Shown here: one piece after another, positions 1-64,000 of the stretch | How the letters are laid out: each line of letters opens with the position of its first letter | Position numbering within the stretch: position 1 is the first letter of the stretch | NCBI GenBank assembly: GCA_017461445.1 | Contig: JAFTXW010000022.1 | Location: forward strand, 3,890 to 67,889 | DNA length: 64,000 bases | DNA from: Oscillospiraceae bacterium | Lineage (GTDB): Bacteria > Bacillota > Clostridia > Oscillospirales > Oscillospiraceae | Direction: 5' to 3' | Translations under genes and position numbers: made by a program | The notes under the pieces: generated by a model | Seen by the model: only the letters and a program-made list of their open reading frames with translations | Databases searched by the model: none | What the model was told of the DNA's origin: nothing

Positions 1-359
1 TGCTCTTTACCGCCGTGACCCTCTCGGCAGGCTTCAAGGGCGGCGAGATCGTCCCCACCTTCTGCATTGGTGCCACTTTTGGCTGCCTGATCGGAAATCT
101 GATTGGCCTTGACCCGGGCATTGCTGCAGCACTGGGGCTGGTGGGCCTGTTCTGCTGTGTCACCAACAGCCCCATGGCCTCCATCATGCTGAGCATTGAA
201 ATGTTCGGCAGTGCCAATGTGTACATCTTTGCCTTTGTGTGCGTGATTGCCTTCGTCCTGTCTGGCAACTGGGGCCTGTATGCCAGCCAGATCATCCAGT
301 TCTCCAAATCCCGGCTGGTGAAACGCCGCTATGACACCATGGGCACGCCCAAAGATTAA
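1..359 (+). CDS. ClC-family chloride channel, C-terminal fragment (5' end lies outside the window)
   Basis: The reading frame is open to the window edge. 'GFKGGEIVPTFCIGATFG' resembles the ClC GxFxP selectivity-filter helix and is followed by hydrophobic helices. A hairpin terminator follows the stop. Confidence 0.65.
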   Translation, partial: LFTAVTLSAGFKGGEIVPTFCIGATFGCLIGNLIGLDPGIAAALGLVGLFCCVTNSPMASIMLSIEMFGSANVYIFAFVCVIAFVLSGNWGLYASQIIQFSKSRLVKRRYDTMGTPKD

Positions 360-373
360 ACTTTCCTTAATTC

Positions 374-404
374 AAGCCCGCCGAACCCCGGCGGGCTTGT
401 CTTG
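374..404 (+). terminator. Rho-independent terminator after the ClC gene
   Basis: GC stem caagcccgcc / ggcgggcttg followed by a T-rich tail. Confidence 0.6.
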
Positions 405-460
405 TATCCACAGTCATGGTATAGTGATATCAGAGAAATAAATAACAGGAGGGTGCGCTT

Positions 461-1222
461 ATGGAATCGTTGCAGGAAGTACGGCAGAAGCTCCGGCGGA
501 GCTATCAGCTGAAAAATGAGCTGGTCCGGCTGGAGCAGCAGCGGCAGGAGCTGTCAGAACGGCTGGCAGTGTGCAGGTACACCAAACGGGAGGCGGAAGC
601 CGCGCTCCTGGAATATGAGCATGGCGGTGTGAAACGCCTTCTGGACAAGCTGACGGGGAAATGGGAGGAGAAACGGGAAGAATTGTCCCGGGATGTGCGC
701 AATGCGTCCGGGGCCCTGGAGGGCGTCCAGCGGGCCGCGGCGGAGACGGAACGGATGATCGTTTCTGCCCGTCAGGAGCTTGCGGCCCTGGAGGGCTTGG
801 AGGTGGAATATGCCCCGCTGTTTGAAGCGGAGCCGGGACTGCGGGAGCTTCGGGACAGATTAGAGGCCCTCCACTGCGCCATACACCTGGCCCCGCTGCT
901 GGAGGAGAACGACAAAGCCCTGAAAACCGCCGGGCGGCTGGCCAAGGGGGATGTGATCGGGGAACTGAGCATGGAGGAGCACGACCAAAACCTCTGGTTC
1001 TCCCGGGCGGATACGCTGGCGCAGGAATGCCGCGGCCTTTTGGAGCGGATCGCGCAGTGCGGTATCCTGCTGGAGATCCACCCCTATTTTGCCAATCCTG
1101 CCGGGTATATTATGTCCGCGACCCGAAGCGGCAGGCTGGACCGGCTGAATCACGCCCTGGATGCCATCTGGGAGGCGAAGCACCAGATCAAGGAGCTGTG
1201 CTATCAGCTGGCAGAGGAATAG
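461..1222 (+). CDS. Hypothetical coiled-coil protein (253 aa)
   Basis: Intact ORF with GGAGGG RBS (450-455) upstream of the ATG. It is rich in E/R/L/A heptad-like sequence. I recognise no family motif. Confidence 0.6.
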   Translation: MESLQEVRQKLRRSYQLKNELVRLEQQRQELSERLAVCRYTKREAEAALLEYEHGGVKRLLDKLTGKWEEKREELSRDVRNASGALEGVQRAAAETERMIVSARQELAALEGLEVEYAPLFEAEPGLRELRDRLEALHCAIHLAPLLEENDKALKTAGRLAKGDVIGELSMEEHDQNLWFSRADTLAQECRGLLERIAQCGILLEIHPYFANPAGYIMSATRSGRLDRLNHALDAIWEAKHQIKELCYQLAEE

Positions 1223-1225
1223 AAA

Positions 1226-1256
1226 AGAACCCGAACCGCTGCGGTTCGGGTTCTTT
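1226..1256. terminator. Bidirectional terminator between convergent genes
   Basis: agaacccgaaccgc-tgc-ggttcgggttct perfect hairpin, flanked by an A-run and a T-run. Confidence 0.75.
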
Positions 1257-1263
1257 GTATAAG

Positions 1264-1851
1264 TCAGGCTTCGTATTTGCCCTTTTTGCGGACGGGGATC
1301 TTCTTGGCAAGGGCATCGCCCAGGAGGGCGAAGATGGTGCCCAGGATGACGGAGACGATCACGTCGGTGGGGTAATGGACATACAGGTACAGCCGGGAGA
1401 AGGCGATGGCGATGGCCAGGATAAAGGCGGGAACGCCCAGCAGCTTGTTGTTCTTCAGCAGCACCACGGAGGCCTCAAAGGAGGCGATGGTATGGCCGGA
1501 GGGGAAGGAGTAGTCATGCTGACGCTCCACCAGCAGGTTGATGATAACGCCCAGCTCCTCCTGCAGATCGTAAGGCCGGATGCGGGCCACCAGCGGCTTC
1601 AATGTAACGTTGCAGATCAGCAGGCCCATGATCATGGCGAAGCCCATGCCAAGGCCGATGCGGCGGGTCTTGGGGATGCAGATCAGCAGCACCGCGAAGG
1701 CGATCCAGAAGATGCCGCCGTCACCGAAGAGGGTGATGATGGGCATGATCTTATCCATCAGGGGAGACTGCAGGTTGGCCCGGATCCAGTCCAGAATGGG
1801 CAGATCAAAGGCAACGGCAATGGAATTCAGGAACGCGCGAACCATTTCCAT
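1264..1851 (-). CDS. PAP2-family phosphatase (undecaprenyl-diphosphatase / BcrC-like)
   Basis: PAP2 signature 'KPLVARIRP ... PSGH ... SRLYLYVHYPTD' within a polytopic membrane protein. Confidence 0.8.
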   Translation of the reverse strand: MEMVRAFLNSIAVAFDLPILDWIRANLQSPLMDKIMPIITLFGDGGIFWIAFAVLLICIPKTRRIGLGMGFAMIMGLLICNVTLKPLVARIRPYDLQEELGVIINLLVERQHDYSFPSGHTIASFEASVVLLKNNKLLGVPAFILAIAIAFSRLYLYVHYPTDVIVSVILGTIFALLGDALAKKIPVRKKGKYEA

Positions 1852-1854
1852 AGA

Positions 1855-3576
1855 TCATTCTCCTTCCGTTTCGGTGGTTTCCGCGGGAGCCTCTACAGCG
1901 GAGGCATCCTCGAACAGAGCGAACAGGGTCATGGGCTCCAGTGCGTCGCCGGACAGGGTCACATGGCCGTTTTCATCGGGGCTGAACACCTGGGTCCAGG
2001 TGGTGTTGCCGGCCTCGTCCACATCCTCCCGGAACCAGCCGGAGAAGACCTTGCCCTCGGGCACGGAGATCATGGGGGTGGTCAGGCTGGAAGCGTCGGT
2101 CTGGAAGAAGTCGGTGTACAGCACGGTCTCGCCGTCCATGAAGGTCAGACGAACCTTGCCCACGGGCTCGGTCACGTCCTCCATGGTCATTTCATAGACC
2201 AGCCACTTGCCCTTTTCGTTCTGCTGATAGAACAGCGTGCAGTCAACGGGGAATTCCTTGATGGTGCCGTTGGTGCGGGTCACGTTCAGGGTCATGGACA
2301 CATGGACGGAATAGAGGGTATCGCTGTAGCGGCAGTAGTCGGTGACGCTTTCGTTGACGAACTCATACTTGCTGAAGTCCTGAACGAACAGCTTGCCGAA
2401 CATGCTGATGATGGAATCGTAGGTATCAGAGGAGGGATCGAAGTACTTGGCGATCTTGGCCCGGTCGGTGACCTTCTCGATCATCCACAGGGAGTAGGTC
2501 TCCACGGCATCCAGTGCCAGCTCACGCTGATCCTCGGTCATGGTGTTGGCCTCGGTTTGCTCGATGTACATGTTCTTTTCGTCGTCGTAGATCAGCTCCA
2601 TCTGATTGCCGTTCTCATCATAGATGGCAATGGAGGGGGTGCCCATGAGGCCGGTGACCTCCTGGATGCAGGTGTAGACACCGGTGGTGCCCTCGGGCAG
2701 GTATTCCTCAGCCTTGGTGGTGGCCTTCTGGATGGTGTAGCTGTCGTCCAGAGCGACGCCGTTGACCTCCACGGTGTGGCCGTTCAGCTTCTGGACCCGG
2801 ACACTGCCGCTGCGCTCGAAGAACAGCTCCACGGTGCCCAGCTTCCACTCGGGAATGTCGGTAACGGAGGTGGCGTTCTCACCGCCGGTAAGGGTGAAGG
2901 CGGCGACCTTTTCTTCGCCCAGGTACACCAGGTACTTCTTGCCGCCGGAGAGGCCTGCAGAGGTTTCCTGGTAGGTCAGCTCAGAGGAACCGACCTTTTC
3001 TTCCATATGGGCCACGAATTCCTCGATGCCCACGAACTTGGTGTCCTCCACGCCCGCGGCGTTATAGAGGGCGGCCCAGTCGGGATCGGCAAAGACCTGG
3101 TCGTAGACCTGCTGGGCCTTGACGGTAGGCTGGGCGTTCTCATAGTCCACCAGCCAACCCTGGAGCCACTTCAGACCCACCAGCAGGGCGGCGAAGAACA
3201 GCAGGATGAACATAAAATAGAAGGTATAGAAGATCACGCCGCCCAGGCGGGGGCCCTTCTTTTTCTTCTTTTCAGGAGCGGTGGGGGCGGCAGGCTGCTT
3301 TCTGGGGGGAACGGTCTCGGTGACGGGGATGGGCTCGGCAGCGGGGGCCTTTTTCGGGGTGAGGATCTCAGGCTCTTTGGCACTCTGCTTGGAGTGGACC
3401 CGGACAGCCACCTTTTCGGGGATGGGCTCGGCGGCAGGGGTCTTGCGCAGGATCTCGGGCTCCTCCACAGGGGGAGCGGGACGCTTCTTCGGGGGGGTGC
3501 TGTTGCGCTGGGCAACGATGTCCTCAATGGAGACAGAGGATTTTTTGGATTTCTGATCAAATTTTCCTTTGTACAT
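1855..3576 (-). CDS. Membrane-anchored surface protein with a Pro/Lys-rich N-terminal tail (573 aa)
   Basis: Pro-rich tail, a 'KKKKKG' motif, then a single TM helix and a large extracytoplasmic domain. The C-terminus 'EGKVFSGWF...' resembles a Listeria/Bacteroides-type repeat. There is a 3-nt gap to each neighbouring gene. Confidence 0.6.
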   Translation of the reverse strand: MYKGKFDQKSKKSSVSIEDIVAQRNSTPPKKRPAPPVEEPEILRKTPAAEPIPEKVAVRVHSKQSAKEPEILTPKKAPAAEPIPVTETVPPRKQPAAPTAPEKKKKKGPRLGGVIFYTFYFMFILLFFAALLVGLKWLQGWLVDYENAQPTVKAQQVYDQVFADPDWAALYNAAGVEDTKFVGIEEFVAHMEEKVGSSELTYQETSAGLSGGKKYLVYLGEEKVAAFTLTGGENATSVTDIPEWKLGTVELFFERSGSVRVQKLNGHTVEVNGVALDDSYTIQKATTKAEEYLPEGTTGVYTCIQEVTGLMGTPSIAIYDENGNQMELIYDDEKNMYIEQTEANTMTEDQRELALDAVETYSLWMIEKVTDRAKIAKYFDPSSDTYDSIISMFGKLFVQDFSKYEFVNESVTDYCRYSDTLYSVHVSMTLNVTRTNGTIKEFPVDCTLFYQQNEKGKWLVYEMTMEDVTEPVGKVRLTFMDGETVLYTDFFQTDASSLTTPMISVPEGKVFSGWFREDVDEAGNTTWTQVFSPDENGHVTLSGDALEPMTLFALFEDASAVEAPAETTETEGE

Positions 3577-3579
3577 GGC

Positions 3580-4758
3580 TTACTCCTCACTTGCGGGCCG
3601 CACCATCCAGAAGTTGGGCATCTTTCTGGGCTGGGACTGCAGCAGCGAATAGTTGTTGATCATCTGGACGAGACCTGCCTCGCCATACAGGCCGTAGGTA
3701 TCCCGGTACAGCATGACGGAGGAGGAACCGCCGTCCATGTTGCAGGCATTCACCGCGCCGTACTCGATCATGATGTCGATGACATCGGCATAGGTTCCAC
3801 CCACGGAACCTGCCTGGCGGCCGTCTACGCACAGGAAGATCACGGTGCCGTCAGAACGCTGGCCGATGGCGGTACGGGGGTTCCAGCCGGAATTGGTGTT
3901 GTAGGCCTCCTGATTGATCTGGCCGTCCATGATCAGAACGGGGCCGAACTCACAGCCGTACTGAATGTCGTATTCCTTGGCCTGCTCGGGGGTCATGGAC
4001 TTGGCGACGATCAGCTTGCCTTCGGAGTTGAAGCCGGCGAAGCCCTCTTCGGGAACCAGACCATGGTAAGCGTTGGACTTTACCTCTCCGTCCACGATGA
4101 CCAGGCCTGCGGGAACGGAGCCGACGATGGCGTTGGCGGTGCCGTCGTCATAGAAAGCACCGGCGTTGATGGCGGCGATGGCACCTTCGGTCTCAATCTC
4201 GTCGGTGATCCGGGTGCCGGGGATGGACGTGGAATACTTTTCGGTGGAGGTGGCCATGTAGACCCGGGTGGGATCCTCAATGATCATCACATGGGCGGTG
4301 TATGTTTTGCCGGAGATGCGCTCGATGTAGATGCCGTCGGGGTAGTCGGCGAATTCGTCGTTTCCGCCGGAAACGGTATTGTTCTTCTTGATGATGACGC
4401 TGGAGCCGTCGCTGACGTCGCTGGATAGCTCGGCACCCTGCTTGGAGCGGATCTCCTCTACCAGCTCGTCGCTCATAAAGAGGCCGGGCATCCACTTGGT
4501 GCCGCTGGGTTCCAGCAGAGACATGGTCAGCACGTCACGGGCGGCGGGGGAGGGGCCGTTGAAGATCAGGTTCAGAACCATGCACAGTGCCACCACGACC
4601 AGCACGATGACGGTGAACAGCAGCAGGAAGAACCGGCGGATGATCCGTCCCATCAGGCCGCTGCCCTTCTTCTTTTTCTTCTTGGGCTGCTTCACAGCCA
4701 CGGCGGAAGCCTCATCCACGGGAGGCGTCATTTCGGGAGTCTTATTTTTCTTGCTCAT
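3580..4758 (-). CDS. Phosphodiester glycosidase family protein (DUF2233 / NAGPA-like), N-terminally anchored
   Basis: 'AINAGAFYDDG', 'PRTAIGQRSDGTVIFLCVDGRQ' and 'NMDGGSSS' are the motifs I associate with the uncovering-enzyme-like domain. The protein also has a 'KKKKKKG' motif followed by a TM anchor. Confidence 0.7.
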   Translation of the reverse strand: MSKKNKTPEMTPPVDEASAVAVKQPKKKKKKGSGLMGRIIRRFFLLLFTVIVLVVVALCMVLNLIFNGPSPAARDVLTMSLLEPSGTKWMPGLFMSDELVEEIRSKQGAELSSDVSDGSSVIIKKNNTVSGGNDEFADYPDGIYIERISGKTYTAHVMIIEDPTRVYMATSTEKYSTSIPGTRITDEIETEGAIAAINAGAFYDDGTANAIVGSVPAGLVIVDGEVKSNAYHGLVPEEGFAGFNSEGKLIVAKSMTPEQAKEYDIQYGCEFGPVLIMDGQINQEAYNTNSGWNPRTAIGQRSDGTVIFLCVDGRQAGSVGGTYADVIDIMIEYGAVNACNMDGGSSSVMLYRDTYGLYGEAGLVQMINNYSLLQSQPRKMPNFWMVRPASEE

Positions 4759-4779
4759 ACTTTTACAACCTCATGGCTC

Positions 4780-5880
4780 TTATTTGGATTTTTGCGGGGC
4801 AAAGACCCAGCGTTGCTGGATCATGTAGCTTACGAAATACAGGGCCACCATGACCACGGTATAGATCAGGGTACGCAGGAATCCGGCATTGTCGCCGATG
4901 GAGAACAGGGCGTAAACACCCTGGGTCAGCAGCACCTGTGCCGCCATCTGGGGCAGGGCCAGCATATAGTAGCGGAGCAGGGCCTGTTTGGTGTCCACCT
5001 TGGTCTGGAACACCAGCTTCTTGTTCATAAAGAAGTTTAAGAGAGAGGAGACCACTCTCGCGCCCACGCCCGCAGCGGCGGTGAGGGCAAAGCCGCTGAG
5101 CAGCCCATGGAGCAGCGCGCTCAGCAGGGAGTAGGCACCGGTGTCCACCACCGCGCTGACGAGAGAGCTCAGGGTGTAGCGAAAAAAGTGGGCCAGGATC
5201 AGCTTGTAGATCCGCCAGGAATCCACAAAGGTGCGGAAATGGGAGCTTTTGTTTTCCTCGATGTACACGGTGCGGATCTTTACCTCGTCAAAGGGGATGG
5301 CGTTGTCCTTAAAGGCCAGCAGCATGTTGGTTTCGTACTCAAACCGGTCGCCGTAGACATTCACCAGGGTCTTCAGTGCCTGACGGGGCAGGGCGCGCAG
5401 GCCGGTCTGGGTGTCGGAAATGGTCATGCCCACAAAGAGCTTGAACACCAGGGAGGTGGTGCGGTTGCCGAAGCGGCTTCTGGGAGGGACATCCGGCTGG
5501 GAGAAGTCCCGGCAGCCGAGGACGCAGTTTCCGGTTTCCAGCATATGCTCGCAGCAGGCTCGGGTATCGGCGGGATGGTGCTGGTTGTCGCCGTCTACGG
5601 TGACAACGCCGAAGCCCTCTGGGCGGTTTTCCAGGAACCACCGGAAGGCGTTTTTCAGGGCCGCGCCCTTGCCCTTATTCACCTCATGGTGCAGCAGGTG
5701 GATCTGGGGGTGCTGCGCCGCCAGGTCGGTAAAATAATGTAAGTTTTCGGGTTTGCTGCCATCGTTGACCAGTATGATGTCGGAAAAGCCGTATTCCAGC
5801 AGGCCGTCTACCACGGCAATGAGCTTTTCGTCCGGGTCAAGAGAGGGGAGAACCACCGAAATTTTGGATAAGTCTTTCAT
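4780..5880 (-). CDS. Family-2 glycosyltransferase fused to a GtrA-like membrane domain
   Basis: N-terminus 'VVLPSLDPDE...ILVNDGS...VDGDNQH' (GT2 DxD region). The C-terminus has four TM helices with 'NFFMNKKLVF' (GtrA-like). Confidence 0.8.
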   Translation of the reverse strand: MKDLSKISVVLPSLDPDEKLIAVVDGLLEYGFSDIILVNDGSKPENLHYFTDLAAQHPQIHLLHHEVNKGKGAALKNAFRWFLENRPEGFGVVTVDGDNQHHPADTRACCEHMLETGNCVLGCRDFSQPDVPPRSRFGNRTTSLVFKLFVGMTISDTQTGLRALPRQALKTLVNVYGDRFEYETNMLLAFKDNAIPFDEVKIRTVYIEENKSSHFRTFVDSWRIYKLILAHFFRYTLSSLVSAVVDTGAYSLLSALLHGLLSGFALTAAAGVGARVVSSLLNFFMNKKLVFQTKVDTKQALLRYYMLALPQMAAQVLLTQGVYALFSIGDNAGFLRTLIYTVVMVALYFVSYMIQQRWVFAPQKSK

Positions 5881-6147
5881 ATTTTCGCCTCTTCTTGTAT
5901 TTAAGCATAGGTTGTCATAATAAACTCACTATACTATATCACATTTATTGTCATTTGCAAAGTATTTTTAAGAAGAATTAAAAGAAAATGTCGATGGGAA
6001 AAGCAGGCATCCCCCTGTCCTTGACACACATTCCCGGGTGTGGTAAATTAGCAGAGAAAATCAGTATGATTACCGCGAGGGCGGCTTCCGACGCGGAGCC
6101 GCATGAGTACTGGCTTGCAATGATATGGAACAATGAGGAGAAAATCT

Positions 6148-7851
6148 ATGCTGCATGATCTCTATACGGCCCGGGGAGAGGCCCTTTCCGGTAAGCCCTG
6201 GACGGTCTATCCCCGTCCCCAGATGAAGCGGGATTCCTGCATAAACTTAAACGGAGAATGGGCATTTTTCGTAAATAATGTGGAAAAGGGCAAAATTCTG
6301 GTGCCCTTCTGCCCGGAAAGCCTGCTGTCCGGGATCAAGGAGCATTTTCCCGAGGGAAGCACCCTCAGCTACCGCCGCACGTTCACGCTGCCTGAGGGCT
6401 TTCACCGGGGCCGGGTGCTGCTGCACATCGGCGCGGCGGATCAGAAGGCGGAGGTGTTCGTCAACGGAAAAGCAGTGGGCAGCCATTTCGGCGGGTATGA
6501 AGCGTTCTCATTGGATATCACCGGTGCGTTGCGGCCGGAAAATACTCTTGAAGTCCGCTGCACCGACGATCTGCGGAATCTGTCCGTGCCCTATGGCAAG
6601 CAGGTTTTGAAGCGGGGCGGCATGTGGTACACACCTGTGTCCGGCATCTGGCAGACGGTTTGGCTGGAAAGCGTGCCGGAAACCTATATCGAGAAGCTGA
6701 ATATCGAAAACCGGGGCACCTCTGTTACCATCGATATTGGTAAAGATATTCCCGGCACCGTCACCGTGGCGGGTCTGGGGGAGTATTCACTGAAAAACGG
6801 AAAAGTGACCATTTCCCCGGAAAATCCCCGTCTTTGGAGCCCTGAGGACCCCTATCTGTACGAATTTACCGTCACTGCCGGGGAGGATAAGGTGGAATCC
6901 TACTTCGCCCTGCGGACACTGGAAATCAAGAAAATCGGCGAATACCGGCGGCTGTGCCTGAACGGCAAGCCCTACTTCTTCCACGGCCTGCTGGATCAGG
7001 GCTACTGGCCTGACGGCCTGTTCACCCCCGCCGCGCCCGAGTGCTATGCCGACGACATCCTCGCCATGAAGAAGCTGGGCTTCAATATGCTGCGCAAGCA
7101 CATTAAGGTGGAGCCGGAGGAATTTTATTATCAGTGCGACAGGCTGGGCATGGTGGTGTTCCAGGATATGGTAAACAACGGAGATTACGGCTATGTCCGG
7201 GATACGGTACTGCCCACCATTTCCCTTACTTACCAGAAGATCATGCCGGACAAGGGGCTCCATAAGGACGAAAATGTGCGGCGTAATTTCCTCGCGGGCA
7301 TGAAAGCCACCGTGAACCAGCTGAAAAACCATCCCTCCATTTTCTACTGGACGATTTTCAATGAGGGCTGGGGCCAGTTTGACAGCGACAGCGTTTATGA
7401 GCAGCTTCGGAAGCTGGACGACACCCGCTGGATCGACGCCACTTCCGGCTGGTTCCGCAGGAAAAAGACCGATGTGGACAGCCGCCATGTGTACTTCCGC
7501 AAGGTGAACCTCAAGGCGGAGGATAAGCCCCTGGTGCTCTCCGAGTTCGGCGGCTTCGCCTATAAGGTGGAGGGCCATATCTTCAACACCGATAAGGAAT
7601 ACGGCTACGGCTCCTATGACGACCTGAACGCCTTCTGTGACGCGGTGGCGAAAGTGTATATGGAGCAGGTGGTTCCCAATGCGAAAAAGGGCCTCTGCGC
7701 CGCCGTTTACACCCAGGTCAGCGACGTGGAGGACGAGATCAACGGCCTGTTGACCTACGACCGCAGGGTGGAAAAGCTGAAAGAGGAAAAGATGCTGCCC
7801 GTGGCGGACGCGCTGCAAAAGGCCGTCGAAGAAGCTGTCTGTACAGTATAA
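6148..7851 (+). CDS. Glycoside hydrolase family 2 (beta-galactosidase / beta-glucuronidase-like)
   Basis: 'LNGEWAF' sugar-binding N-terminus and 'WTIFNEGWG' acid/base region. I moved the start to ATG 6148 because GAGGAG lies 7 nt upstream; the ORF track starts at 6133. Confidence 0.8.
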   Translation: MLHDLYTARGEALSGKPWTVYPRPQMKRDSCINLNGEWAFFVNNVEKGKILVPFCPESLLSGIKEHFPEGSTLSYRRTFTLPEGFHRGRVLLHIGAADQKAEVFVNGKAVGSHFGGYEAFSLDITGALRPENTLEVRCTDDLRNLSVPYGKQVLKRGGMWYTPVSGIWQTVWLESVPETYIEKLNIENRGTSVTIDIGKDIPGTVTVAGLGEYSLKNGKVTISPENPRLWSPEDPYLYEFTVTAGEDKVESYFALRTLEIKKIGEYRRLCLNGKPYFFHGLLDQGYWPDGLFTPAAPECYADDILAMKKLGFNMLRKHIKVEPEEFYYQCDRLGMVVFQDMVNNGDYGYVRDTVLPTISLTYQKIMPDKGLHKDENVRRNFLAGMKATVNQLKNHPSIFYWTIFNEGWGQFDSDSVYEQLRKLDDTRWIDATSGWFRRKKTDVDSRHVYFRKVNLKAEDKPLVLSEFGGFAYKVEGHIFNTDKEYGYGSYDDLNAFCDAVAKVYMEQVVPNAKKGLCAAVYTQVSDVEDEINGLLTYDRRVEKLKEEKMLPVADALQKAVEEAVCTV

Positions 7852-7993
7852 GATACGGAAGAAAGTGCCCCAATGTTGCGGAAAACCAAAAAATTCTTTG
7901 CCTCCGATATTGCGGCGGAGACAAAGAAAATAAAAGGTTGCGTTTCTGGCGGTTTTGGGCTAAAATAGAGAAAACTGTGAAGGAGGTGCCCGG

Positions 7994-8287
7994 ATGGAGC
8001 GTGTTCCCGAAAAAGAGACGATGGACGATATTGCGGAGCTGTTCAAAGGCTTTGCCGACCCGACCCGGGTGCATATCCTGTCGCTGCTGGTGGGCCGGGA
8101 GCTGTGCGTGACCGATATTGCCGAGGCGGTGGAGCTGAGCCAGAGTGCTATCTCCCATCAGCTGCGGATATTGAAGCAGATGCACCTGATCAAATTCCGC
8201 CGGGAGGGAAAGAATATCCTCTACTCCCTGGCCGATGACCATGTGCTGACCATCCTGCAGATGGGATTGGAGCATGTGCTGGAATAG
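7994..8287 (+). CDS. ArsR/SmtB-family transcriptional regulator
   Basis: 'FKGFADPTRVHILSLL...CVTDIAEAVELSQSAISHQLRILK' is a winged HTH. Confidence 0.85.
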   Translation: MERVPEKETMDDIAELFKGFADPTRVHILSLLVGRELCVTDIAEAVELSQSAISHQLRILKQMHLIKFRREGKNILYSLADDHVLTILQMGLEHVLE

Positions 8288-8311
8288 AAGTATCGTAAAA
8301 TAAGAAATAAC

Positions 8312-8339
8312 GTAGGGCGGGGTCATGACCCCGCCCTAC
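8312..8339. repeat. REP-like hairpin, subtype A (gtagggcggggtc-at-gaccccgccctac)
   Basis: Perfect 13-bp palindromic arms, intergenic, just 3' of the ArsR stop. The same word occurs at 25875 and 30319. Confidence 0.85.
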
Positions 8340-8376
8340 AGTTGGTATTGACAAAAAATGGACGTAACTGGGAACG

Positions 8377-9000
8377 TTATGTGGAAGCCTTGCGCCAGAT
8401 CAGGCGGAGAATATCCCGGGTGCTGCAATAGAGCGTCTCGGAAACCGGCCGGGGCGCGAAGAACAGTGTGTCCTCCTCCGGAGGTACCGGGAAATCACCG
8501 TCGTAGAATCGGAAATCTGCCAGCTTTTCGTCAATATCGCCGATGGTATAGAACTTTCGGCTGGAAAAGTCATAGCCCAGCTCCTGTAAGACGCTGACGG
8601 TGAACTCGGCGCAGGTGAAGGCATCCCGGACGGTGACCTTGCAGTGGAGGGGAGCCAGAAGGGCGGACAGGTGGTTGTACAGGTAGCGGCCCGAATGGAC
8701 ACTCATGTGCGCTATCCGCTGCCGCAGCTGCTGCCACTGCTCTTCGGATACGGGCAGGCGGCACAGGCGGATGGTAGCGGTGGAGCCGTTGTGGTGGTAG
8801 CGGTAGGGGTGCTCCGTTACGAAGCCGCCGTAGAAGGGGGTGCGGTAATAGCGGCGGGCGAAGGTGTACAGCTCCTTCAGGTCTTCCTCCAGGGCGATGG
8901 AAACATGGTTATAGGGCTCGCCGGTGACCACGCGTATCATGCGCCCCATGCGGTAGGGCGTGGCGGAGAAGAGAACGTAAATATACTTCTGCTCAGACAT
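8377..9000 (-). CDS. Hypothetical protein (207 aa), possibly a permuted papain-like (His...Cys) fold
   Basis: I moved the start to ATG 9000 because GGAGG lies upstream. 'YNHVSIAL' early and 'FTCAEF' late give the His-before-Cys order seen in YiiX/C92-type permuted NlpC/P60 proteins. This is a weak call. Confidence 0.5.
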   Translation of the reverse strand: MSEQKYIYVLFSATPYRMGRMIRVVTGEPYNHVSIALEEDLKELYTFARRYYRTPFYGGFVTEHPYRYHHNGSTATIRLCRLPVSEEQWQQLRQRIAHMSVHSGRYLYNHLSALLAPLHCKVTVRDAFTCAEFTVSVLQELGYDFSSRKFYTIGDIDEKLADFRFYDGDFPVPPEEDTLFFAPRPVSETLYCSTRDILRLIWRKAST

Positions 9001-9116
9001 GGGGTTCGCCTCCGATTGGATCGCTGTAAAAATAACAATTTTCTTAACTATATCATAACCGCGGACAAAATGCAATTCCTCCGGGTGCGAGAGCACCCGG
9101 AGGAATCCTTAATATT

Positions 9117-9839
9117 TTACAAAACCTTGGACAGGAAATCCTGCAGCCGGGGGTTTTGGGGGTGGTTGAAGACTTCGTCGGGGGTGCCCTGTTCCACGAT
9201 TTTGCCCTCATCCATAAAGAGGATGCGGCTGCCAACTTCACGGGCGAAGCCCATTTCGTGGGTGACCACCACCATGGTCATGCCTTCGGCGGCCAGCTCC
9301 TTCATAACGTTCAGCACCTCGCCGACCATTTCCGGGTCCAGTGCGGAGGTGGGTTCGTCGAAGAGCATCACCTTGGGATTCATGGCCAGGGCCCGGACGA
9401 TGGCGATGCGCTGCTTCTGGCCGCCGGAAAGCTGGGCGGGGTAGGCATCGGCTTTCTCTTCCAGGCCGACACGGCGCAGCAGCTGCATGGCGGTTTCGTC
9501 GGCTTCTGCCTGGGTCATCAGGCCGGTACGGACGGGGGCCAGGGTGATATTCTTTTTGATGGTCATGTTGGGGAACAGGTTGAAATGCTGGAACACCATG
9601 CCCATCTTCTGGCGGATAGCGTCGATGTTTACCTTGGGGTCCGTAACCTCCATGCCGTCAAAGGTGATGGTGCCCTCGGTGGGGGTCTCCATCTGGTTGA
9701 GGCACCGCAGGAAGGTGGATTTACCGGAACCGGAGGGGCCCAGGATAACAATCTTTTCGCCGGGATAGATATGCTCGGAAATATTGTTCAGCACCAGCAG
9801 GTCGCCGAAGGATTTGGTCAGGTTTTTAACGTCGATCAC
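9117..9839 (-). CDS. Polar amino-acid ABC transporter, ATP-binding protein (GlnQ-like)
   Basis: Walker A 'GPSGSGKST', signature '[11 protein letters not shown]', Walker B '[11 protein letters not shown]'. Confidence 0.9.
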
Positions 9840-10668
9840 TTTGACGCAGCCTCCTTTCTAAGATGCCAACCAGCCAGCTGAATATGATGACCAGCACCAG
9901 GTAAACGCAGGCAATACCGATCAGGGGGAACATCTGCTCGTAGGTCCGGCCGTAGATAGCCTGGGCGGCGTAGACCAGCTCCTTGCCGCCGATGACGGTG
10001 ATCAGGGAGGTATCCTTCAGCAGAATGATAAATTCATTGCCCAGGGAGGGAAGAATGGCCTTGAAGGCCTGGGGAATGACAATGAAGCGCATGGTATCAA
10101 TGTAGTTCAGGCCCAGGCTCCGCCCTGCCTCCATCTGGCCGGGGTCCAGGGACATGAGGCCTCCCCGGATGATTTCTGCCACATACGCGCCGGAGTTGAT
10201 GCCCAGAGTCAGGGCACCGATCATGGTGTACTCCCGGCTGAAGGAGAAAATGACGAAGCCCATGATTAGCAGCTGCACCATCATGGGGGTGCCCCGAATG
10301 ACGGTGACATAGACCTTGCAGATCAGGTTCAGCAGTCCCAGCAGGGGATTGCGGAAGAGGATCTTCTTGTCTTTGGGGATGGTACCCTTCATTTTGCCCA
10401 GCATGACCTTCAGCCGCTGGGTGTTGCTCAGCAGGTTGGCACGCTGCTGGTCGTGGGCGGTGCGGATCATGGCCACCACGATGCCCAGCACGATGCCGAT
10501 GCCCAGTGCCATGGCGGTGACCAGCAGGGTGGTGCCCACACCGTTCAGATACTGCTTCCACCGGTCGCCCTCAATAAAGGCCTGATAGAATTTTACGTAG
10601 AATTCCTGCCAGAAGGTAACGTCCGCACCTTCCCGGATCAGGGTTTTCCAAAGCTCATATTGCTCCAC
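9826..10668 (-). CDS. Polar amino-acid ABC transporter permease
   Basis: EAA-like loop '[12 protein letters not shown]...IVIPQA'. I moved the start to GTG 10668, preceded by AAGGAGTGA. The extended ORF-track N-terminus is AT-rich intergenic sequence. Confidence 0.8.
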
Positions 10669-10829
10669 AGACTCACTCCTTATGTATTTTATTAGATAAG
10701 AGATAATAATGAATATTGAATAATGAATAGTTGTGGTATCGCTCCGCGATGATTTTAAATGGTGCCCGAAGGGCACTCCTTAATTATTCATTCTTCACTA
10801 TTCACTATTCATTATTCACTAAATTCACT

Positions 10830-10881
10830 AAAAACGAGCCCAAGGGGCGGCTGTGTGCCGCCCCTGTTGGGTTCGTTTTTA
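10830..10881 (-). terminator. Long intra-operon hairpin after the binding-protein gene (partial terminator / attenuator)
   Basis: aacgagcccaaggggcgg...ccgcccctgttgggttcgtt stem flanked by A5 and T5, between the SBP and permease genes. Confidence 0.6.
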
Positions 10882-11658
10882 TTCCGCAGAGATGTACTTG
10901 TCGATGATGGACTGAACGGTGCCATCAGCGGTCAGCTCAGCCAGGGCGTTGTTGACAGCCTCCAGCAGGGCGGTGTTCTCCTTGTTCAGGCCAATGGCGT
11001 ACTCCTCCTCAACCCAGGTGCCCTCCAGGATGGTCAGGCCGGGGTTGGCGGCGACATACTCCTGAGCGGGTGCGCTGTCGATGATGACGCAGTCCACCTG
11101 GCCGTTCATCAGAGCCTGAACGGCACTGGCACCGTTGTCATAGGCAATGACGTGATCCTCGCCGTAGCCGCCGTCCTCGGGGGTGGAGGATGCGTAAATG
11201 TAGCCGGTGGTGGCGGCCTGGGTGCCGATCATCTGATCGCCCAGGTTGTCCATGGTCACATCGGAGCCTTCCTTGACAATGACCACCTGCACGCCGGTGG
11301 CGTAGCTGTCAGAGAAATTCATGACCAGCTCACGGTCGGGGGTGACGGAAACGCCTGCCATGACCATATCGGACTTACCTTCCTGGACAGCCAGCAGAGC
11401 GGCGTTGAAGTCCATGTCGTCAACGACCAGCTCCAGGCCCAGCTTCTCAGCGATGGCACCGGCGATCTCCACGTCGATACCCTCGAAGCTGCCGTCATCG
11501 GCGACCATCTCGTAGGGAGGGAATGCGGCGTTGGTGGACATGATCAGCTTGCCTGCTTCGACGGTATTCAGGTCATTGGCGGCGTCGTTGGAACCGCAGC
11601 CCGCGAACAGGCAGGCAACCATGAGAACAGACAGCATCAGAGCGAACATCTTTTTCAT
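10879..11658 (-). CDS. Amino-acid ABC transporter substrate-binding lipoprotein
   Basis: Lipobox 'LFAGCGS' and a family-3 SBP fold ('GIDVEIAGAIAEKLG', 'MVMAGVSVTPDR'). Confidence 0.85.
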   Translation of the reverse strand: MKKMFALMLSVLMVACLFAGCGSNDAANDLNTVEAGKLIMSTNAAFPPYEMVADDGSFEGIDVEIAGAIAEKLGLELVVDDMDFNAALLAVQEGKSDMVMAGVSVTPDRELVMNFSDSYATGVQVVIVKEGSDVTMDNLGDQMIGTQAATTGYIYASSTPEDGGYGEDHVIAYDNGASAVQALMNGQVDCVIIDSAPAQEYVAANPGLTILEGTWVEEEYAIGLNKENTALLEAVNNALAELTADGTVQSIIDKYISAE

Positions 11659-11939
11659 AATTCATCTTCTCCTTTTCAGATACCCCAGGTCATGGGGTGG
11701 ATTGATGTAGTGAATTATACTGCGAATAATATACAACGTCAATTGGGGGAATATCCAATCATATGGGAATAAAATGATTTTTCATGGGCTAATTCGCACA
11801 AAAACATACAAAACAGCAGAATATATTCAACTATACACTAAAAATATTCATAAGATAATTTGAATAAATATGCAGATAAACGGCGAATTGATGAATATAG
11901 ATACGAACCACCCCGCTTTAGGTAAATTAGGAACAAAAC

Positions 11940-11969
11940 TTGACGAAAATCCCGCACATGTAGTATAAT
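11940..11969 (+). promoter_or_regulatory. Sigma-A-type promoter for the acyltransferase gene
   Basis: TTGACG (11940-45), 18-nt spacer, TATAAT (11964-69). Confidence 0.55.
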
Positions 11970-12020
11970 GCTTCCGTATGGAAAGAAGACAAAAACAGAT
12001 AAGGAAGGACGTGTACCCAT

Positions 12021-13310
12021 ATGAAGACCACTGTCAGGACAATGGACTTTGACAAGGTTATGGCACTGCCTCGATATGCCCATAAACACCCCCGCAAGCC
12101 GGGTATCTTTTGGCGCAGCCTGATCCGGCTGCTGACCATATTCGGTATGGCGGGAACGAAATTCACCTATGAATCCGAACGGATGGAGGAGCTTCCGAAG
12201 GACGAGCCCTGTCTGATCCTGATGAACCACTCCTGTTTTCTGGATATGCAGATCGCCTACCGCATTCTGTATCCCCGGGCCTTCAATATCATCTGCACCA
12301 GCGATGCCTTCGTGGGCTTCTGGGGGCTGATGGGCTGGCTGATGCGGACCATCGGCTGCGTGCCCACCCAGAAGTTCGTCACCGACCTGGGACTGATCCA
12401 GGATATGAACTACTGCCTGAAGGAGCTGAAGACCAGTATCCTCATGTATCCCGAGGCCAGCTACTCCTTTGACGGCACCGCTACGGCCCTGCCCCGGAAG
12501 ATGGGCGTGCTGCTGAAAAAGTTTGATGTACCTGTGGTGATGATCGAGACCTTCGGTGCCTTCTCCCGTAATCCCTTATATAATGAGTTACAGGTACGCA
12601 AAAGCGTGCCCGTTTCCGCCAAGGTGCGGCTGTTGTATACCCGGGAGGAGATCAAGGAGAAGTCCGTCAAGGAGCTTTCCGATGGCCTGGACGCTGCTTT
12701 CGGCTTCGACCACTTTAAGTGGCAGAAGGAGCAGGGGCTGGAGATCACCGATGATTTCCGGGCGGATGGTCTGAACCGTATCCTTTATAAATGTGCCCAC
12801 TGCGGCGCGGAGGGGGAGACGGTGGGCAAGGGTACCACTCTTACCTGCAAGCACTGCGGCAAAACCTGGGAGCTGACCCCCTTGGGAGAGCTGAAAGCCA
12901 GTTCAGGGGAGACGGAATTCCCCCATATACCCGACTGGTACGCCTGGGAGCGGGATCGGGTTCGGCAGGAGATCCTGGACGGTACTTATCAGCTGGATAT
13001 CGATGTGGATATCGCCATGCTGGTGGATTTCAAGGCCATTTATAAGGTAGGGGAGGGCCACCTGACCCATGACCGGAAAGGTTTCATCCTCACTGGCTGC
13101 GATGGGCGGCTGAATTACACCCAAAAGCCCCAGGCTTGCTACGGTCTGTACGCCGACTACTATTGGTACGAGATTGCGGACACCATCTGCATCGGCGACA
13201 ACGGGCATCTATATTACTGCTTCCCCAAGGGTAACGCCATGGTGGCCAAGACCCGCCTTGCGGTGGAGGAGATGTATAAGCTGTATAAGGCGCGGAAGCT
13301 GCAAACCTGA
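12021..13310 (+). CDS. PlsC-family lysophospholipid acyltransferase with a C-terminal Zn-ribbon extension (429 aa)
   Basis: HX4D motif 'NHSCFLD', 'YPEAS' block, and 'CAHCG...CKHCG' four-Cys ribbon. Confidence 0.7.
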   Translation: MKTTVRTMDFDKVMALPRYAHKHPRKPGIFWRSLIRLLTIFGMAGTKFTYESERMEELPKDEPCLILMNHSCFLDMQIAYRILYPRAFNIICTSDAFVGFWGLMGWLMRTIGCVPTQKFVTDLGLIQDMNYCLKELKTSILMYPEASYSFDGTATALPRKMGVLLKKFDVPVVMIETFGAFSRNPLYNELQVRKSVPVSAKVRLLYTREEIKEKSVKELSDGLDAAFGFDHFKWQKEQGLEITDDFRADGLNRILYKCAHCGAEGETVGKGTTLTCKHCGKTWELTPLGELKASSGETEFPHIPDWYAWERDRVRQEILDGTYQLDIDVDIAMLVDFKAIYKVGEGHLTHDRKGFILTGCDGRLNYTQKPQACYGLYADYYWYEIADTICIGDNGHLYYCFPKGNAMVAKTRLAVEEMYKLYKARKLQT

Positions 13311-13340
13311 TGCACCTGCGGGAACATATGCTGTTACACA

Positions 13341-13368
13341 GTAGGGGAGGGGCTTGTCCCTCCCCTAC
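13341..13368. repeat. REP-like hairpin, subtype B (gtaggggagggGc-tt-gTccctcccctac)
   Basis: Palindromic and intergenic. The same word occurs at 32234 and 32413. Confidence 0.8.
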
Positions 13369-13790
13369 AACACATTCCAGGCAAATGAAAAATTCACTCA
13401 AAGCGTTCTGCTTTGCATGGAAAGACAGGCAAGTTGAGGCGGGAAATCCTGCCATTTTCTTACAGGGGATGGGGAAATCCGTCCCCTGTAAACATTTTTT
13501 ATAATTATTTTTTGAACATTCGTCTTTCTGCACAAATTATTAAGAAATCTTTAAGCGGTTATAGGAAAGATGACGAAATGTACAAAAACATTTGACATCC
13601 TAGGACGGACAGGGTAAAATATATGCAAATTTATTCGTGAATCTTCCGCCTTCTCCTTTTTTAACAAAATGGAGGGGTAAAAAGTGAGATTTTCGGGCCC
13701 GGAAGCACCGTTAAGGGGCGGTGTGAAGGGCACGGCGGTCTCCCAGTGAGTCGTATCCATGAGTAAATAAATTTTATAGGAGGCAAGAAA

Positions 13791-16232
13791 ATGAAGAAGT
13801 TTCTGGCTCTGCTGCTGGCTCTGACCATGGTTCTGTCCCTGGCTGCCTGCGGCAACAACAACACTGAAACTACCCCCGCAACCGACGGTGCTACTGAAGC
13901 TCCCGAGGTTACCGGCACTGTGTACAACTACACTTACCGGTCCAGCACCACCGCTCTGGGCTCCAACTGGAACCCCCACGCATGGGACACTTCCGCTGAC
14001 GACTCCATGCTCGCCTACGTGTCCTCTCCCTTTGCAACCATGTCCATCGAGGACTCCGTCAACGGCGTCTATCAGTGGGTCTACGTTGCAGCTACCGCCA
14101 TCACCGACGTCACCGCTGATCATCAGGATGACCTGACCAAGTACGACGTCACCCTGCCCGAGGGCCAGACCGCTGAGGAGACTGAGCATGGCTTCGTCTT
14201 CGAGATTGCTCTGAACCCCGACATGAAGTGGGAAGATGGCACCCCCATCAACGCTGATTCCTACATCTACTCCATGCAGCAGCTGCTGAACCCCGAGATG
14301 AAGAACTACCGTGCTAACCTGTACTACGCAGGTGAGTCCGCAGTTGCAGGCGGCGCAAAGTACTACTACTCTCTGGACGAGGGTATGTACGTTGCCTACA
14401 CCGATGTCTACGCTTCCCTGGCTGACGCTGCTGCAGCTGGCGAAGTGTACATCAACTGCTGGGATTTCTGGGGTGCTGAAGGCTACATCGACGCTGAGGG
14501 CAACGCATGTCCCCAGTACGTTTCCATCACCGACGAGACTGCTTACTCCGCTGACGGTGCTGGCGACGACGAGTTCTCCGGTGCTTCCCTGTACGCAGGC
14601 TACGGCCCCTACCTGGAAGTTGGCGGCGGCTACGAGTCTTACGCAGTTGTTTACCAGGCCAACGAAGACATGGGTGCTACCTATGATGTGGTTGGCTGCT
14701 ACAAGGTCGACGACTACACCATCCGTTACGTCAACCAGACCCAGATCGACTACAACTACTTCATGACCTCCATGACCTCCAACTGGCTGGTCTACGAGGA
14801 TCTGTACGAGGCTGGTAAGGATACCACCGGTACCCTGGTCACCACCGACTACAACACCTCCCTGGAGACCACCATGTCCTACGGCCCCTACCGTATGGAG
14901 TCCCTGCAGGACGGCAAGCAGGTTGTCTACGTCAAGAACGAGAACTACTACCTGTACACCAAGAACGCTGACGGCACTCTGACCGCTGTTACCGACTACC
15001 TGGTTGATGGCGAGAACGTCACCGCTTACCAGACTGACCGTATCGTCATCGACGTTATGGACCCCGATGCCGCAAAGCAGGCCTTCCTGAAGGGCGAGCT
15101 GTCCGGCTGGTCACCCACCGCTGACGATCTGCCCACCTACGCTGTTTCCGAGCAGCTGTACAAGGCTCCCGAGACCTACACCATGTCCTTCTTCTTCAAC
15201 TGCGGTCTGGAGAACCTGAAGACCATGGATGCCTCTAAGGGCAACACCAACTCCGTTGTTCTGTCCAACATCAACTTCCGTAAGGCTTTCTCCCTGGCTA
15301 TTGACCGTGACGAGTTCGTCGGTGCTACCGCCGGCTACCTGCCCGCTTACTCCATGCTGAACAGCCTGTACTACTACGACGTTTACAACGATCCCACCTC
15401 CTCCTACCGTAACTCCGACCCCGCTAAGCAGGCTATCGTCAACTACTACGGTGTTGAGTACGGCGAGGGCACTCCCTACGCTGACCTGGATGCTGCTTAC
15501 GCTTCCATCAACGGCTACAACCTGACCGTTGCTCAGGAGCTGATGAAGACCGCTTGCGATCAGCTGGTCGCTGACGGCCTGTACACCGCTGGTGATCCCA
15601 TCCACATCCGTATCGGTTGGGCTAAGGGTGCTCTGACCTCCTCCGACAACCAGCAGCTGGCTCTGATGAACAAGTACATCAACGCCGCCGCTGAGGGTTC
15701 CGGCTTCGGCACCATCGAGCTGGAGGCTGTCGGTAACCTGACCAGCCGTTACGACGACGTTGCCAATGGCGAGTTCGCTATCGGCTACGGCGCATGGGGC
15801 GGTGCTGCCTTCTATCCCTTCCGTAACTTCCAGGTCTACTGCGATCCCGATCAGTACTCCATCAATGAGGCTGGCTGCTGGGATCCCAAGACCGAGACCC
15901 TGACCCTGACTGTCAACGGTGAGGAAATCACCAAGACTTGGCAGGAGTGGTCCGGCTGCATGGTCGGCTCCGGCGATCTGGCTAACGAGTCCTTCGAGAC
16001 CAAGCTGCAGATCCTGGCCAACATGGAAGAGGCTTATCTGAACTTCGTCTACCGTATTCCTCTGTGCTCCACCACCTCTGCTGAGCTGGTGTCCTATCAG
16101 TGTGAGTACTACACCGACGAGTACAACATCATGTACGGTTTCGGTGGCCTGGAGCTGATGACCTACAACTACACCGATGCTGAGTGGACTGCTTACGTTG
16201 CTGAGCAGGGCGGCACTCTGAGCTACGAATAA
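13791..16232 (+). CDS. Oversized family-5 (Opp/Dpp-type) ABC substrate-binding lipoprotein (813 aa)
   Basis: Lipobox 'LSLAACGNN' and SBP_bac_5-like blocks ('WEDGTPINADSYIYSMQ'). Codon usage is extremely C-ending, suggesting high expression. Confidence 0.8.
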   Translation: MKKFLALLLALTMVLSLAACGNNNTETTPATDGATEAPEVTGTVYNYTYRSSTTALGSNWNPHAWDTSADDSMLAYVSSPFATMSIEDSVNGVYQWVYVAATAITDVTADHQDDLTKYDVTLPEGQTAEETEHGFVFEIALNPDMKWEDGTPINADSYIYSMQQLLNPEMKNYRANLYYAGESAVAGGAKYYYSLDEGMYVAYTDVYASLADAAAAGEVYINCWDFWGAEGYIDAEGNACPQYVSITDETAYSADGAGDDEFSGASLYAGYGPYLEVGGGYESYAVVYQANEDMGATYDVVGCYKVDDYTIRYVNQTQIDYNYFMTSMTSNWLVYEDLYEAGKDTTGTLVTTDYNTSLETTMSYGPYRMESLQDGKQVVYVKNENYYLYTKNADGTLTAVTDYLVDGENVTAYQTDRIVIDVMDPDAAKQAFLKGELSGWSPTADDLPTYAVSEQLYKAPETYTMSFFFNCGLENLKTMDASKGNTNSVVLSNINFRKAFSLAIDRDEFVGATAGYLPAYSMLNSLYYYDVYNDPTSSYRNSDPAKQAIVNYYGVEYGEGTPYADLDAAYASINGYNLTVAQELMKTACDQLVADGLYTAGDPIHIRIGWAKGALTSSDNQQLALMNKYINAAAEGSGFGTIELEAVGNLTSRYDDVANGEFAIGYGAWGGAAFYPFRNFQVYCDPDQYSINEAGCWDPKTETLTLTVNGEEITKTWQEWSGCMVGSGDLANESFETKLQILANMEEAYLNFVYRIPLCSTTSAELVSYQCEYYTDEYNIMYGFGGLELMTYNYTDAEWTAYVAEQGGTLSYE

Positions 16233-16270
16233 TCTGTAGATCAAAGTTCAACTGTTTCCCCTAGACGATC

Positions 16271-16298
16271 GCCAGGGGGGGCTTAGGCCCCTCCTGGC
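16271..16298 (+). terminator. Hairpin after the binding-protein gene (attenuating terminator)
   Basis: gccaggggggc-ttag-gcccctcctggc followed by tttggt. Confidence 0.5.
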
Positions 16299-16491
16299 TT
16301 TGGTCAAATTTTGGGCATCTACGCTAAAAACACAGTGCTGTTACAAATGTACGCGTGCTGTGTACATGAGAATAGCACTTCGATTTGCTACTGTTTTTCG
16401 CTATGGGCTTAGGCCGGTTGCGGATAAATCCGTAGCGAAGAACAGCAGCTTTTTTCTCTGATCCAGAAATATCCCGAAGGAGAGAACGCAT

Positions 16492-17454
16492 ATGAAAATG
16501 ACAAAATACGTGATCAAGCGTATCGTTCTGATGTTCTTTACGCTTTTCGTCATCACAACGATCTGCTTTGTGCTGATCCGTATCCTGCCCCGTGAGCTGC
16601 CTACCGATAGAGTCCAGGCCGAGCTCATTGCCGCCCGCTGGGATGCTCTTGGCTATAACGAGCCATTGATCGTGCAGTTTGGTATCTATCTGCGCAACAT
16701 CTTTACCAAGTGGGACTGGGGTACCTCCTGGTACATTGATTTCCGTGAGCCCGCATGGGATCTGCTGACCGGCCGTCTGCTGCCCACCGTTATGGTCAAC
16801 TTCTACTCCCTGATCATTTCTATCCCCGTGGGCATCGTTCTGGGCATCTATGCCGCTATCAAGAAGAATAAGTGGCAGGATTCTCTGATTTCCACCGCAG
16901 TTATGGTCTTCGTCTCCGTGCCTGCCTACGTTTACGCCTTCCTGGTGCAGTATTTCCTGTACTTCAAGCTGGGCTGGCTGCCCCTGCAGGTCTATTCCCT
17001 GGCGGATGCCGGCGGCTCCTGGTTCACCTGGAAGATGTTCTATTCCATGATCGCCCCCATCCTGGCTCTGTCCTTCGGCACCATCGCGGGAATGACCCGT
17101 TTCACCCGTGCCGAGCTGACGGAGACCCTGACCTCCGACTATATGCTGCTGGCCCGCACCAAGGGCCTGACTCGGGCCCAGGCTACTTCCCGCCATGCCC
17201 TGAAGAATGCCATGGTGCCCATCCTGCCCATGATCATTTCCAGCTTCATCGGCATCCTGGGCGGTTCCTTCATCATCGAGCAGATCTTCGCCATCCCCGG
17301 CGTTGGTCAGCTGTATCTGCAGTCTATCCAGCTGTTCGACTATGACGTGTTCATGATGGACTGTGTATTCTATGTCTTCATCGGTCTGCTGGCCGGTATC
17401 GTGGTCGATCTGAGCTACGGCTTCATCGATCCCCGTATCAGAATGGGAGAGTGA
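16492..17454 (+). CDS. Opp/Dpp-type ABC permease (OppB-like)
   Basis: 'YVIKRI' N-terminus and EAA loop 'DYMLLARTKGL'. Confidence 0.85.
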   Translation: MKMTKYVIKRIVLMFFTLFVITTICFVLIRILPRELPTDRVQAELIAARWDALGYNEPLIVQFGIYLRNIFTKWDWGTSWYIDFREPAWDLLTGRLLPTVMVNFYSLIISIPVGIVLGIYAAIKKNKWQDSLISTAVMVFVSVPAYVYAFLVQYFLYFKLGWLPLQVYSLADAGGSWFTWKMFYSMIAPILALSFGTIAGMTRFTRAELTETLTSDYMLLARTKGLTRAQATSRHALKNAMVPILPMIISSFIGILGGSFIIEQIFAIPGVGQLYLQSIQLFDYDVFMMDCVFYVFIGLLAGIVVDLSYGFIDPRIRMGE

Positions 17455-17458
17455 TTTT

Positions 17459-19036
17459 ATGGCAGAGAACAATAAGAACTATAATCATATCCCCAAGGAA
17501 AAGTTTGCCTTTGTCAACGCTGGTGAGCGTTTGACTGACCAGAAGTTCGAGGATAAGCCCATTGGCTACTTCAAGGATGCCTGGATCCGCTTCCGCAAGA
17601 GTAAGGCTTCCGTTGTGGCTACCGTGATCATTGTGCTGATCATTATGTACGCCTTCCTGTTCCCTCTGTGCGTTACCACTCACGACCATACCTTCATGGT
17701 GAACCTGTATGCCAAGAAGCCTGCCCGTATTGCCGCTCTGGCTGAGTACGGCATCTTTGACGGCGGCGTGGAGCGTGACTTCTCCGAAAAGGGCCTCATC
17801 AAGAACGTGGCCATCGGCATCGGTGCCGAGGACTGGGCCGGTGAGGGCATCAGCCTGGAGCAGGGCATGGAAAGTGAATACCAGCCCATGAACAAAATCG
17901 GCGATGCCAAGACCATCATTGGCCCCGGCAAGAAGGAATCTAAGAACTACACCTGTGAGATTGACACCTATCTGGAGGTTGGCTTCTTCTACCGTTCCAT
18001 TCCCCAGTCCGAGCTGGCTAAGATCCAGGCCTGGGAAGAGGAGACCGGCAAGAAGGTCCTGTACCCCCTGATCGAGGACAACAAGTGGAACATGGATGCC
18101 CAGGATGCCAACTATTGGTACAAGTCCAGCAAGGGTACCCCTGTTGTGCTGGATTCCGACGGCATGGCCACCACCGTTGAATTCGGTGAAGGCATGGTGC
18201 TGGAGGATAACTACAAGCGGGATGCCAACGGCGACCCCATCTACTATGAGTACACCGGCGGCGGCACGCTGGAGACTGCTCAGCTGAAGGTTCGCGTTCT
18301 GTACTACAACTACTATCAGTACCTGTACGGTTTCACCCCTGACTATATCATGGGCACCGACACCCAGGGCTATGACCTGGCACTGCGTATCGCAGGCGGT
18401 ATCAAGCTGTCCCTGATGGTGGCCGTGTTCGTGTGTGTCATCAACTTTGTTCTGGGTGCCATGTACGGCGCGGTGGAAGGCTACTACGGCGGTACCGTGG
18501 ATATCGTTCTGGAGCGTATTTCCGATATCCTGGCCAATGTGCCCTTCATCGTGGTCGCAACATTGTTCCAGATCCACCTGTCGGCAAAGCTGGGCCCCAT
18601 TCCCTGTTTGCTCTTTGCCTACGTTGTTACCGGCTGGATCGGCACTGCATCCCGTGTCCGTACCCAGTTCTACCGCTTCAAGACCCAGGAATACGTTATG
18701 GCAGCCCGCACCCTGGGTGCCCGCGACCGCCGTATTATCTGGAAGCATATTTTCCCCAACTCTCTGGGTACCATCATCACCTCTGCGGCACTGGCTATCC
18801 CCAGCACCATGCTGTCTGAGTCCAACCTGTCCTTCCTGGGCATTGTCAAGCTGGGCACCGCCGAGACCACCTCTCTGGGTACTCTGCTGTCTGACGCCAG
18901 CACCATCTGGACCAACTACCCCCACCTGATGATCTACCCCGCAATCGTCATCTCTCTGCTGATGATCTGCTTCAACCTGTTCGGCAACGGCCTGCGTGAC
19001 GCATTTAACCCCGCACTGCGCGGCGTGGAGGAGTAA
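17459..19036 (+). CDS. Opp/Dpp-type ABC permease (OppC-like) with a roughly 230-aa extracytoplasmic insertion (525 aa)
   Basis: The C-terminal 280 aa is a typical OppC ('MGTDTQGYDL', 'EYVMAARTLGA'). A long soluble segment lies between TM1 and TM2. Confidence 0.8.
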   Translation: MAENNKNYNHIPKEKFAFVNAGERLTDQKFEDKPIGYFKDAWIRFRKSKASVVATVIIVLIIMYAFLFPLCVTTHDHTFMVNLYAKKPARIAALAEYGIFDGGVERDFSEKGLIKNVAIGIGAEDWAGEGISLEQGMESEYQPMNKIGDAKTIIGPGKKESKNYTCEIDTYLEVGFFYRSIPQSELAKIQAWEEETGKKVLYPLIEDNKWNMDAQDANYWYKSSKGTPVVLDSDGMATTVEFGEGMVLEDNYKRDANGDPIYYEYTGGGTLETAQLKVRVLYYNYYQYLYGFTPDYIMGTDTQGYDLALRIAGGIKLSLMVAVFVCVINFVLGAMYGAVEGYYGGTVDIVLERISDILANVPFIVVATLFQIHLSAKLGPIPCLLFAYVVTGWIGTASRVRTQFYRFKTQEYVMAARTLGARDRRIIWKHIFPNSLGTIITSAALAIPSTMLSESNLSFLGIVKLGTAETTSLGTLLSDASTIWTNYPHLMIYPAIVISLLMICFNLFGNGLRDAFNPALRGVEE

Positions 19037-19039
19037 ACT

Positions 19040-21196
19040 ATGGATAAGATTTTAGAAGTTAAAAATTTAAAAATCTCCTTCCGTACCTCCAGCGGTAATG
19101 TGAAGGCAGTCCGGGACATTTCCTTTGACCTGGAGCGGGGCAAGACCGTCGCCATCGTCGGCGAGTCCGGTTCCGGTAAGTCCGTTACCTCCAAGGCTAT
19201 CCTTGGTATTCTGGCCGGCAACTCCATCGTGGAGGGCGGCGAGATTTTGTACGACGGCAAGGATCTGCTGAAGATCAGTGAGGAGGATATGTGCAAGATC
19301 CGCGGCGACAAGGTCTCCATGATCTTCCAGGACCCTCTGTCTTCTCTGAATCCCATCGTCAAGATCGGCAAGCAGATCACCGAGGCCATGCTGCTGAAAA
19401 ACAAGACCAGCCGCAAGGAAGCCAAGGCCGAGTTCAACGCCCTGCTGAAGCTGCTGCAGCAGCACATGGTCGCTGCCTCCGGTGACGAGGCACGGGCCAA
19501 GGAACTGTGCGATACCTTCGATAAGTTCTGCATCGAGTCCAATAAGCTGGAAAACAGCTATAACACCGCCCATTCTACTGCCTTCGGTATGCTGGAATCC
19601 ATCGAAGATGTGTCCTTCCGGCTGAGCAAGAAGCAGAAGATGGATCTGAAGGCAACCCTGAAGGGCTATGCCAAGAAGCTGAAGGAGATCAAGGATCCCT
19701 TCCTGACTGCAGGCTATGCGGAAAAGCTTGGCAAGCTGGCTGAGGAATTCACCAAGGTCGCCGCTGAGAACAACAAGGCTGAGAACGGCATGACCGCATC
19801 CCTGGAGAAGGTCTTTGGCGATGCAAAGGCCCTGCTGGAGGAGCTGACCGCCCAGGAGCGTCCTGATTTCTTCCGTGTGGGCTTCTATATGCTCAAGAAC
19901 CCCGACGCAAAGCTCTATGACATGAACGTTGCCGAGCTGAACGCCATGACACTGAAGTTCCTGGATGAGAACTTTATGAAGGAGTTCATCGCTCTGGAGA
20001 GCGAGGGCGTTGAGCACTCCTATCAGGAGGCTCTGGAGAAGAAGGAAGAAGTCCTGTCCACTTTGGAGGAGGCCAAGACCTATTTTGCCGGGACCTTCGA
20101 GAAGAAGGAAGCCCTGGCCTATGCCAAGACCCTGGCCGACAAGGTGGAGGCCGGTATCGACCGCCTGGAGATCAACAAGGACAGCGTGGCCTATACCTTC
20201 CGCTCCAGCCTGAATAACGGCATCGAAAAGTATTTCTTCTACAAGAAGAACAACCCCAAGGAAGAGGCCCGCTACGAACGTCAGTCCAAAAAGCGCGAGG
20301 CTCTCATCGCCCGTGGCAAGACCGTTGATTGGAAGGTCATCCCCAAGGTAGTCTTCGATCTGGAGGATCTGAAGAAGGATATTCTGAAGGTCATCACTGT
20401 CATGAAGGCCCGATACGAGGCCAACATTGCCGTGGCTGACCAGGTGGACTACAATGCCCGCAGCATTGAGATCATCGACAGCCTGAAGGATAAGGCTTCC
20501 AAGGTGGTCTATAAGGTCACTCCCGCCATGGCGAAGGAGAAGGCCATCAAGCTGATGGAAGAGGTCGGCATTGCCGAGCCCCGTATGCGTTACAACCAGT
20601 ATCCCTTCGAGTTCTCCGGCGGTATGCGCCAGCGTATTGTTATCGCTATCGCCCTGTCCGCTGACCCCGAGATCCTGATCTGTGACGAGCCCACCACCGC
20701 TTTGGACGTGACCATCCAGGCCCAGATCCTGGAGCTGATCAACCGTCTGAAAGCGGAGCGCAACCTGTCCGTCATCTTCATCACCCATGACCTGGGCGTT
20801 GTGGCAAATATGGCTGACGACATTGCCGTTATGTACGCCGGCAAGATCGTGGAATACGGCACTGCCGACGACATCTTCTATGATCCCCGCCATCCCTATA
20901 CCTGGGCACTGCTGAGCTCCATGCCTGACCTGGACACCAAGGAAAAGCTGGATGCCATCCCCGGCACGCCCCCCAACATGATCTATCCCCCCGTCGGTGA
21001 CGCATTCGCCGCCCGAAATAAGTACGCAATGCAGATCGACTTCGAGGAGCAGCCCCCCATGTTCGAGATCTCCGAGACCCATAAGGCTGCTACCTGGCTG
21101 CTGCATCCCGATGCACCCAAGGTGGAGATGCCCAAGATCATCACCGACCGTATCCAGAGAATGAAGCAGAAGGCAGGAGGTGCACAGAATGGCTAA
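19040..21196 (+). CDS. OppD-like ABC ATPase with a roughly 380-aa helical insertion (718 aa)
   Basis: Walker A 'GESGSGKS' and Q-loop 'MIFQDP' are N-terminal. The signature 'FSGGMRQR' and Walker B 'LICDEPTTALD' appear only after about residue 530. Confidence 0.85.
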   Translation: MDKILEVKNLKISFRTSSGNVKAVRDISFDLERGKTVAIVGESGSGKSVTSKAILGILAGNSIVEGGEILYDGKDLLKISEEDMCKIRGDKVSMIFQDPLSSLNPIVKIGKQITEAMLLKNKTSRKEAKAEFNALLKLLQQHMVAASGDEARAKELCDTFDKFCIESNKLENSYNTAHSTAFGMLESIEDVSFRLSKKQKMDLKATLKGYAKKLKEIKDPFLTAGYAEKLGKLAEEFTKVAAENNKAENGMTASLEKVFGDAKALLEELTAQERPDFFRVGFYMLKNPDAKLYDMNVAELNAMTLKFLDENFMKEFIALESEGVEHSYQEALEKKEEVLSTLEEAKTYFAGTFEKKEALAYAKTLADKVEAGIDRLEINKDSVAYTFRSSLNNGIEKYFFYKKNNPKEEARYERQSKKREALIARGKTVDWKVIPKVVFDLEDLKKDILKVITVMKARYEANIAVADQVDYNARSIEIIDSLKDKASKVVYKVTPAMAKEKAIKLMEEVGIAEPRMRYNQYPFEFSGGMRQRIVIAIALSADPEILICDEPTTALDVTIQAQILELINRLKAERNLSVIFITHDLGVVANMADDIAVMYAGKIVEYGTADDIFYDPRHPYTWALLSSMPDLDTKEKLDAIPGTPPNMIYPPVGDAFAARNKYAMQIDFEEQPPMFEISETHKAATWLLHPDAPKVEMPKIITDRIQRMKQKAGGAQNG

Positions 21197-22403
21197 TGTG
21201 AATGAGAGAGAGACTCTGCTGAAGGTTGACCACCTGTGCCAGTATTTCGGCCCCGTCAAGGCTGTTGACGATGTCAGCTTTGAGATCAAGAAGGGCGAGG
21301 TCTTCGGTTTGGTCGGCGAGTCCGGCTGCGGCAAGACCACTACCGGCCGTTCCATTATCAAGATTTACGACATCACCTCCGGCTCCATCTATTTCAAGGG
21401 TCAGCGCATTTGCGCCGGTACCCAGAGCTATAAGGATGCCATCAAGGCCGCCAAGGCAGAGATCAAGCAGCTGAAGAAGTCCGGCGCGGCTGACGCAGCG
21501 GAAAAGATCGCCAAGTGCGAGGCTACCATTGCTGAGATGAAGGTGGAGATCGAAAAGGCCAAGTTTGACCATAACCACTCCGACCGGGAGTACGCCAAGA
21601 CCCTGATGGCTAAGACCGAGAAGGAGTACGCTCCCAAGCTGGAAGCCGTCAAGAACGATCCCGAGGCCCTGAAGAAGCTGCAGAAGCAGTATAAGGATCA
21701 GCTGCATATCGATAAGAACACCAAGCTGATCACCCAGATCCAGATGATTTTCCAGGATCCCATCGCCTCTCTGAACCCCCGTATGACCGTTAAGGAGATC
21801 ATTGCCGAGGGCCTGGTCATCAACGGCATCAAGGATCAGGCCTATATCGATGAGAAGGTCTATGAGATTCTGGAGCTGGTCGGTCTGGTTCGTGAGCACG
21901 CGGGCCGTTACCCCCACGAGTTCTCCGGCGGCCAGCGTCAGCGTATCGGCATCGCCCGCGCCGTTATCATGCGGCCCGACCTGCTGATTGCCGACGAGCC
22001 CATCTCCGCTCTGGACGTTTCCATCCAGGCCCAGGTCATCAACTTGTTAAATGAGCTGCGGGATACCTTGGATCTGACCATCCTGTTCATCGCTCATGAC
22101 CTGTCCGTGGTCAAGTACTTCTCTGACCGTATCGGCGTTATGTACTTCGGCAAGATGGTGGAGCTGGCTTCCTCCGATGAGCTGTTTGCTCATCCCATGC
22201 ACCCCTATACCCGCTCCCTGCTGTCCGCAATTCCTCTGCCCGATCCTCACTCCGAGAAGAACCGCCAGAGAATCACCTACAATTCCCTGGCCGCTCACGA
22301 CTACACCGTGGACAAGCCCACCCTGCGTGAGATCATCCCCGGTCACTTTGTCCACTGCAACGATGCAGAGGAGGCACAGTACAAGAAGGAGTTCAATCTG
22401 TGA
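21189..22403 (+). CDS. OppF-like ABC ATPase with a roughly 100-aa insertion (404 aa)
   Basis: Walker A 'GESGCGKTT', then a long K/E/A-rich insert before Q-loop 'MIFQDP'. 'FSGGQRQR' and 'LIADEPISALD' follow. I chose ATG 21189 as the start because AGGAGG lies 8 nt upstream. Confidence 0.85.
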   Translation: MANVNERETLLKVDHLCQYFGPVKAVDDVSFEIKKGEVFGLVGESGCGKTTTGRSIIKIYDITSGSIYFKGQRICAGTQSYKDAIKAAKAEIKQLKKSGAADAAEKIAKCEATIAEMKVEIEKAKFDHNHSDREYAKTLMAKTEKEYAPKLEAVKNDPEALKKLQKQYKDQLHIDKNTKLITQIQMIFQDPIASLNPRMTVKEIIAEGLVINGIKDQAYIDEKVYEILELVGLVREHAGRYPHEFSGGQRQRIGIARAVIMRPDLLIADEPISALDVSIQAQVINLLNELRDTLDLTILFIAHDLSVVKYFSDRIGVMYFGKMVELASSDELFAHPMHPYTRSLLSAIPLPDPHSEKNRQRITYNSLAAHDYTVDKPTLREIIPGHFVHCNDAEEAQYKKEFNL

Positions 22404-22825
22404 GCAAGACCCTTCGCGGGAACCTGATCAAAAGTGCTGTCGCGCTGGCATTGGGGCTGGTAATCGCATATGCCTTCGTTTCCCTGCGGGTGGATATGAA
22501 AAACCTCAGCGAAGTGGAGCTTGTGGATCTGTACCTGATCCTCTGCGATGCCTTCACCATTCCCGGTCTGCTGATGCTGATGTTCGGTCTTCTGATGACA
22601 CTCAGCAATCATGGCGCGCTGGACGGCGTGGGGTATTTGGCTGTGAACGCCTTCAAAATGCTGATCCCCACTGCCGCGACGAAAATGGAGCGGTACAAGG
22701 AATACGTGGAGCGCAAAAGGGCAAATCGCGTCAAGAGCCACGGCTTTCTCTATGTGGTGGCCGCCATCCTGCTGGCCCTCGCCGGTATCTTTATGATTTT
22801 GTTCTATTCCCTCTATCAGAAATAA
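22400..22825 (+). CDS. Small membrane protein, DUF3899-like
   Basis: The GTG start overlaps the oppF stop (GTGA). Four hydrophobic helices with a central 'GALDGVGYLAVNAFK'. The family call is from memory. Confidence 0.5.
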   Translation: MSKTLRGNLIKSAVALALGLVIAYAFVSLRVDMKNLSEVELVDLYLILCDAFTIPGLLMLMFGLLMTLSNHGALDGVGYLAVNAFKMLIPTAATKMERYKEYVERKRANRVKSHGFLYVVAAILLALAGIFMILFYSLYQK

Positions 22826-22861
22826 AAAAAGTGCTGCACGCCTTTGTGCAGCACTTTTTTG
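22825..22861 (+). terminator. Rho-independent terminator of the Opp operon
   Basis: aaaaaagtgctgcac-gccttt-gtgcagcactttttt. Confidence 0.85.
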
Positions 22862-23177
22862 CATAGAAAATGTAACGAACCGAGCATTGCCCATTGGTAT
22901 AACGAAACCAGACCAGGTGTGGAATGAATTTTTCCTGCCCACATGAAAGATCCCCGGATACGGTTGACCAGACCGCACCGAGGATCTTTCAGAGAAAAAG
23001 AGAGGTAAGAAAATGAAAAAGAATGAAATCCTTTATTTACAATTTCATTATATCGGAAGGGTATTAAGAAATTTAGAGAAGATATATTAAAAAAGTATTA
23101 AGCAGGTAAAAAATGGAACCCACATTTTGTGCACATCAGCCAGTTGTGAACATTTTGTTGCTTTTGACTGCCGGGGG

Positions 23178-23205
23178 TTGACTTTTTGAAAAAAAGGGGT
23201 ATAGT
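23178..23205 (+). promoter_or_regulatory. clpB promoter
   Basis: TTGACT (23178-83), 16-nt spacer, TATAGT (23200-05), immediately upstream of CIRCE. Confidence 0.6.
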
Positions 23206-23218
23206 AAAGATAAATGAA

Positions 23219-23245
23219 TTAGCACTCTCTTGCGGAGAGTGCTAA
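23219..23245 (+). promoter_or_regulatory. CIRCE operator (HrcA binding site)
   Basis: TTAGCACTC-tcttgcgga-GAGTGCTAA, a perfect match to TTAGCACTC-N9-GAGTGCTAA. Confidence 0.9.
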
Positions 23246-23266
23246 AATGAAAGGAAGGATAGCTAT

Positions 23267-25858
23267 ATGAACTTTAATAACTATACCCAGAAGTCTCTGG
23301 AAGCTGTCCAGAGCGCGCAGCAATTGGCTGTTAAAAATAACCATCAGCAGCTGGAGCAGGTGCACCTGCTGCTGGCACTGATCCAGCAGGAGGGTGGGCT
23401 GATCCCGCAGCTGCTGCGGAAAATGGAGATCACGGTGGAGAGCCTGGAAGCCGCCGCCAATACGGAGCTGCGGAAGATTCCCGCAGTCAAGACCAGCCGG
23501 GAGGCGGACCGGTTCTACATCTCCGCCGATGTGGATACCGCCTTCACCGCCGCCGAAGAGCAGGCGAAGAACATGAAGGACGAGTTCGTATCCGTGGAGC
23601 ACCTGTTCCTGGGCCTGTTGGATACCGCCCGGGGCGGCGTTAAGAACCTATTTGAAAACTACCGCATTACAAAAGAGAATGCCTTGAAAGCTTTGCAAGC
23701 TGTCCGGGGCAACCAGCGGGTCACCTCCGACAGCCCTGAGGGCACCTATGATGCCCTGGAGAAGTACGGCACCGATCTGGTCAAGCGTGCCCGGGAGCAG
23801 AAGATGGACCCGGTCATCGGCCGTGACGAGGAGATTCGGAATGTGATCCGAATTCTATCCCGGAAAACCAAGAATAACCCTGTCCTGATCGGTGAGCCCG
23901 GTGTGGGCAAGACCGCCATTGCCGAGGGGCTGGCCCAGCGGATCGTGAAGAAGGATGTCCCCAAATCCCTGCAGGATAAGACCATTTTCTCCCTGGACAT
24001 GGGTGCGCTGATCGCGGGCGCAAAATACCGGGGTGAGTTTGAGGAGCGGCTGAAAGCGGTTTTGAATGAGGTCAAGGAATCTGACGGACGGATCATCCTG
24101 TTCATCGATGAGCTGCATACCATCGTGGGCGCGGGCAAAACCGAGGGCAGCATGGATGCTGGCAACCTGTTGAAGCCCATGCTGGCGAGAGGTGAGCTCC
24201 ACTGCATCGGCGCGACGACCCTGGACGAGTACCGCCAGTATATCGAGAAGGACGCGGCTCTGGAGCGGCGGTTCCAGCCGGTGCAGGTGGACGAGCCTAC
24301 GGTGGAGGACACCATTGCCATTCTCCGTGGATTGAAGGAGCGGTACGAGGTGTTCCACGGCGTAAAAATCGCGGATTCCGCCATCATCGCCGCGGCCACA
24401 CTGTCCCACCGGTATATCACCGATCGGTTCCTTCCCGATAAGGCCATCGACCTGGTGGACGAGGCATGCGCCCAGATCCGCACGGAAATGGACTCCATGC
24501 CCACGGAGTTGGATTCTGTCTCCAGAAAGATCATCCAGATGGAGATCGAGGAAGCGGCCCTGAAAAAAGAAGAGGACGCCCTCTCTAAGGGCCGTCTGGC
24601 GGAATTGCAGAAGGAGCTGGCCGAGGAGCGGGATACCTTCAATTCCATGAAAGCCCAGTGGGAGAATGAGAAGAACGCCATCGGAAAGCTCCAGCAGCTG
24701 CGGGAGCGAATCGAGGATTTGAACCGCCAGATCGAAGCCGCTGAGCGGCAGTATGATCTGGAAAAGGCAGCGGAACTGAAATATGGCCGCCTGCCGGAGG
24801 CTCAGAAACAGCTGGAAGAGGAGGAACGGCGGGCCCAGTCCGCTAAGGAGCGGAACATTCTCCGGGACCGGGTCACTGACGAGGAGATCGCCCGGATCGT
24901 GGAACGTTGGACAGGCATCCCCGTGTCCCGGCTGGTTCAGGGCGAGCGGGAAAAGCTGCTGACCCTGGATGAGACCCTCCACAAGCGGGTGGTGGGCCAA
25001 GACGAGGCTGTCCAGGCCGTTACCGAGGCCATCCAGCGCAGCCGCGCCGGCATCCAGGACCCCAACCGGCCAATCGGCTCCTTCCTGTTCCTGGGCCCCA
25101 CCGGCGTGGGCAAGACGGAGCTTGCCAAAACCCTGGCCCAGGCACTGTTTGACGATGAAGCCAACCTGGTGCGTATCGATATGTCCGAGTATATGGAGAA
25201 ATTCTCTGTGTCCCGGCTGATTGGCGCGCCTCCCGGATACGTGGGCTATGAAGAAGGCGGCCAGCTGACGGAGGCCGTCCGCCGGAAGCCCTACAGCGTG
25301 GTGCTGTTCGACGAGGTGGAAAAAGCCCATCCCGACGTGTTCAATGTGCTGCTGCAGGTGCTGGATGATGGCCGTATCACCGATTCTCAGGGCCGTACGG
25401 TGGACTTCAAAAACACCATCCTGATCCTGACCTCCAACCTGGGCTCCGAGTTCCTGCTGGGCGGCGTCAATGCCGACGGCACCATCGACGAGGGGGCCAA
25501 GGCACAGGTGCAGGCACTGCTGCGCCGCTCCTTCCGGCCTGAGTTCCTGAATCGCCTGGACGAGATCGTGTTCTACAAGCCCCTGACGAAGGAAAATGTG
25601 ACCAAGATCATCGACCTGCAGATCGCCAAGCTGAACAGCCGTCTGGAAGCTCAGCAGATCACCGTGGAGCTGACGGATGCCGCCAAGAGTGCTATCGTAG
25701 ACGCTTCCTACGATCCCCAGTACGGTGCCCGCCCCCTGCGCCGCTATGTCCAGCACACGGTGGAGACCATGCTCAGCAAGCGTATCCTCCGGGGCGATAT
25801 CACCCCCGGCCAGATGGTCACCGTGGATGCCGTGGATGGGGAGCTGGTTATGAAGTAA
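23267..25858 (+). CDS. clpB: ATP-dependent chaperone ClpB
   Basis: Clp N domain, two AAA+ modules ('[10 protein letters not shown]', '[12 protein letters not shown]'), a long coiled-coil middle domain; 863 aa. Confidence 0.95.
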
Positions 25859-25872
25859 GTTGTCGTTTTCCA

Positions 25873-25904
25873 CTGTAGGGCGGGGTCTTGACCCCGCCCT
25901 ACAG
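25873..25904. repeat. REP-like hairpin, subtype A
   Basis: ctgtagggcggggtc-tt-gaccccgccctacag, 15 nt after the clpB stop. Confidence 0.85.
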
Positions 25905-25923
25905 TGTGCATCATTCAACGCAC

Positions 25924-25956
25924 GACCGCCGCAGCGTGTAAAGCTCTGCGGCGGTC
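25924..25956. terminator. Hairpin terminator between clpB and the convergent genes
   Basis: gaccgccgcag...ctgcggcggtc stem followed by atttggttattt. Confidence 0.6.
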
Positions 25957-25962
25957 ATTTGG

Positions 25963-26097
25963 TTATTTCACGATATCGTAGATATTTGTTCCGGTTTTTT
26001 CCTCGAAATAGCGTTTCATGCCCCAGGGGCCGGGATTGCGGCTTTCTGCTTCCCGCACCAGCCGCTCTGCTTCCGCCCTGTCGGGATATCCCCTCAT
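25963..26097 (-). pseudogene. 44-codon ORF resembling the N-terminus of an HD-domain phosphohydrolase (remnant or small protein)
   Basis: The ATG overlaps the stop of the upstream ABC gene (ATGA). 'EAERLVREAESRNPGPW' recalls the N-terminal helix of HD-domain proteins, but the HD core is absent. Confidence 0.3.
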
Positions 26098-27857
26098 TTC
26101 AGGGCCTCCAAGGCCAGCGCGTTCTGGGTTCTGTACAGCTCTGCGTAAATGCCGCCCTTTTCCAGCAGTTCGGCGTGGCTGCCGCATTCGGTGATGTAGC
26201 CGTCGGCGATGGACACGATGCGGTTTGCGCTGCGGATGGTGGACAGACGGTGGGCAATGATCAGGGTAGTGCGGCCAACGGCCAGGTTATCAAAGGCCCG
26301 CTGAATTTTCGCTTCCGTCACGGAGTCCAGGGCGGAGGTGGCCTCATCCAGAATCAGGATGGGCGGATTTTTCAGAAAAATTCTCGCAATGGCCACCCGC
26401 TGCTTCTGTCCGCCGGAGAGCAGGGTGCCCCGCTCGCCCACATAGGTATTGAAGCCCTCGGGCATGGCCTGGATGTCCTCGTAAATTTCCGCTTTCTTGG
26501 CGGCCTCAATGACCTCCTCCATGGTGGCGTCGGGCTTGCCGTAGCGGATGTTCTCAAAAATGGTATCGGCGAACAGGAACACATCCTGCTGAACGATGCC
26601 GATATTCTCATGGATGCTCCGCTGGGTCACGTCCCGGATATCCAGTCCGTCGATCGCAATGGAGCCGGTGGACACATCGTAGAACCGGGGGATCAGCTGG
26701 CACAGGGTGGACTTGCCGCCGCCGGAGGGGCCAACAATGGCTACGGTCTCACCGGGCTGTACTTCCAGGCTCACCTCATGGAGTACATCCAGATTGCCGT
26801 CATAAGCAAAGGAAACCTTTTTCACAGAAATGGCACCCTTCACGTTCTTCAATTCCTTCGCGTCAGGCTTGTCCTGGATGGTGGGCTCGGTGCGCATGAT
26901 GTCCACAAAGCGGTTCAGGCCCGCGAAGCCGTTGGCAAACATTTCAGAAAAGCTGCTGAGCTTGCGCATGGGGCTGACAAAGGAGGAAATGTACAGGCTG
27001 AAGGTCAGCAGATCCCGGTAGTCCATATCCCCCTTCATCACATAGTAGCCGCCGATGCCGATGATGACCACGTTTAGGCTGCACAGGAAGAACTCCACGG
27101 AGCTGTGGAAGGTGCCCATGGCCTTGTGGAATTCCCGCTTAGAGGTCTTGTAGATCTCATTGGCAGCGTTGAATCGAGCACTTTCCACATCCTCGTTGGC
27201 AAAGGCCTTTGCTGTCCTTACACCGGACAGGCTGCTCTCGATCTCCTGATTGATGTGTCCGGTCTTTTCCTTGGATGCCCGAGAGACACGGCTCAGATGC
27301 TTGCGCATAAGCATGACCACCACCAGGAATACAGGGATCATGGCAGCCACCACAATGGCCAACTGCCAGCGGATGGAGCCCATAACGAAAAGAGCACCGC
27401 AGATGGTCAGCACCGAGGTCAGCAGATCCTCGGGGCCATGGTGGGCCAGTTCCGTCAGCTCAAACAGGTCGGATGTCAGCCGGCTCATCAGCTGTCCCGT
27501 CCGGTTCTGGTCGTAGAAGTCAAAGCTCAGCTCCTGCATATGGGCAAACAGGTCCCGGCGGATATCCGCCTCCACCCGGATGCCGAAGGTGTGGCCGTAG
27601 TAGGCCACGATGTAATTCATCAGGGAGCGCAGCACATAGCTTGCTACCACCAAAATCATCACCGTAAAGAAGGTCTGATACATCTTCCCCGGCAGCATAT
27701 CGTACAGCGCGCTTCGGGTCACCAGCGGGAAGGCCAGATCGATGCCCGCAATGCACACGGCGCAGAATACGTCGATGGCGAAGAGCCTCTTGTGATTCTT
27801 GAAGTAACTCAGGAAAATCATCAGGGGGGATTTTCGCTGATAGTCTTTTGTCGTCAT
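26094..27857 (-). CDS. ABC exporter, fused permease/ATPase (MsbA / multidrug type)
   Basis: Six TM helices, then 'GPSGGGKST', '[13 protein letters not shown]' and 'LILDEATSALD'. I moved the start to ATG 27857 because GGAGG lies upstream. Confidence 0.9.
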   Translation of the reverse strand: MTTKDYQRKSPLMIFLSYFKNHKRLFAIDVFCAVCIAGIDLAFPLVTRSALYDMLPGKMYQTFFTVMILVVASYVLRSLMNYIVAYYGHTFGIRVEADIRRDLFAHMQELSFDFYDQNRTGQLMSRLTSDLFELTELAHHGPEDLLTSVLTICGALFVMGSIRWQLAIVVAAMIPVFLVVVMLMRKHLSRVSRASKEKTGHINQEIESSLSGVRTAKAFANEDVESARFNAANEIYKTSKREFHKAMGTFHSSVEFFLCSLNVVIIGIGGYYVMKGDMDYRDLLTFSLYISSFVSPMRKLSSFSEMFANGFAGLNRFVDIMRTEPTIQDKPDAKELKNVKGAISVKKVSFAYDGNLDVLHEVSLEVQPGETVAIVGPSGGGKSTLCQLIPRFYDVSTGSIAIDGLDIRDVTQRSIHENIGIVQQDVFLFADTIFENIRYGKPDATMEEVIEAAKKAEIYEDIQAMPEGFNTYVGERGTLLSGGQKQRVAIARIFLKNPPILILDEATSALDSVTEAKIQRAFDNLAVGRTTLIIAHRLSTIRSANRIVSIADGYITECGSHAELLEKGGIYAELYRTQNALALEALK

Positions 27858-27968
27858 TTTATTACCTCCAATCTTCCCTCTATTATACACCAAAACGCCA
27901 AAGTTGCAAGCGCAACAATAAGAATTTTGACTTTTTCCACATCTATGGTATACTGGTACATAAAATGA

Positions 27969-28000
27969 GGAGTTAGGAATTTATTATCACTCCTAACTCC
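27969..28000. repeat. AT-rich word palindrome (ggagttagga ... tcctaactcc)
   Basis: 10-bp perfect arms. The word gttaggaat is shared with 37149-37206. Confidence 0.6.
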
Positions 28001-28020
28001 AAATTATACCGGAGGTATTT

Positions 28021-28611
28021 ATGGACATTCTCTACTCCGACCGCGGCATCGTGGTCTGCATCAAGCCCGTGGGGCTTGATGCGGAAATGGAAGTTCCCGC
28101 CGCGTTGAAAGATCAGCTGGACGGCGACATCTTCCCCATCCACCGCTTAGACAAAAACGTAGGCGGTGTGATGGTCTACGCCCGGACAAAGCAGGCAGCC
28201 GCTGCCCTCTCCAAAGCTGTCCAGGAAGGAACCATGGTGAAGGAGTACGTAGCCATGGTACACGGAACGCCCCCGGAAAATGGGGACTGGGAGGACCTTC
28301 TCTGGAAGGACAGCCGTAAAAACAAGGTGTTCGTGGTGAAGCGGATGCGGGGCGGCGTGAAAAAGGCCCGGCTGGAATTTACCCGCCTGACCTCCGGCGA
28401 AACCAGCCTGGTCCGTATCCGTCTCCACACGGGCCGCAGCCACCAAATTCGGGTCCAGTTCTCCTCCCGGGGCTTCCCCTTGGTGGGCGACCATAAATAT
28501 GGCTCCCGGGATGATAGAATGGAACCTATGCTCTTCTCCTGCTGCATCACCTTCCCCTGGAAAGGCGAAAACAAGCGGTTTGAAGCCCTGCCCGATTGGT
28601 ACAACACATAA
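28021..28611 (+). CDS. RluA-family pseudouridine synthase (short form, no S4 domain)
   Basis: Catalytic 'HRLDKNVGGVMV' and 'TGRSHQIR'. Confidence 0.85.
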   Translation: MDILYSDRGIVVCIKPVGLDAEMEVPAALKDQLDGDIFPIHRLDKNVGGVMVYARTKQAAAALSKAVQEGTMVKEYVAMVHGTPPENGDWEDLLWKDSRKNKVFVVKRMRGGVKKARLEFTRLTSGETSLVRIRLHTGRSHQIRVQFSSRGFPLVGDHKYGSRDDRMEPMLFSCCITFPWKGENKRFEALPDWYNT

Positions 28612-28660
28612 TTTCTCTGTCACATTTCCCATTCTCGTTCGTTTATAAGGTGAAAGGGGG

Positions 28661-29164
28661 TTGGATGCTACGGAAAACGACATTTTGGAGCAGCTGTACA
28701 GGCGATATTACGGCTCCGCGGTGCTGTACACCCTCTCCCTCTGTGGCAGCCAGCACCTGGCGGAGGATATCGTTTCGGAGGCTTTCGTGAAGGCCTACCT
28801 GAGCCTCCCGAGCGAGATTCCCTCCTTCCAGTTCTGGCTGTACCGGGTGTGCAAAAATCTTTGGCTGGATCATCTGCGGCGGCAGAAATTCCAGGCAGGC
28901 GAGGACGCCCTCTGGAACCTGGCCGATCAGGATACTCCCGAAAGCCGCTACTTACGCTCGGAGCAGAACAGGGCCCTGTGGCACGCCATCGCTTCCCTGC
29001 CCCCGCTGGACCGGGAGCTGGTGACCCTGCACTATTTCTCGGGCCTGCCCTTAAATGAGATTGCCCCGTTGCTGGGAAAATCCCACGCCGCCGTCCGCCA
29101 GCGGCTGACCCGGCTGCGGCACACCTTAAAACAACGAATGGAGGAACAAGGATATGGACTTTAA
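28661..29164 (+). CDS. ECF-type sigma-70 family RNA polymerase sigma factor
   Basis: Region 2 'FQFWLYRVCKNLWLDHLRR' and region 4 'REL VTLHYFSGLPLNEIA'. It has an apparent TTG start. Confidence 0.8.
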   Translation: MDATENDILEQLYRRYYGSAVLYTLSLCGSQHLAEDIVSEAFVKAYLSLPSEIPSFQFWLYRVCKNLWLDHLRRQKFQAGEDALWNLADQDTPESRYLRSEQNRALWHAIASLPPLDRELVTLHYFSGLPLNEIAPLLGKSHAAVRQRLTRLRHTLKQRMEEQGYGL

Positions 29165-30266
29165 GACCGCCATGGAGCATTACCGGGCTGGCACCGCCTC
29201 TGATACGGAACGCCGCCTGGTGGAAGAAGAATTGGAAAAATCCCGGCTGATCGCCGAATACCTGGATTCCCAGTGGGAAGCCGCCCCAATCGAAGAAGCC
29301 CCCCAAGTGGAGATGAAAAAGGTTCGCCGCAGCCTGTGGAAACGCAACGCCCTGATCGTCCTGACCAGCCTGGTGCTGGCGGCGGCACTGCTGTTCGGCA
29401 TGGTGCAGTACGCCATCCCTGCCGCCGAAGCCAAATACTGGGATCCCACCGCGAAATCGTACCCCGGCTATACCAACGATCTGACCCTGATTATGAACGC
29501 CTACTCCGAGCTATTCGCCCCGGAGCAGAATATTTACAGCGTCAACGCCACCCGCACCGGCTTTGCCAGCTATTCCCTGTCCGTGGCCCAGTGGCATACC
29601 CGGGATCACGGCGACATCAGCTACCTGACCGCCTCCCTGAACAAGAGCGAGCTGAGCTTCCCCAACGGCTTCTGGGAGTTCTGCTCCGCCAACATCTTCG
29701 AGCGGGCCACCTATCCCTTCTACTTTCAGGATGAAGAATTTGTCCAAAACACCCGGGAAAGCCTGGGGCAGCTGCCGGACTATGTGCAGATCCGTGCCGC
29801 CATCTCCTTTCCGGAGGATCTGAGCATGGAGGAGTTGATCGCCTTTCACAACTCTCTGGAGAAAGGCTATGTGGAATGGGTCGGCATCCGCAACAGCGAG
29901 CTTGACCAGCAGCGGTATCCCCTGTGCGGCATGAAGCCCTTTGAGGGCGGCGTGTATTATGAACACATCAACGAGGATTATCCTTATTTCGACATCAAAG
30001 ATAGAGAGAAGACCGCCGAAAATCTGGAAACCCACTTCAAATCCCTGCTCCAATACTCCCAGGATCAGTTTGCCGCAGGCACGGGCATCAAGGCCGGCAG
30101 CTACGCCACCGATTCCTACTACCAGCTGTCCCTGGACTACATTGAGGAACACGGCGTTTACACCTACGGCTGCTTCGTAAGCGGCCCCGCCCAGCTGTTC
30201 CTGGACCTGCTGGACAGCGGCGCCGCCTCCCAGGTCTGGATCCAGGATGCCTGGATCAACGCATAA
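29154..30266 (+). CDS. Putative anti-sigma factor (N-terminal cytoplasmic helix, one TM, large extracytoplasmic domain)
   Basis: Overlaps the sigma gene by 11 nt. TM helix 'ALIVLTSLVLAAALLFGMV'. The extracytoplasmic domain is not recognised. Confidence 0.55.
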   Translation: MDFKTAMEHYRAGTASDTERRLVEEELEKSRLIAEYLDSQWEAAPIEEAPQVEMKKVRRSLWKRNALIVLTSLVLAAALLFGMVQYAIPAAEAKYWDPTAKSYPGYTNDLTLIMNAYSELFAPEQNIYSVNATRTGFASYSLSVAQWHTRDHGDISYLTASLNKSELSFPNGFWEFCSANIFERATYPFYFQDEEFVQNTRESLGQLPDYVQIRAAISFPEDLSMEELIAFHNSLEKGYVEWVGIRNSELDQQRYPLCGMKPFEGGVYYEHINEDYPYFDIKDREKTAENLETHFKSLLQYSQDQFAAGTGIKAGSYATDSYYQLSLDYIEEHGVYTYGCFVSGPAQLFLDLLDSGAASQVWIQDAWINA

Positions 30267-30270
30267 ATCA

Positions 30271-30305
30271 AGGGCACCCGCAAGGGTGCCCTTTGTTGTT
30301 GTTTC
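30271..30305 (+). terminator. Rho-independent terminator
   Basis: agggcaccc-gcaa-gggtgccct followed by ttgttgttgttt. Confidence 0.8.
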
Positions 30306-30316
30306 GCTGTAAATCA

Positions 30317-30335
30317 GTGTAGGGCGGGGTCATGA
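30317..30335. repeat. REP subtype A, left half only
   Basis: gtgtagggcggggtcatga with no matching right arm. Confidence 0.6.
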
Positions 30336-30429
30336 TCTGGGTCTGGTGCCCGGTGAGCATTCCAGCGGAGATAAGCAGTGCCGTACAGGGATTGACAAAA
30401 GTCATTTCATAACAGTATTAGCAATATGA

Positions 30430-30463
30430 AAACTGCCTGCCGGTTTCGTTCGGCAGGCAGTTT
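30430..30463. terminator. Terminator after argS (bidirectional form)
   Basis: aaactgcctgccg-gtttcgtt-cggcaggcagttt. Confidence 0.8.
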
Positions 30464-30465
30464 GT

Positions 30466-32214
30466 TTACATTTTCTCAGGCGCGGAGAAGCCCAGCAGGT
30501 CGATGCAGGTTTCCAGCACGTTCTTGGCAAGGCCGATCAGGGCGATGTGTCCCGCCTTGACCTCCTCGTTCTCCTCCTTGAGGATGGGGGTCTCGTGGTA
30601 GAACTTGTTGACGCAGCCGGCCAGCTCGTAGATGTAGGCGCAGACCAGGTTGGGGGCGGAGGACTTCAGCGCAGTTTCCAGCGTGGGGCCCAGCTTGGTG
30701 ATGGCCAGCATCAGATCCTTGGCATAGGCGTTCGCGGGAGCCTGGATGGGCAGGTTCTCCCAGTCGCCGTACTTCGCCAGAATGGACTTGACACGGACAA
30801 TGGTGTAGAGGATATAGGGGCCGGTGTTGCCCTCGAAGGCGGCGAACCGCTCCAAATCAAAGTTGTAGTCCTTGGTGGGCTGGTTGCTCAGGTCGCCGTA
30901 TTTCAGGGCGGCCAGGGCAATCTTGGCAGTGGTGGCCTCCACTTCGGATTCCTCCACGATCTTGTTCTCTACGACCTTAGAGCGGACGAAGTCGGTCATG
31001 TCGGACACCAGCTGCTCTAAGCGCAGAACGCCGCCGTCCCGGGTCTTGAAGGGCTTGCCGTCCTTGCCGTTCATGGTGCCGTGGCCTACGTGCTCCAGCT
31101 CGGTGGTCTCGCTGACGATGCCCGCCTTCCGGGCAGCCCGGAACACCTGCTCAAAGTGCAGGTTCTGCCGCTTGTCGGTGACGTAGAGCATCTTATCGGG
31201 GTTCCAGTCCTGCATACGCTGGACCATGGTTGCTAGGTCGGTGGTAGCGTAGATGGCGGAGCCGTCGGACTTCACAAGGATCATGGGAGGAACTTCCTTC
31301 TTGTCGCTTTCCTCGGCAACGGGAACCACCCAGGCACCCTCGGACTGCACAGCCAGCCCCCGTGCCTTCAAATCCTCGACCATGGCGGGGATGTAGGGGT
31401 CTGCGTCGCTTTCGCCCAGCCACTTTTCAAAGTGGACATCCAGCACACCATAGATGCGCCGCAGGTCGGGCAGGGATACGCCCATGATGTGGTCCCAGAT
31501 GGCCCGGTAGCCCCGGCGGCCCTGCTGCAGCTCGTAGGTGGCGGTGTGGGCCTTCTCGGCAAAGGCGGGATCCTTCTTCTTGGCAGAGGCGGTGGGGTAG
31601 ATCTCTTCCAGCTCGGAGAGGGTAAAGGGGGATTCGGCGGGATAGTCCCCGGTGAAATCGGGATCGAAGTAGGGTAGGTCAGGCTGCCGCTCCTGCAGCT
31701 CCGCGATGATCAGGCCCATCTGCAGGCCCCAGTCGCCCAGGTGCACGTCGCCGATGGTGTTGTAGCCCATAAATTTGTGGAGCCGTTTCAGGCTCTCGCC
31801 GATGATGGCGGGACGCAGGTGGCCGATGTGCAGGGGCTTGGCAACGTTTGCGCCGCCGTAGTCCACCACGATGGTCTTACCTGCGCCGATCTTGGTAACG
31901 CCGAAGTCGGGGGCGGTGCGCATTTCTTCCAGATAGTTCTTGAGGAAGGCGTCGCTGAGCTTCAGGTTGATGAAGCCGGGCATGACGGCATCGATCATGG
32001 AGAAGTCACTTGCGTCCAGCTTTTCCGCGACGTTCTTCGCGATTTGGATGGGGGCGCACTTGTAGGTCTTGGCAGCGGCCAGCGCGCCGTTGCACTGATA
32101 TTCGCACAGGTCAGGCCGGTTGGAGACCGTCACCCGGCCAAAGGATGCGTCATAGCCCGCGTCCGCAAAGGCCTGCTGCATTTTGGCGGTGATAATGTCG
32201 AGAATTTTTTCCAT
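30466..32214 (-). CDS. argS: Arginine--tRNA ligase
   Basis: 'ANVAKPLHIGHLR' HIGH motif, Arg-tRNA synthetase N-terminal domain, and a DALR-type anticodon domain; 582 aa. Confidence 0.9.
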   Translation of the reverse strand: MEKILDIITAKMQQAFADAGYDASFGRVTVSNRPDLCEYQCNGALAAAKTYKCAPIQIAKNVAEKLDASDFSMIDAVMPGFINLKLSDAFLKNYLEEMRTAPDFGVTKIGAGKTIVVDYGGANVAKPLHIGHLRPAIIGESLKRLHKFMGYNTIGDVHLGDWGLQMGLIIAELQERQPDLPYFDPDFTGDYPAESPFTLSELEEIYPTASAKKKDPAFAEKAHTATYELQQGRRGYRAIWDHIMGVSLPDLRRIYGVLDVHFEKWLGESDADPYIPAMVEDLKARGLAVQSEGAWVVPVAEESDKKEVPPMILVKSDGSAIYATTDLATMVQRMQDWNPDKMLYVTDKRQNLHFEQVFRAARKAGIVSETTELEHVGHGTMNGKDGKPFKTRDGGVLRLEQLVSDMTDFVRSKVVENKIVEESEVEATTAKIALAALKYGDLSNQPTKDYNFDLERFAAFEGNTGPYILYTIVRVKSILAKYGDWENLPIQAPANAYAKDLMLAITKLGPTLETALKSSAPNLVCAYIYELAGCVNKFYHETPILKEENEEVKAGHIALIGLAKNVLETCIDLLGFSAPEKM

Positions 32215-32233
32215 AAAGTTTATTTACTCCTTT

Positions 32234-32430
32234 GTAGGGGAGGGTCTTGACCCTCCCATCCATTTTGGAACAAAATGGAAATGCCGGTAGGTAATCATTA
32301 TTTTCCTGCGGGAAATCCAAAAATCCTGACGAATTTTTGGCGGGAGGGCGGTGCGTCGCGCAGCGAATCAAAATATTGATGATTGCCGGTGGCAATCATA
32401 CAATAATTCAATATGACCCTCCCCTACAGG
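32234..32430. repeat. Composite ~195-bp MITE-like element bounded by subtype-B arms
   Basis: Starts gtaggggagggtc and ends gaccctcccctacagg. Internal hairpins are ccattttgg/ccaaaatgg and tgattgcc/ggcaatca. Confidence 0.6.
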
Positions 32431-32437
32431 AACTTCC

Positions 32438-34042
32438 TTACTGCTTCTTATTTTCCGCCATCCAGGCAAGGTAATCGTCGTAGGTGCCGTACTTGTCGAT
32501 GATGGTGCCGTCGGGCTGGAAGGCGATGACGCGGTTACAGGTGGAGGTCAGCATTTCGTGGTCGTGGGAGGCCAGCAGCACAACGCCCTGGAAGGCCTCC
32601 AGACCCTTGTTGACCGCCTGGATGGATTCCATGTCCAGGTGGTTGGTGGGCTGGTCCAGCAGCACCACGTTGGCACCGGAGAGCATCATCTTGGAGAGCA
32701 TACAGCGGACCTTCTCACCGCCGGAGAGGACGTTAACGGGCTTGAACACGTCCTCATTGCTGAACAGCATACGGCCCAGGAAGCCGCGCAGGTATACATC
32801 GTCCTTCTTGGCGGAATACTGACGCAGCCAGTCCACCAGCTCCATCTTGTTGCCCTCGAAATACTCGGTGTTGTCCTTAGGCAGGTAGCTGCGGACGGTG
32901 GAGATGCCCCACTTGATGGAGCCTTCATCCGGCTCCAGCTCGCCCATCAGCACCTTGAACAGGGCGGTCTGGGCCAGCTCGTTCTCACCCACAAAGGCGA
33001 TCTTGTCGGTGCGGTTCACGGAGAAGTAGACCTTGTCCAGCAGCTTCACGCCGTCCACGGTGACGGACACGTCCTTGACGGTCAACACGTCCTTACCCAG
33101 CTCCCGCTCCTGCTGGAAGCCCACGAAGGGGTAGCGGCGGGTGGAGCAGGGCATTTCCTCAACGGTCAGCTTGTCCAGCAGCTTCCGGCGGGCGGTAGCC
33201 TGCTTGGCCTTGGACTTGTTGGCGGAGAAACGCTGGATGAACAGCTGCAGCTCTTCAATCTTTTCCTGGTTCTTCTTGTTCTTGTTGCGGATCATGGCCT
33301 GAACCATCTGGGAGGACTCGTACCAGAAGTCGTAGTTGCCCACGTACATCTTGATCTTGCCGTAGTCGATGTCCACGGTGTGGGTGCAGACGGTGTTCAG
33401 GAAGTGGCGGTCATGGGAAACGGCGATGACCATGCCGGGGAAGTCCAGCAGGAAATCCTCCAGCCAGTTGATGGCTTCAATGTCCAGGTTGTTGGTGGGC
33501 TCGTCCAGCATGACGATGTCGGGGTTGCCGAACAGCGCCTGGGCCAGCAGCACCTTCACCTTCAGACGGGGGTCGGTGGAGCCCATCAGGTCATAGTGGA
33601 GGTCGGTGCCGATGCCGAGGCCCTGCAGCAGGCGGGAGGCGTCGGATTCCGCTTCCCAGCCGCCCAGCTCGGCGAACTCCGCTTCCAGATCGGCGGCCCG
33701 GAGGCCGTCCTCGTCGGAGAAGTCCTCCTTTTCGTAGATGGCATCCTTTTCCTTCATCACGTCATACAGGTGCTGATTGCCCATGATGACGGTGTCCAGA
33801 ACAGTGTATTCGTCGTAGGCGTTCTGATTCTGCTTCAGAACGGACACCCGCTTGTCGGGGTCGATGTTGATGCTGCCGGTGGTGGATTCCAACTCACCGG
33901 TGAGGATGCGCAGGAAGGTGGACTTGCCCGCGCCGTTGGCACCGATGATACCGTAGCAGTTGCCGGGCAGGAACTGCAGGTCAACATGCTGGAACAGCCA
34001 CTGGCCGCCGAATTGCATTCCTAAATTACTGACTGTGATCAT
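32438..34042 (-). CDS. ABC-F family ATPase (two NBDs, no TM domain)
   Basis: Two Walker A motifs ('GANGAGKST', 'GENELAQT..' degenerate), two 'LSGGE' signatures, and a charged linker 'KNKKNQEKIEELQ'. Confidence 0.85.
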   Translation of the reverse strand: MITVSNLGMQFGGQWLFQHVDLQFLPGNCYGIIGANGAGKSTFLRILTGELESTTGSINIDPDKRVSVLKQNQNAYDEYTVLDTVIMGNQHLYDVMKEKDAIYEKEDFSDEDGLRAADLEAEFAELGGWEAESDASRLLQGLGIGTDLHYDLMGSTDPRLKVKVLLAQALFGNPDIVMLDEPTNNLDIEAINWLEDFLLDFPGMVIAVSHDRHFLNTVCTHTVDIDYGKIKMYVGNYDFWYESSQMVQAMIRNKNKKNQEKIEELQLFIQRFSANKSKAKQATARRKLLDKLTVEEMPCSTRRYPFVGFQQERELGKDVLTVKDVSVTVDGVKLLDKVYFSVNRTDKIAFVGENELAQTALFKVLMGELEPDEGSIKWGISTVRSYLPKDNTEYFEGNKMELVDWLRQYSAKKDDVYLRGFLGRMLFSNEDVFKPVNVLSGGEKVRCMLSKMMLSGANVVLLDQPTNHLDMESIQAVNKGLEAFQGVVLLASHDHEMLTSTCNRVIAFQPDGTIIDKYGTYDDYLAWMAENKKQ

Positions 34043-34089
34043 TTCATACTCCTTATATTTTCATTATTTTTATTCTTAACACTGTGTAT

Positions 34090-34119
34090 CGCGTAGGGGC
34101 GACCCTTGCGGTCGCCCGG
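34090..34119. repeat. REP subtype C, left copy (cgcgtaggggcgacccttgcggtcgcccgg)
   Basis: Exact reverse complement of 35058-35087. Confidence 0.9.
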
Positions 34120-34181
34120 TGATTTTGCAAAGCAAAATCACACCGCCGCAGTCTATGGTTTGCAGAGGATATTTTTTGTAA

Positions 34182-34859
34182 TTACCCGTTAAGACGCCTT
34201 TCCATTTCCTCAATATCATATTCGAGAAAATATGGCTGCAATTTGTGGTAGAATTCTTTCAGCTTGTCATGTGTCATAAATACCACATCGCATCCACGAT
34301 CGTCATAAATTGAGAAAATGCATTCATGTTCAAAGGAAACAAAACTTACTTCGTGTGCGTTGACCCCTTCGAGTTCCTGCTCAATGAGATGCCGATAATC
34401 AAATTCAGCACCATCTGAGAAACAAATAACGCGATTTCTCTGTTGCCTGCCATAGTCAATATCATTCGGGTCATCATATGTTTCCAGGTTTCTAGCAGTA
34501 AAATGTCGGTAATTGAGTTGATAGTACGACAAGAACTTTAATTTTTCTCTCTCATACTCAAGTCTATTCTCGATTACACCTTCAAGGTCGAAATCCGAAT
34601 CGTAGACGTGTTTTTCTGCATTACCACTATCACAATAATCGTACAACCAATGGTTAAAGAATATTGCATCAGCTCCATTATGAAATAGAATGTGATAAAT
34701 CTCCAATGCACGTCTTTTGGCGTTCTCCATGTATTCTTCGGTTGCGTCCCCAATTCCCAGTTCACAACGAAGAGCATACGGATTGTTGTAGAAGTACGGA
34801 TGTAGATATTGGAAATCGTTGCTGCAAAGTTTCTTTTCAACTATGCTATTGCCTAACAC
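34182..34859 (-). CDS. DUF3885-like hypothetical protein (225 aa), foreign base composition
   Basis: GTG start with AGGAGG upstream. 'ALRCELGIG' and 'SIYDDRGCDVVF' match my recollection of DUF3885. Codon usage is A/T-ending, unlike the neighbours. Confidence 0.55.
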   Translation of the reverse strand: MLGNSIVEKKLCSNDFQYLHPYFYNNPYALRCELGIGDATEEYMENAKRRALEIYHILFHNGADAIFFNHWLYDYCDSGNAEKHVYDSDFDLEGVIENRLEYEREKLKFLSYYQLNYRHFTARNLETYDDPNDIDYGRQQRNRVICFSDGAEFDYRHLIEQELEGVNAHEVSFVSFEHECIFSIYDDRGCDVVFMTHDKLKEFYHKLQPYFLEYDIEEMERRLNG

Positions 34860-35057
34860 GACAATTCCTCCTACAGTATGGTTTTAGATAAAATAACATG
34901 AACACTTTTTTCTGTCCAGCATATATCTAAGAGCGCACTTACTCACCACCGGCTTTGTTGGTGGTGTCGTGCTTTTGGGAAAAACATCCTTGACAAATAC
35001 CATACCATGCGGCACAATTTTTGATTGCCCTGTCGGGCAATGGCACCCGAGGGGTGC

Positions 35058-35087
35058 CCGGGCGACCGCAAGGGTCGCCCCTACGCG
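35058..35087. repeat. REP subtype C, right copy
   Basis: ccgggcgaccgcaagggtcgcccctacgcg. Confidence 0.9.
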
Positions 35088-35172
35088 TACCGCCCACATC
35101 TTTTGTGCATACTCATACACCATAATGATACCACATAATTGTAAATAAAGAAAGAACTTTTTTCCAAAGGGC

Positions 35173-35200
35173 TTGCAATTTTCTGCGGGGGCGTTATAAT
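35173..35200 (+). promoter_or_regulatory. htpG promoter
   Basis: TTGCAA (35173-78), 16-nt spacer, TATAAT (35195-200). Confidence 0.65.
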
Positions 35201-35201
35201 A

Positions 35202-35228
35202 TTAGCACTCGAACACCTAGAGTGCTAA
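35202..35228 (+). promoter_or_regulatory. CIRCE operator (HrcA binding site)
   Basis: TTAGCACTC-gaacaccta-GAGTGCTAA, a perfect consensus beginning 2 nt after the -10. Confidence 0.9.
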
Positions 35229-35253
35229 ATTAATAAGGACGTGAAGTACAATT

Positions 35254-37143
35254 ATGGAAAAAATGCAGTTTAAGGCAGAATCTCAGCGTCTTCTGGACCT
35301 GATGATCAACTCCATCTACACCCACCGGGAGATCTTCCTGCGAGAGATCATCTCTAACGCAAGCGATGCCATCGACAAGCTGGCCTACACCGCCCTGACC
35401 GATGACAAGGTGGGCATCTCCCGGGACCAGTTCGCCATCACCATCACCCGGGACGAGGAAAACCGCACCCTGACTGTTTCCGATAACGGCATCGGTATGT
35501 CCAAGGAGGACATGGAGGAGAACCTGGGTACCATCGCCAAGTCCGGCTCTCTGGGCTTTAAGCAGGCTATGGAAAAGCAGGAGGACATCGACATCATCGG
35601 CCAGTTCGGCGTGGGCTTCTACTCCGCCTTTATGGTGGCTTCCTCCATCACCGTCATCTCCAGGAAGTACGGCGAGGACAAGGCCTGGAAGTGGGTCTCC
35701 GACGGCGCAGACGGCTACACCATCGAGGAGACCGAGAAGGACGCTCCCGGCACCGACATCATTATGACACTGAAAGCCGACACCGAGGAGGACAAGTATT
35801 CCGAATTCCTGGAGGAGTATGAGATCCGCTCTCTGATCCGCAAGTATTCCGACTATATCCGCTACCCCATCCGCATGGAGGTCAGCAAGTCCCGCAAGAA
35901 GGAGGATTCTCCCGAAGACAAGCCCGAGTACGAATCCTACCTGGAAATGGAGACCCTCAACTCCATGGTGCCCATCTGGCAGCGGGCCAAGAAGGACGTT
36001 TCCGATGAGGAATACGAATCCTTCTACCGGGAAAAGTTCTTCGACTACAACAAGCCCCTGCGGGTGATTCATTCCAGTGCCGAAGGAAGTGTCAGCTTCA
36101 AGGCTCTGCTGTATATCCCCGGCAAGGCACCCTACGATTTCTACACCAAGGACTTCAAGCGGGGCCTGCAGCTGTATTCCAGCGGCGTGATGATCATGGA
36201 AAACTGCGAAGACCTTCTGCCCGAGCACTTCCGCTTCGTCCGGGGCATCGTGGACAGCCAGGATCTTTCCCTGAACATCAGCCGTGAGATGCTGCAGCAC
36301 AACCGCCAGCTGACCATCATCGCCCGGAACATCGAGAAGAAGATCAAGTCCGAGCTGAAAAACATGCTGGAAAACGACCGGGAGAAGTACGAGGAATTCT
36401 ACGCCGCCTTCGGCCGTCAGCTGAAGTACGGCACTGTCTCCGACTATGGTGCCCACAAGGATGCCTGCCAGGATTTGCTGCTGTTCTACAGCCACAAGGA
36501 AAGCAAGCTGGTCAGCCTGAAAGAGTACGTGGAGGCCATGCCCGAGGGACAGGAGAAGATCTATTTCGCTCCCGGTGAGAATAAGGACCGTCTGGCAAAG
36601 CTGCCCCAGGTTCAGACCCTGGAGAAGAAGGGCTACGATGTGCTGCTCTTCACCGAGGATGTGGACGAGTTCATCCCCCAGACCCTGATGACCTACATGG
36701 AGAAGCAGTTCTGCAACATCTCCACTGAGGATTTGGGCCTGCAGACCGAGGAGGAGAAGAAGGAGGCTGAGGAGAAGGCCGAGGAGCTGAAGGGCTTCCT
36801 GACCTTCGTGAAGGAATCCCTGGGCGAGCAGGTGAAGGAAGTGAAGCTGTCCCAGAACCTGGGCAATCAGCCCGTCTGCATGACCCCTGATGCTGGCATG
36901 AGCTTCGAGATGGAGAAGTATATGAAGCGGATGAACCCGGAGTTCGCCTACCCCGTGGGCCGCATTCTGGAGCTGAACGCCGACCATGAGGCCGTCCAGG
37001 CCATGCAGAAGGCCATGACCGAGGATCCCCTCAAGGCCAAGGATTACGCCCAGCTGCTGTGCTACCAGGCCCAGCTGATGGCGGAGCTTCCCCTGGAGGA
37101 TCCCTTCGCCTATACCGAGTTGGTCTGTAAGCTGATGAAGTAA
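35254..37143 (+). CDS. htpG: Molecular chaperone HtpG (Hsp90)
   Basis: 'FLRELISNASDA', 'IGQFGVGFYS' and 'LNISREMLQ' are Hsp90 signatures; 629 aa. Confidence 0.95.
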   Translation: MEKMQFKAESQRLLDLMINSIYTHREIFLREIISNASDAIDKLAYTALTDDKVGISRDQFAITITRDEENRTLTVSDNGIGMSKEDMEENLGTIAKSGSLGFKQAMEKQEDIDIIGQFGVGFYSAFMVASSITVISRKYGEDKAWKWVSDGADGYTIEETEKDAPGTDIIMTLKADTEEDKYSEFLEEYEIRSLIRKYSDYIRYPIRMEVSKSRKKEDSPEDKPEYESYLEMETLNSMVPIWQRAKKDVSDEEYESFYREKFFDYNKPLRVIHSSAEGSVSFKALLYIPGKAPYDFYTKDFKRGLQLYSSGVMIMENCEDLLPEHFRFVRGIVDSQDLSLNISREMLQHNRQLTIIARNIEKKIKSELKNMLENDREKYEEFYAAFGRQLKYGTVSDYGAHKDACQDLLLFYSHKESKLVSLKEYVEAMPEGQEKIYFAPGENKDRLAKLPQVQTLEKKGYDVLLFTEDVDEFIPQTLMTYMEKQFCNISTEDLGLQTEEEKKEAEEKAEELKGFLTFVKESLGEQVKEVKLSQNLGNQPVCMTPDAGMSFEMEKYMKRMNPEFAYPVGRILELNADHEAVQAMQKAMTEDPLKAKDYAQLLCYQAQLMAELPLEDPFAYTELVCKLMK

Positions 37144-37149
37144 GCGCAA

Positions 37150-37215
37150 GTTAGGAGTTAGGAATTAGGGGTGAGGAATTTTACCATTCCTGATTTCTAA
37201 TTCCTACTTTTTTCT
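37150..37215 (+). terminator. htpG terminator built from AT-rich word palindromes
   Basis: taggaattag...ctaattccta outer stem, gaggaat/attcct inner stem, then cttttttc. Confidence 0.65.
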
Positions 37216-37268
37216 TCCCAATGGTGTGCAAATGTGCTATACTATTCAAAAAATGTGGAGGGAATCCT

Positions 37269-37766
37269 ATGAGTAAGAAAAAGACACTCACCATTGGCCT
37301 GACGATCATTGCTGTCTGTCTGTTGATCTGCGTGGTCTACGGAGTGATGAACCGCAGTGAGAAGCGGGGGCCGACCCAGCAGGAAATGGAAGCCTATGCT
37401 CCCTATGCCATCAACTGGCAGGAAGCCACCGGACTGGAAGGCACCGAAAAGGAGATCATCCTGAGCCTTTGCACCTTTGTTGAGGAAAAGACCATCGGCC
37501 AAAACCTGTATCAGATCTATACCTCCGATACCCTGGGCGGATACCTGTACGGCTTCACGGAAATGAACCAGATCGCGGAGCTGGACGGCGCGGTGTATGT
37601 CCAGTATTATGCCCAGGATGGAGATATGGTCACCCTGAACTACTCCGATGCGGGACTGACGGAGTTGGGTGTTTATGATGCGGAAACGGATACCTTCTAC
37701 CATGACCTGAACGGTACCGTGGAAGTCTGGACCAATTTCCGCAGCGGTATCCAATGGGGCGCGTAA
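37269..37766 (+). CDS. Hypothetical N-terminally anchored protein (165 aa)
   Basis: I chose ATG 37269 as the start because GGAGGG lies upstream. It has a signal-anchor 'LTIGLTIIAVCLLICVV'. Confidence 0.6.
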   Translation: MSKKKTLTIGLTIIAVCLLICVVYGVMNRSEKRGPTQQEMEAYAPYAINWQEATGLEGTEKEIILSLCTFVEEKTIGQNLYQIYTSDTLGGYLYGFTEMNQIAELDGAVYVQYYAQDGDMVTLNYSDAGLTELGVYDAETDTFYHDLNGTVEVWTNFRSGIQWGA

Positions 37767-37844
37767 ATTCCATAGAAAATTCCTTGCGCTGAGAAGGAAT
37801 GTGTGGTAAACTGATCCCAAATAAACAGAAAGTGAGGAATCTCG

Positions 37845-38561
37845 ATGTCGCCTGCTTATGAGTATTCTTATATGATGGAGGAGGGCGTCAGTGCGGTGCT
37901 GTCCGGACTGTTTTCCACCATCCCTTCCGGCCTGCTGAATATTGCCGGCTATGTACTGACCGCGTTGGCCCTGTATACCCTGGCCCAGCGGCGGGGAATT
38001 AAGAACCCCTGGCTCAGCTGGATCCCTGTGGTGAATGTGTGGATCTTAGGCTCCCTGTCCGACCAGTACCGCTATGTGGTCAAGGGCGAGAATAAGTCCA
38101 AGCGGAAGTTCCTGCTGGTACTGAATATCCTTTCCGCGGTTATGACTGCCGTGATCGTGGTGGTGGCACTGGTGATGCTGGTGGATGTGATCGGCAGTAC
38201 CATGTATGGCGTGGTGAGTGAAGCGGAACTGATGGAGGCGATCTTGGGCCCTGTTGTCGGTATTGTGGGTCTGGCCCTGCCTCTGGCGGGTGTTGGCATT
38301 GCCTACATGGTCATCTACTTCATGGCACTGCATGATGTGTACGCTTCCATGGATCCTGATAACAAGGTGCTGTTCCTGGTGCTGAGCATCCTGCTCGGTG
38401 TGACGAAGCCCTTTTTCCTGTTCTTTAACCGGAACAAAGATCTGGGTATGCCTCCCAGAAAGCAGGAGCCTGTCTTTACCCCGCCCCAGGAGCCCCAGTG
38501 GCAGCCCCAGCAGCCCATCCAGGAACCCTGGGAGAACTCCGAAAATAAGGATTACCTGTAA
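37845..38561 (+). CDS. Hypothetical polytopic membrane protein with a Pro/Gln-rich C-terminal tail
   Basis: Four or five TM helices; tail 'PPRKQEPVFTPPQEPQWQPQQPIQEPW'. Confidence 0.6.
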   Translation: MSPAYEYSYMMEEGVSAVLSGLFSTIPSGLLNIAGYVLTALALYTLAQRRGIKNPWLSWIPVVNVWILGSLSDQYRYVVKGENKSKRKFLLVLNILSAVMTAVIVVVALVMLVDVIGSTMYGVVSEAELMEAILGPVVGIVGLALPLAGVGIAYMVIYFMALHDVYASMDPDNKVLFLVLSILLGVTKPFFLFFNRNKDLGMPPRKQEPVFTPPQEPQWQPQQPIQEPWENSENKDYL

Positions 38562-38567
38562 TACCCA

Positions 38568-38599
38568 CCGGAACCTCGCAAGAGGTTCCGGTCTTTTTT
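38568..38599 (+). terminator. Rho-independent terminator
   Basis: ccggaacctc-gcaa-gaggttccgg followed by tctttttt. Confidence 0.85.
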
Positions 38600-38600
38600 G

Positions 38601-38629
38601 TTGACAAATACGAACAGATGTTTTATAAT
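38601..38629 (+). promoter_or_regulatory. Consensus promoter with an embedded LexA (Cheo-type) SOS box
   Basis: TTGACA (38601-06), 17-nt spacer, TATAAT (38624-29). CGAACAGATGTTTT (38611-24) matches CGAACRNRYGTTYC at 13 of 14 positions. Confidence 0.7.
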
Positions 38630-38658
38630 AATGCCATCGAAAAAAGGAGGAATTCGCT

Positions 38659-38853
38659 ATGAATGTCTACGAAACCTGCCCCGAGGTATCCAACGACCGC
38701 TTCGTCCTTCGGCTTGTGAGGGAAAGCGACTGCGCCGACCTGCTGAAGGTATACTCCGACGAGGCGGCAGTTCCCTTGTTTAACAGCGATAACTGCAACG
38801 GAGATGCCCCCGAGGCTGCGGAGGAAGCGAAGAAAGAGCTATGCACTTTGTAA
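38659..38853 (+). pseudogene. N-terminal remnant of a GNAT-type acetyltransferase (64 codons)
   Basis: 'FVLRLVRESDCADLLKVYSDEAAVPLFNSDNCNGD' is the start of a GNAT family I recognise. It then diverges and stops, overlapping the next gene by 13 nt. Confidence 0.45.
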
Positions 38854-39707
38854 CGGCGAAGGGCATTCTGTCGGCCCAAAACGGCTTGAATCTTTACCGG
38901 GGCTGCCAGCATGGGTGCATCTACTGCGATGCCAGGAGTAAGTGCTATCAGATGGATCACATCTTTGAGGATATCGAGGTGAAGGGAAACGCCATTTCCC
39001 TGTTGGATGCCGCCCTGCGGGTCAAGCGAAAGCCCTGTATGATCGGTACCGGGGCCATGTCGGATCCTTACATGCCCCTGGAACGGAAGCTGGGAATGAC
39101 CCGAAAAATGCTGGAAACGGTGGAAAAGCACGGCTTCGGTGCAACACTGCTGACAAAGTCCGACGAAGTCCTACGGGATCTGGACATTCTGACGCGGATC
39201 AACCGCCGCACCAAGGCGGTGGTGCAGATGACCCTGACCACCTGGGACGAGGAGCTGTGCCGCATCGTGGAGCCGGGGGTGTGCACCACCGCCCACCGGG
39301 TGGCAGCATTGAAGGAATTGCAGACGGCGGGGATCCCCACGGTGGTGTGGCTGTGCCCCATTCTGCCATTTTTGAATGATACAGAGGAAAATATTCTGCG
39401 CATTGTAGGTGCCTGCGCCGACGCAGGGGTGAAGGGTATCATCCAGTTCGGTATGGGGCTGACCCTGCGGGAGGGGAACCGGGAATATTTTTACGCGAAA
39501 CTGGACAAATTCTTCCCGGGGCTGAAGGAGCGGTATGTCCGTACCTACGGCTATGCCTACGAACTGCCCAGCCCCAATGAGCGGAGATTGCTGCGGCTGT
39601 TTCACGAGACCTGTGAAGCCCGGGGCATCTGGCACGACAATGGCAAAATCTTTGCGTATCTGCATACCTTTGAGGAAAAATCGGAGCAGCTGAGTTTGTT
39701 TGAATAG
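38841..39707 (+). CDS. Radical SAM protein, SplB / COG1533 'DNA repair photolyase'-like
   Basis: 'YRGCQHGCIYCDA' CxxxCxxC cluster near the N-terminus, 'GAMSDPYMPLE', 'LTKSDEVLRDLDIL' and 'CPILPFLND'. Confidence 0.75.
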   Translation: MHFVTAKGILSAQNGLNLYRGCQHGCIYCDARSKCYQMDHIFEDIEVKGNAISLLDAALRVKRKPCMIGTGAMSDPYMPLERKLGMTRKMLETVEKHGFGATLLTKSDEVLRDLDILTRINRRTKAVVQMTLTTWDEELCRIVEPGVCTTAHRVAALKELQTAGIPTVVWLCPILPFLNDTEENILRIVGACADAGVKGIIQFGMGLTLREGNREYFYAKLDKFFPGLKERYVRTYGYAYELPSPNERRLLRLFHETCEARGIWHDNGKIFAYLHTFEEKSEQLSLFE

Positions 39708-39723
39708 AAATGGAGGCGGAAGG

Positions 39724-41244
39724 ATGACAAAGCAATATGTAGCCATCGATTTGAAATCCTTCTATGCCTCTGTGGAGTGTGTGGAACGGGGACTGGACCC
39801 GCTGACCACCAATCTGCTGGTGGCGGATGCGGGTCGGACGGAAAAGACTATCTGTCTGGCGGTGTCTCCCAGTCTCAAGGCCTACGGTATCCCCGGCCGG
39901 GCAAGGCTCTTCGAGGCGGTGCAGAAGGTGAAGGAGGCCAATGCCCTCCGCCGAAGCCACACGCCCAAGCACGAATTTACCGGGAAATCCTGGGATTCCA
40001 AGGCGTTGAAGGAGACCCCGGCTCTGGAGATCGATTACATCACCGCCCCGCCCCGAATGGCCCATTACATGGCCTACAGCGGGAAAATCTACGAGATTTA
40101 CCTCCAATTTGTGGCCCCGGAGGATATCCATGTCTATTCCATTGATGAGGTGTTCATCGATGTGACCCCCTATCTCAGAACTTACGGCATGACCGCCCGG
40201 GAATTGACTGTGGCCATGATCCGGGAGGTACTGAAGCAGACGGGCATCACGGCCACGGCGGGCATCGGCACCAATCTGTACCTGTGCAAGGTGGCCATGG
40301 ATATTGTTGCCAAGCATGTGGAGCCGGATAAGGATGGAGTGCGCATCGCGGAGCTGGATGAAATGTCCTACCGGCAGCTTCTTTGGGATCACCGGCCATT
40401 GACCGACTTCTGGCGGGTGGGCCGGGGCATTGCCCGGAAGCTGGAAAAGAACGGCATGTTCACCATGGGGGACGTGGCCCGGTGCTCTATCGGAAATCCA
40501 AACGAATTTTTCAATGAGGAGCTGCTGTATAAGCTGTTCGGCGTAAATGCGGAGCTGCTGATCGATCATGCCTGGGGCTGGGAAAGCTGCACCATCACCG
40601 ATATCAAGGCCTACCGGCCCACCACCAATTCCCTTGGTTCCGGACAGGTGCTCCACTGCGCCTATACGGCCCAAAAGGCGAAGCTGATCGTCCGGGAAAT
40701 GACAGACCTGCTGGTGCTGGATCTGGTAGACAAGGGGCTGGTGACGGATCAGATGGTGCTGACCGTCGGCTACGACATTGAAAATCTCACCGATCCGGAG
40801 ATCAGTAAGTATTACAAGGGCCCGGTGGTGACGGACCACTATGGGCGGAAAATTCCCAAGCACGCTCACGGCACTGCAAATCTGCGCCGCCAGACCTCCT
40901 CCACGGCCATCATCACCGAAGCGGTGATGGAGCTTTATGACCGGATCGTGGATCCAAACCTGCTGGTGCGCCGGGTCAATCTGGTGGCGGCCCGTATCGT
41001 GGACGAAAAAAGTGCCGCCGAAGCGGCACCCATGGAGCAGCTGGACCTGTTTTCGGACTTCGAGACAGATCAGAAGCGGCGGGAGGAAGAGGAAGCGGCC
41101 CTGCGGCGGGAAAAACGCCGCCAGCAGGCTGTGATTACCATCAAGAAAAAGTACGGCAAGAACGCCATCCTCAAGGGCATGAATCTGGAGGAGGGGGCCA
41201 CTGCCAAAGACCGCAACCGCCAGATCGGCGGACACAAAGCATGA
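39724..41244 (+). CDS. Y-family (translesion) DNA polymerase, UvrX/YqjW-like
   Basis: 'YVAIDLKSFYASVECV' catalytic N-terminus, 'YSIDEVFIDVT' and a little-finger region. I chose ATG 39724 as the start because GGAGG lies upstream. Confidence 0.85.
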   Translation: MTKQYVAIDLKSFYASVECVERGLDPLTTNLLVADAGRTEKTICLAVSPSLKAYGIPGRARLFEAVQKVKEANALRRSHTPKHEFTGKSWDSKALKETPALEIDYITAPPRMAHYMAYSGKIYEIYLQFVAPEDIHVYSIDEVFIDVTPYLRTYGMTARELTVAMIREVLKQTGITATAGIGTNLYLCKVAMDIVAKHVEPDKDGVRIAELDEMSYRQLLWDHRPLTDFWRVGRGIARKLEKNGMFTMGDVARCSIGNPNEFFNEELLYKLFGVNAELLIDHAWGWESCTITDIKAYRPTTNSLGSGQVLHCAYTAQKAKLIVREMTDLLVLDLVDKGLVTDQMVLTVGYDIENLTDPEISKYYKGPVVTDHYGRKIPKHAHGTANLRRQTSSTAIITEAVMELYDRIVDPNLLVRRVNLVAARIVDEKSAAEAAPMEQLDLFSDFETDQKRREEEEAALRREKRRQQAVITIKKKYGKNAILKGMNLEEGATAKDRNRQIGGHKA

Positions 41245-41254
41245 AGGAGCAGCC

Positions 41255-41671
41255 ATGAAGCTGAAAAACACCCACAAATACGACGACATCATCCACCTGC
41301 CCCACCCAGTGTCCCAGCGGCGCAGCCGGATGACCAATTACGACCGGGCGGCCCAGTTTTCCCCCTTCGCGGCCCTGACGGGCTACGACGCGGTGATCGA
41401 GGAGACGGCCCGACTGACGGACAGCCGTATTGAGCTGGACCAGGGAGCGGTGGAGCAGCTGAATGAGCGGCTGCTGGAAATTCGGGACAGCATATCCTCC
41501 CGCCCGCTGGTTACCCTGACCTGGTTTCGCCGGGACGAACGAAAAGCCGGCGGCGCATACATCCGCGCCACCGGCCGCGTGAAGAAAATCGACAGCTATA
41601 CCAATACCATCGTGCTGACGGACGGAACGGTGATCCCCATCCGGGAGCTGGCTGACGCGGAGCTGCTGTAA
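41255..41671 (+). CDS. YolD-like protein (UmuD-surrogate accessory of Y-family polymerases)
   Basis: 'DRAAQFSPFAALTGYD' YolD-type motif; 10 nt after the polymerase stop. Confidence 0.7.
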   Translation: MKLKNTHKYDDIIHLPHPVSQRRSRMTNYDRAAQFSPFAALTGYDAVIEETARLTDSRIELDQGAVEQLNERLLEIRDSISSRPLVTLTWFRRDERKAGGAYIRATGRVKKIDSYTNTIVLTDGTVIPIRELADAELL

Positions 41672-41803
41672 GGGAATGCCCTCCAGAATACCTGTTTCGT
41701 GCCTTCCTTCGGCCAATATCCTTGCGTTTCCCAAATGGGGTTGTTCTTTTCGAGGTTTTTCGATAGAATTCGAAAAGTAATTGAATAAAAAGGAGGTATT
41801 TCC

Positions 41804-42706
41804 ATGTCTGGGGAAATACTTGCCGCCGAAGGTTATTCTGTGCTGATGGCCGTGTACGCGGGATCCGTGCCTGGGGAGCTGCGCTCCGCTGTGGAGAGTA
41901 TGCTGGCCCAGACGCTGCCCACCGATGACTTCGTGCTGGTGTGCGACGGGCCTCTGACAGATGCGCTGGATGTTGTGATCACCTCCTTTACCTGCCAGTT
42001 TCCGGGCCTGTTTCAGATCCTGCGGCTGCCCCGGCACCGGGGGCTTGTGGCCGCGCTGAACGCGGGCCTTCCTCTGTGCCGCCATGAGTTGGTGGCTCGG
42101 ATGGACAGCGACGATATCAGCCTGCCCCACCGCTGTCAGCGGCAGGCGGACTTTTTCGCGGCCCACCCGGAGCTGCACATTCTCAGCGGCACCGTTCTGG
42201 AATTTACAGACCACACCGACAATATCACCGGGATGCGGCTGCTGCCCTCCGGTGACCGAAATATCCGCCGCTTTTCCCGAAAACGAAGTCCCTTCAACCA
42301 TCCTGCGGTAATGTACCGCAAAAGCGCGGTAGCCGCAGCGGGCGGTTACCGGGAAGACCATCCGCTATTTGAAGATTACGATCTGTGGGTCCGTATGCTG
42401 TGCGCCGGCTTTCGGGGGGAGAACCTCCGGGAGCCGCTTTTGTTTATGCGCGCCGGGCCGGGAATGTACCGCCGCCGGGGCGGTATGCGTTACGCCCGGA
42501 ATTTGCTGCGGTTCCACCGGGAACTGTGGCGCAGCGGATGGAGCGGCCCGGCGGATTATATCGCAGGAGCGGTACCCCACGCCCTGGCCTGTGTGCTTCC
42601 CACAGAACTGCTGGGGCGGGTTTACGGCCTGCTCCACCGGAAAGCCGGCAAGGATACGGAGCGTGGATACCCGGCCCTGCAGCCCTTCCGCGGGATCCCG
42701 GGCTGA
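41804..42706 (+). CDS. Family-2 glycosyltransferase
   Basis: 'YSVLMAVYAG', 'VLVCDGP' and 'ARMDSDDIS' (DxD). Confidence 0.8.
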   Translation: MSGEILAAEGYSVLMAVYAGSVPGELRSAVESMLAQTLPTDDFVLVCDGPLTDALDVVITSFTCQFPGLFQILRLPRHRGLVAALNAGLPLCRHELVARMDSDDISLPHRCQRQADFFAAHPELHILSGTVLEFTDHTDNITGMRLLPSGDRNIRRFSRKRSPFNHPAVMYRKSAVAAAGGYREDHPLFEDYDLWVRMLCAGFRGENLREPLLFMRAGPGMYRRRGGMRYARNLLRFHRELWRSGWSGPADYIAGAVPHALACVLPTELLGRVYGLLHRKAGKDTERGYPALQPFRGIPG

Positions 42707-42844
42707 TGTGTAACGGTCGCTGACGGGCCGGTGCAGGCAATGAACAATTCCTGTATCTGTTCTCTCCAAAAAAGGGACTTTCTATTGCCTTTTTCCCGAT
42801 TTTATCGTATGATGTTGGTAACTACACAAGAGGGAGCGTCGAAT

Positions 42845-43975
42845 ATGGAGCAAATGAACAAGTGGGTCAGTGTGTGGGGAAACGCCGTTTCCGTCGCTGA
42901 AAACCGTCCCGAGCGGTACGCGAAAGACATCACCATCCGCTATCCCATCCACATCCCCTTTGCCGGGAATGCCCTGCGGCTGACCTTTGACAATTACTGC
43001 GGTACCGAGCCCATTACGCTGACGAAAACCACCGTTTTCTACGGCGGACACTTCTACCCCGTTCTGTTTGGCGGTCAGCAGAGCGTCACCATCGGTACGG
43101 GGGAGCGCACTGTGTCCGATCCCCTTTCCGTCACCCTGATCGAAGGCGAGATCATTCAGGTCAGCTTCTACCTGGCGGACTTCACCCTGATGCGCAGCGT
43201 GGTCTACACCTGCGGCCCCTTGTCCGAGGGCCTCTACGCCAACGGCGACGAGACCGAGACCGCCCACATTGACCGGGAGACCTCCCGCAAGACCCACCTG
43301 TGCTACTTCCTCAGCAACGTGTCCGTGCTGACCGCCCCGGAGAACCGGGCTATCGTCTGCTACGGCGACTCCATCACCGCCCAGGACTGGCCGGACTGCC
43401 TGGCCCTGCGGTGCTTCCGGGAGGGCTACGGCAGCACCGCCATCATCCGCCGGGCCACCTCCGGCTCCCGCATCCTGCGGGAATACACCTGCCTGACCTA
43501 CGAATCCTACGGCCTCATGGGCAGCCACCGGTTCCACCACGAAGTTCCCACCGACGGTGCCGACGTGGTCATTATCCAGCAGGGCATCAATGACATCATC
43601 CATCCCGTAGGCGAAAATGTCAATGTGTTCCGCCCCATGAGCGACCTGCCTACGGTGGAGCAGCTGATCGAGGGTCTGAAAACCTACATCGCCCAGGCCC
43701 GCTCCTTTGGGCTTAAGGTCTATGTGGGAACCCTGCTCCCCATGGGTGGCTGGCGTACCGACGCCCCCTTCCGCCAGGAGATGCGCCATGCCTATAATGA
43801 ATTTATCCGCACCACCGACCTGATCGACGGCTGCATCGACTTCGACAGGGCCCTCCGGGACCCGGAGAACCCCGACTGGTTCCGGCCCCAATACGACTCC
43901 GGCGACCACCTCCACCCCAGCCCCGCAGGCTACGAGCGGATGGCAATGGAAATTCCGGCGGAACTGCTGAAATGA
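42845..43975 (+). CDS. SGNH/GDSL-family hydrolase with an N-terminal beta-sandwich domain
   Basis: Block I 'VCYGDSIT', block III 'QQGINDI', block V 'SGDHLHPS'. I chose ATG 42845 as the start. Confidence 0.75.
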   Translation: MEQMNKWVSVWGNAVSVAENRPERYAKDITIRYPIHIPFAGNALRLTFDNYCGTEPITLTKTTVFYGGHFYPVLFGGQQSVTIGTGERTVSDPLSVTLIEGEIIQVSFYLADFTLMRSVVYTCGPLSEGLYANGDETETAHIDRETSRKTHLCYFLSNVSVLTAPENRAIVCYGDSITAQDWPDCLALRCFREGYGSTAIIRRATSGSRILREYTCLTYESYGLMGSHRFHHEVPTDGADVVIIQQGINDIIHPVGENVNVFRPMSDLPTVEQLIEGLKTYIAQARSFGLKVYVGTLLPMGGWRTDAPFRQEMRHAYNEFIRTTDLIDGCIDFDRALRDPENPDWFRPQYDSGDHLHPSPAGYERMAMEIPAELLK

Positions 43976-43980
43976 AATGA

Positions 43981-44008
43981 CCCCGCTCCAGCTTGGAGCG
44001 GGGTTTAT
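43981..44008 (+). terminator. Hairpin terminator
   Basis: ccccgctcca-gct-tggagcgggg followed by tttat. Confidence 0.6.
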
Positions 44009-44015
44009 AGCGTTC

Positions 44016-44157
44016 CGCGTAGGGGCGACCCTTGCGGTCGCCCGGCGATTTGGTACAAATCGCACCGCCGAAGGCGGCAAAAACATTCCCAAATGGGGAG
44101 AGTCTTGATGCGATGCTACGCATCGCATCGGGCGACCGCTAGGGTCGCCCCTACGCG
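44016..44157. repeat. ~142-bp MITE-like element with subtype-C terminal inverted repeats
   Basis: The 29-bp arms differ at one loop base. The interior holds three short hairpins (gatttgg/caaatc, ccgccg/cggcgg, gatgcgatgc/gcatcgcatc). Confidence 0.8.
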
Positions 44158-44231
44158 AGGGCTTTCAGCGTATTGGGGTGCCAATGTATTTCTCCTGCCG
44201 CCATTTTGGGGGTTCTCCGTTGTCCCAGAAT

Positions 44232-45050
44232 TTATGAATGTCCATGCTGTTCCTCCTTATTCCGCATCGGCACATATTCCACGCCCTGCCCTTGCCGGAG
44301 CCGGGACCAATCTGGCCATAATTCGGTAATATGTGTTTCTACTTCTGCCGTATCCCATTCTTTGCTGTAACGCCACCGGGTGCACCATTCCGTCAGCTCC
44401 TGCAAGGCATACTCCGGTACATCCCGGCGCAGCCTTTCCGCGACCGCCGCCTTGTTGGAGCAGCTGGCCCCGGTAACCAGAAAATAGTCCAGCATAGCCC
44501 GGACGAGAACGGACTGAACGATCAGCCGCACCGGGAGCTGGTCATCGGGGATCGGCCGAAAGCCCCGCTCCGCTTCCAGCTGTGCCCACTTCCCGGAAAG
44601 CATTTTGAAGAAAAGAACATCCTCACGCCGGGGGTAGGAGATGGCATCCAGAATATCCTCACCCCATACCGTCAGCCCCGAATCCTTCATACGCATGATC
44701 TCAATGGGCAGTTCAATATAATCCTTGTTTTCCAAACACAGCGAAAAGTCTGTGGGATATGGAAAAAACAGGTGGCTATAGCGGTACACACACCGGGAGA
44801 TCGGAATATCCCGCTGTGTCATTGCTTCTGTTTCGCCAATCAGTGCCAGCAGTTTTCCGCGGCTTTCCGGGGCCGCATCATCCCGCAGAATATGGATCAG
44901 GTCGATATCGCTTCCGTTGTCCGCCGTATAGCTTCCATTCGTCAAGCTTCCCACCAAAACGACAGACTGTACCGCATCCTCCATGGATGCCTGAATTTTT
45001 CTCAGATGGATGCTTAGAATCTCCATGGCCCGTTCTCTGGATTTATTCAA
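44232..45050 (-). CDS. Nucleotidyltransferase, ANT(3'')/ANT(9)-like architecture (272 aa)
   Basis: 'LVGSLTNGSY...GSDIDLIHIL' Pol-beta NTase motif, plus a helical C-domain laid out like AadA ('VLVRAMLDYFLVTGASCSNKAAVAERL'). Confidence 0.6.
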   Translation of the reverse strand: MNKSRERAMEILSIHLRKIQASMEDAVQSVVLVGSLTNGSYTADNGSDIDLIHILRDDAAPESRGKLLALIGETEAMTQRDIPISRCVYRYSHLFFPYPTDFSLCLENKDYIELPIEIMRMKDSGLTVWGEDILDAISYPRREDVLFFKMLSGKWAQLEAERGFRPIPDDQLPVRLIVQSVLVRAMLDYFLVTGASCSNKAAVAERLRRDVPEYALQELTEWCTRWRYSKEWDTAEVETHITELWPDWSRLRQGQGVEYVPMRNKEEQHGHS

Positions 45051-45606
45051 GGGAATATTCCTCCTTTTCCCGAATCGCCATCTCCCAGCTTTCCGGGTAG
45101 TGCTCCCGCATGTAGGCCGCTGCGGGGCAGTCGGTTTCCAGGTAGCCCATTTTCAAGATGGTTTCCATCTCCACCTTTTTGATCCAGGCCAGTTTCTTTT
45201 CTGACAATTCTTCATAGCGGTGGATCACCAGCGTCCCCAGCCGCTCCTGTTCCAGCAGGGTGTCCAGGGCATCGGGGATGACCGTCTCCCGCAGGACGGG
45301 CACAGGCTCCGCCGACACCGCCTCGTTGGGGATGCGGGTAGTTTCTACCTGGGCGGGGGCGCACAGGTACAGGCTGGTCTGTTTTCCACGGTACAGAACT
45401 TCCAGCGCGTTGGGGAAATATTCCTCCAAATAAATTTGCCCCTCCTTCGTATAGCCGTAGGTGTACTCGAAATTGCGCACGCTGTACATCAGGGCCATGG
45501 GCAGCAGGGTCGTCATGTACACCCGGGCGGGCTTGTCAAAGCTCTCCGGCTTTCGCGGCTCCAAAACCGTCAGTCCCGCCATTGGCGAGCAGTGATAATA
45601 TTCCAT
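45043..45606 (-). CDS. Hypothetical protein (187 aa), operonic with the nucleotidyltransferase
   Basis: ATG 45606 has GGAGG upstream, and the 3' end overlaps the next gene by 8 nt. I recognise no family. Confidence 0.55.
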   Translation of the reverse strand: MEYYHCSPMAGLTVLEPRKPESFDKPARVYMTTLLPMALMYSVRNFEYTYGYTKEGQIYLEEYFPNALEVLYRGKQTSLYLCAPAQVETTRIPNEAVSAEPVPVLRETVIPDALDTLLEQERLGTLVIHRYEELSEKKLAWIKKVEMETILKMGYLETDCPAAAYMREHYPESWEMAIREKEEYSLE

Positions 45607-45737
45607 GTTCTCCGCCTCCTTTGCCCTTATTCTACGGCCAAACGGGCCATACATCAAGTCTTGAAAAAATGTTGGTTTTCTGCTATAATATTATTGGGCT
45701 AAAGGAGTGATCCTTTGGCCTTTTCTTGAATATTTCC

Positions 45738-45768
45738 GCGTAGGACGACCGCACGGATCGCCCTACGC
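45738..45768. repeat. Degenerate or condensed subtype-C hairpin
   Basis: gcgtaggacgaccgcacggatcgccctacgc. Confidence 0.6.
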
Positions 45769-45837
45769 AATATGCCGTAAAATCCTCTGGCTTTTTTGTT
45801 TCTTTGCGGTATAATGGAAGAAAAAGGAGGGATTTCC

Positions 45838-46503
45838 ATGAAACTTTTATTAAACGCACTGGTCAAATTTGCCCTTGGTCTCCTGATGGTAGGCCTGCTT
45901 CTGTTCCTGCCAGCGGGCACGCTCCATTACCCCGGCGGCTGGCGGTTCTGCGGGCTGCTGTTTCTGCCCATGCTGGTGCTGGGGGCCGTGCTGTTTCTGA
46001 AAGCCCCGGGGCTGCTGAAAAAGCGGCTGAACCACAAGGAAACGGAAACCGACCAAAAGCAGGTCATCGGCGCGTCTCTTATCATGTTCGTGGGCGGCTT
46101 TGTACTGGCGGGGCTGGATTTCCGTTTCGGCTGGACCCAGGTTCCCGGCTGGCTGGTGGCAGCCGCGTCAGTCATTTTGCTGGTATCCTACGGTCTTTAC
46201 GCCGAGGTCATGCGGGAGAACGCCTACCTGTCCCGCACCGTGGAGGTCCAGGAGGGCCAGAAGGTCGTGGACACAGGACTGTATGCCATCGTCCGCCATC
46301 CCATGTACTTTGCCAGCACATTGCTTTTCCTGTCCATCCCCCTGGTGCTGGGCAGCTGGATCGCCTTCGGGGTATTTCTGATCTATCCCTTGCTGATGGT
46401 AAAGCGAATCCGCAATGAGGAGGCCGTTCTGGAAGCCGGCCTTCCCGGCTACCGGGAATACAAGCAGAAGGTCAGATACCGCCTGCTCCCCTTTATCTGG
46501 TGA
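45838..46503 (+). CDS. ICMT / phospholipid-methyltransferase-family membrane protein
   Basis: 'VDTGLYAIVRHPMY' and 'RIRNEEAVLEAGLPGYREYKQKVRYRLLP'. Confidence 0.75.
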   Translation: MKLLLNALVKFALGLLMVGLLLFLPAGTLHYPGGWRFCGLLFLPMLVLGAVLFLKAPGLLKKRLNHKETETDQKQVIGASLIMFVGGFVLAGLDFRFGWTQVPGWLVAAASVILLVSYGLYAEVMRENAYLSRTVEVQEGQKVVDTGLYAIVRHPMYFASTLLFLSIPLVLGSWIAFGVFLIYPLLMVKRIRNEEAVLEAGLPGYREYKQKVRYRLLPFIW

Positions 46504-46513
46504 GGATACTTTT

Positions 46514-47296
46514 ATGCTGCGAACTTTGATCACACCTGACTTATCCCAATATCCCCGGGAGTTTCATTCCCTGCTGGAAGGGGCCGTCCTCTATGACAGC
46601 AGCTGCTCTCCCAATGCAAAGGTCACCTACATTGACCGGGACGGAGGCTATTTTCTGAAAACCGCCCCCAAAGGCACCCTGGCACAGGAAGCCGCCATGA
46701 CCCGCTTTTTCCATGGCAAGGGTCTGGGGCCGGAGGTGCTGGGCTATTGCTCCCCGGATGCCGACTGGCTGCTGACCCGCCGCATTCCCGGCGAGGACTG
46801 CCTGCATCAACAGTACCTCAGCGACCCCAAACGGCTCTGCGATACTGTGGCGGAGCTGCTGCGCACCCTCCACGACATTCCCGCCGGGGACTGCCCGGTG
46901 AACCGCACCGAAACCATCCTTGCCGCCGCCCGGGAGCATTACCGCACAGGTCATTACGACAAATCCCTGTTCCCCGACAACTGGGGCTATACCTCCGCCG
47001 AAGAAGCCTGGAAGGTGGTAGAGGAAAAGGCCCAATATCTCCGCTCGGATACCCTTCTCCACGGAGACTACTGCCTGCCGAACATCCTGCTGCAGGACTG
47101 GAAATTCTCCGGCTTCATCGACCTGGGTGCCGCCGGTCTCGGCGACCGGTATGTCGATCTGTTTTGGGGCATCTGGTCATTGTCCTTCAATTTAAAAACG
47201 GATGCCTACCGGGCACGCTTTCTGGATGCCTACGGCCGGGACAAGGCGGAAGAAGAAAAGCTGCGCATCGTTGCCGCCCTTGAAGTTTTTGGATAG
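46514..47296 (+). CDS. Aminoglycoside 3'-phosphotransferase-family kinase
   Basis: 'LHGDYCLPNILL' catalytic loop and 'GFIDLGAAGLGDRYVDL'. Confidence 0.75.
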   Translation: MLRTLITPDLSQYPREFHSLLEGAVLYDSSCSPNAKVTYIDRDGGYFLKTAPKGTLAQEAAMTRFFHGKGLGPEVLGYCSPDADWLLTRRIPGEDCLHQQYLSDPKRLCDTVAELLRTLHDIPAGDCPVNRTETILAAAREHYRTGHYDKSLFPDNWGYTSAEEAWKVVEEKAQYLRSDTLLHGDYCLPNILLQDWKFSGFIDLGAAGLGDRYVDLFWGIWSLSFNLKTDAYRARFLDAYGRDKAEEEKLRIVAALEVFG

Positions 47297-47362
47297 CGTT
47301 GACTTACCCTTCCCATAATGGTACAATTATTGCAGAAATCCCATAGATTCGGAGGAATTTCC

Positions 47363-49750
47363 ATGGATCTGAAAAAGAAACTGATCAAGCTGGGCAGCAA
47401 GTTGATCAACGGCCTGGCCCAGGATGAAGAACACCACAATCCTGAAAAGACCGTCACCCCCGGTATGCCGGAGCTGCTCCGCTCCGCTGCCGCCCAGGGT
47501 GCGGTGCTGCTGGAAAACCGGGTGCTGCCCCTGAAAGCGGGTACCGGCGTTTCCCTCTTCGGCCGGGTCCAGTGGGACTGGTTCTGCACCGGCTACGGCT
47601 CCGGCGGCGATGTGAACGCCCCCTACCTGGTGAGCCTGCTGGAAGGTATGCGGGACTGCGAACAGCTGGAACTGAACGAAGATCTGGCCCAGACCTATGA
47701 GCGGTGGATCGTAGAGAATCCCGCCGACCACGGCATCTGGGGCCGCTGGCCCCGGTTCCACCCGGAGATGCCCCTGACGGAGGAGCTGGTACGGGAAGCA
47801 CGGGCCAATTCTGACCAGGCGGTCATCGTCATCGGACGATCCTCCGGCGAGGACCGGGAAAACGCCCTGGAGCCGGGCAGCTACTACCTGACGGAGGAAG
47901 AAAAAGAAATGCTCCGGCTGGTGAAGCAGCAGTTCCCCGACGCGGTGCTGGTACTGAACATCGGTTCCGTCATGGACTTTAGCTTCCTGAAAGAATACGA
48001 CTTCGGCGCAGTGCTCATCGCCTGGCAGGGCGGCATGGAAAGCGGCCACGCCGTGGCCGACCTGCTCTGCGGCAAAGTAAGCCCCTCGGGCCGTCTGACG
48101 GACACCATCCCCTGCCGCTACGAAGACCATCCCTCCGCGGCCCACTTTGGCGACAAAAAGGCCAATGAATACTGGGAGGACATTTACGTCGGCTACCGGT
48201 ACTTCGAGACCTTCGCCCCCGACAAAGTCCTCTACCCCTTCGGCTACGGCCTGTCCTATACAACTTTCAAAGCAGAAACCAACGCCGCAGGCCCCCTGGA
48301 ATACCGGGTCACGATGACAAATACCGGAAAATTCCCCGGCAAAAATTCCGTCCTTCTCTTTGTGGAGAAGCCCTGCGGCCTGCTGGGAAACCCTGCCCGG
48401 GAGCTGGTGGCCTTCGCCAAGACAAAGGAGCTGGCCCCCGGCGAAAGCCAGGAGCTGACCCTCACAGTAAATGAATACCAGCTCTGCTCCTACGATGACT
48501 GCGGCATCACGGGCCACAAGTCCTGCTATGTGCTGCAGCCGGGAGACTATGTATTCTACCTGGGCGAAAACGTCCGGGACGCGAAGGAAGTGGGCGGCGT
48601 CCATGTGGAGGAAACCACGGTCTACCGGCAGCTGAAGGAAGCCGCCGCCCCGGCAAAGTCCTTCCCCATCCTTGCCCGGCGGAGTGGCGAACGGATCGAG
48701 CGTTCCGCATCTCCCAGATCCGTTGACCTCAAGGCCCGCATCCTGGAAAACATCCCCAAGGAGCAGTTTATTACCGGCGATAAGGGCTTCAAGCTGAAGG
48801 ATGTGAAGGAGGGCCGGGTATCCCTGGATGCCTTCGTGGCCCAGCTGAGCACCGAGGAGCTGGAAGCCCTCTCCCGGGGTGGCTATATCATGGGCCACCC
48901 CTTGGGTGCCAGGGGCAACGCGGGCATCTTCGGCGGCGTTACCCAGTCTCTCCGGAACAAGGGCGTGCCCCCGGTGGTCACCACCGACGGCCCCTCCGGC
49001 ATCCGGCTCTATGATTCCTGCTCTCTGCTCCCCATCGGTACCCTGCTTGCCTGCACCTTCGACACGGAGTTGGTGGAGGAGGTCTGCCGTCACCTGGGCG
49101 GGGAAATGCGTGCCCGGGGCAGCGATGTGCTGCTGGCTCCTGGCATGAACATCCACCGCAATCCCCTCTGCGGCCGCAACTTTGAATACTTCTCAGAAGA
49201 TCCTCTGCTGACCGGCCGCATCGCCGCGGCCTACGTCCGGGGCATCCAGGCAAACGGCCTTTCCGCCTGCCCCAAGCACTTCGCCTGCAACAATCAGGAG
49301 CTGCGCCGGAACTGGAACAACTCCATCCTCTCCGAGCGGGCCCTGCGGGAAATTTACCTCAAGGGCTTCGAGATCTGCGTCGCAGAATCCAACCCCAAAA
49401 ACCTGATGACCAGCTATAACAAGATCAACGGTGTCTGGGGCCATTACCACTATGAGCTGGTGCAGACCATCCTCCGGGAGGAATGGGGCTACCAGGGGAA
49501 CGTGGTCACCGACTGGTGGATGCGCTACGCCCCCAGCCCGGAATTCCCCAATCTGAAAAGCAACGCCTACCGGGTCCGCTCCCGGGTCAACGTACTGATG
49601 CCCGGCGGTAAAAACATCCTGGACAAGCGGGAAAAGCCCGACGGCACCCTTCTCGCCACCTACGGCAAGAAAAACGGCATCACCCTTGGCGAAATGCAGG
49701 AAAACGCCAAAAACGTCCTGCGGTGTGTAATGGAATTGAAGGAATTATAA
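47363..49750 (+). CDS. Glycoside hydrolase family 3 with permuted domain order
   Basis: The alpha/beta-sandwich and Fn3-like domains come first ('GGMESGHAVADLLCGKVSPSGRL', 'FGYGLSYT'). The catalytic barrel comes last ('KHFACNNQE', 'MTSYNKINGVW', 'GNVVTDW'). Confidence 0.8.
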   Translation: MDLKKKLIKLGSKLINGLAQDEEHHNPEKTVTPGMPELLRSAAAQGAVLLENRVLPLKAGTGVSLFGRVQWDWFCTGYGSGGDVNAPYLVSLLEGMRDCEQLELNEDLAQTYERWIVENPADHGIWGRWPRFHPEMPLTEELVREARANSDQAVIVIGRSSGEDRENALEPGSYYLTEEEKEMLRLVKQQFPDAVLVLNIGSVMDFSFLKEYDFGAVLIAWQGGMESGHAVADLLCGKVSPSGRLTDTIPCRYEDHPSAAHFGDKKANEYWEDIYVGYRYFETFAPDKVLYPFGYGLSYTTFKAETNAAGPLEYRVTMTNTGKFPGKNSVLLFVEKPCGLLGNPARELVAFAKTKELAPGESQELTLTVNEYQLCSYDDCGITGHKSCYVLQPGDYVFYLGENVRDAKEVGGVHVEETTVYRQLKEAAAPAKSFPILARRSGERIERSASPRSVDLKARILENIPKEQFITGDKGFKLKDVKEGRVSLDAFVAQLSTEELEALSRGGYIMGHPLGARGNAGIFGGVTQSLRNKGVPPVVTTDGPSGIRLYDSCSLLPIGTLLACTFDTELVEEVCRHLGGEMRARGSDVLLAPGMNIHRNPLCGRNFEYFSEDPLLTGRIAAAYVRGIQANGLSACPKHFACNNQELRRNWNNSILSERALREIYLKGFEICVAESNPKNLMTSYNKINGVWGHYHYELVQTILREEWGYQGNVVTDWWMRYAPSPEFPNLKSNAYRVRSRVNVLMPGGKNILDKREKPDGTLLATYGKKNGITLGEMQENAKNVLRCVMELKEL

Positions 49751-49823
49751 AGTCTATCTGAAAACCGTCAGGCACATTTCCAGTTTTTAGATAGCCCCTA
49801 AACGGAAGAAAAGAGGAGAGACT

Positions 49824-51239
49824 ATGAAAACAAAGCCTAACTACATGACCACCTTCTCCGAGCGGCTCAGCTACTGGACCTATTTCATCGGTCAGAACGT
49901 CTACTACAACATCACGGCGGCGTTCATCTCGACGTACCTTGCCATGCAGGGTATTTCCCTGGCCAAGGTAGCTACCGTCCTGCTGATCGTGAAGATTTGG
50001 GACGCCATCAACGACCCCATGTTCGGCTTCATTTTTGACAAGGTGAAGTTCAAGAACGGCCAGAAAAGCCTGCCCTGGCTGCGGATCGCCGTGGCTCTGA
50101 TCCCGGTGGTCACCATCGTCCTGTTCGCCATCCCCTCCGGCATGAGCGAGACCGCCAAGCTCATCTGGTTCGGCGTGGCCTACATCCTGTGGGACACGGT
50201 CTATACGCTCACCGATGTGCCTGCCTACTCCATGCTGAACACCATGACCGACAACCTCCAGGAGCGCAACACCCTCCTGTCTGTCAACCGGATCTTCTCC
50301 GGCGCGGGCGTACTGATTTACGGCGTGGTGCTGCCCCTGCTGATCAGTGAGGACGTGGGCATGAGTGCTACCATGGCCGTGGCTATCCTGTCCATTTTCA
50401 GTGCCCTGACCATGGTGCCCCTGTGTGTCAAATGCAAGGAGCGCAACTATAAGCCCGAGGAGGAGCCGGACAACTTCACCCCGAAGGAAATGTTCCGCTA
50501 CTTAAAGAGCAACAAGTACCTGCTGATCTACTACGGCGGCTATATGGCGACCGACGCGTTGAAGACCTCCGCCGCCGTGACCCTGTTCGTTTCCTTCTAC
50601 CTTTTCGGCAACTCTACGTTTTCCATCGTGCTGAACATCCTGAACATGGTTCCCGGTGTTTTTGCCGCCATGCTGATGCCCACCATTTTGAAGCGGTTTG
50701 ACAAGTTCAAAACCCTGTTCTGGTGCAACATCGTCAACATCATTCTGGGGCTTGTCATCTACTTCGGCGGCTGGGAGAATCAGACCAGCTTCATCATCCT
50801 CACCTGCATCCGCTGTGTACCCCTGAGCATCGTGGGCATTCTGGCCTTCATGTTCACCCCCGACTGCGCCGAGTACGGCCAGTACAAGTCCGGCATCAGT
50901 GCCAAGGGCATCACCTTTGCCATCCAGACCTTCTCCGTGAAGATCACTGGCGCGGTGTCCTCCTCTCTGGCCTTGTTCCTGCTGGGCCTGTTCTCCTGGA
51001 TCAGCGTGGAGGCGGAGAGCTTCGCGGAGCTGGAAGCCATGGGCGTCCGGCAGAGCGGCGCGGCCCTGAACGGCCTGTGGTTCGTCTACGCCATGGTGCC
51101 CGTCATCGGCATGATCATCTCCACCTTCTTCTATATGGCTTATAAGCTCAACGATAAGGATGTACAGATCATGGCAAAGTGCAACTCCGGCGAGATCAGC
51201 CGGGAGGATGCGGAAAAGCTGCTTTCCAGAAAGTATTGA
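49824..51239 (+). CDS. GPH-family (MelB/YicJ-like) glycoside:cation symporter
   Basis: Twelve TM helices and 'KIWDAINDPMFGFIFD' GPH signature. Confidence 0.8.
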   Translation: MKTKPNYMTTFSERLSYWTYFIGQNVYYNITAAFISTYLAMQGISLAKVATVLLIVKIWDAINDPMFGFIFDKVKFKNGQKSLPWLRIAVALIPVVTIVLFAIPSGMSETAKLIWFGVAYILWDTVYTLTDVPAYSMLNTMTDNLQERNTLLSVNRIFSGAGVLIYGVVLPLLISEDVGMSATMAVAILSIFSALTMVPLCVKCKERNYKPEEEPDNFTPKEMFRYLKSNKYLLIYYGGYMATDALKTSAAVTLFVSFYLFGNSTFSIVLNILNMVPGVFAAMLMPTILKRFDKFKTLFWCNIVNIILGLVIYFGGWENQTSFIILTCIRCVPLSIVGILAFMFTPDCAEYGQYKSGISAKGITFAIQTFSVKITGAVSSSLALFLLGLFSWISVEAESFAELEAMGVRQSGAALNGLWFVYAMVPVIGMIISTFFYMAYKLNDKDVQIMAKCNSGEISREDAEKLLSRKY

Positions 51240-51254
51240 TTTGCCAATAGACAC

Positions 51255-51292
51255 TGCAGGGCGGAGGCATACCTTCGCCCTGCATTTTTATC
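51255..51292 (+). terminator. Rho-independent terminator
   Basis: tgcagggcg...cgccctgca followed by ttttta. Confidence 0.75.
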
Positions 51293-51433
51293 TTATCCGA
51301 AAAAGTCCCGGTTTATTGGACACTAACTGTGATATCCTCCTGTTGCCCGGACAGGAAGTTGCGGAACAGAGGTTTTCCGAGCTGTTACAAAAAATGACAT
51401 TCCGCTTTTCCTCTTGACAAAATTCCTTATCTG

Positions 51434-51481
51434 TGGCAATATATTGTGGAGGTTTGACAAAAATGACACAACATGTTGTGT
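51434..51481 (+). promoter_or_regulatory. Tandem NrdR boxes overlapping the nrdD promoter
   Basis: tggCAATATATTGtgg (51434-49) and the perfect palindrome ACACAACATGTTGTGT (51466-81), with centres 32 bp apart. TTGACA lies at 51414-19. Confidence 0.75.
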
Positions 51482-51540
51482 CCTGTGCTGGAGCACGGCT
51501 CCCTGTACCTCAATACCTACAGAAAGACAGGACGGAAACT

Positions 51541-53823
51541 ATGATTCAAAGTATTATCAAGCGTGACGGCCGCGTGGTGCTCTATGACCAGAACAAGATC
51601 GCCGCAGCCATTCTGCGTTCCCTGGAGGTCTCCGGTGACGGCGATGCCGCCGATGCTGCCCGTGTGGCTAACGACGTTCAGAGCGATCTGGAACGCCGCT
51701 TCCCCGCCGAGGCTCCCAATATCGAAGCTATTCAGGATACCGTGGAGCGTCAGCTGATGAACCATGGCTTCAACGCCGCCGCCAAGGCCTACATTCTCTA
51801 CCGTGCAAACCGCACCCGGGCCCGGGAGGCCAACACCGCCCTGATGAAGACCATCGACGAGATCACCAACATCGATGCCCGCATCAGCGATATGAAGCGC
51901 GACAACGCCAACATAGACGGCAACACCGCCATGGGCAGCATGCTGCAGATCGGCTCCGCCGGTGCCAAGGCCTACAATGAGATTTACCTGCTCCGCCCCG
52001 AGCACGCCAAGGCCTATCGGGAGGGCGACATCCACATCCATGATTTTGATTTTTACTCCCTGACCACCACCTGCTGCCAGATCGATATTCTGAAGCTGTT
52101 CCACGGCGGCTTCTCCACCGGCCACGGCTACCTGCGGGAGCCCAACTCCATCCAGAGCTACGCCGCCCTGGCCGCCATTGCCATCCAGAGTAACCAGAAC
52201 GACCAGCACGGCGGCCAGTCCATCCCCAACTTCGACTACGGCATGGCCGAGGGCGTTGCCAAGACCTACCGCAAGGCCTTTACCCGCCGCCTGAAGGATG
52301 CTGTGGAGGACTATCTGGATCTGGCGGACGAGGAATCCGCTGTGCGGGCCATCGTTGCCAAGGCAGAGGCCCAGACCGGCGAGACCGCCCGGCTGGAAAC
52401 CGGTAAAGCCTTCGCCGCCGCCATTGCCGCCGGACTGAAGGCACAGTACGATCTGAACGAGACCCTGTCCCACAAGCTCATCACCCGGGCCTCCATCCGG
52501 GCCTACAAGAAGACCGACCGGGACACCATGCAGGCTATGGAGGGCTTTGTGCACAACCTGAACACCATGCACTCCCGTGCCGGTGCCCAGACCCCCTTCT
52601 CCTCCATCAACTACGGCACCGACACCAGCCCCGAGGGCCGCATGGTCATCCGCAACATCCTGCTGGCTCTGGATGCGGGCCTGGGTCACGGCGAGACCTG
52701 CATCTTCCCCATCCACATCTTCAAGGTCAAGGAAGGCGTCAACTACAACCCCGAGGACCCCAACTATGACCTGTTCCGCCTCAGCTGCAAGGTCAGTGCC
52801 AAGCGTCTGTTCCCCAACTATACCTTCCTGGACTCTCCCTTCAACCTGCAATACTATGTCCCCGGCCGCCCTGAGACGGAGGTCGCCACCATGGGCTGCC
52901 GTACCCGCGTCATGGGCAACGTCTATGACCCCACCCGGCAGATCGCCTACTCCCGCGGCAACCTCTCCTTCACCTCCATTAATCTGCCTCGTCTTGCCAT
53001 CGAAAGCAAGGGCGACGAGAAGCTGTTCTATGAAAAGCTGCAGCATATGCTGGAGCTGACCGCCCAGCAGCTGCTGGACCGCTTTGAGATCCAGGCCAAT
53101 AAGCACATTTACAACTACCCCTTCCTGATGGGCCAGGGCGTGTGGCTGGATTCCGATACCCTCACCCTGAAGGACGACCTGCGGGAGGTTTTGAAGCACG
53201 GCACCATGTCCATCGGCTTCATCGGCCTGGCCGAGACCCTCACCGCCCTCTACGGCAGCCACCACGGCGAAAGTGAGGAGCTGCAGAAGAAGGGCCTTGA
53301 GATCATCGGCTTCATGCGGGATTACTGTGACCGCAAATCTCAGGAAATGAGGATGAATTTTACCCTGCTGGGCACCCCCGCCGAGGGCCTCTCCGGCCGG
53401 TTTATCCGCATGGATCAGAAGCGGTTCGGCAAGATCAAGGGCGTTACCGACCGGGAATACTACACCAACTCCTTCCATATCCCTGTCTGGTATCCCATCT
53501 CCGTTTATGACAAGATCCGTCTGGAAGCTCCCTACCACGCCCTGTGCAACGCAGGCCACATCAGCTATGTGGAGCTGGACGGCGACACCGCCCGGAATGT
53601 GGAGGCCTTCGAGGCCGTGGTTCGCTGTATGCACGACTGCGGCGTGGGCTACGGCTCCATTAACCATCCCGTTGACCGTGACCCCGTCTGCGGCTATGTG
53701 GGCATCATCGGCGATGTCTGCCCCCGCTGCGGCCGCCGCGAAGGCGAGGAGATCGCCCCCGAGCGTGTGGAAGAGCTGAGAAGAATGTACCCCGAAATGC
53801 CCGCATTTCAGGGAATCGAATGA
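51541..53823 (+). CDS. nrdD: Anaerobic ribonucleoside-triphosphate reductase, large polypeptide lacking the glycyl-radical tail
   Basis: ATP-cone 'IIKRDGRVVLYDQNKI', class III core, and Zn-ribbon 'CGYVGIIGDVCPRCG'. It ends at TGA 53821-23. Confidence 0.9.
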   Translation: MIQSIIKRDGRVVLYDQNKIAAAILRSLEVSGDGDAADAARVANDVQSDLERRFPAEAPNIEAIQDTVERQLMNHGFNAAAKAYILYRANRTRAREANTALMKTIDEITNIDARISDMKRDNANIDGNTAMGSMLQIGSAGAKAYNEIYLLRPEHAKAYREGDIHIHDFDFYSLTTTCCQIDILKLFHGGFSTGHGYLREPNSIQSYAALAAIAIQSNQNDQHGGQSIPNFDYGMAEGVAKTYRKAFTRRLKDAVEDYLDLADEESAVRAIVAKAEAQTGETARLETGKAFAAAIAAGLKAQYDLNETLSHKLITRASIRAYKKTDRDTMQAMEGFVHNLNTMHSRAGAQTPFSSINYGTDTSPEGRMVIRNILLALDAGLGHGETCIFPIHIFKVKEGVNYNPEDPNYDLFRLSCKVSAKRLFPNYTFLDSPFNLQYYVPGRPETEVATMGCRTRVMGNVYDPTRQIAYSRGNLSFTSINLPRLAIESKGDEKLFYEKLQHMLELTAQQLLDRFEIQANKHIYNYPFLMGQGVWLDSDTLTLKDDLREVLKHGTMSIGFIGLAETLTALYGSHHGESEELQKKGLEIIGFMRDYCDRKSQEMRMNFTLLGTPAEGLSGRFIRMDQKRFGKIKGVTDREYYTNSFHIPVWYPISVYDKIRLEAPYHALCNAGHISYVELDGDTARNVEAFEAVVRCMHDCGVGYGSINHPVDRDPVCGYVGIIGDVCPRCGRREGEEIAPERVEELRRMYPEMPAFQGIE

Positions 53824-53841
53824 TTTCATGGAGGAAGTATT

Positions 53842-54003
53842 ATGACTGCAAAGAGTAAGAATGAAAAGCTGGGCCAGGGTGTTGGCTTTGAGCGTATCCG
53901 CCGGATCACCGGTTATCTGGTCGGCACCATGGACAAGTGGAACGATGCCAAGCGGGCCGAGGAGCGGGACCGGGTCAAGCACTCCCTGAGTAACAATGCT
54001 TGA
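53842..54003 (+). CDS. 53-aa autonomous NrdD glycyl-radical segment
   Basis: GGAGGA (53830-35) lies 6 nt before the ATG. 'ERIRRITGYLVG...WNDAKRAEERDRVKH' matches the NrdD C-terminal motif. Its stop overlaps the nrdG start. It is too short to appear in the ORF track. Confidence 0.7.
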   Translation: MTAKSKNEKLGQGVGFERIRRITGYLVGTMDKWNDAKRAEERDRVKHSLSNNA

Positions 54004-54508
54004 TTTGAGCGGAATCGTCGGTGACAGCATCGTGGATGGCCCCGGCATCCGAACCACCGTGTTCAGCCAGGGCTGCCCCCACCACTGTCCCGGCTGCCAC
54101 AATCCGGAAACCTGGGAATTTGGCTGCGGCACTCCCATGGAGGAGGAGCGGATTTTGGACATCGTCCGCGCCAATCCCCTGTGCCGGGGTGTCACCTTCT
54201 CCGGCGGCGAGCCCTTCGCCCAGGCAGAAGGCTTTGCCAAGCTTGCCCGCCTTCTGAAGGCCCGGGGCTACGAGGTTGCCAGCTATACCGGCTATACCTT
54301 TGAGCAGCTGCTCCGCGGCACCCCCGCCCAGCGAGAACTGCTGGAAGCCATCGACATTCTCATTGACGGCCCCTTCCTGCTGGAAGAAAAGAGCCTGGAA
54401 GTTCCCTTCCGGGGAAGCTGTAACCAGCGTATCCTGGATGTCCCCCAAAGCCTTGCCGCGGGCAGGGCCGTGGAAACCGCCCAAAAACGCTGGCTGGGAG
54501 AATACTGA
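53996..54508 (+). CDS. nrdG: Anaerobic ribonucleotide reductase activating protein
   Basis: 'DGPGIRTTVFSQGCPHHCPGCHN' radical-SAM cluster and 'VTFSGGEP'. Confidence 0.9.
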   Translation: MLDLSGIVGDSIVDGPGIRTTVFSQGCPHHCPGCHNPETWEFGCGTPMEEERILDIVRANPLCRGVTFSGGEPFAQAEGFAKLARLLKARGYEVASYTGYTFEQLLRGTPAQRELLEAIDILIDGPFLLEEKSLEVPFRGSCNQRILDVPQSLAAGRAVETAQKRWLGEY

Positions 54509-54649
54509 GCACAAAACACCCTGATTCGATCCGAATCGGGGTGTTTCTGCGGGGAAGGGGAGCAGCCCATCCCTGCGTCTTGCGCAATCTGTCCTTCTGT
54601 GGTAACATAGGAAAAAGGAGAGCGGGACGAACCGCTGAGGAGGCACACT

Positions 54650-55420
54650 ATGGCAGAACCCAAAAACTGGTTCACCATTGACCGGGTGGACGAAAGTACA
54701 TACATTCTCAGCGAGTATCGCCACTGGGAGGAGACCCACTGCTATCTGCTGATCGGAGAGAAAGGGGCACTGCTGATCGATACCGGGCTGGGGATCGGGA
54801 AAATTTCGGCGGAGGTGCGGAAGTTGACGGAGAAACCCGTGACGGCTGTGGCCACCCATGTTCACTGGGATCACATCGGCGGGCATCATGATTTCCCGGA
54901 TTTTTATGCCCATGAAGCGGAGCTTGGCTGGCTGCAAGGGGCGTTCCCGCTGCCGGTGCAGGCAGTCAGAAGCATGGTGGCAGACCGCTGTGACCTGCCG
55001 GAGGGCTTTGATGTGGGATCTTATGAGATTTTTCAGGGTACTCCCGCCCGGCTGCTGGGAGACGGCAACATCATCGATTTGGGCGGCAGGCAGGTGCGGG
55101 CCCTGCACACCCCGGGCCATTCTCCCGGGCATCTATGCTTCTGGGATGCGGATCGAGGGTACCTGTTTACGGGTGATCTGGTGTACAAGGGGACGCTGTT
55201 TGCCAATTATCCTTCCACAGACCCGGCGGCATATTTGGATTCTTTGGAAAAGACGGCGGGGCTCCCCGCCAAAAAAATATTCCCGGGCCACCACAGCCTG
55301 GATATCCAGCCGGAGCTGGTGGTCCGGATGCGGGATGCCTTCCGGGAATTGCATGCGGCAGAAAAGCTCCACCACGGAAGCGGAACATTTGCTTACGGCG
55401 ATTGGGAGGTTTGGTTGTAG
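54650..55420 (+). CDS. MBL-fold metallo-hydrolase
   Basis: 'THVHWDHIGGH', 'HTPGHSPGH' and 'GDLVY'. Confidence 0.85.
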   Translation: MAEPKNWFTIDRVDESTYILSEYRHWEETHCYLLIGEKGALLIDTGLGIGKISAEVRKLTEKPVTAVATHVHWDHIGGHHDFPDFYAHEAELGWLQGAFPLPVQAVRSMVADRCDLPEGFDVGSYEIFQGTPARLLGDGNIIDLGGRQVRALHTPGHSPGHLCFWDADRGYLFTGDLVYKGTLFANYPSTDPAAYLDSLEKTAGLPAKKIFPGHHSLDIQPELVVRMRDAFRELHAAEKLHHGSGTFAYGDWEVWL

Positions 55421-55422
55421 CT

Positions 55423-56124
55423 ATGAATAGATTGGAAAAGATCCGGCAGGCAGAAAAAGCCTCCCACGAGGAGGCCTATGGCACTTATGCTCTGTTTGAA
55501 AAGGGCAGCTGGCTGGCGAAGCCGGTAAAAACCGTGCTGGATATCCTCCCGTTGCTGAAAGACCGGGCAGACCTCCGGGCATTGGATTTGGGCTGCGGTG
55601 TGGGGCGCAACAGCATCCCCGTGGCCCGTGCATTTCCCGGCGGCCGGGTGGACTGCGTGGACATTCTCCCCAGCGCGGTGGAAAAGCTGGAAGAAAACGC
55701 AAAGGAATACGGCGTGGAAGGTGCCATCCGGGGCATCGTCTCGGGTATCGACGAATTTGCCGTCACGCCTGATGGCTATGATCTGATTCTGGCGATTTCC
55801 GCGCTGGAGCACATGGACAGCGAAGAAACCATGGGCCGCAAGCTGGAAGAAATTTGCCGCGGTATCCGTGCCGGCGGCATCGTATGTCTGGTGATGAACT
55901 CTGGTGTCCGGGAATGGGATAAGGCAACAGGCCGCAGATTGGAGCCCCAGTTCGAGGTGGACCTGCCCACGGATGTGCTCCAAACGCTGCTGCGTCAGAC
56001 CTTCACGGGCTGGGAGATACTCAAATCCACGGTGGTGCACCAGAAATACGCCATCCCGCGCTCCGGCGGCATGGCGGAATTGGAATCGGATGTGGTCACC
56101 CTCGCAGCACAGAAAAAAGCGTGA
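55423..56124 (+). CDS. Class I SAM-dependent methyltransferase (TehB-like)
   Basis: Motif I 'ALDLGCGVGRNS'. The start lies 2 nt after the MBL stop. Confidence 0.75.
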   Translation: MNRLEKIRQAEKASHEEAYGTYALFEKGSWLAKPVKTVLDILPLLKDRADLRALDLGCGVGRNSIPVARAFPGGRVDCVDILPSAVEKLEENAKEYGVEGAIRGIVSGIDEFAVTPDGYDLILAISALEHMDSEETMGRKLEEICRGIRAGGIVCLVMNSGVREWDKATGRRLEPQFEVDLPTDVLQTLLRQTFTGWEILKSTVVHQKYAIPRSGGMAELESDVVTLAAQKKA

Positions 56125-56146
56125 GCGGCTGCTCACGCTTTTGTTC
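56112..56146. terminator. Bidirectional terminator between convergent genes
   Basis: aaaaaagcgtgagc-ggct-gctcacgcttttgtt. Confidence 0.8.
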
Positions 56147-57287
56147 AGATCAATCCCAATTCCATTTTCCAATTCAGGATACGCAGGACGGCTTCGTCCA
56201 GCAGCTCCATGGAAATACGGCCGTCCTGGACGGCTTCCAGGACGGCCTGGTACTGGACTTGGTATTCGGTGCTGCACAGCAGGTCGTTGCCTGCCAGCAC
56301 TGCCAGAACGGCGGCCTCGTCTGCACCGTAGGTTTCCGTGATGGCACCCATCACCAGGTCGTCGGTGACGATGACCCCCTCAAAGCCCATTTCTTCCCGC
56401 AGGTAGCTGTGGACGGCGGGGGAGAGGGTGGCGGGAAGCTCGGAATCGAAGGCAGTGACGATGGTGTGGCTCACCATGACGGCACCGCAGCCGGCTTCAA
56501 TGCCCGCCGCAAAGGGGACGAGATCGACGCTTTCCAGCTCCTCCAGGCTGCGCCAGTCGGTGGCGATGCCCGTGTGGGTGTCAGTGTTGTTGCCGTAGCC
56601 GGGGAAATGCTTCAGTACGCTGCCCACCTGGAATTTTGCCATCCGTGTCACGGCACCGGCAACGAATTCCCCGGTGATCTCCGGGCTTTGGCCCAGGGAG
56701 CGGCTGTACATGAAGGCACCCCGCTGGGTGGTCACGTCGCAGACCGGGGCCATGTTCACATTCACGCCCAGTTCGTGGAGAAAGTAGGCCTTTTCCAGCT
56801 CGACGCTGAGGGCCACTTCCAGGCCGCGGCTTTCGTACAGGCTCCGGGGGGAGGGGAAGGGCGCATAGCGGAAAGCGGTGTAGCTGCTCAGACGGCAGAC
56901 GGTGCCGCCCTCCTCGTCCACGGCGATGAGCATGGGGATTTTGGAGACCGCCTGGTACCCGGCCACTTTTTCTGTAAAGGATTCCCGGGTCTCTCCCCGG
57001 ACATCCCGGTCGAAGAGGATGTAGCCGCCCAGATGGTAGGCTGCAATGTCCTCAATGGCGTTTCCATCCGGGCACCGGGCCAGGAACAGCTGGCCTACCT
57101 TTTCCTCCATGGTCATGGCGGAGAGAAGCTCCTCCACCGGATCGGGAGGGACGGTGGTGGGCGGCTCGGTGGCTGCGGCAGTGGGGATGGTCGTGGGAGC
57201 CTCCGTGGGGGCAGTGGTCTCTGCCGGGGCAGCGGCGCAGCCGCTTAAGCATATCAGAAGGGCAAGGAAAATGCCCGCGTATTTCAT
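56145..57287 (-). CDS. GH3 N-terminal-domain lipoprotein (NagZ-like beta-N-acetylhexosaminidase)
   Basis: Lipobox 'LICLSGCAA' and 'KHFPGYGNNTDTHTG'. I chose ATG 57287 as the start because GGAGGTGA lies upstream. Confidence 0.8.
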   Translation of the reverse strand: MKYAGIFLALLICLSGCAAAPAETTAPTEAPTTIPTAAATEPPTTVPPDPVEELLSAMTMEEKVGQLFLARCPDGNAIEDIAAYHLGGYILFDRDVRGETRESFTEKVAGYQAVSKIPMLIAVDEEGGTVCRLSSYTAFRYAPFPSPRSLYESRGLEVALSVELEKAYFLHELGVNVNMAPVCDVTTQRGAFMYSRSLGQSPEITGEFVAGAVTRMAKFQVGSVLKHFPGYGNNTDTHTGIATDWRSLEELESVDLVPFAAGIEAGCGAVMVSHTIVTAFDSELPATLSPAVHSYLREEMGFEGVIVTDDLVMGAITETYGADEAAVLAVLAGNDLLCSTEYQVQYQAVLEAVQDGRISMELLDEAVLRILNWKMELGLI

Positions 57288-57305
57288 GGATCTCACCTCC
57301 CCGGT

Positions 57306-57334
57306 ATTATACCCGCCTTTTCGCCGGAAAGCAA
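57306..57334 (-). promoter_or_regulatory. Promoter of the NagZ-like gene
   Basis: Minus-strand TTGCTT, 17-nt spacer, TATAAT. Confidence 0.6.
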
Positions 57335-57335
57335 T

Positions 57336-57360
57336 AAAAAAACGCCCTTTCGGGCGGAAG
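57336..57360 (-). terminator. Minus-strand rho-independent terminator closing an unannotated upstream transcription unit
   Basis: Minus strand reads ccgccc-gaaa-gggcg followed by ttttttt. Confidence 0.7.
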
Positions 57361-57466
57361 ATATACGCAGAGACTGTACCGCAGTACCGAACCGAGCGAC
57401 ACCCAAGAGGAATAACGATTACCCCCCAGCCTGCACACGCATCAGCAGCGGGCCTTGCACGCAAAT

Positions 57467-57529
57467 GAAATGACCCTTGACTGCTGTACCTTGTGATCAG
57501 TACATTTTTGTGCAGCCAAGGGTCATTTC
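57467..57529. other. 63-nt hairpin with a 13-bp perfect outer stem in a gene-free region
   Basis: gaaatgacccttg ... caagggtcatttc, with an inner gtac/gtac helix. Confidence 0.7.
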
Positions 57530-57896
57530 TGTTCACTCTTGATATCTAACATCATTGGTTAACCTCTCTTTCTGCGGATTGAACGAACACTTTTCCCCGA
57601 TCCTTTCTCTGCCACATGTTCTGTAATTTTATCCCTTCAGCGGGAAGCTCTTATGTGTGGAATGATTTTGAAAAAGGTTATCGTCCTGCGGCCCAGTTTA
57701 AGAGTTGGGTAACTTGGGTTTTACCTGTATGTTGGTATCACCCTTTCTGACTATAGTGTAGCATTGCGGACGCTCTTTTTCAAGACGGAAAGTTGTATAA
57801 AGTGTGTGGTTTTGGCTTGTACAAAACATAGAATCAGCGAAAAAGTACGAAACTCAGTTGACAAGGCCGGTTCCAATCTGATATGATAAATATGTT

Positions 57897-57926
57897 CGGC
57901 GGGTCTTTGTGACCCGCCGTTTTTTT
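57897..57926. terminator. Hairpin at the lrgB 3' end (bidirectional form; the T-run is on the + strand)
   Basis: cggcgggtc-tttgt-gacccgccg followed by ttttttt. Confidence 0.65.
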
Positions 57927-58614
57927 ATAGAATCGTGATTATAAAGGGGAACAGCACCGAGGTCAGCAGGCCTGCGACCACCAGGGACAGGCTGCTGACG
58001 GCACCCGTCAGGGGACTTATCTCGTTTGCCCTGGAGGTGCCGATCACATGGCCGGAGGTTCCCAAAGCCACACCCTGGGCGATGGGGTCCGTCAGCCGGA
58101 ACAGGCGGCACAGGGGAACACTGAGAACACTGGCAAGGATGCCTGTCAGGATGATCACCGGGGTGGTGATGGCGGCAATGCCGCCGGACAGCTCGCTCAA
58201 GGGTACGCCGATGGCGGAGGTGACGCTTTTGGGCAGGAGCGATATGGTCAGCTCCCGGTCGAAGCCCACCAGGGCGGAGAAGGCCAGCACAAAAAACATA
58301 CAGCTGACTGCCCCTGCGGCAATGCCGGCCCCAATGGCGGGGAGATTCTTTTTCAGAATGCCCAGCTGCTCATACATGGGGATGGCAAGGCAGATGGTGG
58401 CGGGGGTCATGAGCCAGGAAAGGCTGGTCATGCTGCTCTGATAGGTGCCGTTGTCCAGACCCGATGCCGCCATGAACAGCAGAATCAGCACCACAGCTAC
58501 CAGAATGGGGTTGCAGACGGGGGATTTAACCTTCTTCTGAAGCAGCAGGCCCAGCTGATAAGTACAGAGTGTCAGCACCACAGGCAGAATACCGATTTGA
58601 AGGAGGTCAGTCAT
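57925..58614 (-). CDS. lrgB: LrgB/CidB-family membrane protein
   Basis: Polytopic, with 'PKSVTSAIGVPLSE...GG' LrgB-type block. I prefer ATG 58614 (AAGGAAGGTGA upstream) over GTG 58623. Confidence 0.8.
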   Translation of the reverse strand: MTDLLQIGILPVVLTLCTYQLGLLLQKKVKSPVCNPILVAVVLILLFMAASGLDNGTYQSSMTSLSWLMTPATICLAIPMYEQLGILKKNLPAIGAGIAAGAVSCMFFVLAFSALVGFDRELTISLLPKSVTSAIGVPLSELSGGIAAITTPVIILTGILASVLSVPLCRLFRLTDPIAQGVALGTSGHVIGTSRANEISPLTGAVSSLSLVVAGLLTSVLFPFIITIL

Positions 58615-58966
58615 GCTGTTCACCTTCCTTTTGGGAAAGCCGCTGGGTAATGGTTCCGCTGAGGCCGAAAACCAGCACCGTGGAAGCGACCAGCAGCAAG
58701 CAGATGGGAAGCAGCTTGGGCCGGATCAGAGACCAGTGCTCCACGATACCCACCGTGGGGGCCACGAACAGCACCGGCAGGATGGAGGTCAGGAAGGAAC
58801 CTACGTCTTTCACCTGCTCTACCTTCACAAGCCCGGTGCACAGAGCCAGAAACAGCAGCACCAGTCCGTAAACCGATGCGGGGATCCCCAGGGGCACAAG
58901 CCGCTGGAGGGCTTCCCCCAAAAGGGAGAAGCCCAGAATAATACAGATTTGAGAAAGATATTTCAT
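58607..58966 (-). CDS. lrgA: LrgA/CidA-family holin-like membrane protein
   Basis: 119 aa, four TM helices; 'ILGFSLLGE' N-terminus is typical of LrgA. Confidence 0.8.
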   Translation of the reverse strand: MKYLSQICIILGFSLLGEALQRLVPLGIPASVYGLVLLFLALCTGLVKVEQVKDVGSFLTSILPVLFVAPTVGIVEHWSLIRPKLLPICLLLVASTVLVFGLSGTITQRLSQKEGEQHD

Positions 58967-59817
58967 ACGTGTTTTCCTGACAGCGCGGCGGCGATCCGCT
59001 CAATGTTTTCCTCGCAGCTTTCCCGATTCCGGGCATAATACTCCTGGAACAGCACATCTATCACCACCAGCTGGGCCACCTTGGCGGGCACGGAGCCAAA
59101 CTGGAAGGGACTTTCGTTGGAGCCGCAGCGCAGCACCACATCCGCCAGCTTTGCCGCAGGGGATTTGGGGAACCGGGTCACCAGAATGGTGGGGATACCC
59201 CGGCTCTTTGCCAGTTCCAGAACCTGGATGCCGCTGGTGGTGGCACCGGAGTAGGAAAACAGCATGACCACATCGTTTGGGCTCATGGTGGCGGTAGCCG
59301 ACATCTGCATATGGGAATCGGAAACGGCAGAGAATTTGGCAGTTACCGTGGAAAACAGGTGGGCGCACTCACTGGCAATGATCATACTGCCGCCGGAGCC
59401 GATGCACATGATATGTCCGGCCCGCTCGAACAGCTCTACAGCCCGCAGCACCTTTTTCGGCTCCACCATTTCCACGGTGTGGTTCACCGCATCATTGGCA
59501 AGGCGGCGCACCTCCATGCAGCGGCCCTCCAGGGTATCGGGCTTGTGCTCATGCAGCGGCACCGGGGCGGTGCCTGCCACGGAATACTTTGCAAGTTCGA
59601 TCTTGAAGGCGTTGAAACCCTTCAGCTTCATGCTGCGGCAGAACCGGGAAACGGTGGCTTCCGCGGTGCCGCATTCGTCCGCCAGCTGAGTGATGGACAT
59701 AAACTGGACCTGGGTATGCTGGGCCAGCACAAAGTCGGCCACCTTGCGCTCCGCAGCGGTCAGCTGGTAATAGGAGGCGTGGATCCGATCGAGAATATTG
59801 GCGTTCTGGTCGTCCAT
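58963..59817 (-). CDS. MurR/RpiR-family transcriptional regulator (HTH + SIS)
   Basis: 'LTAAERKVADFVL...ITQLADECGTAEATVSRFC' HTH and SIS 'CIGSGGS'. Its stop overlaps the lrgA start (ATGA). Confidence 0.85.
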   Translation of the reverse strand: MDDQNANILDRIHASYYQLTAAERKVADFVLAQHTQVQFMSITQLADECGTAEATVSRFCRSMKLKGFNAFKIELAKYSVAGTAPVPLHEHKPDTLEGRCMEVRRLANDAVNHTVEMVEPKKVLRAVELFERAGHIMCIGSGGSMIIASECAHLFSTVTAKFSAVSDSHMQMSATATMSPNDVVMLFSYSGATTSGIQVLELAKSRGIPTILVTRFPKSPAAKLADVVLRCGSNESPFQFGSVPAKVAQLVVIDVLFQEYYARNRESCEENIERIAAALSGKHV

Positions 59818-59842
59818 CCTAAGTCTCCTTTCAGTGTGGATT

Positions 59843-61036
59843 TTATTCGCCCAGGATTTCTCCCATCATCCGGTCCACCAGGATCAGGCAGCGGGGGACA
59901 TGGAAGGGGCCCTTGAAGGTGGAACCCTTGCAGGCGGGCTGGGTGGGCTTGCCGTCCCGGCGGAGGTAGCCGTACCATTCGCCGTAAGGGGTGTCGGCAA
60001 AGTAGGTCTTGCAGTAGTCCAGGATCTGGTAGAAGATGTCCAGATAGGTTTCGTCCTTGGTGTCCCGGTAGATCATCAGGGAGGCGATCAGGGCCTCGTT
60101 ATGGGGCCACCAGAGCTTCATGTCATGCTCGTAGGCCTCGGGGGGATTGCCCAGGCAGTCCATGAAGTACAGGATGCCGCCGTACTCGGTGTCCCAGCCC
60201 TTAGTGAAGGCCATGTCGAAAACGTTGATGGCCTTCTTGTGCAGCTCGGGATCGCCTACATCGTTGGCGTAGTCCATCAGGAACCAACTGCACTCGATGT
60301 CGTGGCCGGGGTTCACCATGCGGCCCTCGGTGATGCCCAGACGGGTGCTGCCGTCCAAAGCGACGTTCTCCAGGGTGACACCCAGCTCGGGCTTTACATG
60401 GTAGTTGAAGATGTCTGCCACGCATTCCTTGGCCCGTGCGTCATAAACATCCTTCATTTCGGGGTCAACCCGCTTCATGACGCCGGTGACGTTCAGGATG
60501 ATCATGGGGATGCCCAGGCTGCGGCCGGTACGGGTGGACTTGGGGCCCATGCCGGTGGGGTCAGGCATACCGTGGTTCAGGTTCCAATACATATCGTAGG
60601 CGCGGCGGGCGCGGAGCAGATGCTCCCGCTCGCCGGTGATGCCGTAGTATTCGGCATTGGCGATGCAGTAGAAGGCTTCGGAGTAGCAGTAGCGGCGCTG
60701 GCGCAGGGGCGTTCCGTCTTCCTCCACGGTGAAGTACAGGCGGCCGCCGGCTTCATGGTTGACACAGTGGTCTTCCAGGAAATCGATGCAGCTCTTGGAG
60801 GCGGCCAGCCATTCCTCCTTCACACCGTACACATGGCACAGGTAAGCATAGGTCCATCCGCAGCGGCCCTGCATCCACACGCTCTTGTCGGTGGAGAAAA
60901 TCTTGCCGGTGCGGTCCAGGCAGGTGTAGATGCCGCCATGCTCATGATCCATGCCGTTCTTCAGCCAGAAGTCGGCAACGTTTGCCAGCTGGGAACGAAC
61001 CCACTCCCGCTCGGCGGTCAGTTTCTGACGATCCAT
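59843..61036 (-). CDS. AGE-family N-acylglucosamine 2-epimerase
   Basis: 'FWLKNGMDHEHGGIYTCLDRTGK...DKSVWMQGR' and an alpha/alpha-6 barrel repeat pattern. Confidence 0.8.
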   Translation of the reverse strand: MDRQKLTAEREWVRSQLANVADFWLKNGMDHEHGGIYTCLDRTGKIFSTDKSVWMQGRCGWTYAYLCHVYGVKEEWLAASKSCIDFLEDHCVNHEAGGRLYFTVEEDGTPLRQRRYCYSEAFYCIANAEYYGITGEREHLLRARRAYDMYWNLNHGMPDPTGMGPKSTRTGRSLGIPMIILNVTGVMKRVDPEMKDVYDARAKECVADIFNYHVKPELGVTLENVALDGSTRLGITEGRMVNPGHDIECSWFLMDYANDVGDPELHKKAINVFDMAFTKGWDTEYGGILYFMDCLGNPPEAYEHDMKLWWPHNEALIASLMIYRDTKDETYLDIFYQILDYCKTYFADTPYGEWYGYLRRDGKPTQPACKGSTFKGPFHVPRCLILVDRMMGEILGE

Positions 61037-61246
61037 AAGTTTGTCCTCCTAAATAGAAAAAAATTTTATGATTCATTTACGGAAAACAGGGCGAACCATC
61101 GGGAAAAAGCCTTGCTTTTCCAATATCATAACATTTGAGAAAATAATTTTCAACGCAAAAATGCACAGGGAAAATATTTTTTTGTAAAAGGGTGACAGAA
61201 CCGGGAATCCATGCTACAATGGGACAAAATTCCCGGAGGTATGCCC

Positions 61247-61873
61247 ATGTTTAAAAGCCTGTTCAATCCCGAAAGCGGTCTGATGATCGCTATGACCCAG
61301 GTCACGGACGTGATTTTTCTGAGCCTGTTCTGGCTGCTGTGCTGCTTCCCGGTGGTGACCATCGGCCCTGCCACCGCGGCACTGTATGATGCCTGTTATA
61401 AGGGCTTCCGCAAGGGGGACAAGCATCCTTGGCAGCGGTTTTGGAAGTCCTTCAGGGGGAATCTGAAAACCGGCATCCCGGCGACTGTCGTGTTCCTGGC
61501 ACTGCTGCTGGGCGCGGTCTGGGGGATGATCCAGATCTGGAACGCTGCCGTTTACGGGGAAATCTCCTGGATGCTGTTTGCCGCCGCGGCCTTTCTGGCT
61601 CTGCTCCTGCTGGGCATCCTTTGTTTGATGTTCCCACTGCTGTCCCGGTTTGAGACGGGCTTCGTGCAGCTGATGAAGAACACCTTCCTGCTGGCCTTCG
61701 CCAATCTGCCCCGGACGCTGCTGCTGGGCTTCGTGAATGCAGTCTGCGCCTACCTGTGCATCCGGTTTATTTTTCCGATCTTTTTCCTGCCTGCAGTGGC
61801 CGCGCTGCTGTCCAGCCTGTTCGTGGAGCCGATGCTGAAGCCCTATATGCCTTCTGAAGAAACTGCCGCCTGA
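61247..61873 (+). CDS. YesL-family (DUF624) membrane protein
   Basis: 'VTDVIFLSLFWLLCCFPVVTIGPATAALY'. I chose ATG 61247 as the start, 7 nt after GGAGG. Confidence 0.7.
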   Translation: MFKSLFNPESGLMIAMTQVTDVIFLSLFWLLCCFPVVTIGPATAALYDACYKGFRKGDKHPWQRFWKSFRGNLKTGIPATVVFLALLLGAVWGMIQIWNAAVYGEISWMLFAAAAFLALLLLGILCLMFPLLSRFETGFVQLMKNTFLLAFANLPRTLLLGFVNAVCAYLCIRFIFPIFFLPAVAALLSSLFVEPMLKPYMPSEETAA

Positions 61874-61890
61874 TAAGGCGGCAGTTTGCC

Positions 61891-62532
61891 TTATTTCACG
61901 ATTTGAGGGATCAGCTCCGCAAGGCGGGCGGCCAGTTGGGCGTGGCCCCGGCGGGTTAGGTGCATGTAGTCGATTTGGTTGAACTCACAGCCGTTGGCAT
62001 CCAGAAAGTGGCAGCCCAGCAGGTCGGACTTCTCCTTGTAGTATTTTGCCAATCCCCGGGACTTTTCGGCGCAGCCGGTGCCCATGCAGGGGTCGTTCAG
62101 CTCCTCACCGATGGGGGGAGGGGAGACAATAAGGATATTGGGGCCGTGACTGCCCCAGCAGTCTACGCTCATGCACTTGCGGACCAGCCGTTCCATGCCC
62201 AGGCCGATGCAGGCGGCGTTCATGCCCAGCCGCTCCTTGGTGTCATTGGTGCCCAGCATGATGATCAGCAGGTCGATGACTTCATGGCTTTTCAGCAGGG
62301 GATAGGCAACGCTCAGGGCATCCATGCTCTCGTGGAGGGGATCCTGAAAAACGGTGGTACGTCCGGAGAGCCCCTCTTCCGTCACCAGGTATTCTTCCCC
62401 CAAAGCCTTCTGCAGAAGGCAGGTCCAGCGTTCGTCTTCATTGAAGCGGATGCCGTGGTCGGCACAGTCGGCGGGGTCGGCGCAGTAGCCATGGGTGTTG
62501 GAGTCGCCCAGGCAGAGGATGTGCTTCTTCAT
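61891..62532 (-). CDS. SGNH/GDSL-family esterase
   Basis: Block I 'LCLGDSNTHG', 'MLGTND', and C-terminal 'DYMHLT'. Confidence 0.8.
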   Translation of the reverse strand: MKKHILCLGDSNTHGYCADPADCADHGIRFNEDERWTCLLQKALGEEYLVTEEGLSGRTTVFQDPLHESMDALSVAYPLLKSHEVIDLLIIMLGTNDTKERLGMNAACIGLGMERLVRKCMSVDCWGSHGPNILIVSPPPIGEELNDPCMGTGCAEKSRGLAKYYKEKSDLLGCHFLDANGCEFNQIDYMHLTRRGHAQLAARLAELIPQIVK

Positions 62533-62683
62533 ATGGATACACTCCTTTGTCTATTAGATTCTGATGTAAGAATACCATGTTTTTGGATTGCGTCAAGGGG
62601 AGGGAGCATACTTTCGTCACAGTGCAAAAAACTGGAAACGTTTTTTTGTGCGAATCGGAAAAAATCTTCAATATTTGACATTC

Positions 62684-62700
62684 TTGAAAATTCTTTTCAA
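62684..62700. promoter_or_regulatory. 17-bp perfect palindrome (candidate operator) just upstream of the -35
   Basis: TTGAAAA-TTC-TTTTCAA. Confidence 0.45.
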
Positions 62701-62707
62701 AATATTG

Positions 62708-62736
62708 TTGACATTGTTCAAGCTTTGCGGTAATAT
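62708..62736 (+). promoter_or_regulatory. Promoter of the sugar-binding-protein gene
   Basis: TTGACA, 17-nt spacer, TAATAT. Confidence 0.6.
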
Positions 62737-62835
62737 AGAAACCGGAAGTTGTGGAGAATACTGCAATTTTCCGTAACATTGGCTATTACGGCTGGAACCC
62801 GTGATGGTACATAAGAATTTTTAGGAGGAAACAAA

Positions 62836-64000
62836 ATGAAGAAGTTTATCGCACTTCTGCTGGCTCTGGTCATGGTCCTGTCCCTGGCTGCCTGCTCCGT
62901 TGAGAAGGCTCCCGAGACTACTCCCACCGAAGCAGCTCCCACCGACGCTGCTACCGAAGCCGCTCCCACCGAGGCTCCCGTTGAGATCTCTCTGTGGACC
63001 TACCCCATCGGCAAGTGGGTTGACGAGGCTACCGTCGCTTCCCTGATCGCCGACTTCAACGCTGCTTACCCCAACATCAAGGTCAACGTTGAGTACCTGG
63101 ACTACACCAACGGTGACGACAAGGTCAACACCGCCATCGAAGGCGGCCAGGCTCCTGACATCGTTATGGAAGGTCCCGAGCGTCTGATCGCCAACTGGGG
63201 TGCCAAGGGCCTGATGGTCGACCTGTCCGACATCGTTCCCGCCGGTACTTATGAGTCCGTTATCGCTTCCTGCACCAGCGAGAACGGCGAGATCTACGAG
63301 ATGCCCGTTTGTATGATCGCTCACTGCATGGCTATCAACCGCGACGTGTTCGAGGCTGCCGATGCTCTGCAGTACCTGAACGAAGAGACCCACACCTGGA
63401 ACTCCACTGAAGACTTCTTCAAGGCTGTTCAGGCTGTCTACGACGCAGGCCACGAGTATGTTGGCGTTATCTACTGCGGCGGTCAGGGCGGCGACCAGGG
63501 CACCCGCGCTCTGATCACCAACCTGGGCGGCGGCACCTATGCCAACGCTGAGCACACTGCTTACACCTACGCTTCCGAGGAGAATGCTGCCGCTCTGTCC
63601 AAGCTGTGCGCTCAGGACGGCATCGCATTCGACACCGCTATCGTCGCTTCCGACGAGATCCAGAACTTCGTCAACGGCACCTTCCAGATGGCCTTCTGCT
63701 GGAACATCAGCCAGGAAGTCAACAATGCTGACGCTCTGGGCTTCGACGTTCTGCCCATGGCCTTCCCCTCCGACACCACTCCCTCCCTGCAGGGCGGTAT
63801 CTGGGGCTTCGGCGTGTTCAACAACGGCGATGCTGCTAAGATCGAGGCTGCAAAGACCTTCATCAAGTTCATGACCGAGGACGAGGCTCAGTACACCAAG
63901 GCTGTTGAGGCCACCACCTTCGCTCCTGTCCGTGACGTTGCTGGCATCTACGCCACCAACGAGCTGTTCCCCGAGTACTCCCTGATGAGCCCCATGATGG
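62836..64000 (+). CDS. Family-1 sugar ABC substrate-binding lipoprotein (3' end outside the window)
   Basis: AGGAGG RBS and lipobox 'LSLAACS', then a Thr/Pro/Ala linker and 'ISLWTYPIGKW...QAPDIVMEGPE'. The ORF is open to the window end, so it is absent from the ORF track. Codon usage suggests high expression. Confidence 0.8.
   Translation, partial: MKKFIALLLALVMVLSLAACSVEKAPETTPTEAAPTDAATEAAPTEAPVEISLWTYPIGKWVDEATVASLIADFNAAYPNIKVNVEYLDYTNGDDKVNTAIEGGQAPDIVMEGPERLIANWGAKGLMVDLSDIVPAGTYESVIASCTSENGEIYEMPVCMIAHCMAINRDVFEAADALQYLNEETHTWNSTEDFFKAVQAVYDAGHEYVGVIYCGGQGGDQGTRALITNLGGGTYANAEHTAYTYASEENAAALSKLCAQDGIAFDTAIVASDEIQNFVNGTFQMAFCWNISQEVNNADALGFDVLPMAFPSDTTPSLQGGIWGFGVFNNGDAAKIEAAKTFIKFMTEDEAQYTKAVEATTFAPVRDVAGIYATNELFPEYSLMSPMM

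What the first reader, a model, noticed from the sequence alone, without database searches (positions are those of the whole stretch)
34090..35087. Low-GC 1 kb segment with a DUF3885-like gene, bracketed by a perfect 30-bp inverted repeat
cgcgtaggggcgacccttgcggtcgcccgg (34090-34119) is the exact reverse complement of 35058-35087. The roughly 940 bp between them is conspicuously AT-rich compared with every flanking gene; this is an eye estimate, not computed.

The segment encodes a single ORF with A/T-ending codons, a GTG start and a strong AGGAGG RBS. The motifs 'LRCELGIG' and 'SIYDDRGCDVV' match my memory of the DUF3885 family. That family often sits among orphan immunity-like genes.

The same 29-30-bp ends bracket only about 85 bp of hairpins at 44016-44157. 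So this may be a MITE-like element that has captured or carries cargo, or a horizontally acquired gene that landed between two REP copies. The insert lies between the ABC-F gene and the CIRCE-controlled htpG promoter.
Basis: partly seen in the sequence, partly recalled or inferred. Interest (0 to 1): 0.66.

Follow-up and report, generated by a model that had tools for sequence, protein, structure and literature searches.

The report
Foreign immunity-like gene nested in REP doublet
A 1-kb insertion found only in this lineage places an AT-rich, horizontally acquired DUF3885 gene (probably an orphan toxin-immunity gene) inside a pair of ordinary GC-rich REP hairpins between the ABC-F and htpG genes; it is a neat example of known processes, not a new kind of mobile element.

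Summary
The 30-mer at 34090-34119 is the exact reverse complement of 35058-35087. The interior is 39% GC against 56% for the window, and ORF 34182-34859(-) is a DUF3885 protein (PF13021, E=1e-21).

Sixty-nine related metagenome loci keep argS-abcF-htpG synteny. None has the gene. Their smallest intergenic regions (about 213-217 bp) match the window's two flanks (47+166 bp). So the repeat-bounded 998 bp is a lineage-specific insertion.

It has two layers:
- **Shell:** about 182 bp at 58-60% GC, built from GTAG-tagged REP hairpins. It resembles the 142-bp doublet at 44016-44157.
- **Cassette:** 816 bp at 39% GC (34158-34973), holding a promoter, RBS and ORF.

Cassettes with 67-90% protein identity sit at unrelated sites in other gut Clostridia without these arms. 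The arms are therefore host REPs, not cassette termini.

The same intergenic spot carries other palindromic inserts in relatives, so it is an insertion hotspot.

Function is inferred. On a Priestia plasmid, DUF3885 directly follows an RHS toxin with an Ntox21 C-terminal domain. In S. aureus it neighbours a toxin annotated 'SAR2788 family'; a B. thuringiensis toxin so annotated is 57% identical to the Priestia Ntox21 domain. This points to an orphan immunity gene.

I could not tell whether the cassette entered a resident doublet or moved together with it.

The parts
34090..34119 (+). Left arm: a GTAG-tagged REP unit. CGC-GTAG head, 8-bp stem GGGCGACC/GGTCGCCC, loop CTTGC.
   Evidence: Exact 30-mer. 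Hairpin at 34097-34117 in the ssDNA fold, z=-4.5 for 34085-34150. The same 25-mer core occurs in more than 120 GTDB stretches.
34119..34148 (+). Left shell companion: hairpin TGATTTTGC-AAA-GCAAAATCA followed by CACCGCCG. Homologous to the sequence just inside the left arm of the 44016 doublet.
   Evidence: Positions 1-59 of the element align with positions 1-55 of the 44016 doublet. Fold. The whole left shell, 34090-34157, is 0.60 GC.
34158..34973 (-). AT-rich DUF3885 cassette (816 bp): 5' hairpin, promoter, RBS, ORF and about 25 nt of 3' UTR. This is the unit shared with homologous loci in other genomes.
   Evidence: blastn HSP limits against L226/L227 (34158-34953), L236 (34180-34973) and L222 (34180-34952). 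GC 0.39. Alignment A1.
34182..34859 (-). DUF3885 ORF, 225 aa, GTG start.
   Evidence: AlphaFold2 model pLDDT 91.6. 531 homologues with E <= 0.001.
34867..34872 (-). Ribosome-binding site AGGAGG, 7 nt before the GTG start.
   Evidence: Read from the sequence. Homologues have GGAGGG or GGGGGG at the same alignment columns.
34890..34918 (-). The cassette's own sigma-70-like promoter: TGGACA, 17 nt, TG-TATTTT.
   Evidence: Consensus scan. CTGGACAG-N-TATATT is conserved in L222, L226, L228 and L236. No transcript data.
34944..34966 (+). Hairpin CACCACCGG-CTTTG-TTGGTGGTG at the 5' edge of the cassette. Terminator-like on the + strand, so a possible insulator against antisense transcription.
   Evidence: The hairpin is retained with changed stem bases in L226, L236 and L237.
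34974..35057 (+). Right shell. Holds GGGAAAAACATCC (compare GGCAAAAACATTCC in the 44016 doublet), then hairpins at 35024-35041 and 35042-35058.
   Evidence: Fold, z=-3.4. The whole right shell, 34974-35087, is 0.58 GC. The collinear match to the 44016 doublet is weak: score 9 against a null of 8.3 +/- 1.3.
35058..35087 (-). Right arm: the same REP unit in the opposite orientation, with the GTAG head facing outwards.
44016..44157 (+). Cargo-free sister element: a REPIN-like inverted doublet of the same REP with 84 nt of small hairpins between the arms. It lies downstream of the gene that ends at 43975.
   Evidence: ssDNA fold -68.4 kcal/mol, z=-13.4.
35138..35167 (-). Candidate native abcF promoter (TTGGAA, 18 nt, TACAAT). 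The insertion now separates it from abcF by about 1 kb.
   Evidence: Consensus match only. The -10 lies in the block AATTGTAAATAAAG, present in most of the relatives examined. Inferred, not shown.
35173..35228 (+). htpG promoter (TTGCAA, 16 nt, TATAAT) and CIRCE operator at 35202-35228. The insertion leaves both untouched.
   Evidence: the sequence, and conservation in all relatives.

Best explanation
The 998-bp segment is a lineage-specific insertion in the abcF-htpG intergenic region, most likely in the abcF 5' leader. It has two layers of different origin.

Outer layer. About 182 bp of host-like, GC-rich sequence forms a REPIN-like doublet: two copies of a GTAG-tagged REP hairpin in head-out inverted orientation, plus small companion hairpins. 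It is the same kind of element as the 142-bp doublet at 44016-44157.

Inner layer. An 816-bp AT-rich single-gene cassette (34158-34973) carries its own promoter, RBS and a DUF3885 ORF. This cassette circulates horizontally among gut Clostridia and is found elsewhere without these arms.

The perfect 30-bp inverted repeat is therefore a pair of host REPs, not the termini of the gene's own vehicle. The most likely history is that the cassette landed in the central spacer of a REP doublet. In the cargo-free doublet that position holds the hairpin CCGCCGAAGGCGG.

The gene points the same way as abcF. It can be transcribed from its own promoter, with probable read-through into abcF, because the REP hairpins lack a U-tract on that strand.

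DUF3885 most probably acts as an orphan immunity protein that neutralises an Ntox21/SAR2788-type polymorphic toxin delivered by competitors.

Shown here: the insertion, its composition, the layered anatomy, the REP nature of the arms, and the cassette's independence from the arms. Inferred: the order of events, the promoters and read-through, and the immunity function.
For: Empty sites. In 69 related metagenome loci (HtpG 81-91% aa identity) with argS-abcF-htpG synteny, none encodes DUF3885. Their intergenic regions are 173-737 bp, with one at 1917 bp. The common short ones, 210-217 bp, match the window's flanks of 47+166=213 bp.

Layering. The cassette limits set by homologues are 34158-34973, inside the arms. 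GC is 0.39 for the cassette against 0.60 and 0.58 for the shell and 0.63 for the 44016 doublet. GC3 is 0.389 against 0.84-0.87. The shell's left 59 nt align with the 44016 doublet.

Cassette without arms. Cassettes at 67-90% protein identity sit in eight different contexts (L008, L009, L010, L222, L226/L227, L228/L229, L235, L236). All are below host GC and none has the GCGACC arms.

Arms are REPs. They have a GTAG head and a GC-rich hairpin. A cargo-free doublet exists in the same window. Head-out doublets of the same REP with 15-22 nt spacers occur in other Clostridia or Oscillospiraceae MAGs (L084, L104). A different GTAG doublet sits at the same spot in L146/L160. A GTAG doublet with nested fillers of 360 versus about 190 nt sits there in L191/L192. 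A RAYT-like Y1 transposase surrounded by GTAGGGGC-type REPs exists in a Clostridia MAG (L235).

Function. On a Priestia plasmid, DUF3885 (E=7e-52) starts 46 bp after a >2200-aa RHS protein whose last 72 residues are Ntox21 (E=8e-28). That toxin domain is 57% identical to a B. thuringiensis 'SAR2788 family putative toxin'. A DUF3885 gene neighbours a gene with the same annotation in S. aureus (PMC9520408). A 55%-identical homologue lies in an array containing Imm44 (weak, below the Pfam cut-off) and DUF4299.
Against: - No relative shows the intermediate state, that is, this REP doublet at this site without cargo. The order of events is therefore not demonstrated.
- The right-hand collinearity with the 44016 doublet rests on a 12-of-14 match that is not significant on its own.
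- The arms are 30/30 identical, whereas the cargo-free doublet has 2 mismatches. That would also fit a recent joint arrival.
- The immunity role rests on gene neighbourhood in distant Bacilli (25% identity to the window protein).
- A B. thuringiensis SAR2788 toxin is followed by a different protein.
- No toxin gene adjoins the window copy.
- The confident structure model has no informative fold match.
- The promoters are consensus matches only.
Confidence: 0.6

Rival explanations
1. A cargo-carrying REPIN. The doublet and the DUF3885 cassette moved to this site together as one 998-bp non-autonomous element, mobilised in trans by a REP-associated tyrosine transposase that recognises the GTAG hairpins. 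This mirrors the way RAYT genes themselves sit between inverted REPs.
For: - The arms coincide, to within about 10-20 bp, with the ends of the insertion relative to empty sites.
- The arms are perfectly identical.
- The size is close to a REPtron (a RAYT gene flanked by REPs).
- There is no target duplication, as expected for Y1/HUH transposition (read).
- GTAG doublets arrived at this same spot independently in other lineages (L146, L191).
- A RAYT with GTAGGGGC-type REPs exists in a related class of MAGs.
Against: - All 13 contigs that carry the exact protein show this one site, apart from two short Logan contigs with no flanks.
- No second copy is present in the 64-kb window.
- Homologous cassettes elsewhere lack the arms.
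- The layered composition shows the cargo is not an original part of the doublet.
- No RAYT was found in the window or in the fetched loci of this species.
Confidence: 0.22
2. The gene came first and the REPs later. The cassette inserted into a plain intergenic region, and two REP copies then inserted separately on either side. The mirror symmetry would be the result of REPs preferring gene boundaries.
For: - REPs in adjacent intergenic regions can bracket ordinary genes in inverted orientation (L026, L131).
- In other genomes the cassette is flanked by local repeat modules in direct orientation (L228/L229 about 73 bp, L226/L227 about 100 bp, L235 135 bp).
Against: - It needs two independent insertions of the identical 30-mer at mirrored positions.
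- Both copies carry host-type companion hairpins.
- The left 59 nt match the 44016 doublet as a block.
- The arms show no divergence.
Confidence: 0.08
3. The cassette arrived by homologous recombination with a donor that already carried it at this locus. The REPs are then passengers of a recombined segment rather than actors.
For: In contigs L002, L003 and L004 the insert and both intergenic flanks are 100% identical to the window. Identity falls abruptly to about 75-90% at about 35650 (inside htpG), about 33380 and about 33300 (inside abcF).
Against: - Each contig shows only one breakpoint. In L002 and L003 the divergent part is at the end of the contig, which chimeric metagenome assembly would also produce.
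- This explains spread between lineages, not how the structure first arose.
Confidence: 0.1

Closest known systems
REP / REPIN elements: GTAG-tagged repetitive extragenic palindromes and their inverted doublets (Di Nocera 2013, PMC3733652; Bertels & Rainey 2011, PMC3116915)
   Same: Each arm has a GTAG head followed by a GC-rich imperfect palindrome of 25-30 nt. The elements are intergenic and occur as inverted doublets that fold into one long hairpin (the 44016 element, z=-13). There is no target duplication. The repertoire of variants differs between related species.
   Different: The spacer here is 938 nt and holds a foreign protein-coding gene, rather than the tens of nucleotides of a normal doublet. 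The host is a Clostridia-class Firmicute, a phylum not listed for GTAG repeats in the 2013 survey. The host's cognate RAYT and genome-wide copy number could not be examined.
REPtron: a RAYT (Y1 transposase) gene flanked by inverted REPs
   Same: One gene of 0.5-0.7 kb bracketed by two REPs in inverted orientation.
   Different: The gene is DUF3885, not Y1_Tnp. Pfam gives no PF01797 hit, and I see no HUH or catalytic-tyrosine motif. The gene is compositionally foreign to the REPs.
Insertion sequences that target REP/BIME palindromes, such as IS1397 and ISKpn1 into palindromic-unit loops and ISPpu10 into REPs (from my own knowledge; not checked here)
   Same: A foreign segment sits inside a REP cluster. 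The apparent junction is at the loop of an internal hairpin. Nested fillers occur in other doublets (L191 versus L192).
   Different: The cassette encodes no transposase and has no terminal repeats of its own.
Orphan immunity genes of polymorphic toxin systems (Zhang et al. 2012) and acquired interbacterial defence genes of gut bacteria (Ross et al. 2019); both cited from my own knowledge
   Same: A small cytoplasmic protein family found directly after a polymorphic toxin gene in some genomes (RHS-Ntox21 then DUF3885). Elsewhere it is solitary, mobile between genomes and compositionally foreign.
   Different: No biochemical evidence exists for DUF3885. Here it is a single gene with its own promoter, not part of an immunity island.
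MITEs: miniature inverted-repeat transposable elements
   Same: Terminal inverted repeats, small size, intergenic location, and an empty/filled site polymorphism.
   Different: No target-site duplication. The 'TIRs' are self-folding REP hairpins shared with unrelated loci. Only one copy of the 998-bp unit is seen.

Membership tests
DUF3885 (Pfam PF13021) | Significant full-length match to the family HMM above the gathering threshold | tested here: met
   E=1.2e-21, 78.2 bits against a cut-off of 23; residues 11-215 cover profile positions 4-189 of 189. Pairwise E=4e-13 to a canonical Priestia DUF3885.
GTAG-tagged REP | A 20-40 nt GC-rich imperfect palindrome with the tetranucleotide GTAG at one end | tested here: met
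   CGC-GTAG-GGGCGACC-CTTGC-GGTCGCCC-GG. Hairpin folds; sequences.
GTAG-tagged REP | Many dispersed, mostly intergenic copies in the genome, as singletons and dimers | tested here: inconclusive
   The 64-kb window holds 4 copies (2 doublets) plus at least 4 other GTAGGG palindromes. The 25-mer is dispersed in other genomes. The host's whole genome was not available.
REPIN | Two REPs in inverted orientation separated by a short spacer, folding into a single long hairpin | tested here: met
   Met for 44016-44157 (84-nt spacer, -68.4 kcal/mol, z=-13.4). For 34090-35087 the orientation is met, but the spacer is 938 nt, so the short-spacer criterion is not met.
REPIN/RAYT system | A cognate RAYT (Y1_Tnp with HUH and Tyr motifs) in the same genome, flanked by the same REP | not testable with these tools
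   There is no homologue of the L235 RAYT in the window or in the fetched loci. A Clostridia MAG (L235) has a Y1_Tnp (E=3.6e-7, motifs HIHMIL and SFYEH) with GTAGGGGCGGAT-type REPs around and inside it, so the system does exist in the class.
REPtron | The gene between the inverted REPs is a Y1 transposase | tested here: not met
   The only Pfam hit is DUF3885.
MITE / TIR transposon | Target-site duplication flanking the terminal inverted repeats | tested here: not met
   The flanks are ...GTGTAT|CGCG...CGCG|TACCGC at 34090/35087 and ...GCGTTC|CGCG...CGCG|AGGGCT at 44016/44157. No shared duplication is present.
MITE / TIR transposon | Multiple copies of the whole element at different sites | tested here: not met
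   The exact protein occurs on 13 contigs. All informative ones are at the abcF-htpG site. There is one copy in the window.
Polymorphic-toxin immunity protein | Encoded immediately downstream of, and co-directional with, a toxin gene whose C-terminus is a toxin domain | tested here: inconclusive
   Met for a distant family member (Priestia RHS-Ntox21 then DUF3885, 46-bp gap), and by annotation in S. aureus. Not met for the window copy, whose neighbours are abcF and htpG, so it would be an orphan.
Polymorphic-toxin immunity protein | Binds and neutralises the cognate toxin | not testable with these tools
   This needs co-expression or binding experiments.
Phage or plasmid cargo | Homologues carried on phage or plasmid records | tested here: not met
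   No hit in IMG/VR or INPHARED. Only 5 distant hits on plasmids (<33% identity): four on Bacillaceae plasmids and one partial hit on a Stutzerimonas plasmid.

The most novel reading that the evidence does not exclude
The 998-bp unit is a REPIN that acquired a passenger gene and remains mobilisable in trans by a RAYT. That would be the first REP doublet shown to ferry non-transposase cargo. More broadly, REP doublets in gut Clostridia would act as landing pads and shuttles for single-gene cassettes such as DUF3885 here and the IR-bracketed DUF559 endonuclease at the same hotspot in L152.
Probability: 0.18. Interest if true: 0.65.

Novelty: new member of a known kind. Interest (0 to 1): 0.4.

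Why it matters
The locus gives a clean, base-level example of how a gut Clostridium gains a single accessory gene. It has an empty/filled polymorphism across about 70 relatives. The foreign cassette brings its own promoter. The landing site lies inside a REP doublet, in an intergenic hotspot that different lineages have filled with different palindromic elements.

It extends GTAG-tagged REPs, and at least one RAYT, to Clostridia.

It also supplies a testable functional lead for an uncharacterised family: DUF3885 as the immunity partner of Ntox21/SAR2788-type toxins.

If the doublet-plus-cargo unit proved mobile, REPINs would have to be regarded as possible gene vectors.

Tried and rejected
- Rfam scan of 30000-46000 at E<=1 gave only chance-level hits and no family for the arms.
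- NCBIfam, PADLOC and PHROGs gave nothing meaningful for the ORF.
- A PDB sequence search gave 0 hits. Foldseek of a confident model (pLDDT 91.6) against PDB and BFVD gave no match with E<=0.001 and TM<=0.27. Fold gave no functional clue.
- A search for inverted repeats around homologous cassettes in L008, L009 and L010 found none bracketing the gene.
- tRNA scans of the window and most cassette loci found none, so integration into a tRNA gene is not the explanation here. L236 has tRNA-Lys and tRNA-Gln next to the cassette.
- A phage vehicle is rejected: IMG/VR and INPHARED were negative.
- The idea that DUF3885 might itself be the transposase of the repeat is rejected. Its homologues are single-copy and lack these repeats elsewhere, and there is no Y1_Tnp signal.
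- A search for REPtron-like pairs among 120 GTDB loci carrying the 25-mer gave only five pairs, one of them in a tandem-repeat stretch masked with Ns. Those with real ORFs enclose ordinary genes, and none encloses a transposase.
- tblastn with the L235 RAYT against everything fetched hit only itself.
- The literature held no functional paper on DUF3885 and none on the 25-mer sequence.
- Exact-protein look-ups of the window's ABC-F and HtpG found only filled sites. Empty sites appeared only at the level of related species.
Full report
**Observation.** The 30-mer CGCGTAGGGGCGACCCTTGCGGTCGCCCGG lies at 34090-34119. Its exact reverse complement lies at 35058-35087, 938 nt away. A second pair lies at 44016-44045 and 44128-44157 (2 mismatches), with 84 nt between the arms. 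No match occurred in 100 shuffles. The interior is 0.39 GC, against 0.565 for the window and 0.55-0.64 for the neighbouring genes. GC3 of the ORF is 0.389, against 0.84-0.87 for argS, abcF and htpG. ORF 34182-34859(-) is 225 aa with a GTG start and AGGAGG 7 nt upstream. It is a full-length DUF3885 protein (PF13021, E=1.2e-21). The neighbours are an ABC-F ATPase (32438-34042, -) and HtpG (35254-37143, +), with a perfect CIRCE at 35202-35228.

**It is an insertion.**
- A scan of metagenome contigs with HtpG returned 80 loci from related species (81-91% aa identity).
- Sixty-nine of them have abcF and htpG adjacent and divergent as here, usually with argS beyond abcF. None encodes DUF3885 (tblastn).
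- Their abcF-htpG spacers are 173-737 bp, with one at 1917 bp. The most frequent lengths are 341, 216 and 278 bp. The window's spacer is 1211 bp.
- The window's two flanks outside the arms are 47 and 166 bp, 213 bp in total. That equals the small empty spacers.
- Both flanks align with the conserved ends of those spacers: TTCATACTCCTTATATTT... on the abcF side and GCATACTCATACA...AATTGTAAATAAAGAAAGAAC on the htpG side.
- The inserted segment therefore coincides with the arm-bounded 998 bp to within about 10-20 bp of poorly conserved sequence.
- Every contig carrying the window's exact ABC-F or HtpG protein has the insert. It is fixed in this lineage and absent from sister species.

**The spot is a hotspot.** At the same position, relatives carry other palindromic inserts:
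- a different GTAG-REP doublet with a 27-nt spacer (L146, L160);
- a GTAG doublet (GGGCGAT-GAAA-ATCGCCC) whose interior holds nested inverted-repeat elements, shorter in L192 than in L191;
- GTCATTGCGAGG-type inverted repeats (L198, L179);
- GTTGACAGTT repeats (L189);
- in L152, an inverted-repeat-bracketed segment of about 500 bp encoding a DUF559 endonuclease (E=4e-32).

**The segment has two layers.**
- blastn against loci carrying homologous genes bounds the shared unit at 34158-34973 (alignment A1).
- That unit contains, on the - strand: a 5' hairpin; a sigma-70-like promoter (TGGACA, 17 nt, TG-TATTTT at 34918-34890) whose CTGGACAG...TATATT core is conserved in L222, L226, L228 and L236; the RBS; the ORF; and about 25 nt of 3' UTR.
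- This 816-bp cassette is 0.39 GC.
- The remaining 68 bp on the left and 114 bp on the right are 0.60 and 0.58 GC. That is close to the cargo-free doublet at 44016-44157 (0.63).
- The left shell (arm, a second hairpin, then CACCGCCG; 59 nt) aligns as a block with the 44016 element.
- On the right only the arm is clearly shared. A collinear GGGAAAAACATCC versus GGCAAAAACATTCC match is suggestive but not significant.
- Read together, the window has CACCGCCG | cassette | GGGAAAAACAT where the doublet has CACCGCCG-AAGGCGGC-AAAAACAT. The cassette sits where the doublet has a small hairpin.

**The cassette travels without the arms.**
- Proteins 67-90% identical are encoded next to a GDSL lipase gene (L008), between trmD and a prophage integrase (L009), beside the rnf genes (L010), next to a PLD-family gene (L222), next to tRNA-Lys and tRNA-Gln (L236), and elsewhere (L226-L229, L235).
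- All of them are 0.37-0.43 GC in hosts of 0.45-0.60 GC.
- None has the GCGACC arms or any bracketing inverted repeat.
- Three are flanked by imperfect direct repeats of local modules: about 73 bp (REP plus terminator) in L228/L229, about 100 bp in L226/L227, and 135 bp in L235.
- The gene is therefore a horizontally circulating single-gene unit. Repeats next to it reflect the repeat-rich intergenic DNA of these genomes.
- No phage record carries it. Plasmids carry only distant relatives, mostly in Bacillaceae.

**The arms are REPs.**
- Each arm is a GTAG-headed, GC-rich hairpin (8-bp stem, CTTGC loop). This is the defining anatomy of GTAG-tagged REPs (PMC3733652).
- The 44016 pair is a REPIN-like doublet that folds into one long hairpin (z=-13.4).
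- The window holds further GTAGGG palindromes at 8312, 13341, 25875 and 32234.
They come from Clostridia/Oscillospiraceae and, unexpectedly, from many other phyla, with unrelated flanks.
- Head-out doublets with 12-26 nt spacers occur in L084, L104, L087, L033 and L026.
- Sister variants keep the scaffold GTAGGGGC-N4-CTTGC-N4'-GCCC(C) with compensating stem changes.
- A Clostridia MAG (L235) encodes a RAYT-like Y1 transposase (PF01797, E=3.6e-7; HIH and SFYEH motifs). GTAGGGGCGGAT-ATC-ATCCGCCC REPs lie beside it and, in frame, inside it.
- Whether the window's host has a RAYT for its own REP could not be tested.

**Probable function of the gene.**
- DUF3885 has no literature, no defence-system or phage-family match, and no solved or predicted viral structural neighbour despite a confident model.
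- Context gives a lead. On Priestia megaterium plasmid pBM-Cp-1-6, a canonical DUF3885 gene (E=7e-52) begins 46 bp after a >2200-aa RHS-repeat protein. The last 72 residues of that protein are the Ntox21 toxin domain (E=8e-28), and a SMI1/KNR4 gene lies nearby. By the usual rule for polymorphic toxin loci, this is the immunity position.
- That Ntox21 domain is 57% identical to a B. thuringiensis 'SAR2788 family putative toxin'. In an S. aureus island, a DUF3885 gene neighbours a gene with that same annotation (PMC9520408).
- A 55%-identical homologue lies in a co-directional array with Imm44 (weak, below the Pfam cut-off) and DUF4299 genes.
- Against generality, a B. thuringiensis SAR2788 toxin is followed by an unrelated 172-aa protein.
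- I therefore rate 'orphan immunity gene against an Ntox21-type toxin' at about 0.5.

**Consequences for the neighbours (inferred).**
- The cassette points the same way as abcF.
- The best candidate for the native abcF promoter (TTGGAA, 18 nt, TACAAT at 35167-35138, - strand) has its -10 in a block present in most of the relatives examined. It lies on the htpG side of the insertion.
- If that is right, the insertion, like all the relatives' palindromic inserts, sits in the abcF leader.
- abcF would now be transcribed through or from the cassette, because the REP hairpins have no U-tract on that strand.
- The htpG promoter and CIRCE are untouched.

**Spread.** In contigs L002, L003 and L004, the insert and both intergenic flanks are 100% identical to the window. 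Identity then drops abruptly to about 75-90% at about 35650, about 33380 and about 33300, inside htpG or abcF. This is either recent transfer of the filled allele between diverged lineages by homologous recombination, or chimeric assembly. Each contig shows only one breakpoint, so I cannot decide.

**Verdict.** The finding is real and well explained by known processes: a foreign, promoter-bearing, probably immunity-type gene nested in a host REP doublet at an intergenic hotspot. The perfect inverted repeat is not the gene's own terminal repeat. The order of events remains open: nested insertion in place (my estimate 0.6) against joint movement of doublet plus cargo (about 0.2). The second would be new for REPINs. 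The cross-phylum occurrence of the identical 25-nt REP is the most surprising thing seen along the way, and it is only partly explained.

Noticed in passing
They come from many phyla: Chloroflexota/Ktedonobacteraceae, Clostridia, Bacteroidota, Gammaproteobacteria, Patescibacteria, Planctomycetota, Acidobacteriota, Actinomycetes and Latescibacterota. The flanks are unrelated and specific to each lineage. Sister variants keep GTAGGGGC-N4-CTTGC-N4'-GCCC with compensating stem changes. REPs are usually regarded as lineage-specific. Convergence on a constrained scaffold and transfer of REP/RAYT systems were not separated. No paper mentions the sequence.
   Followed up: partly
L050, L129, L017, L098, L109; L099 1241-1463: Many copies of that REP are followed by tandem duplications of only its 3' half (...GGTCGCCC repeated 2-5 times with short spacers). 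L099 has four tandem 66-bp units that each contain the REP. This suggests slippage or template switching at the hairpin.
   Followed up: no
L152 4264-5000 (abcF-htpG spacer of a relative): At the same hotspot, a pair of inverted repeats (CCTTCCCCCnGGGGGAAGG...GGATGAGGG) brackets about 500 bp encoding a 127-aa DUF559 (Vsr-like) endonuclease (PF04480, E=4e-32). This is a second example of a single gene inside a palindromic shell.
   Followed up: partly
L191 and L192 abcF-htpG spacers: The same GTAG doublet (GTAGGGGCGATGAAAATCGCCC ... RC) has an interior that is 171 bp longer in L191 than in L192. The extra sequence is another inverted-repeat element nested in its centre, so doublet centres seem to accept further insertions.
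   Followed up: partly
L235 6925-7502: A RAYT-like Y1 transposase gene (160 aa, PF01797 E=3.6e-7) carries two in-frame REP insertions (encoding VGADIIRP and GGRMISAPT). Two more REPs lie just downstream. It is about 340 bp from a DUF3885 gene.
   Followed up: partly
L235 5748-5882, 6776-6910, 8147-8220: There are three paralogous copies of a module that appears to encode a 44-aa hydrophobic peptide (…AEGFILGVGAKMFTIAGPVIVYGVSASVVYGLIYWITTLF). Two of them flank the DUF3885 cassette as 82%-identical direct repeats.
   Followed up: no
L236 955-1092; L238 and L226/L227, 3' of the DUF3885 gene: The 3' flank of several cassettes contains a sequence resembling a tRNA 3' end (GGTTCGAATCC...). In L236 a 15-nt copy of the T-arm/acceptor end of the adjacent tRNA-Lys lies inverted across a terminator from the real tRNA gene. 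In L226/L227 similar segments flank the cassette as direct repeats. This may be a trace of how the cassette integrates elsewhere. It is absent from the window copy.
   Followed up: partly
L002, L003, L004 against window 30000-38000: Mosaic identity. The insert and adjoining sequence are 100% identical to the window, but identity drops sharply to about 75-90% inside htpG (about 35650) or abcF (about 33300-33380). This is either recombination between diverged lineages or chimeric contigs.
   Followed up: partly
L216 1422-5000: In one relative, the first 31 codons of abcF are fused to a 553-aa ORF that is unrelated to abcF and was not examined further. A 365-aa zinc-ribbon/coiled-coil ORF lies between it and htpG. 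This is either a larger mobile-element insertion into abcF or an assembly chimera.
   Followed up: no
L239 (Priestia megaterium pBM-Cp-1-6) 1-5642: An RHS-repeat protein with a C-terminal Ntox21 domain is followed directly by DUF3885. Together with the S. aureus 'SAR2788 family toxin'/DUF3885 neighbourhood, this suggests a toxin-immunity pairing that the literature searches run here did not find described.
   Followed up: partly
window 34182-34859 (protein model m002321db8fa8): The AlphaFold2 model of DUF3885 is confident (pLDDT 91.6, pTM 0.88). It has no Foldseek neighbour in PDB or BFVD with E<=0.001 (best TM 0.27), so the fold may be uncharacterised.
   Followed up: yes
window 8306-8350, 13335-13379, 25869-25913, 30315-30335, 32228-32272: A second REP family consists of fully palindromic units with GTAG at both ends (for example TGTAGGGCGGGGTCTTGACCCCGCCCTACA). 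It is dispersed through the window, including the argS-abcF spacer.
   Followed up: partly
window 13773-13850 and 62818-62895: A 78-nt direct repeat at 87% identity covers an RBS and a lipoprotein-type signal peptide (MKKF..ALLLAL..LSLAAC). These are probably paralogous substrate-binding lipoprotein genes.
   Followed up: no

What the first reader, a model, noticed from the sequence alone, without database searches (positions are those of the whole stretch)
38601..41671. SOS-box operon: SplB-like radical-SAM enzyme, Y-family polymerase and YolD
A textbook promoter (TTGACA-17-TATAAT) carries CGAACAGATGTTTT in its spacer. That is a 13/14 match to the Firmicute LexA/DinR box CGAACRNRYGTTYC.

The genes behind it are tightly packed:
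- a 64-codon GNAT remnant
- a radical-SAM protein with the CxxxCxxC cluster 'CQHGCIYC' and COG1533 / spore-photoproduct-lyase-like blocks
- a Y-family polymerase
- a YolD-like protein 10 nt further on

The YolD plus PolY pairing is established (B. subtilis yqjX-yqjW, SPbeta yolD-uvrX). A radical-SAM lyase-like enzyme as the lead gene of a LexA-controlled translesion cassette is not something I know to be characterised. The arrangement suggests direct radical-based lesion reversal coupled to lesion bypass in an anaerobe that cannot use photolyase.
Basis: partly seen in the sequence, partly recalled or inferred. Interest (0 to 1): 0.7.

Follow-up and report, generated by a model that had tools for sequence, protein, structure and literature searches.

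The report
SOS operon: radical-SAM, translesion polymerase, YolD
This is a DNA-damage-inducible (LexA-controlled) operon in a gut Oscillospiraceae bacterium that joins two already known kinds of SOS genes, an uncharacterised radical-SAM enzyme and an error-prone polymerase with its small YolD partner, so it is a lineage-specific arrangement and not a new repair system.

Summary
A 12/12 sigma-70 promoter (38601-38629) carries GAACAGATGTTT in its spacer. Behind it lie a 64-codon GNAT fragment, a 288-aa radical-SAM protein, a Y-family polymerase and a YolD-like protein, all tightly packed.

In the window the box alone is no more frequent than chance. The composite -35/box/-10 module, however, occurs 17 times (14 distinct loci) in 1.44 Mb of related sequence, against about 0.1 expected. 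Every copy lies directly upstream of this radical-SAM gene or its operon.

The radical-SAM protein is not spore photoproduct lyase (17 bits against a cut-off of 400). Its nearest curated families are PA0069 and Rv2578c, both known SOS genes of unknown chemistry. LexA control of such COG1533 proteins is already in the literature.

Linkage to PolY-YolD is partial:
- 6 of 12 sampled close relatives have it.
- 1 of 80 species-representative genomes has it.
- 0 of 80 closest PolY-YolD loci carry the radical-SAM gene.

The linked polymerases form one clade, which points to a single fusion. Shared LexA control is well supported. Mechanistic coupling and "lesion reversal" remain inference.

Verdict: a new variant of a known kind, of modest interest.

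The parts
38567..38592 (+). Intrinsic-terminator-like hairpin plus T-run that ends the upstream 238-aa membrane-protein gene. It marks the 5' boundary of the unit.
   Evidence: 11-bp stem, 7 GC pairs, T-run. It is conserved in the syntenic relatives L161 and L164.
38601..38629 (+). Sigma-70-type promoter: TTGACA (-35), 17-nt spacer, TATAAT (-10).
   Evidence: 12/12, the only perfect match in 37000-43000. The same module is found in 14 distinct related loci.
38611..38624 (+). LexA/DinR-type operator CGAACAGATGTTTT (core GAAC-N4-GTTT at 38612-38623). It fills the spacer and shares its last T with the -10 hexamer.
   Evidence: GAAC....GTTT operators of C. difficile lexA, recA and ruvC bind LexA (PMC4234289). 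GAAC and GTTY are invariant and N4 varies across 14 loci. The motif is 39-fold enriched upstream of related PolY genes.
38659..38853 (+). 64-codon leader ORF, an N-terminal fragment (about 51 aa, to roughly 38811) of an Acetyltransf_3-type GNAT. It is probably a non-functional remnant and overlaps the radical-SAM start by 13 nt.
   Evidence: homologues P0246 and P0249 match Acetyltransf_3 positions 4-75. It is absent from the syntenic relative L161, where the promoter lies about 50 nt from the radical-SAM start. It has no Pfam hit of its own.
38841..39707 (+). Radical-SAM enzyme of 288 aa. It belongs to COG1533 and is related to the PA0069/Rv2578c families but distinct from them. The CxxxCxxC motif is encoded at 38904-38927. 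Five further invariant Cys are C35, C66, C140, C192 and C258.
   Evidence: PF04055, 48.5 bits against 29.5. NF033668 at 7e-43 and NF038135 at 5e-40, both below cut-off, and TIGR04070 at 0.0019; phrog_13321 at 1e-81; conservation over 90 sequences.
39724..41244 (+). Y-family translesion DNA polymerase of 506 aa. Catalytic motifs are AIDLKSFY (residue 7) and SIDE (residue 139). A beta-clamp-type motif QLDLF lies at 41038-41052, followed by a conserved C-terminal tail.
   Evidence: IMS at 91.5 bits and IMS_C at 37 bits, both above cut-off; best match is the PRK03103 subfamily; motifs; it forms one clade with the other radical-SAM-linked PolYs.
41255..41671 (+). YolD-like small subunit of 138 aa, 10 nt after the polymerase stop.
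   Evidence: PF08863, E=0.035; 30 of 52 relatives hit PF08863, best 4e-7; this ORF family lies directly downstream of PolY in about 73 of 80 loci; the N-terminal motif DRAAQFSPFAAL is invariant.

Best explanation
The region is a LexA-repressed (SOS) operon on the chromosome of an Oscillospiraceae bacterium.

How it is switched (inferred from sequence and conservation). A LexA dimer binds GAACAGATGTTT, which sits between and overlaps the -35 and -10 hexamers of a consensus promoter, and so excludes RNA polymerase. After DNA damage, RecA-stimulated self-cleavage of LexA frees the promoter. One mRNA is then made that covers four reading frames.

What the mRNA encodes:
- a decayed GNAT fragment in the leader;
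- a COG1533-type radical-SAM enzyme;
- a catalytically intact UvrX/YqjW-type Y-family polymerase;
- its YolD-like small subunit.

PolY-YolD is the Gram-positive counterpart of Pol V and bypasses lesions. This role is inferred from family membership.

The radical-SAM enzyme belongs to the SOS-associated branch of COG1533, nearest to PA0069 and Rv2578c, and is not spore photoproduct lyase. Its substrate is unknown. The most likely role is radical chemistry on damaged DNA, and this is inference.

History of the arrangement. The LexA promoter plus radical-SAM gene is the older, conserved unit. The PolY-YolD pair was joined downstream of it once in this lineage. What the arrangement demonstrably provides is shared regulation. 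A mechanistic hand-off between the two has not been shown.
For: Regulation:
- The promoter is 12/12 with the operator in its spacer.
- The composite TTGnnn-N3-7-GAAC-N4-GTTY-TAnnnT occurs 17 times (14 distinct loci) in 1.44 Mb of fetched DNA, against about 0.09 expected. Every copy lies directly upstream of this radical-SAM gene or its operon.
- GAAC and GTTY are invariant, while N4 and the flanks vary.
- GAAC-N4-GTTY is 39-fold enriched in the 200 nt upstream of 77 related PolY genes (P about 7e-17).
- The same operator form binds LexA in C. difficile.

Operon structure:
- Gaps are -13, 16 and 10 nt, with no + strand terminator inside.
- Spacing is short in five of six relatives checked: rSAM-PolY gaps of 15-20 nt in L001, L164, L166, L168 and L170, against 96 nt in L161.

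Gene identities.

Prior knowledge:
- The nearest curated families of the radical-SAM protein are SOS genes. Rv2578c has a LexA ChIP-seq site with RecA-dependent induction. PA0069 is one of 15 SOS genes.
- A radical-SAM protein is listed in the Gram-positive core SOS regulon.
- PolY-YolD has been proposed as a mutasome.

History:
- 11 of 12 sampled close relatives have the box, and 6 of 12 have PolY-YolD downstream.
- The linked PolYs form a single clade.
Against: - No lexA gene and no other boxed SOS gene is present in the window to tie the motif to this organism's LexA.
- In the window the box alone is at chance frequency.
- No experiment supports binding or induction.
- The DNA-directed role of the radical-SAM enzyme rests on distant family relationships. 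It scores far below the cut-offs of PA0069 (147 against 360) and Rv2578c (138 against 430).
- About 77 of 80 more distant family members (62-72% identity) have neither a box nor any repair neighbour.
- The radical-SAM tree is poorly resolved once more sequences are added. The single-fusion inference therefore rests mainly on the PolY tree.
Confidence: 0.75

Rival explanations
1. Coupled repair and bypass. The radical-SAM enzyme directly reverses or remodels a replication-blocking lesion, for example a spore-photoproduct-like thymine dimer or a cross-link. It works as a dedicated partner of the PolY-YolD mutasome, which explains the shared operon.
For: The three genes stay together, with rSAM-PolY gaps of 15-20 nt in five loci and 96 nt in L161, in at least 5 different genomic contexts. 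This holds across divergence to 71-80% (rSAM) and 74-86% (PolY) identity. SPL gives the best full-length TM-scores among the PDB hits (0.50-0.54). Aravind's neighbourhood analysis links SplB-like radical-SAM genes to mutagenic-polymerase modules.
Against: Half of the sampled close relatives keep the same LexA promoter and radical-SAM gene without PolY-YolD (L167, L171-L174). None of the 80 closest PolY-YolD loci has the radical-SAM gene. The SPL HMM is essentially unmatched. The fold hits are generic, and the model has a mean pLDDT of only 69.
Confidence: 0.15
2. The radical-SAM enzyme does not act on DNA. It modifies a nucleotide, an RNA, a protein or a small molecule. It has simply been recruited to the SOS regulon in this lineage, and its adjacency to PolY-YolD is incidental.
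For: Most family members at 62-72% identity sit in unrelated, non-conserved contexts with no LexA box. There is no detectable sequence relative of known structure. Five extra invariant cysteines hint at chemistry unlike SPL. Leader slots of the operon hold unrelated genes such as GNAT, SnoaL-like and GyrI-like.
Against: The nearest curated families are SOS genes in Mycobacterium and Pseudomonas. COG1533 genes recur in LexA regulons that use unrelated operator motifs, which argues for a damage-related role.
Confidence: 0.2
3. The box is not a LexA operator. Either it is a chance match inside a strong promoter, or another repressor recognises it.
For: Matches of this quality occur at chance frequency in the window. 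The right half-site is GTTTT and not GTTCG. No lexA gene is seen in the window.
Against: The composite module has 17 occurrences against about 0.09 expected, all in front of this gene. The half-sites are conserved while the spacer varies. The motif is strongly enriched upstream of PolY genes. GAAC-N4-GTTT is the experimentally bound form in C. difficile.
Confidence: 0.05

Closest known systems
SOS-regulated COG1533 radical-SAM genes ("splB" of the Erill-lab regulon studies; M. tuberculosis Rv2578c; P. aeruginosa PA0069; S. venezuelae vnz_31145)
   Same: It is a radical-SAM core with an N-terminal CxxxCxxC motif and the best HMM similarity to these families. It lies directly behind a LexA operator, and its biochemical function is unknown.
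   Different: It scores far below both family cut-offs and is shorter (288 aa against 317-348 model positions), so it is a separate clostridial subfamily. Here it is the lead gene of an operon with PolY-YolD instead of a solo gene.
B. subtilis yqjX-yqjW and SPbeta yolD-uvrX (the putative Gram-positive Pol V-like mutasome)
   Same: It pairs a LexA-box-controlled Y-family polymerase with a YolD-family small protein. The polymerase has a clamp motif and a conserved C-terminal tail.
   Different: The gene order is reversed, with YolD downstream of the polymerase. The YolD homologue is divergent and below the Pfam cut-off on its own. The promoter is shared with an upstream radical-SAM gene.
Spore photoproduct lyase (SplB/SPL, TIGR04070; PDB 4FHC-4FHF, 4K9R)
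   Same: Both belong to the radical-SAM superfamily and to COG1533. SPL gives the best full-length TM-score among the PDB matches (0.50-0.54).
   Different: The HMM score is 17 bits against a cut-off of 400. No hit is found in a profile search of PDB sequences. It is controlled by a LexA-type promoter, whereas SPL is a sporulation gene (this last point is from my own knowledge). It has five extra invariant Cys.
COG1573-COG4277 uracil-DNA-glycosylase / radical-SAM SOS pair, and ImuB-C-linked SplB-like genes (Aravind 2013)
   Same: These are precedents for radical-SAM enzymes embedded in SOS or mutagenesis gene neighbourhoods.
   Different: The radical-SAM family is different, and no UDG-like, DUF4130 or ImuB-C partner is present here.

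Membership tests
Firmicute LexA/DinR operator | GAAC-N4-GTTC/T inverted-repeat core | tested here: met
   GAACAGATGTTT at 38612-38623. The form GAAC....GTTT is the one found at C. difficile lexA, recA and ruvC.
Firmicute LexA/DinR operator | Overlaps core promoter elements of the regulated gene | tested here: met
   It lies within the 17-nt spacer and shares a T with the -10 hexamer.
Firmicute LexA/DinR operator | Conserved in orthologous promoters and enriched at SOS-type genes in related taxa | tested here: met
   17 composite sites (14 distinct loci) against about 0.09 expected. The motif is 39-fold enriched upstream of PolY.
Firmicute LexA/DinR operator | Bound by LexA, with the gene induced by DNA damage | not testable with these tools
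   This needs EMSA or ChIP and RT-qPCR.
Firmicute LexA/DinR operator | Same motif at lexA, recA and uvr genes of the same genome | not tested
   None of these genes was recognised in the 64-kb window. The rest of the genome was not available.
Radical SAM superfamily (PF04055) | Pfam model above gathering score, and a CxxxCxxC cluster motif | tested here: met
   48.5 bits against 29.5. C22, C26 and C29 are invariant in 90 sequences.
Spore photoproduct lyase (TIGR04070) | Equivalog HMM above its cut-off | tested here: not met
   17.2 bits against 400, E=0.0019.
Spore photoproduct lyase (TIGR04070) | Structure specifically SPL-like | tested here: inconclusive
   The AF2 model has a mean pLDDT of 69. 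In Foldseek, PFL-activase is top by E-value, and SPL has TMq 0.50-0.54, similar to SkfB and MiaB.
Spore photoproduct lyase (TIGR04070) | Catalytic Cys/Tyr hydrogen-transfer chain | not testable with these tools
   No reliable residue-level alignment to SPL could be obtained.
PA0069 family radical SAM (NF033668) | HMM above its cut-off over the full length | tested here: not met
   146.9 bits against 360. Only model positions 57-248 of 348 are matched.
Rv2578c family radical SAM (NF038135) | HMM above its cut-off | tested here: not met
   137.6 bits against 430. The alignment spans model positions 60-314 of 317.
Y-family DNA polymerase | IMS and IMS_C domains above gathering score, with catalytic acidic motifs present | tested here: met
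   IMS at 91.5 against 23.2 and IMS_C at 37 against 20.7. AIDLKSFY and SIDE are present.
UvrX/YqjW-type PolY (NF002848 PRK03103 subfamily) | Subfamily HMM above its cut-off | tested here: not met
   141.3 bits against 381, although it is the best of ten Pol IV/UmuC models.
UvrX/YqjW-type PolY | Encoded next to a YolD-family gene, with a conserved C-terminal tail after a clamp motif | tested here: met
   The YolD-like ORF starts 10 nt downstream. The pairing is found in about 73 of 80 related loci. QLDLF is followed by a tail. The criterion comes from PMC6511836.
YolD (PF08863) | Pfam model above gathering score | tested here: not met
   The window protein gives 14.6 bits against 27.5, E=0.035.
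YolD (PF08863) | Homologous family recognisable as YolD | tested here: met
   30 of 52 aligned relatives (38-58% identical) hit PF08863 at E<=0.01, best 4e-7. 3 of 120 database homologues carry PF08863.
GNAT (Acetyltransf_3), for the 64-codon ORF | Pfam match | tested here: inconclusive
   The ORF has no hit of its own even at E<=10. Homologues P0246 and P0249 give 22.5-22.9 bits against 25.4, matching model positions 4-75 of 138. Homology to them ends at about residue 51.

The most novel reading that the evidence does not exclude
The radical-SAM enzyme is a dedicated, oxygen-independent lesion-processing partner of the PolY-YolD mutasome. It uses 5'-deoxyadenosyl radical chemistry to reverse or open a replication-blocking DNA lesion, such as an intrastrand dimer, an interstrand cross-link or a DNA-protein cross-link. 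The result is a substrate the polymerase can copy. The operon would then be a two-step "convert then bypass" SOS module of strict anaerobes, and it would give the long-unexplained SOS-regulated COG1533 genes (Rv2578c, PA0069) a function.
Probability: 0.12. Interest if true: 0.7.

Novelty: new variant of a known kind. Interest (0 to 1): 0.35.

Why it matters
SOS-regulated COG1533 radical-SAM genes have been seen in LexA regulons from Mycobacterium, Pseudomonas, Streptomyces, Bacteroidetes and others since at least the mid-2000s. No chemistry has been assigned to them.

This clostridial subfamily offers a clean case. It has an unusually stereotyped LexA promoter, and in one lineage it is hard-wired to a translesion polymerase. 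That could guide the choice of substrates for biochemical tests.

Otherwise the locus adds one more arrangement to the known repertoire of SOS mutagenesis operons in gut anaerobes.

Tried and rejected
- Counting LexA-box matches in the window gave chance levels. The other exact matches lie inside a coding region (47956) or in an unconvincing intergenic position (51364).
- A profile search of PDB sequences found no relative, not even SPL.
- The AlphaFold model from a shallow alignment (13 sequences of at least 72% identity) reached a mean pLDDT of only 69, with the cluster-binding N-terminus disordered. Foldseek gave generic radical-SAM hits, so the fold evidence cannot settle SPL-likeness.
- PADLOC gave no defence-system match.
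- Rfam found nothing real in 38000-42500. The only hit was a fluoride-riboswitch match at E=0.82 on the wrong strand inside a gene.
- Phage and plasmid collections held only unannotated or generically named homologues.
- The neighbourhood of the 80 genome loci showed no conserved partner gene at all.
- A first NJ tree suggested a clean "SOS clade" of the radical-SAM protein. Adding 120 database homologues dissolved that resolution. I therefore do not claim monophyly for the radical-SAM gene and claim it only for the linked PolYs.
- I considered a mobile-element origin for the cassette. Related PolY-YolD pairs often sit beside relaxase-like or XRE-like genes. The window copy, however, lies between HtpG, a membrane-protein gene and a glycosyltransferase, with no integrase or repeats seen.


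Full report
**1. What is in the sequence**

A terminator-like hairpin (38567-38592) closes the upstream 238-aa membrane-protein gene. Nine bases later comes TTGACA-17-TATAAT (38601-38629). This is a 12/12 match and the only perfect promoter match in 37000-43000.

The spacer holds CGAACAGATGTTTT (38611-38624), whose last T is the first base of the -10 hexamer.

Four + strand ORFs follow:
- a 64-codon ORF (38659-38853);
- a 288-aa ORF (38841-39707) that overlaps it by 13 nt;
- a 506-aa ORF (39724-41244) after a 16-nt gap;
- a 138-aa ORF (41255-41671) after a 10-nt gap.

No + strand terminator-like site lies inside the unit. Rfam finds no RNA element there.

**2. Gene identities**

*Radical-SAM protein.* The 288-aa protein passes Pfam Radical_SAM (48.5 bits against 29.5) and carries C22-x3-C26-x2-C29. 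In NCBIfam its best matches are the PA0069 family (7e-43) and the Rv2578c family (5e-40). Both scores fall far below the curated cut-offs (147 against 360 and 138 against 430). Spore photoproduct lyase is essentially unmatched (E=0.0019, 17 bits against 400). The protein matches a phage family of unknown function strongly (phrog_13321, 1e-81).

A profile of the family finds no relative among PDB sequences. The AlphaFold model is mediocre (mean pLDDT 69, with a disordered N-terminus). Its Foldseek matches are generic radical-SAM enzymes. PFL-activating enzyme is first by E-value. SPL has the best TM-scores (0.50-0.54), closely followed by SkfB and MiaB.

So this is a COG1533-type radical-SAM enzyme of a separate subfamily. 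"SplB-like" holds only in the loosest sense. Across 90 homologues, five cysteines beyond the cluster motif are at least 99% conserved: C35, C66, C140, C192 and C258.

*Polymerase.* The 506-aa protein is a Y-family polymerase. IMS and IMS_C are both above cut-off. Both acidic motifs are intact (AIDLKSFY and SIDE). It has a QLDLF clamp-type motif and a C-terminal tail.

*YolD-like protein.* The 138-aa protein misses Pfam YolD by itself (E=0.035). However, 30 of 52 aligned relatives hit PF08863 (best 4e-7).

*Leader ORF.* The 64-codon ORF has no Pfam hit. Its only database homologues are short fragments. The longer ones (P0246 and P0249, 52% identical) match the first half of Acetyltransf_3 at E about 2e-4. 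Homology stops at about residue 51. The syntenic relative L161 lacks this segment altogether. It is best read as a decayed GNAT fragment in the leader.

**3. Is the box more than chance?**

Within the window it is not. Matches to CGAACN4GTTCG with up to 2 mismatches number 23 against 24.9 expected. Exact GAACN4GTTY sites number 4 against 3.3 expected.

The comparative evidence is what counts. I fetched three sets of loci:
- 80 genome loci for the radical-SAM protein;
- 80 metagenome loci for the polymerase;
- 14 loci around the closest database homologues.

In these 1.44 Mb, the composite TTGnnn-N3-7-GAAC-N4-GTTY-TAnnnT occurs 17 times (14 distinct loci) against about 0.09 expected. Every occurrence lies immediately upstream of this radical-SAM gene or of the operon it belongs to.

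The hexamers and the GAAC/GTTY half-sites are invariant. The N4 spacer varies (AGAT, GAGT, ACCT, GTTT, GTGT, GGTT, AACT, AGGT), and the flanks are unalignable.

Independently, GAAC-N4-GTTY is 39-fold enriched in the 200 nt upstream of related PolY genes: 13 sites in 16 kb against 11 in 530 kb (P about 7e-17).

GAAC....GTTT is the operator form at C. difficile lexA, recA and ruvC, and it binds LexA in SPR assays (PMC4234289).

I therefore accept the site as a LexA-type operator. Binding and induction remain untested. No lexA or recA promoter of this genome could be examined.

**4. Is the radical-SAM gene co-conserved with PolY-YolD?**

Only partly.

- *Species-representative genomes.* Among the 80 best loci (62-72% identity), one (L001) has PolY and YolD downstream. 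Three have the box (L001, L028, L039). The others sit in unrelated, non-conserved contexts.
- *Closest PolY loci.* Among 80 loci (65-73% identity), none has the radical-SAM gene. About 73 have the YolD-like ORF directly downstream. PolY-YolD is therefore the conserved two-gene module.
- *Closest radical-SAM clusters.* I sampled 12 (72-80% identity).
  - 11 have the LexA promoter.
  - 6 have PolY-YolD downstream: L161-163, L164, L165, L166, L168 and L170.
  - 6 are solo: L167, L169, L171, L172, L173 and L174.
- *Contexts.* The linked copies lie in at least five different genomic contexts. Some have other leader genes: a SnoaL-like gene in L166, and SnoaL-like plus GyrI-like genes in L170.
- *Trees.* In a PolY tree, the radical-SAM-linked polymerases form one clade to the exclusion of 80 others. 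The radical-SAM tree is not well resolved once more sequences are added.

The simplest history has three steps. A LexA-controlled solo radical-SAM gene came first. A single downstream capture of a PolY-YolD pair followed. The trio was then inherited or transferred as a unit, with some losses.

**5. What is already known**

LexA control of COG1533 "splB"/radical-SAM genes is well documented:
- predicted in alpha- and beta-proteobacteria (PMC3323433);
- predicted in Bacteroidetes and, per references cited in that paper, "several species" (PMC8565304);
- listed in the Gram-positive core SOS regulon and in Balneolaeota (PMC7739468);
- supported by LexA ChIP-seq for M. tuberculosis Rv2578c (PMC3381160) and for a Streptomyces radical-SAM gene (PMC9380542);
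- PA0069 is one of the 15 P. aeruginosa SOS genes.

Aravind and colleagues linked SplB-like radical-SAM genes to mutagenic-polymerase neighbourhoods through ImuB-C (PMC3765255).

PolY-YolD has been proposed as the Gram-positive counterpart of Pol V (PMC6511836 and PMC12926913). Neither of those polymerase surveys mentions a radical-SAM neighbour.

What is new here is an operon arrangement and a clostridial subfamily. The idea of an SOS radical-SAM enzyme is not new.

**6. Mechanism and confidence**

*Supported by sequence and conservation:* a LexA-type operator occluding a consensus promoter; one transcription unit; an intact TLS polymerase with its YolD partner.

*Inferred from family knowledge:* RecA-dependent LexA cleavage derepresses the operon; PolY-YolD carries out lesion bypass.

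*Inferred weakly:* the radical-SAM enzyme acts on damaged DNA.

*Not shown:* any mechanistic coupling between the radical-SAM enzyme and the polymerase. Half of the close relatives dispense with the polymerase under the same promoter. That argues for shared regulation rather than obligate partnership.

**7. Verdict**

The locus is a new variant (an operon fusion) of known SOS components. Interest is modest. Its main value is as a tractable entry point to the unresolved chemistry of SOS-regulated COG1533 radical-SAM enzymes.

Noticed in passing
window 44016-44044 and 44129-44157: Two 29-nt GC-rich arms (CGCGTAGGGGCGACCCTTGCGGTCGCCCG and its reverse complement, 97% complementary) lie 84 nt apart in an intergenic stretch. 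They look like a REP-type dispersed palindromic element. Similar GC-rich hairpin sequence fills a roughly 300-nt insertion between terminator and promoter in L164 and L165.
   Followed up: partly
window 51364-51375: A second exact GAAC-N4-GTTT match (GAACAGAGGTTT) lies in the intergenic region upstream of a 796-aa ORF (51433-53823). It does not overlap the TTGACA-like promoter further downstream, and the gene was not identified.
   Followed up: partly
L047, L048, L063 (about 50 nt upstream of the radical-SAM start); partial in L036 and L056: In a different clade of the same radical-SAM family that lacks the LexA box, the upstream region carries a conserved palindrome, TTCTGTTATGATAACAGCAG, centred on a -10-like TATGAT. 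It may be the operator of another repressor.
   Followed up: no
L170 1526-2558; L166 2625-2999: In some relatives the LexA promoter is followed by extra leader genes before the radical-SAM gene. L170 has a SnoaL-like gene and a GyrI-like gene, and L166 has a SnoaL-like gene. From my own knowledge, GyrI/SbmC is itself an SOS gene in E. coli. The slot between promoter and radical-SAM gene appears to accept cargo, and the window's GNAT fragment occupies the same slot.
   Followed up: partly
L171 4872-5561: An AlkZ-related gene (a family of interstrand-cross-link DNA glycosylases) lies about 1.5 kb downstream of a LexA-box solo radical-SAM gene, with two small ORFs in between.
   Followed up: no
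L044 and L057 (contigs of 383 kb and 432 kb): Two long contigs labelled Methanomassiliicoccus (archaeal MAGs) encode this otherwise clostridial radical-SAM protein at 64-65% identity. This could be horizontal transfer or a taxonomic mislabel.
   Followed up: no
window 38841-39707 (protein residues 35, 66, 140, 192, 258): Five cysteines outside the CxxxCxxC motif are at least 99% conserved in 90 homologues. This hints at an auxiliary Fe-S cluster or redox-active cysteines, which SPL does not have in that number.
   Followed up: partly
L161-L165, L170 (downstream or upstream of the cassette): In several relatives the cassette lies next to the anaerobic ribonucleotide reductase genes nrdD and nrdG. 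In the window a GT2 glycosyltransferase (41804-42706) occupies that side instead.
   Followed up: no
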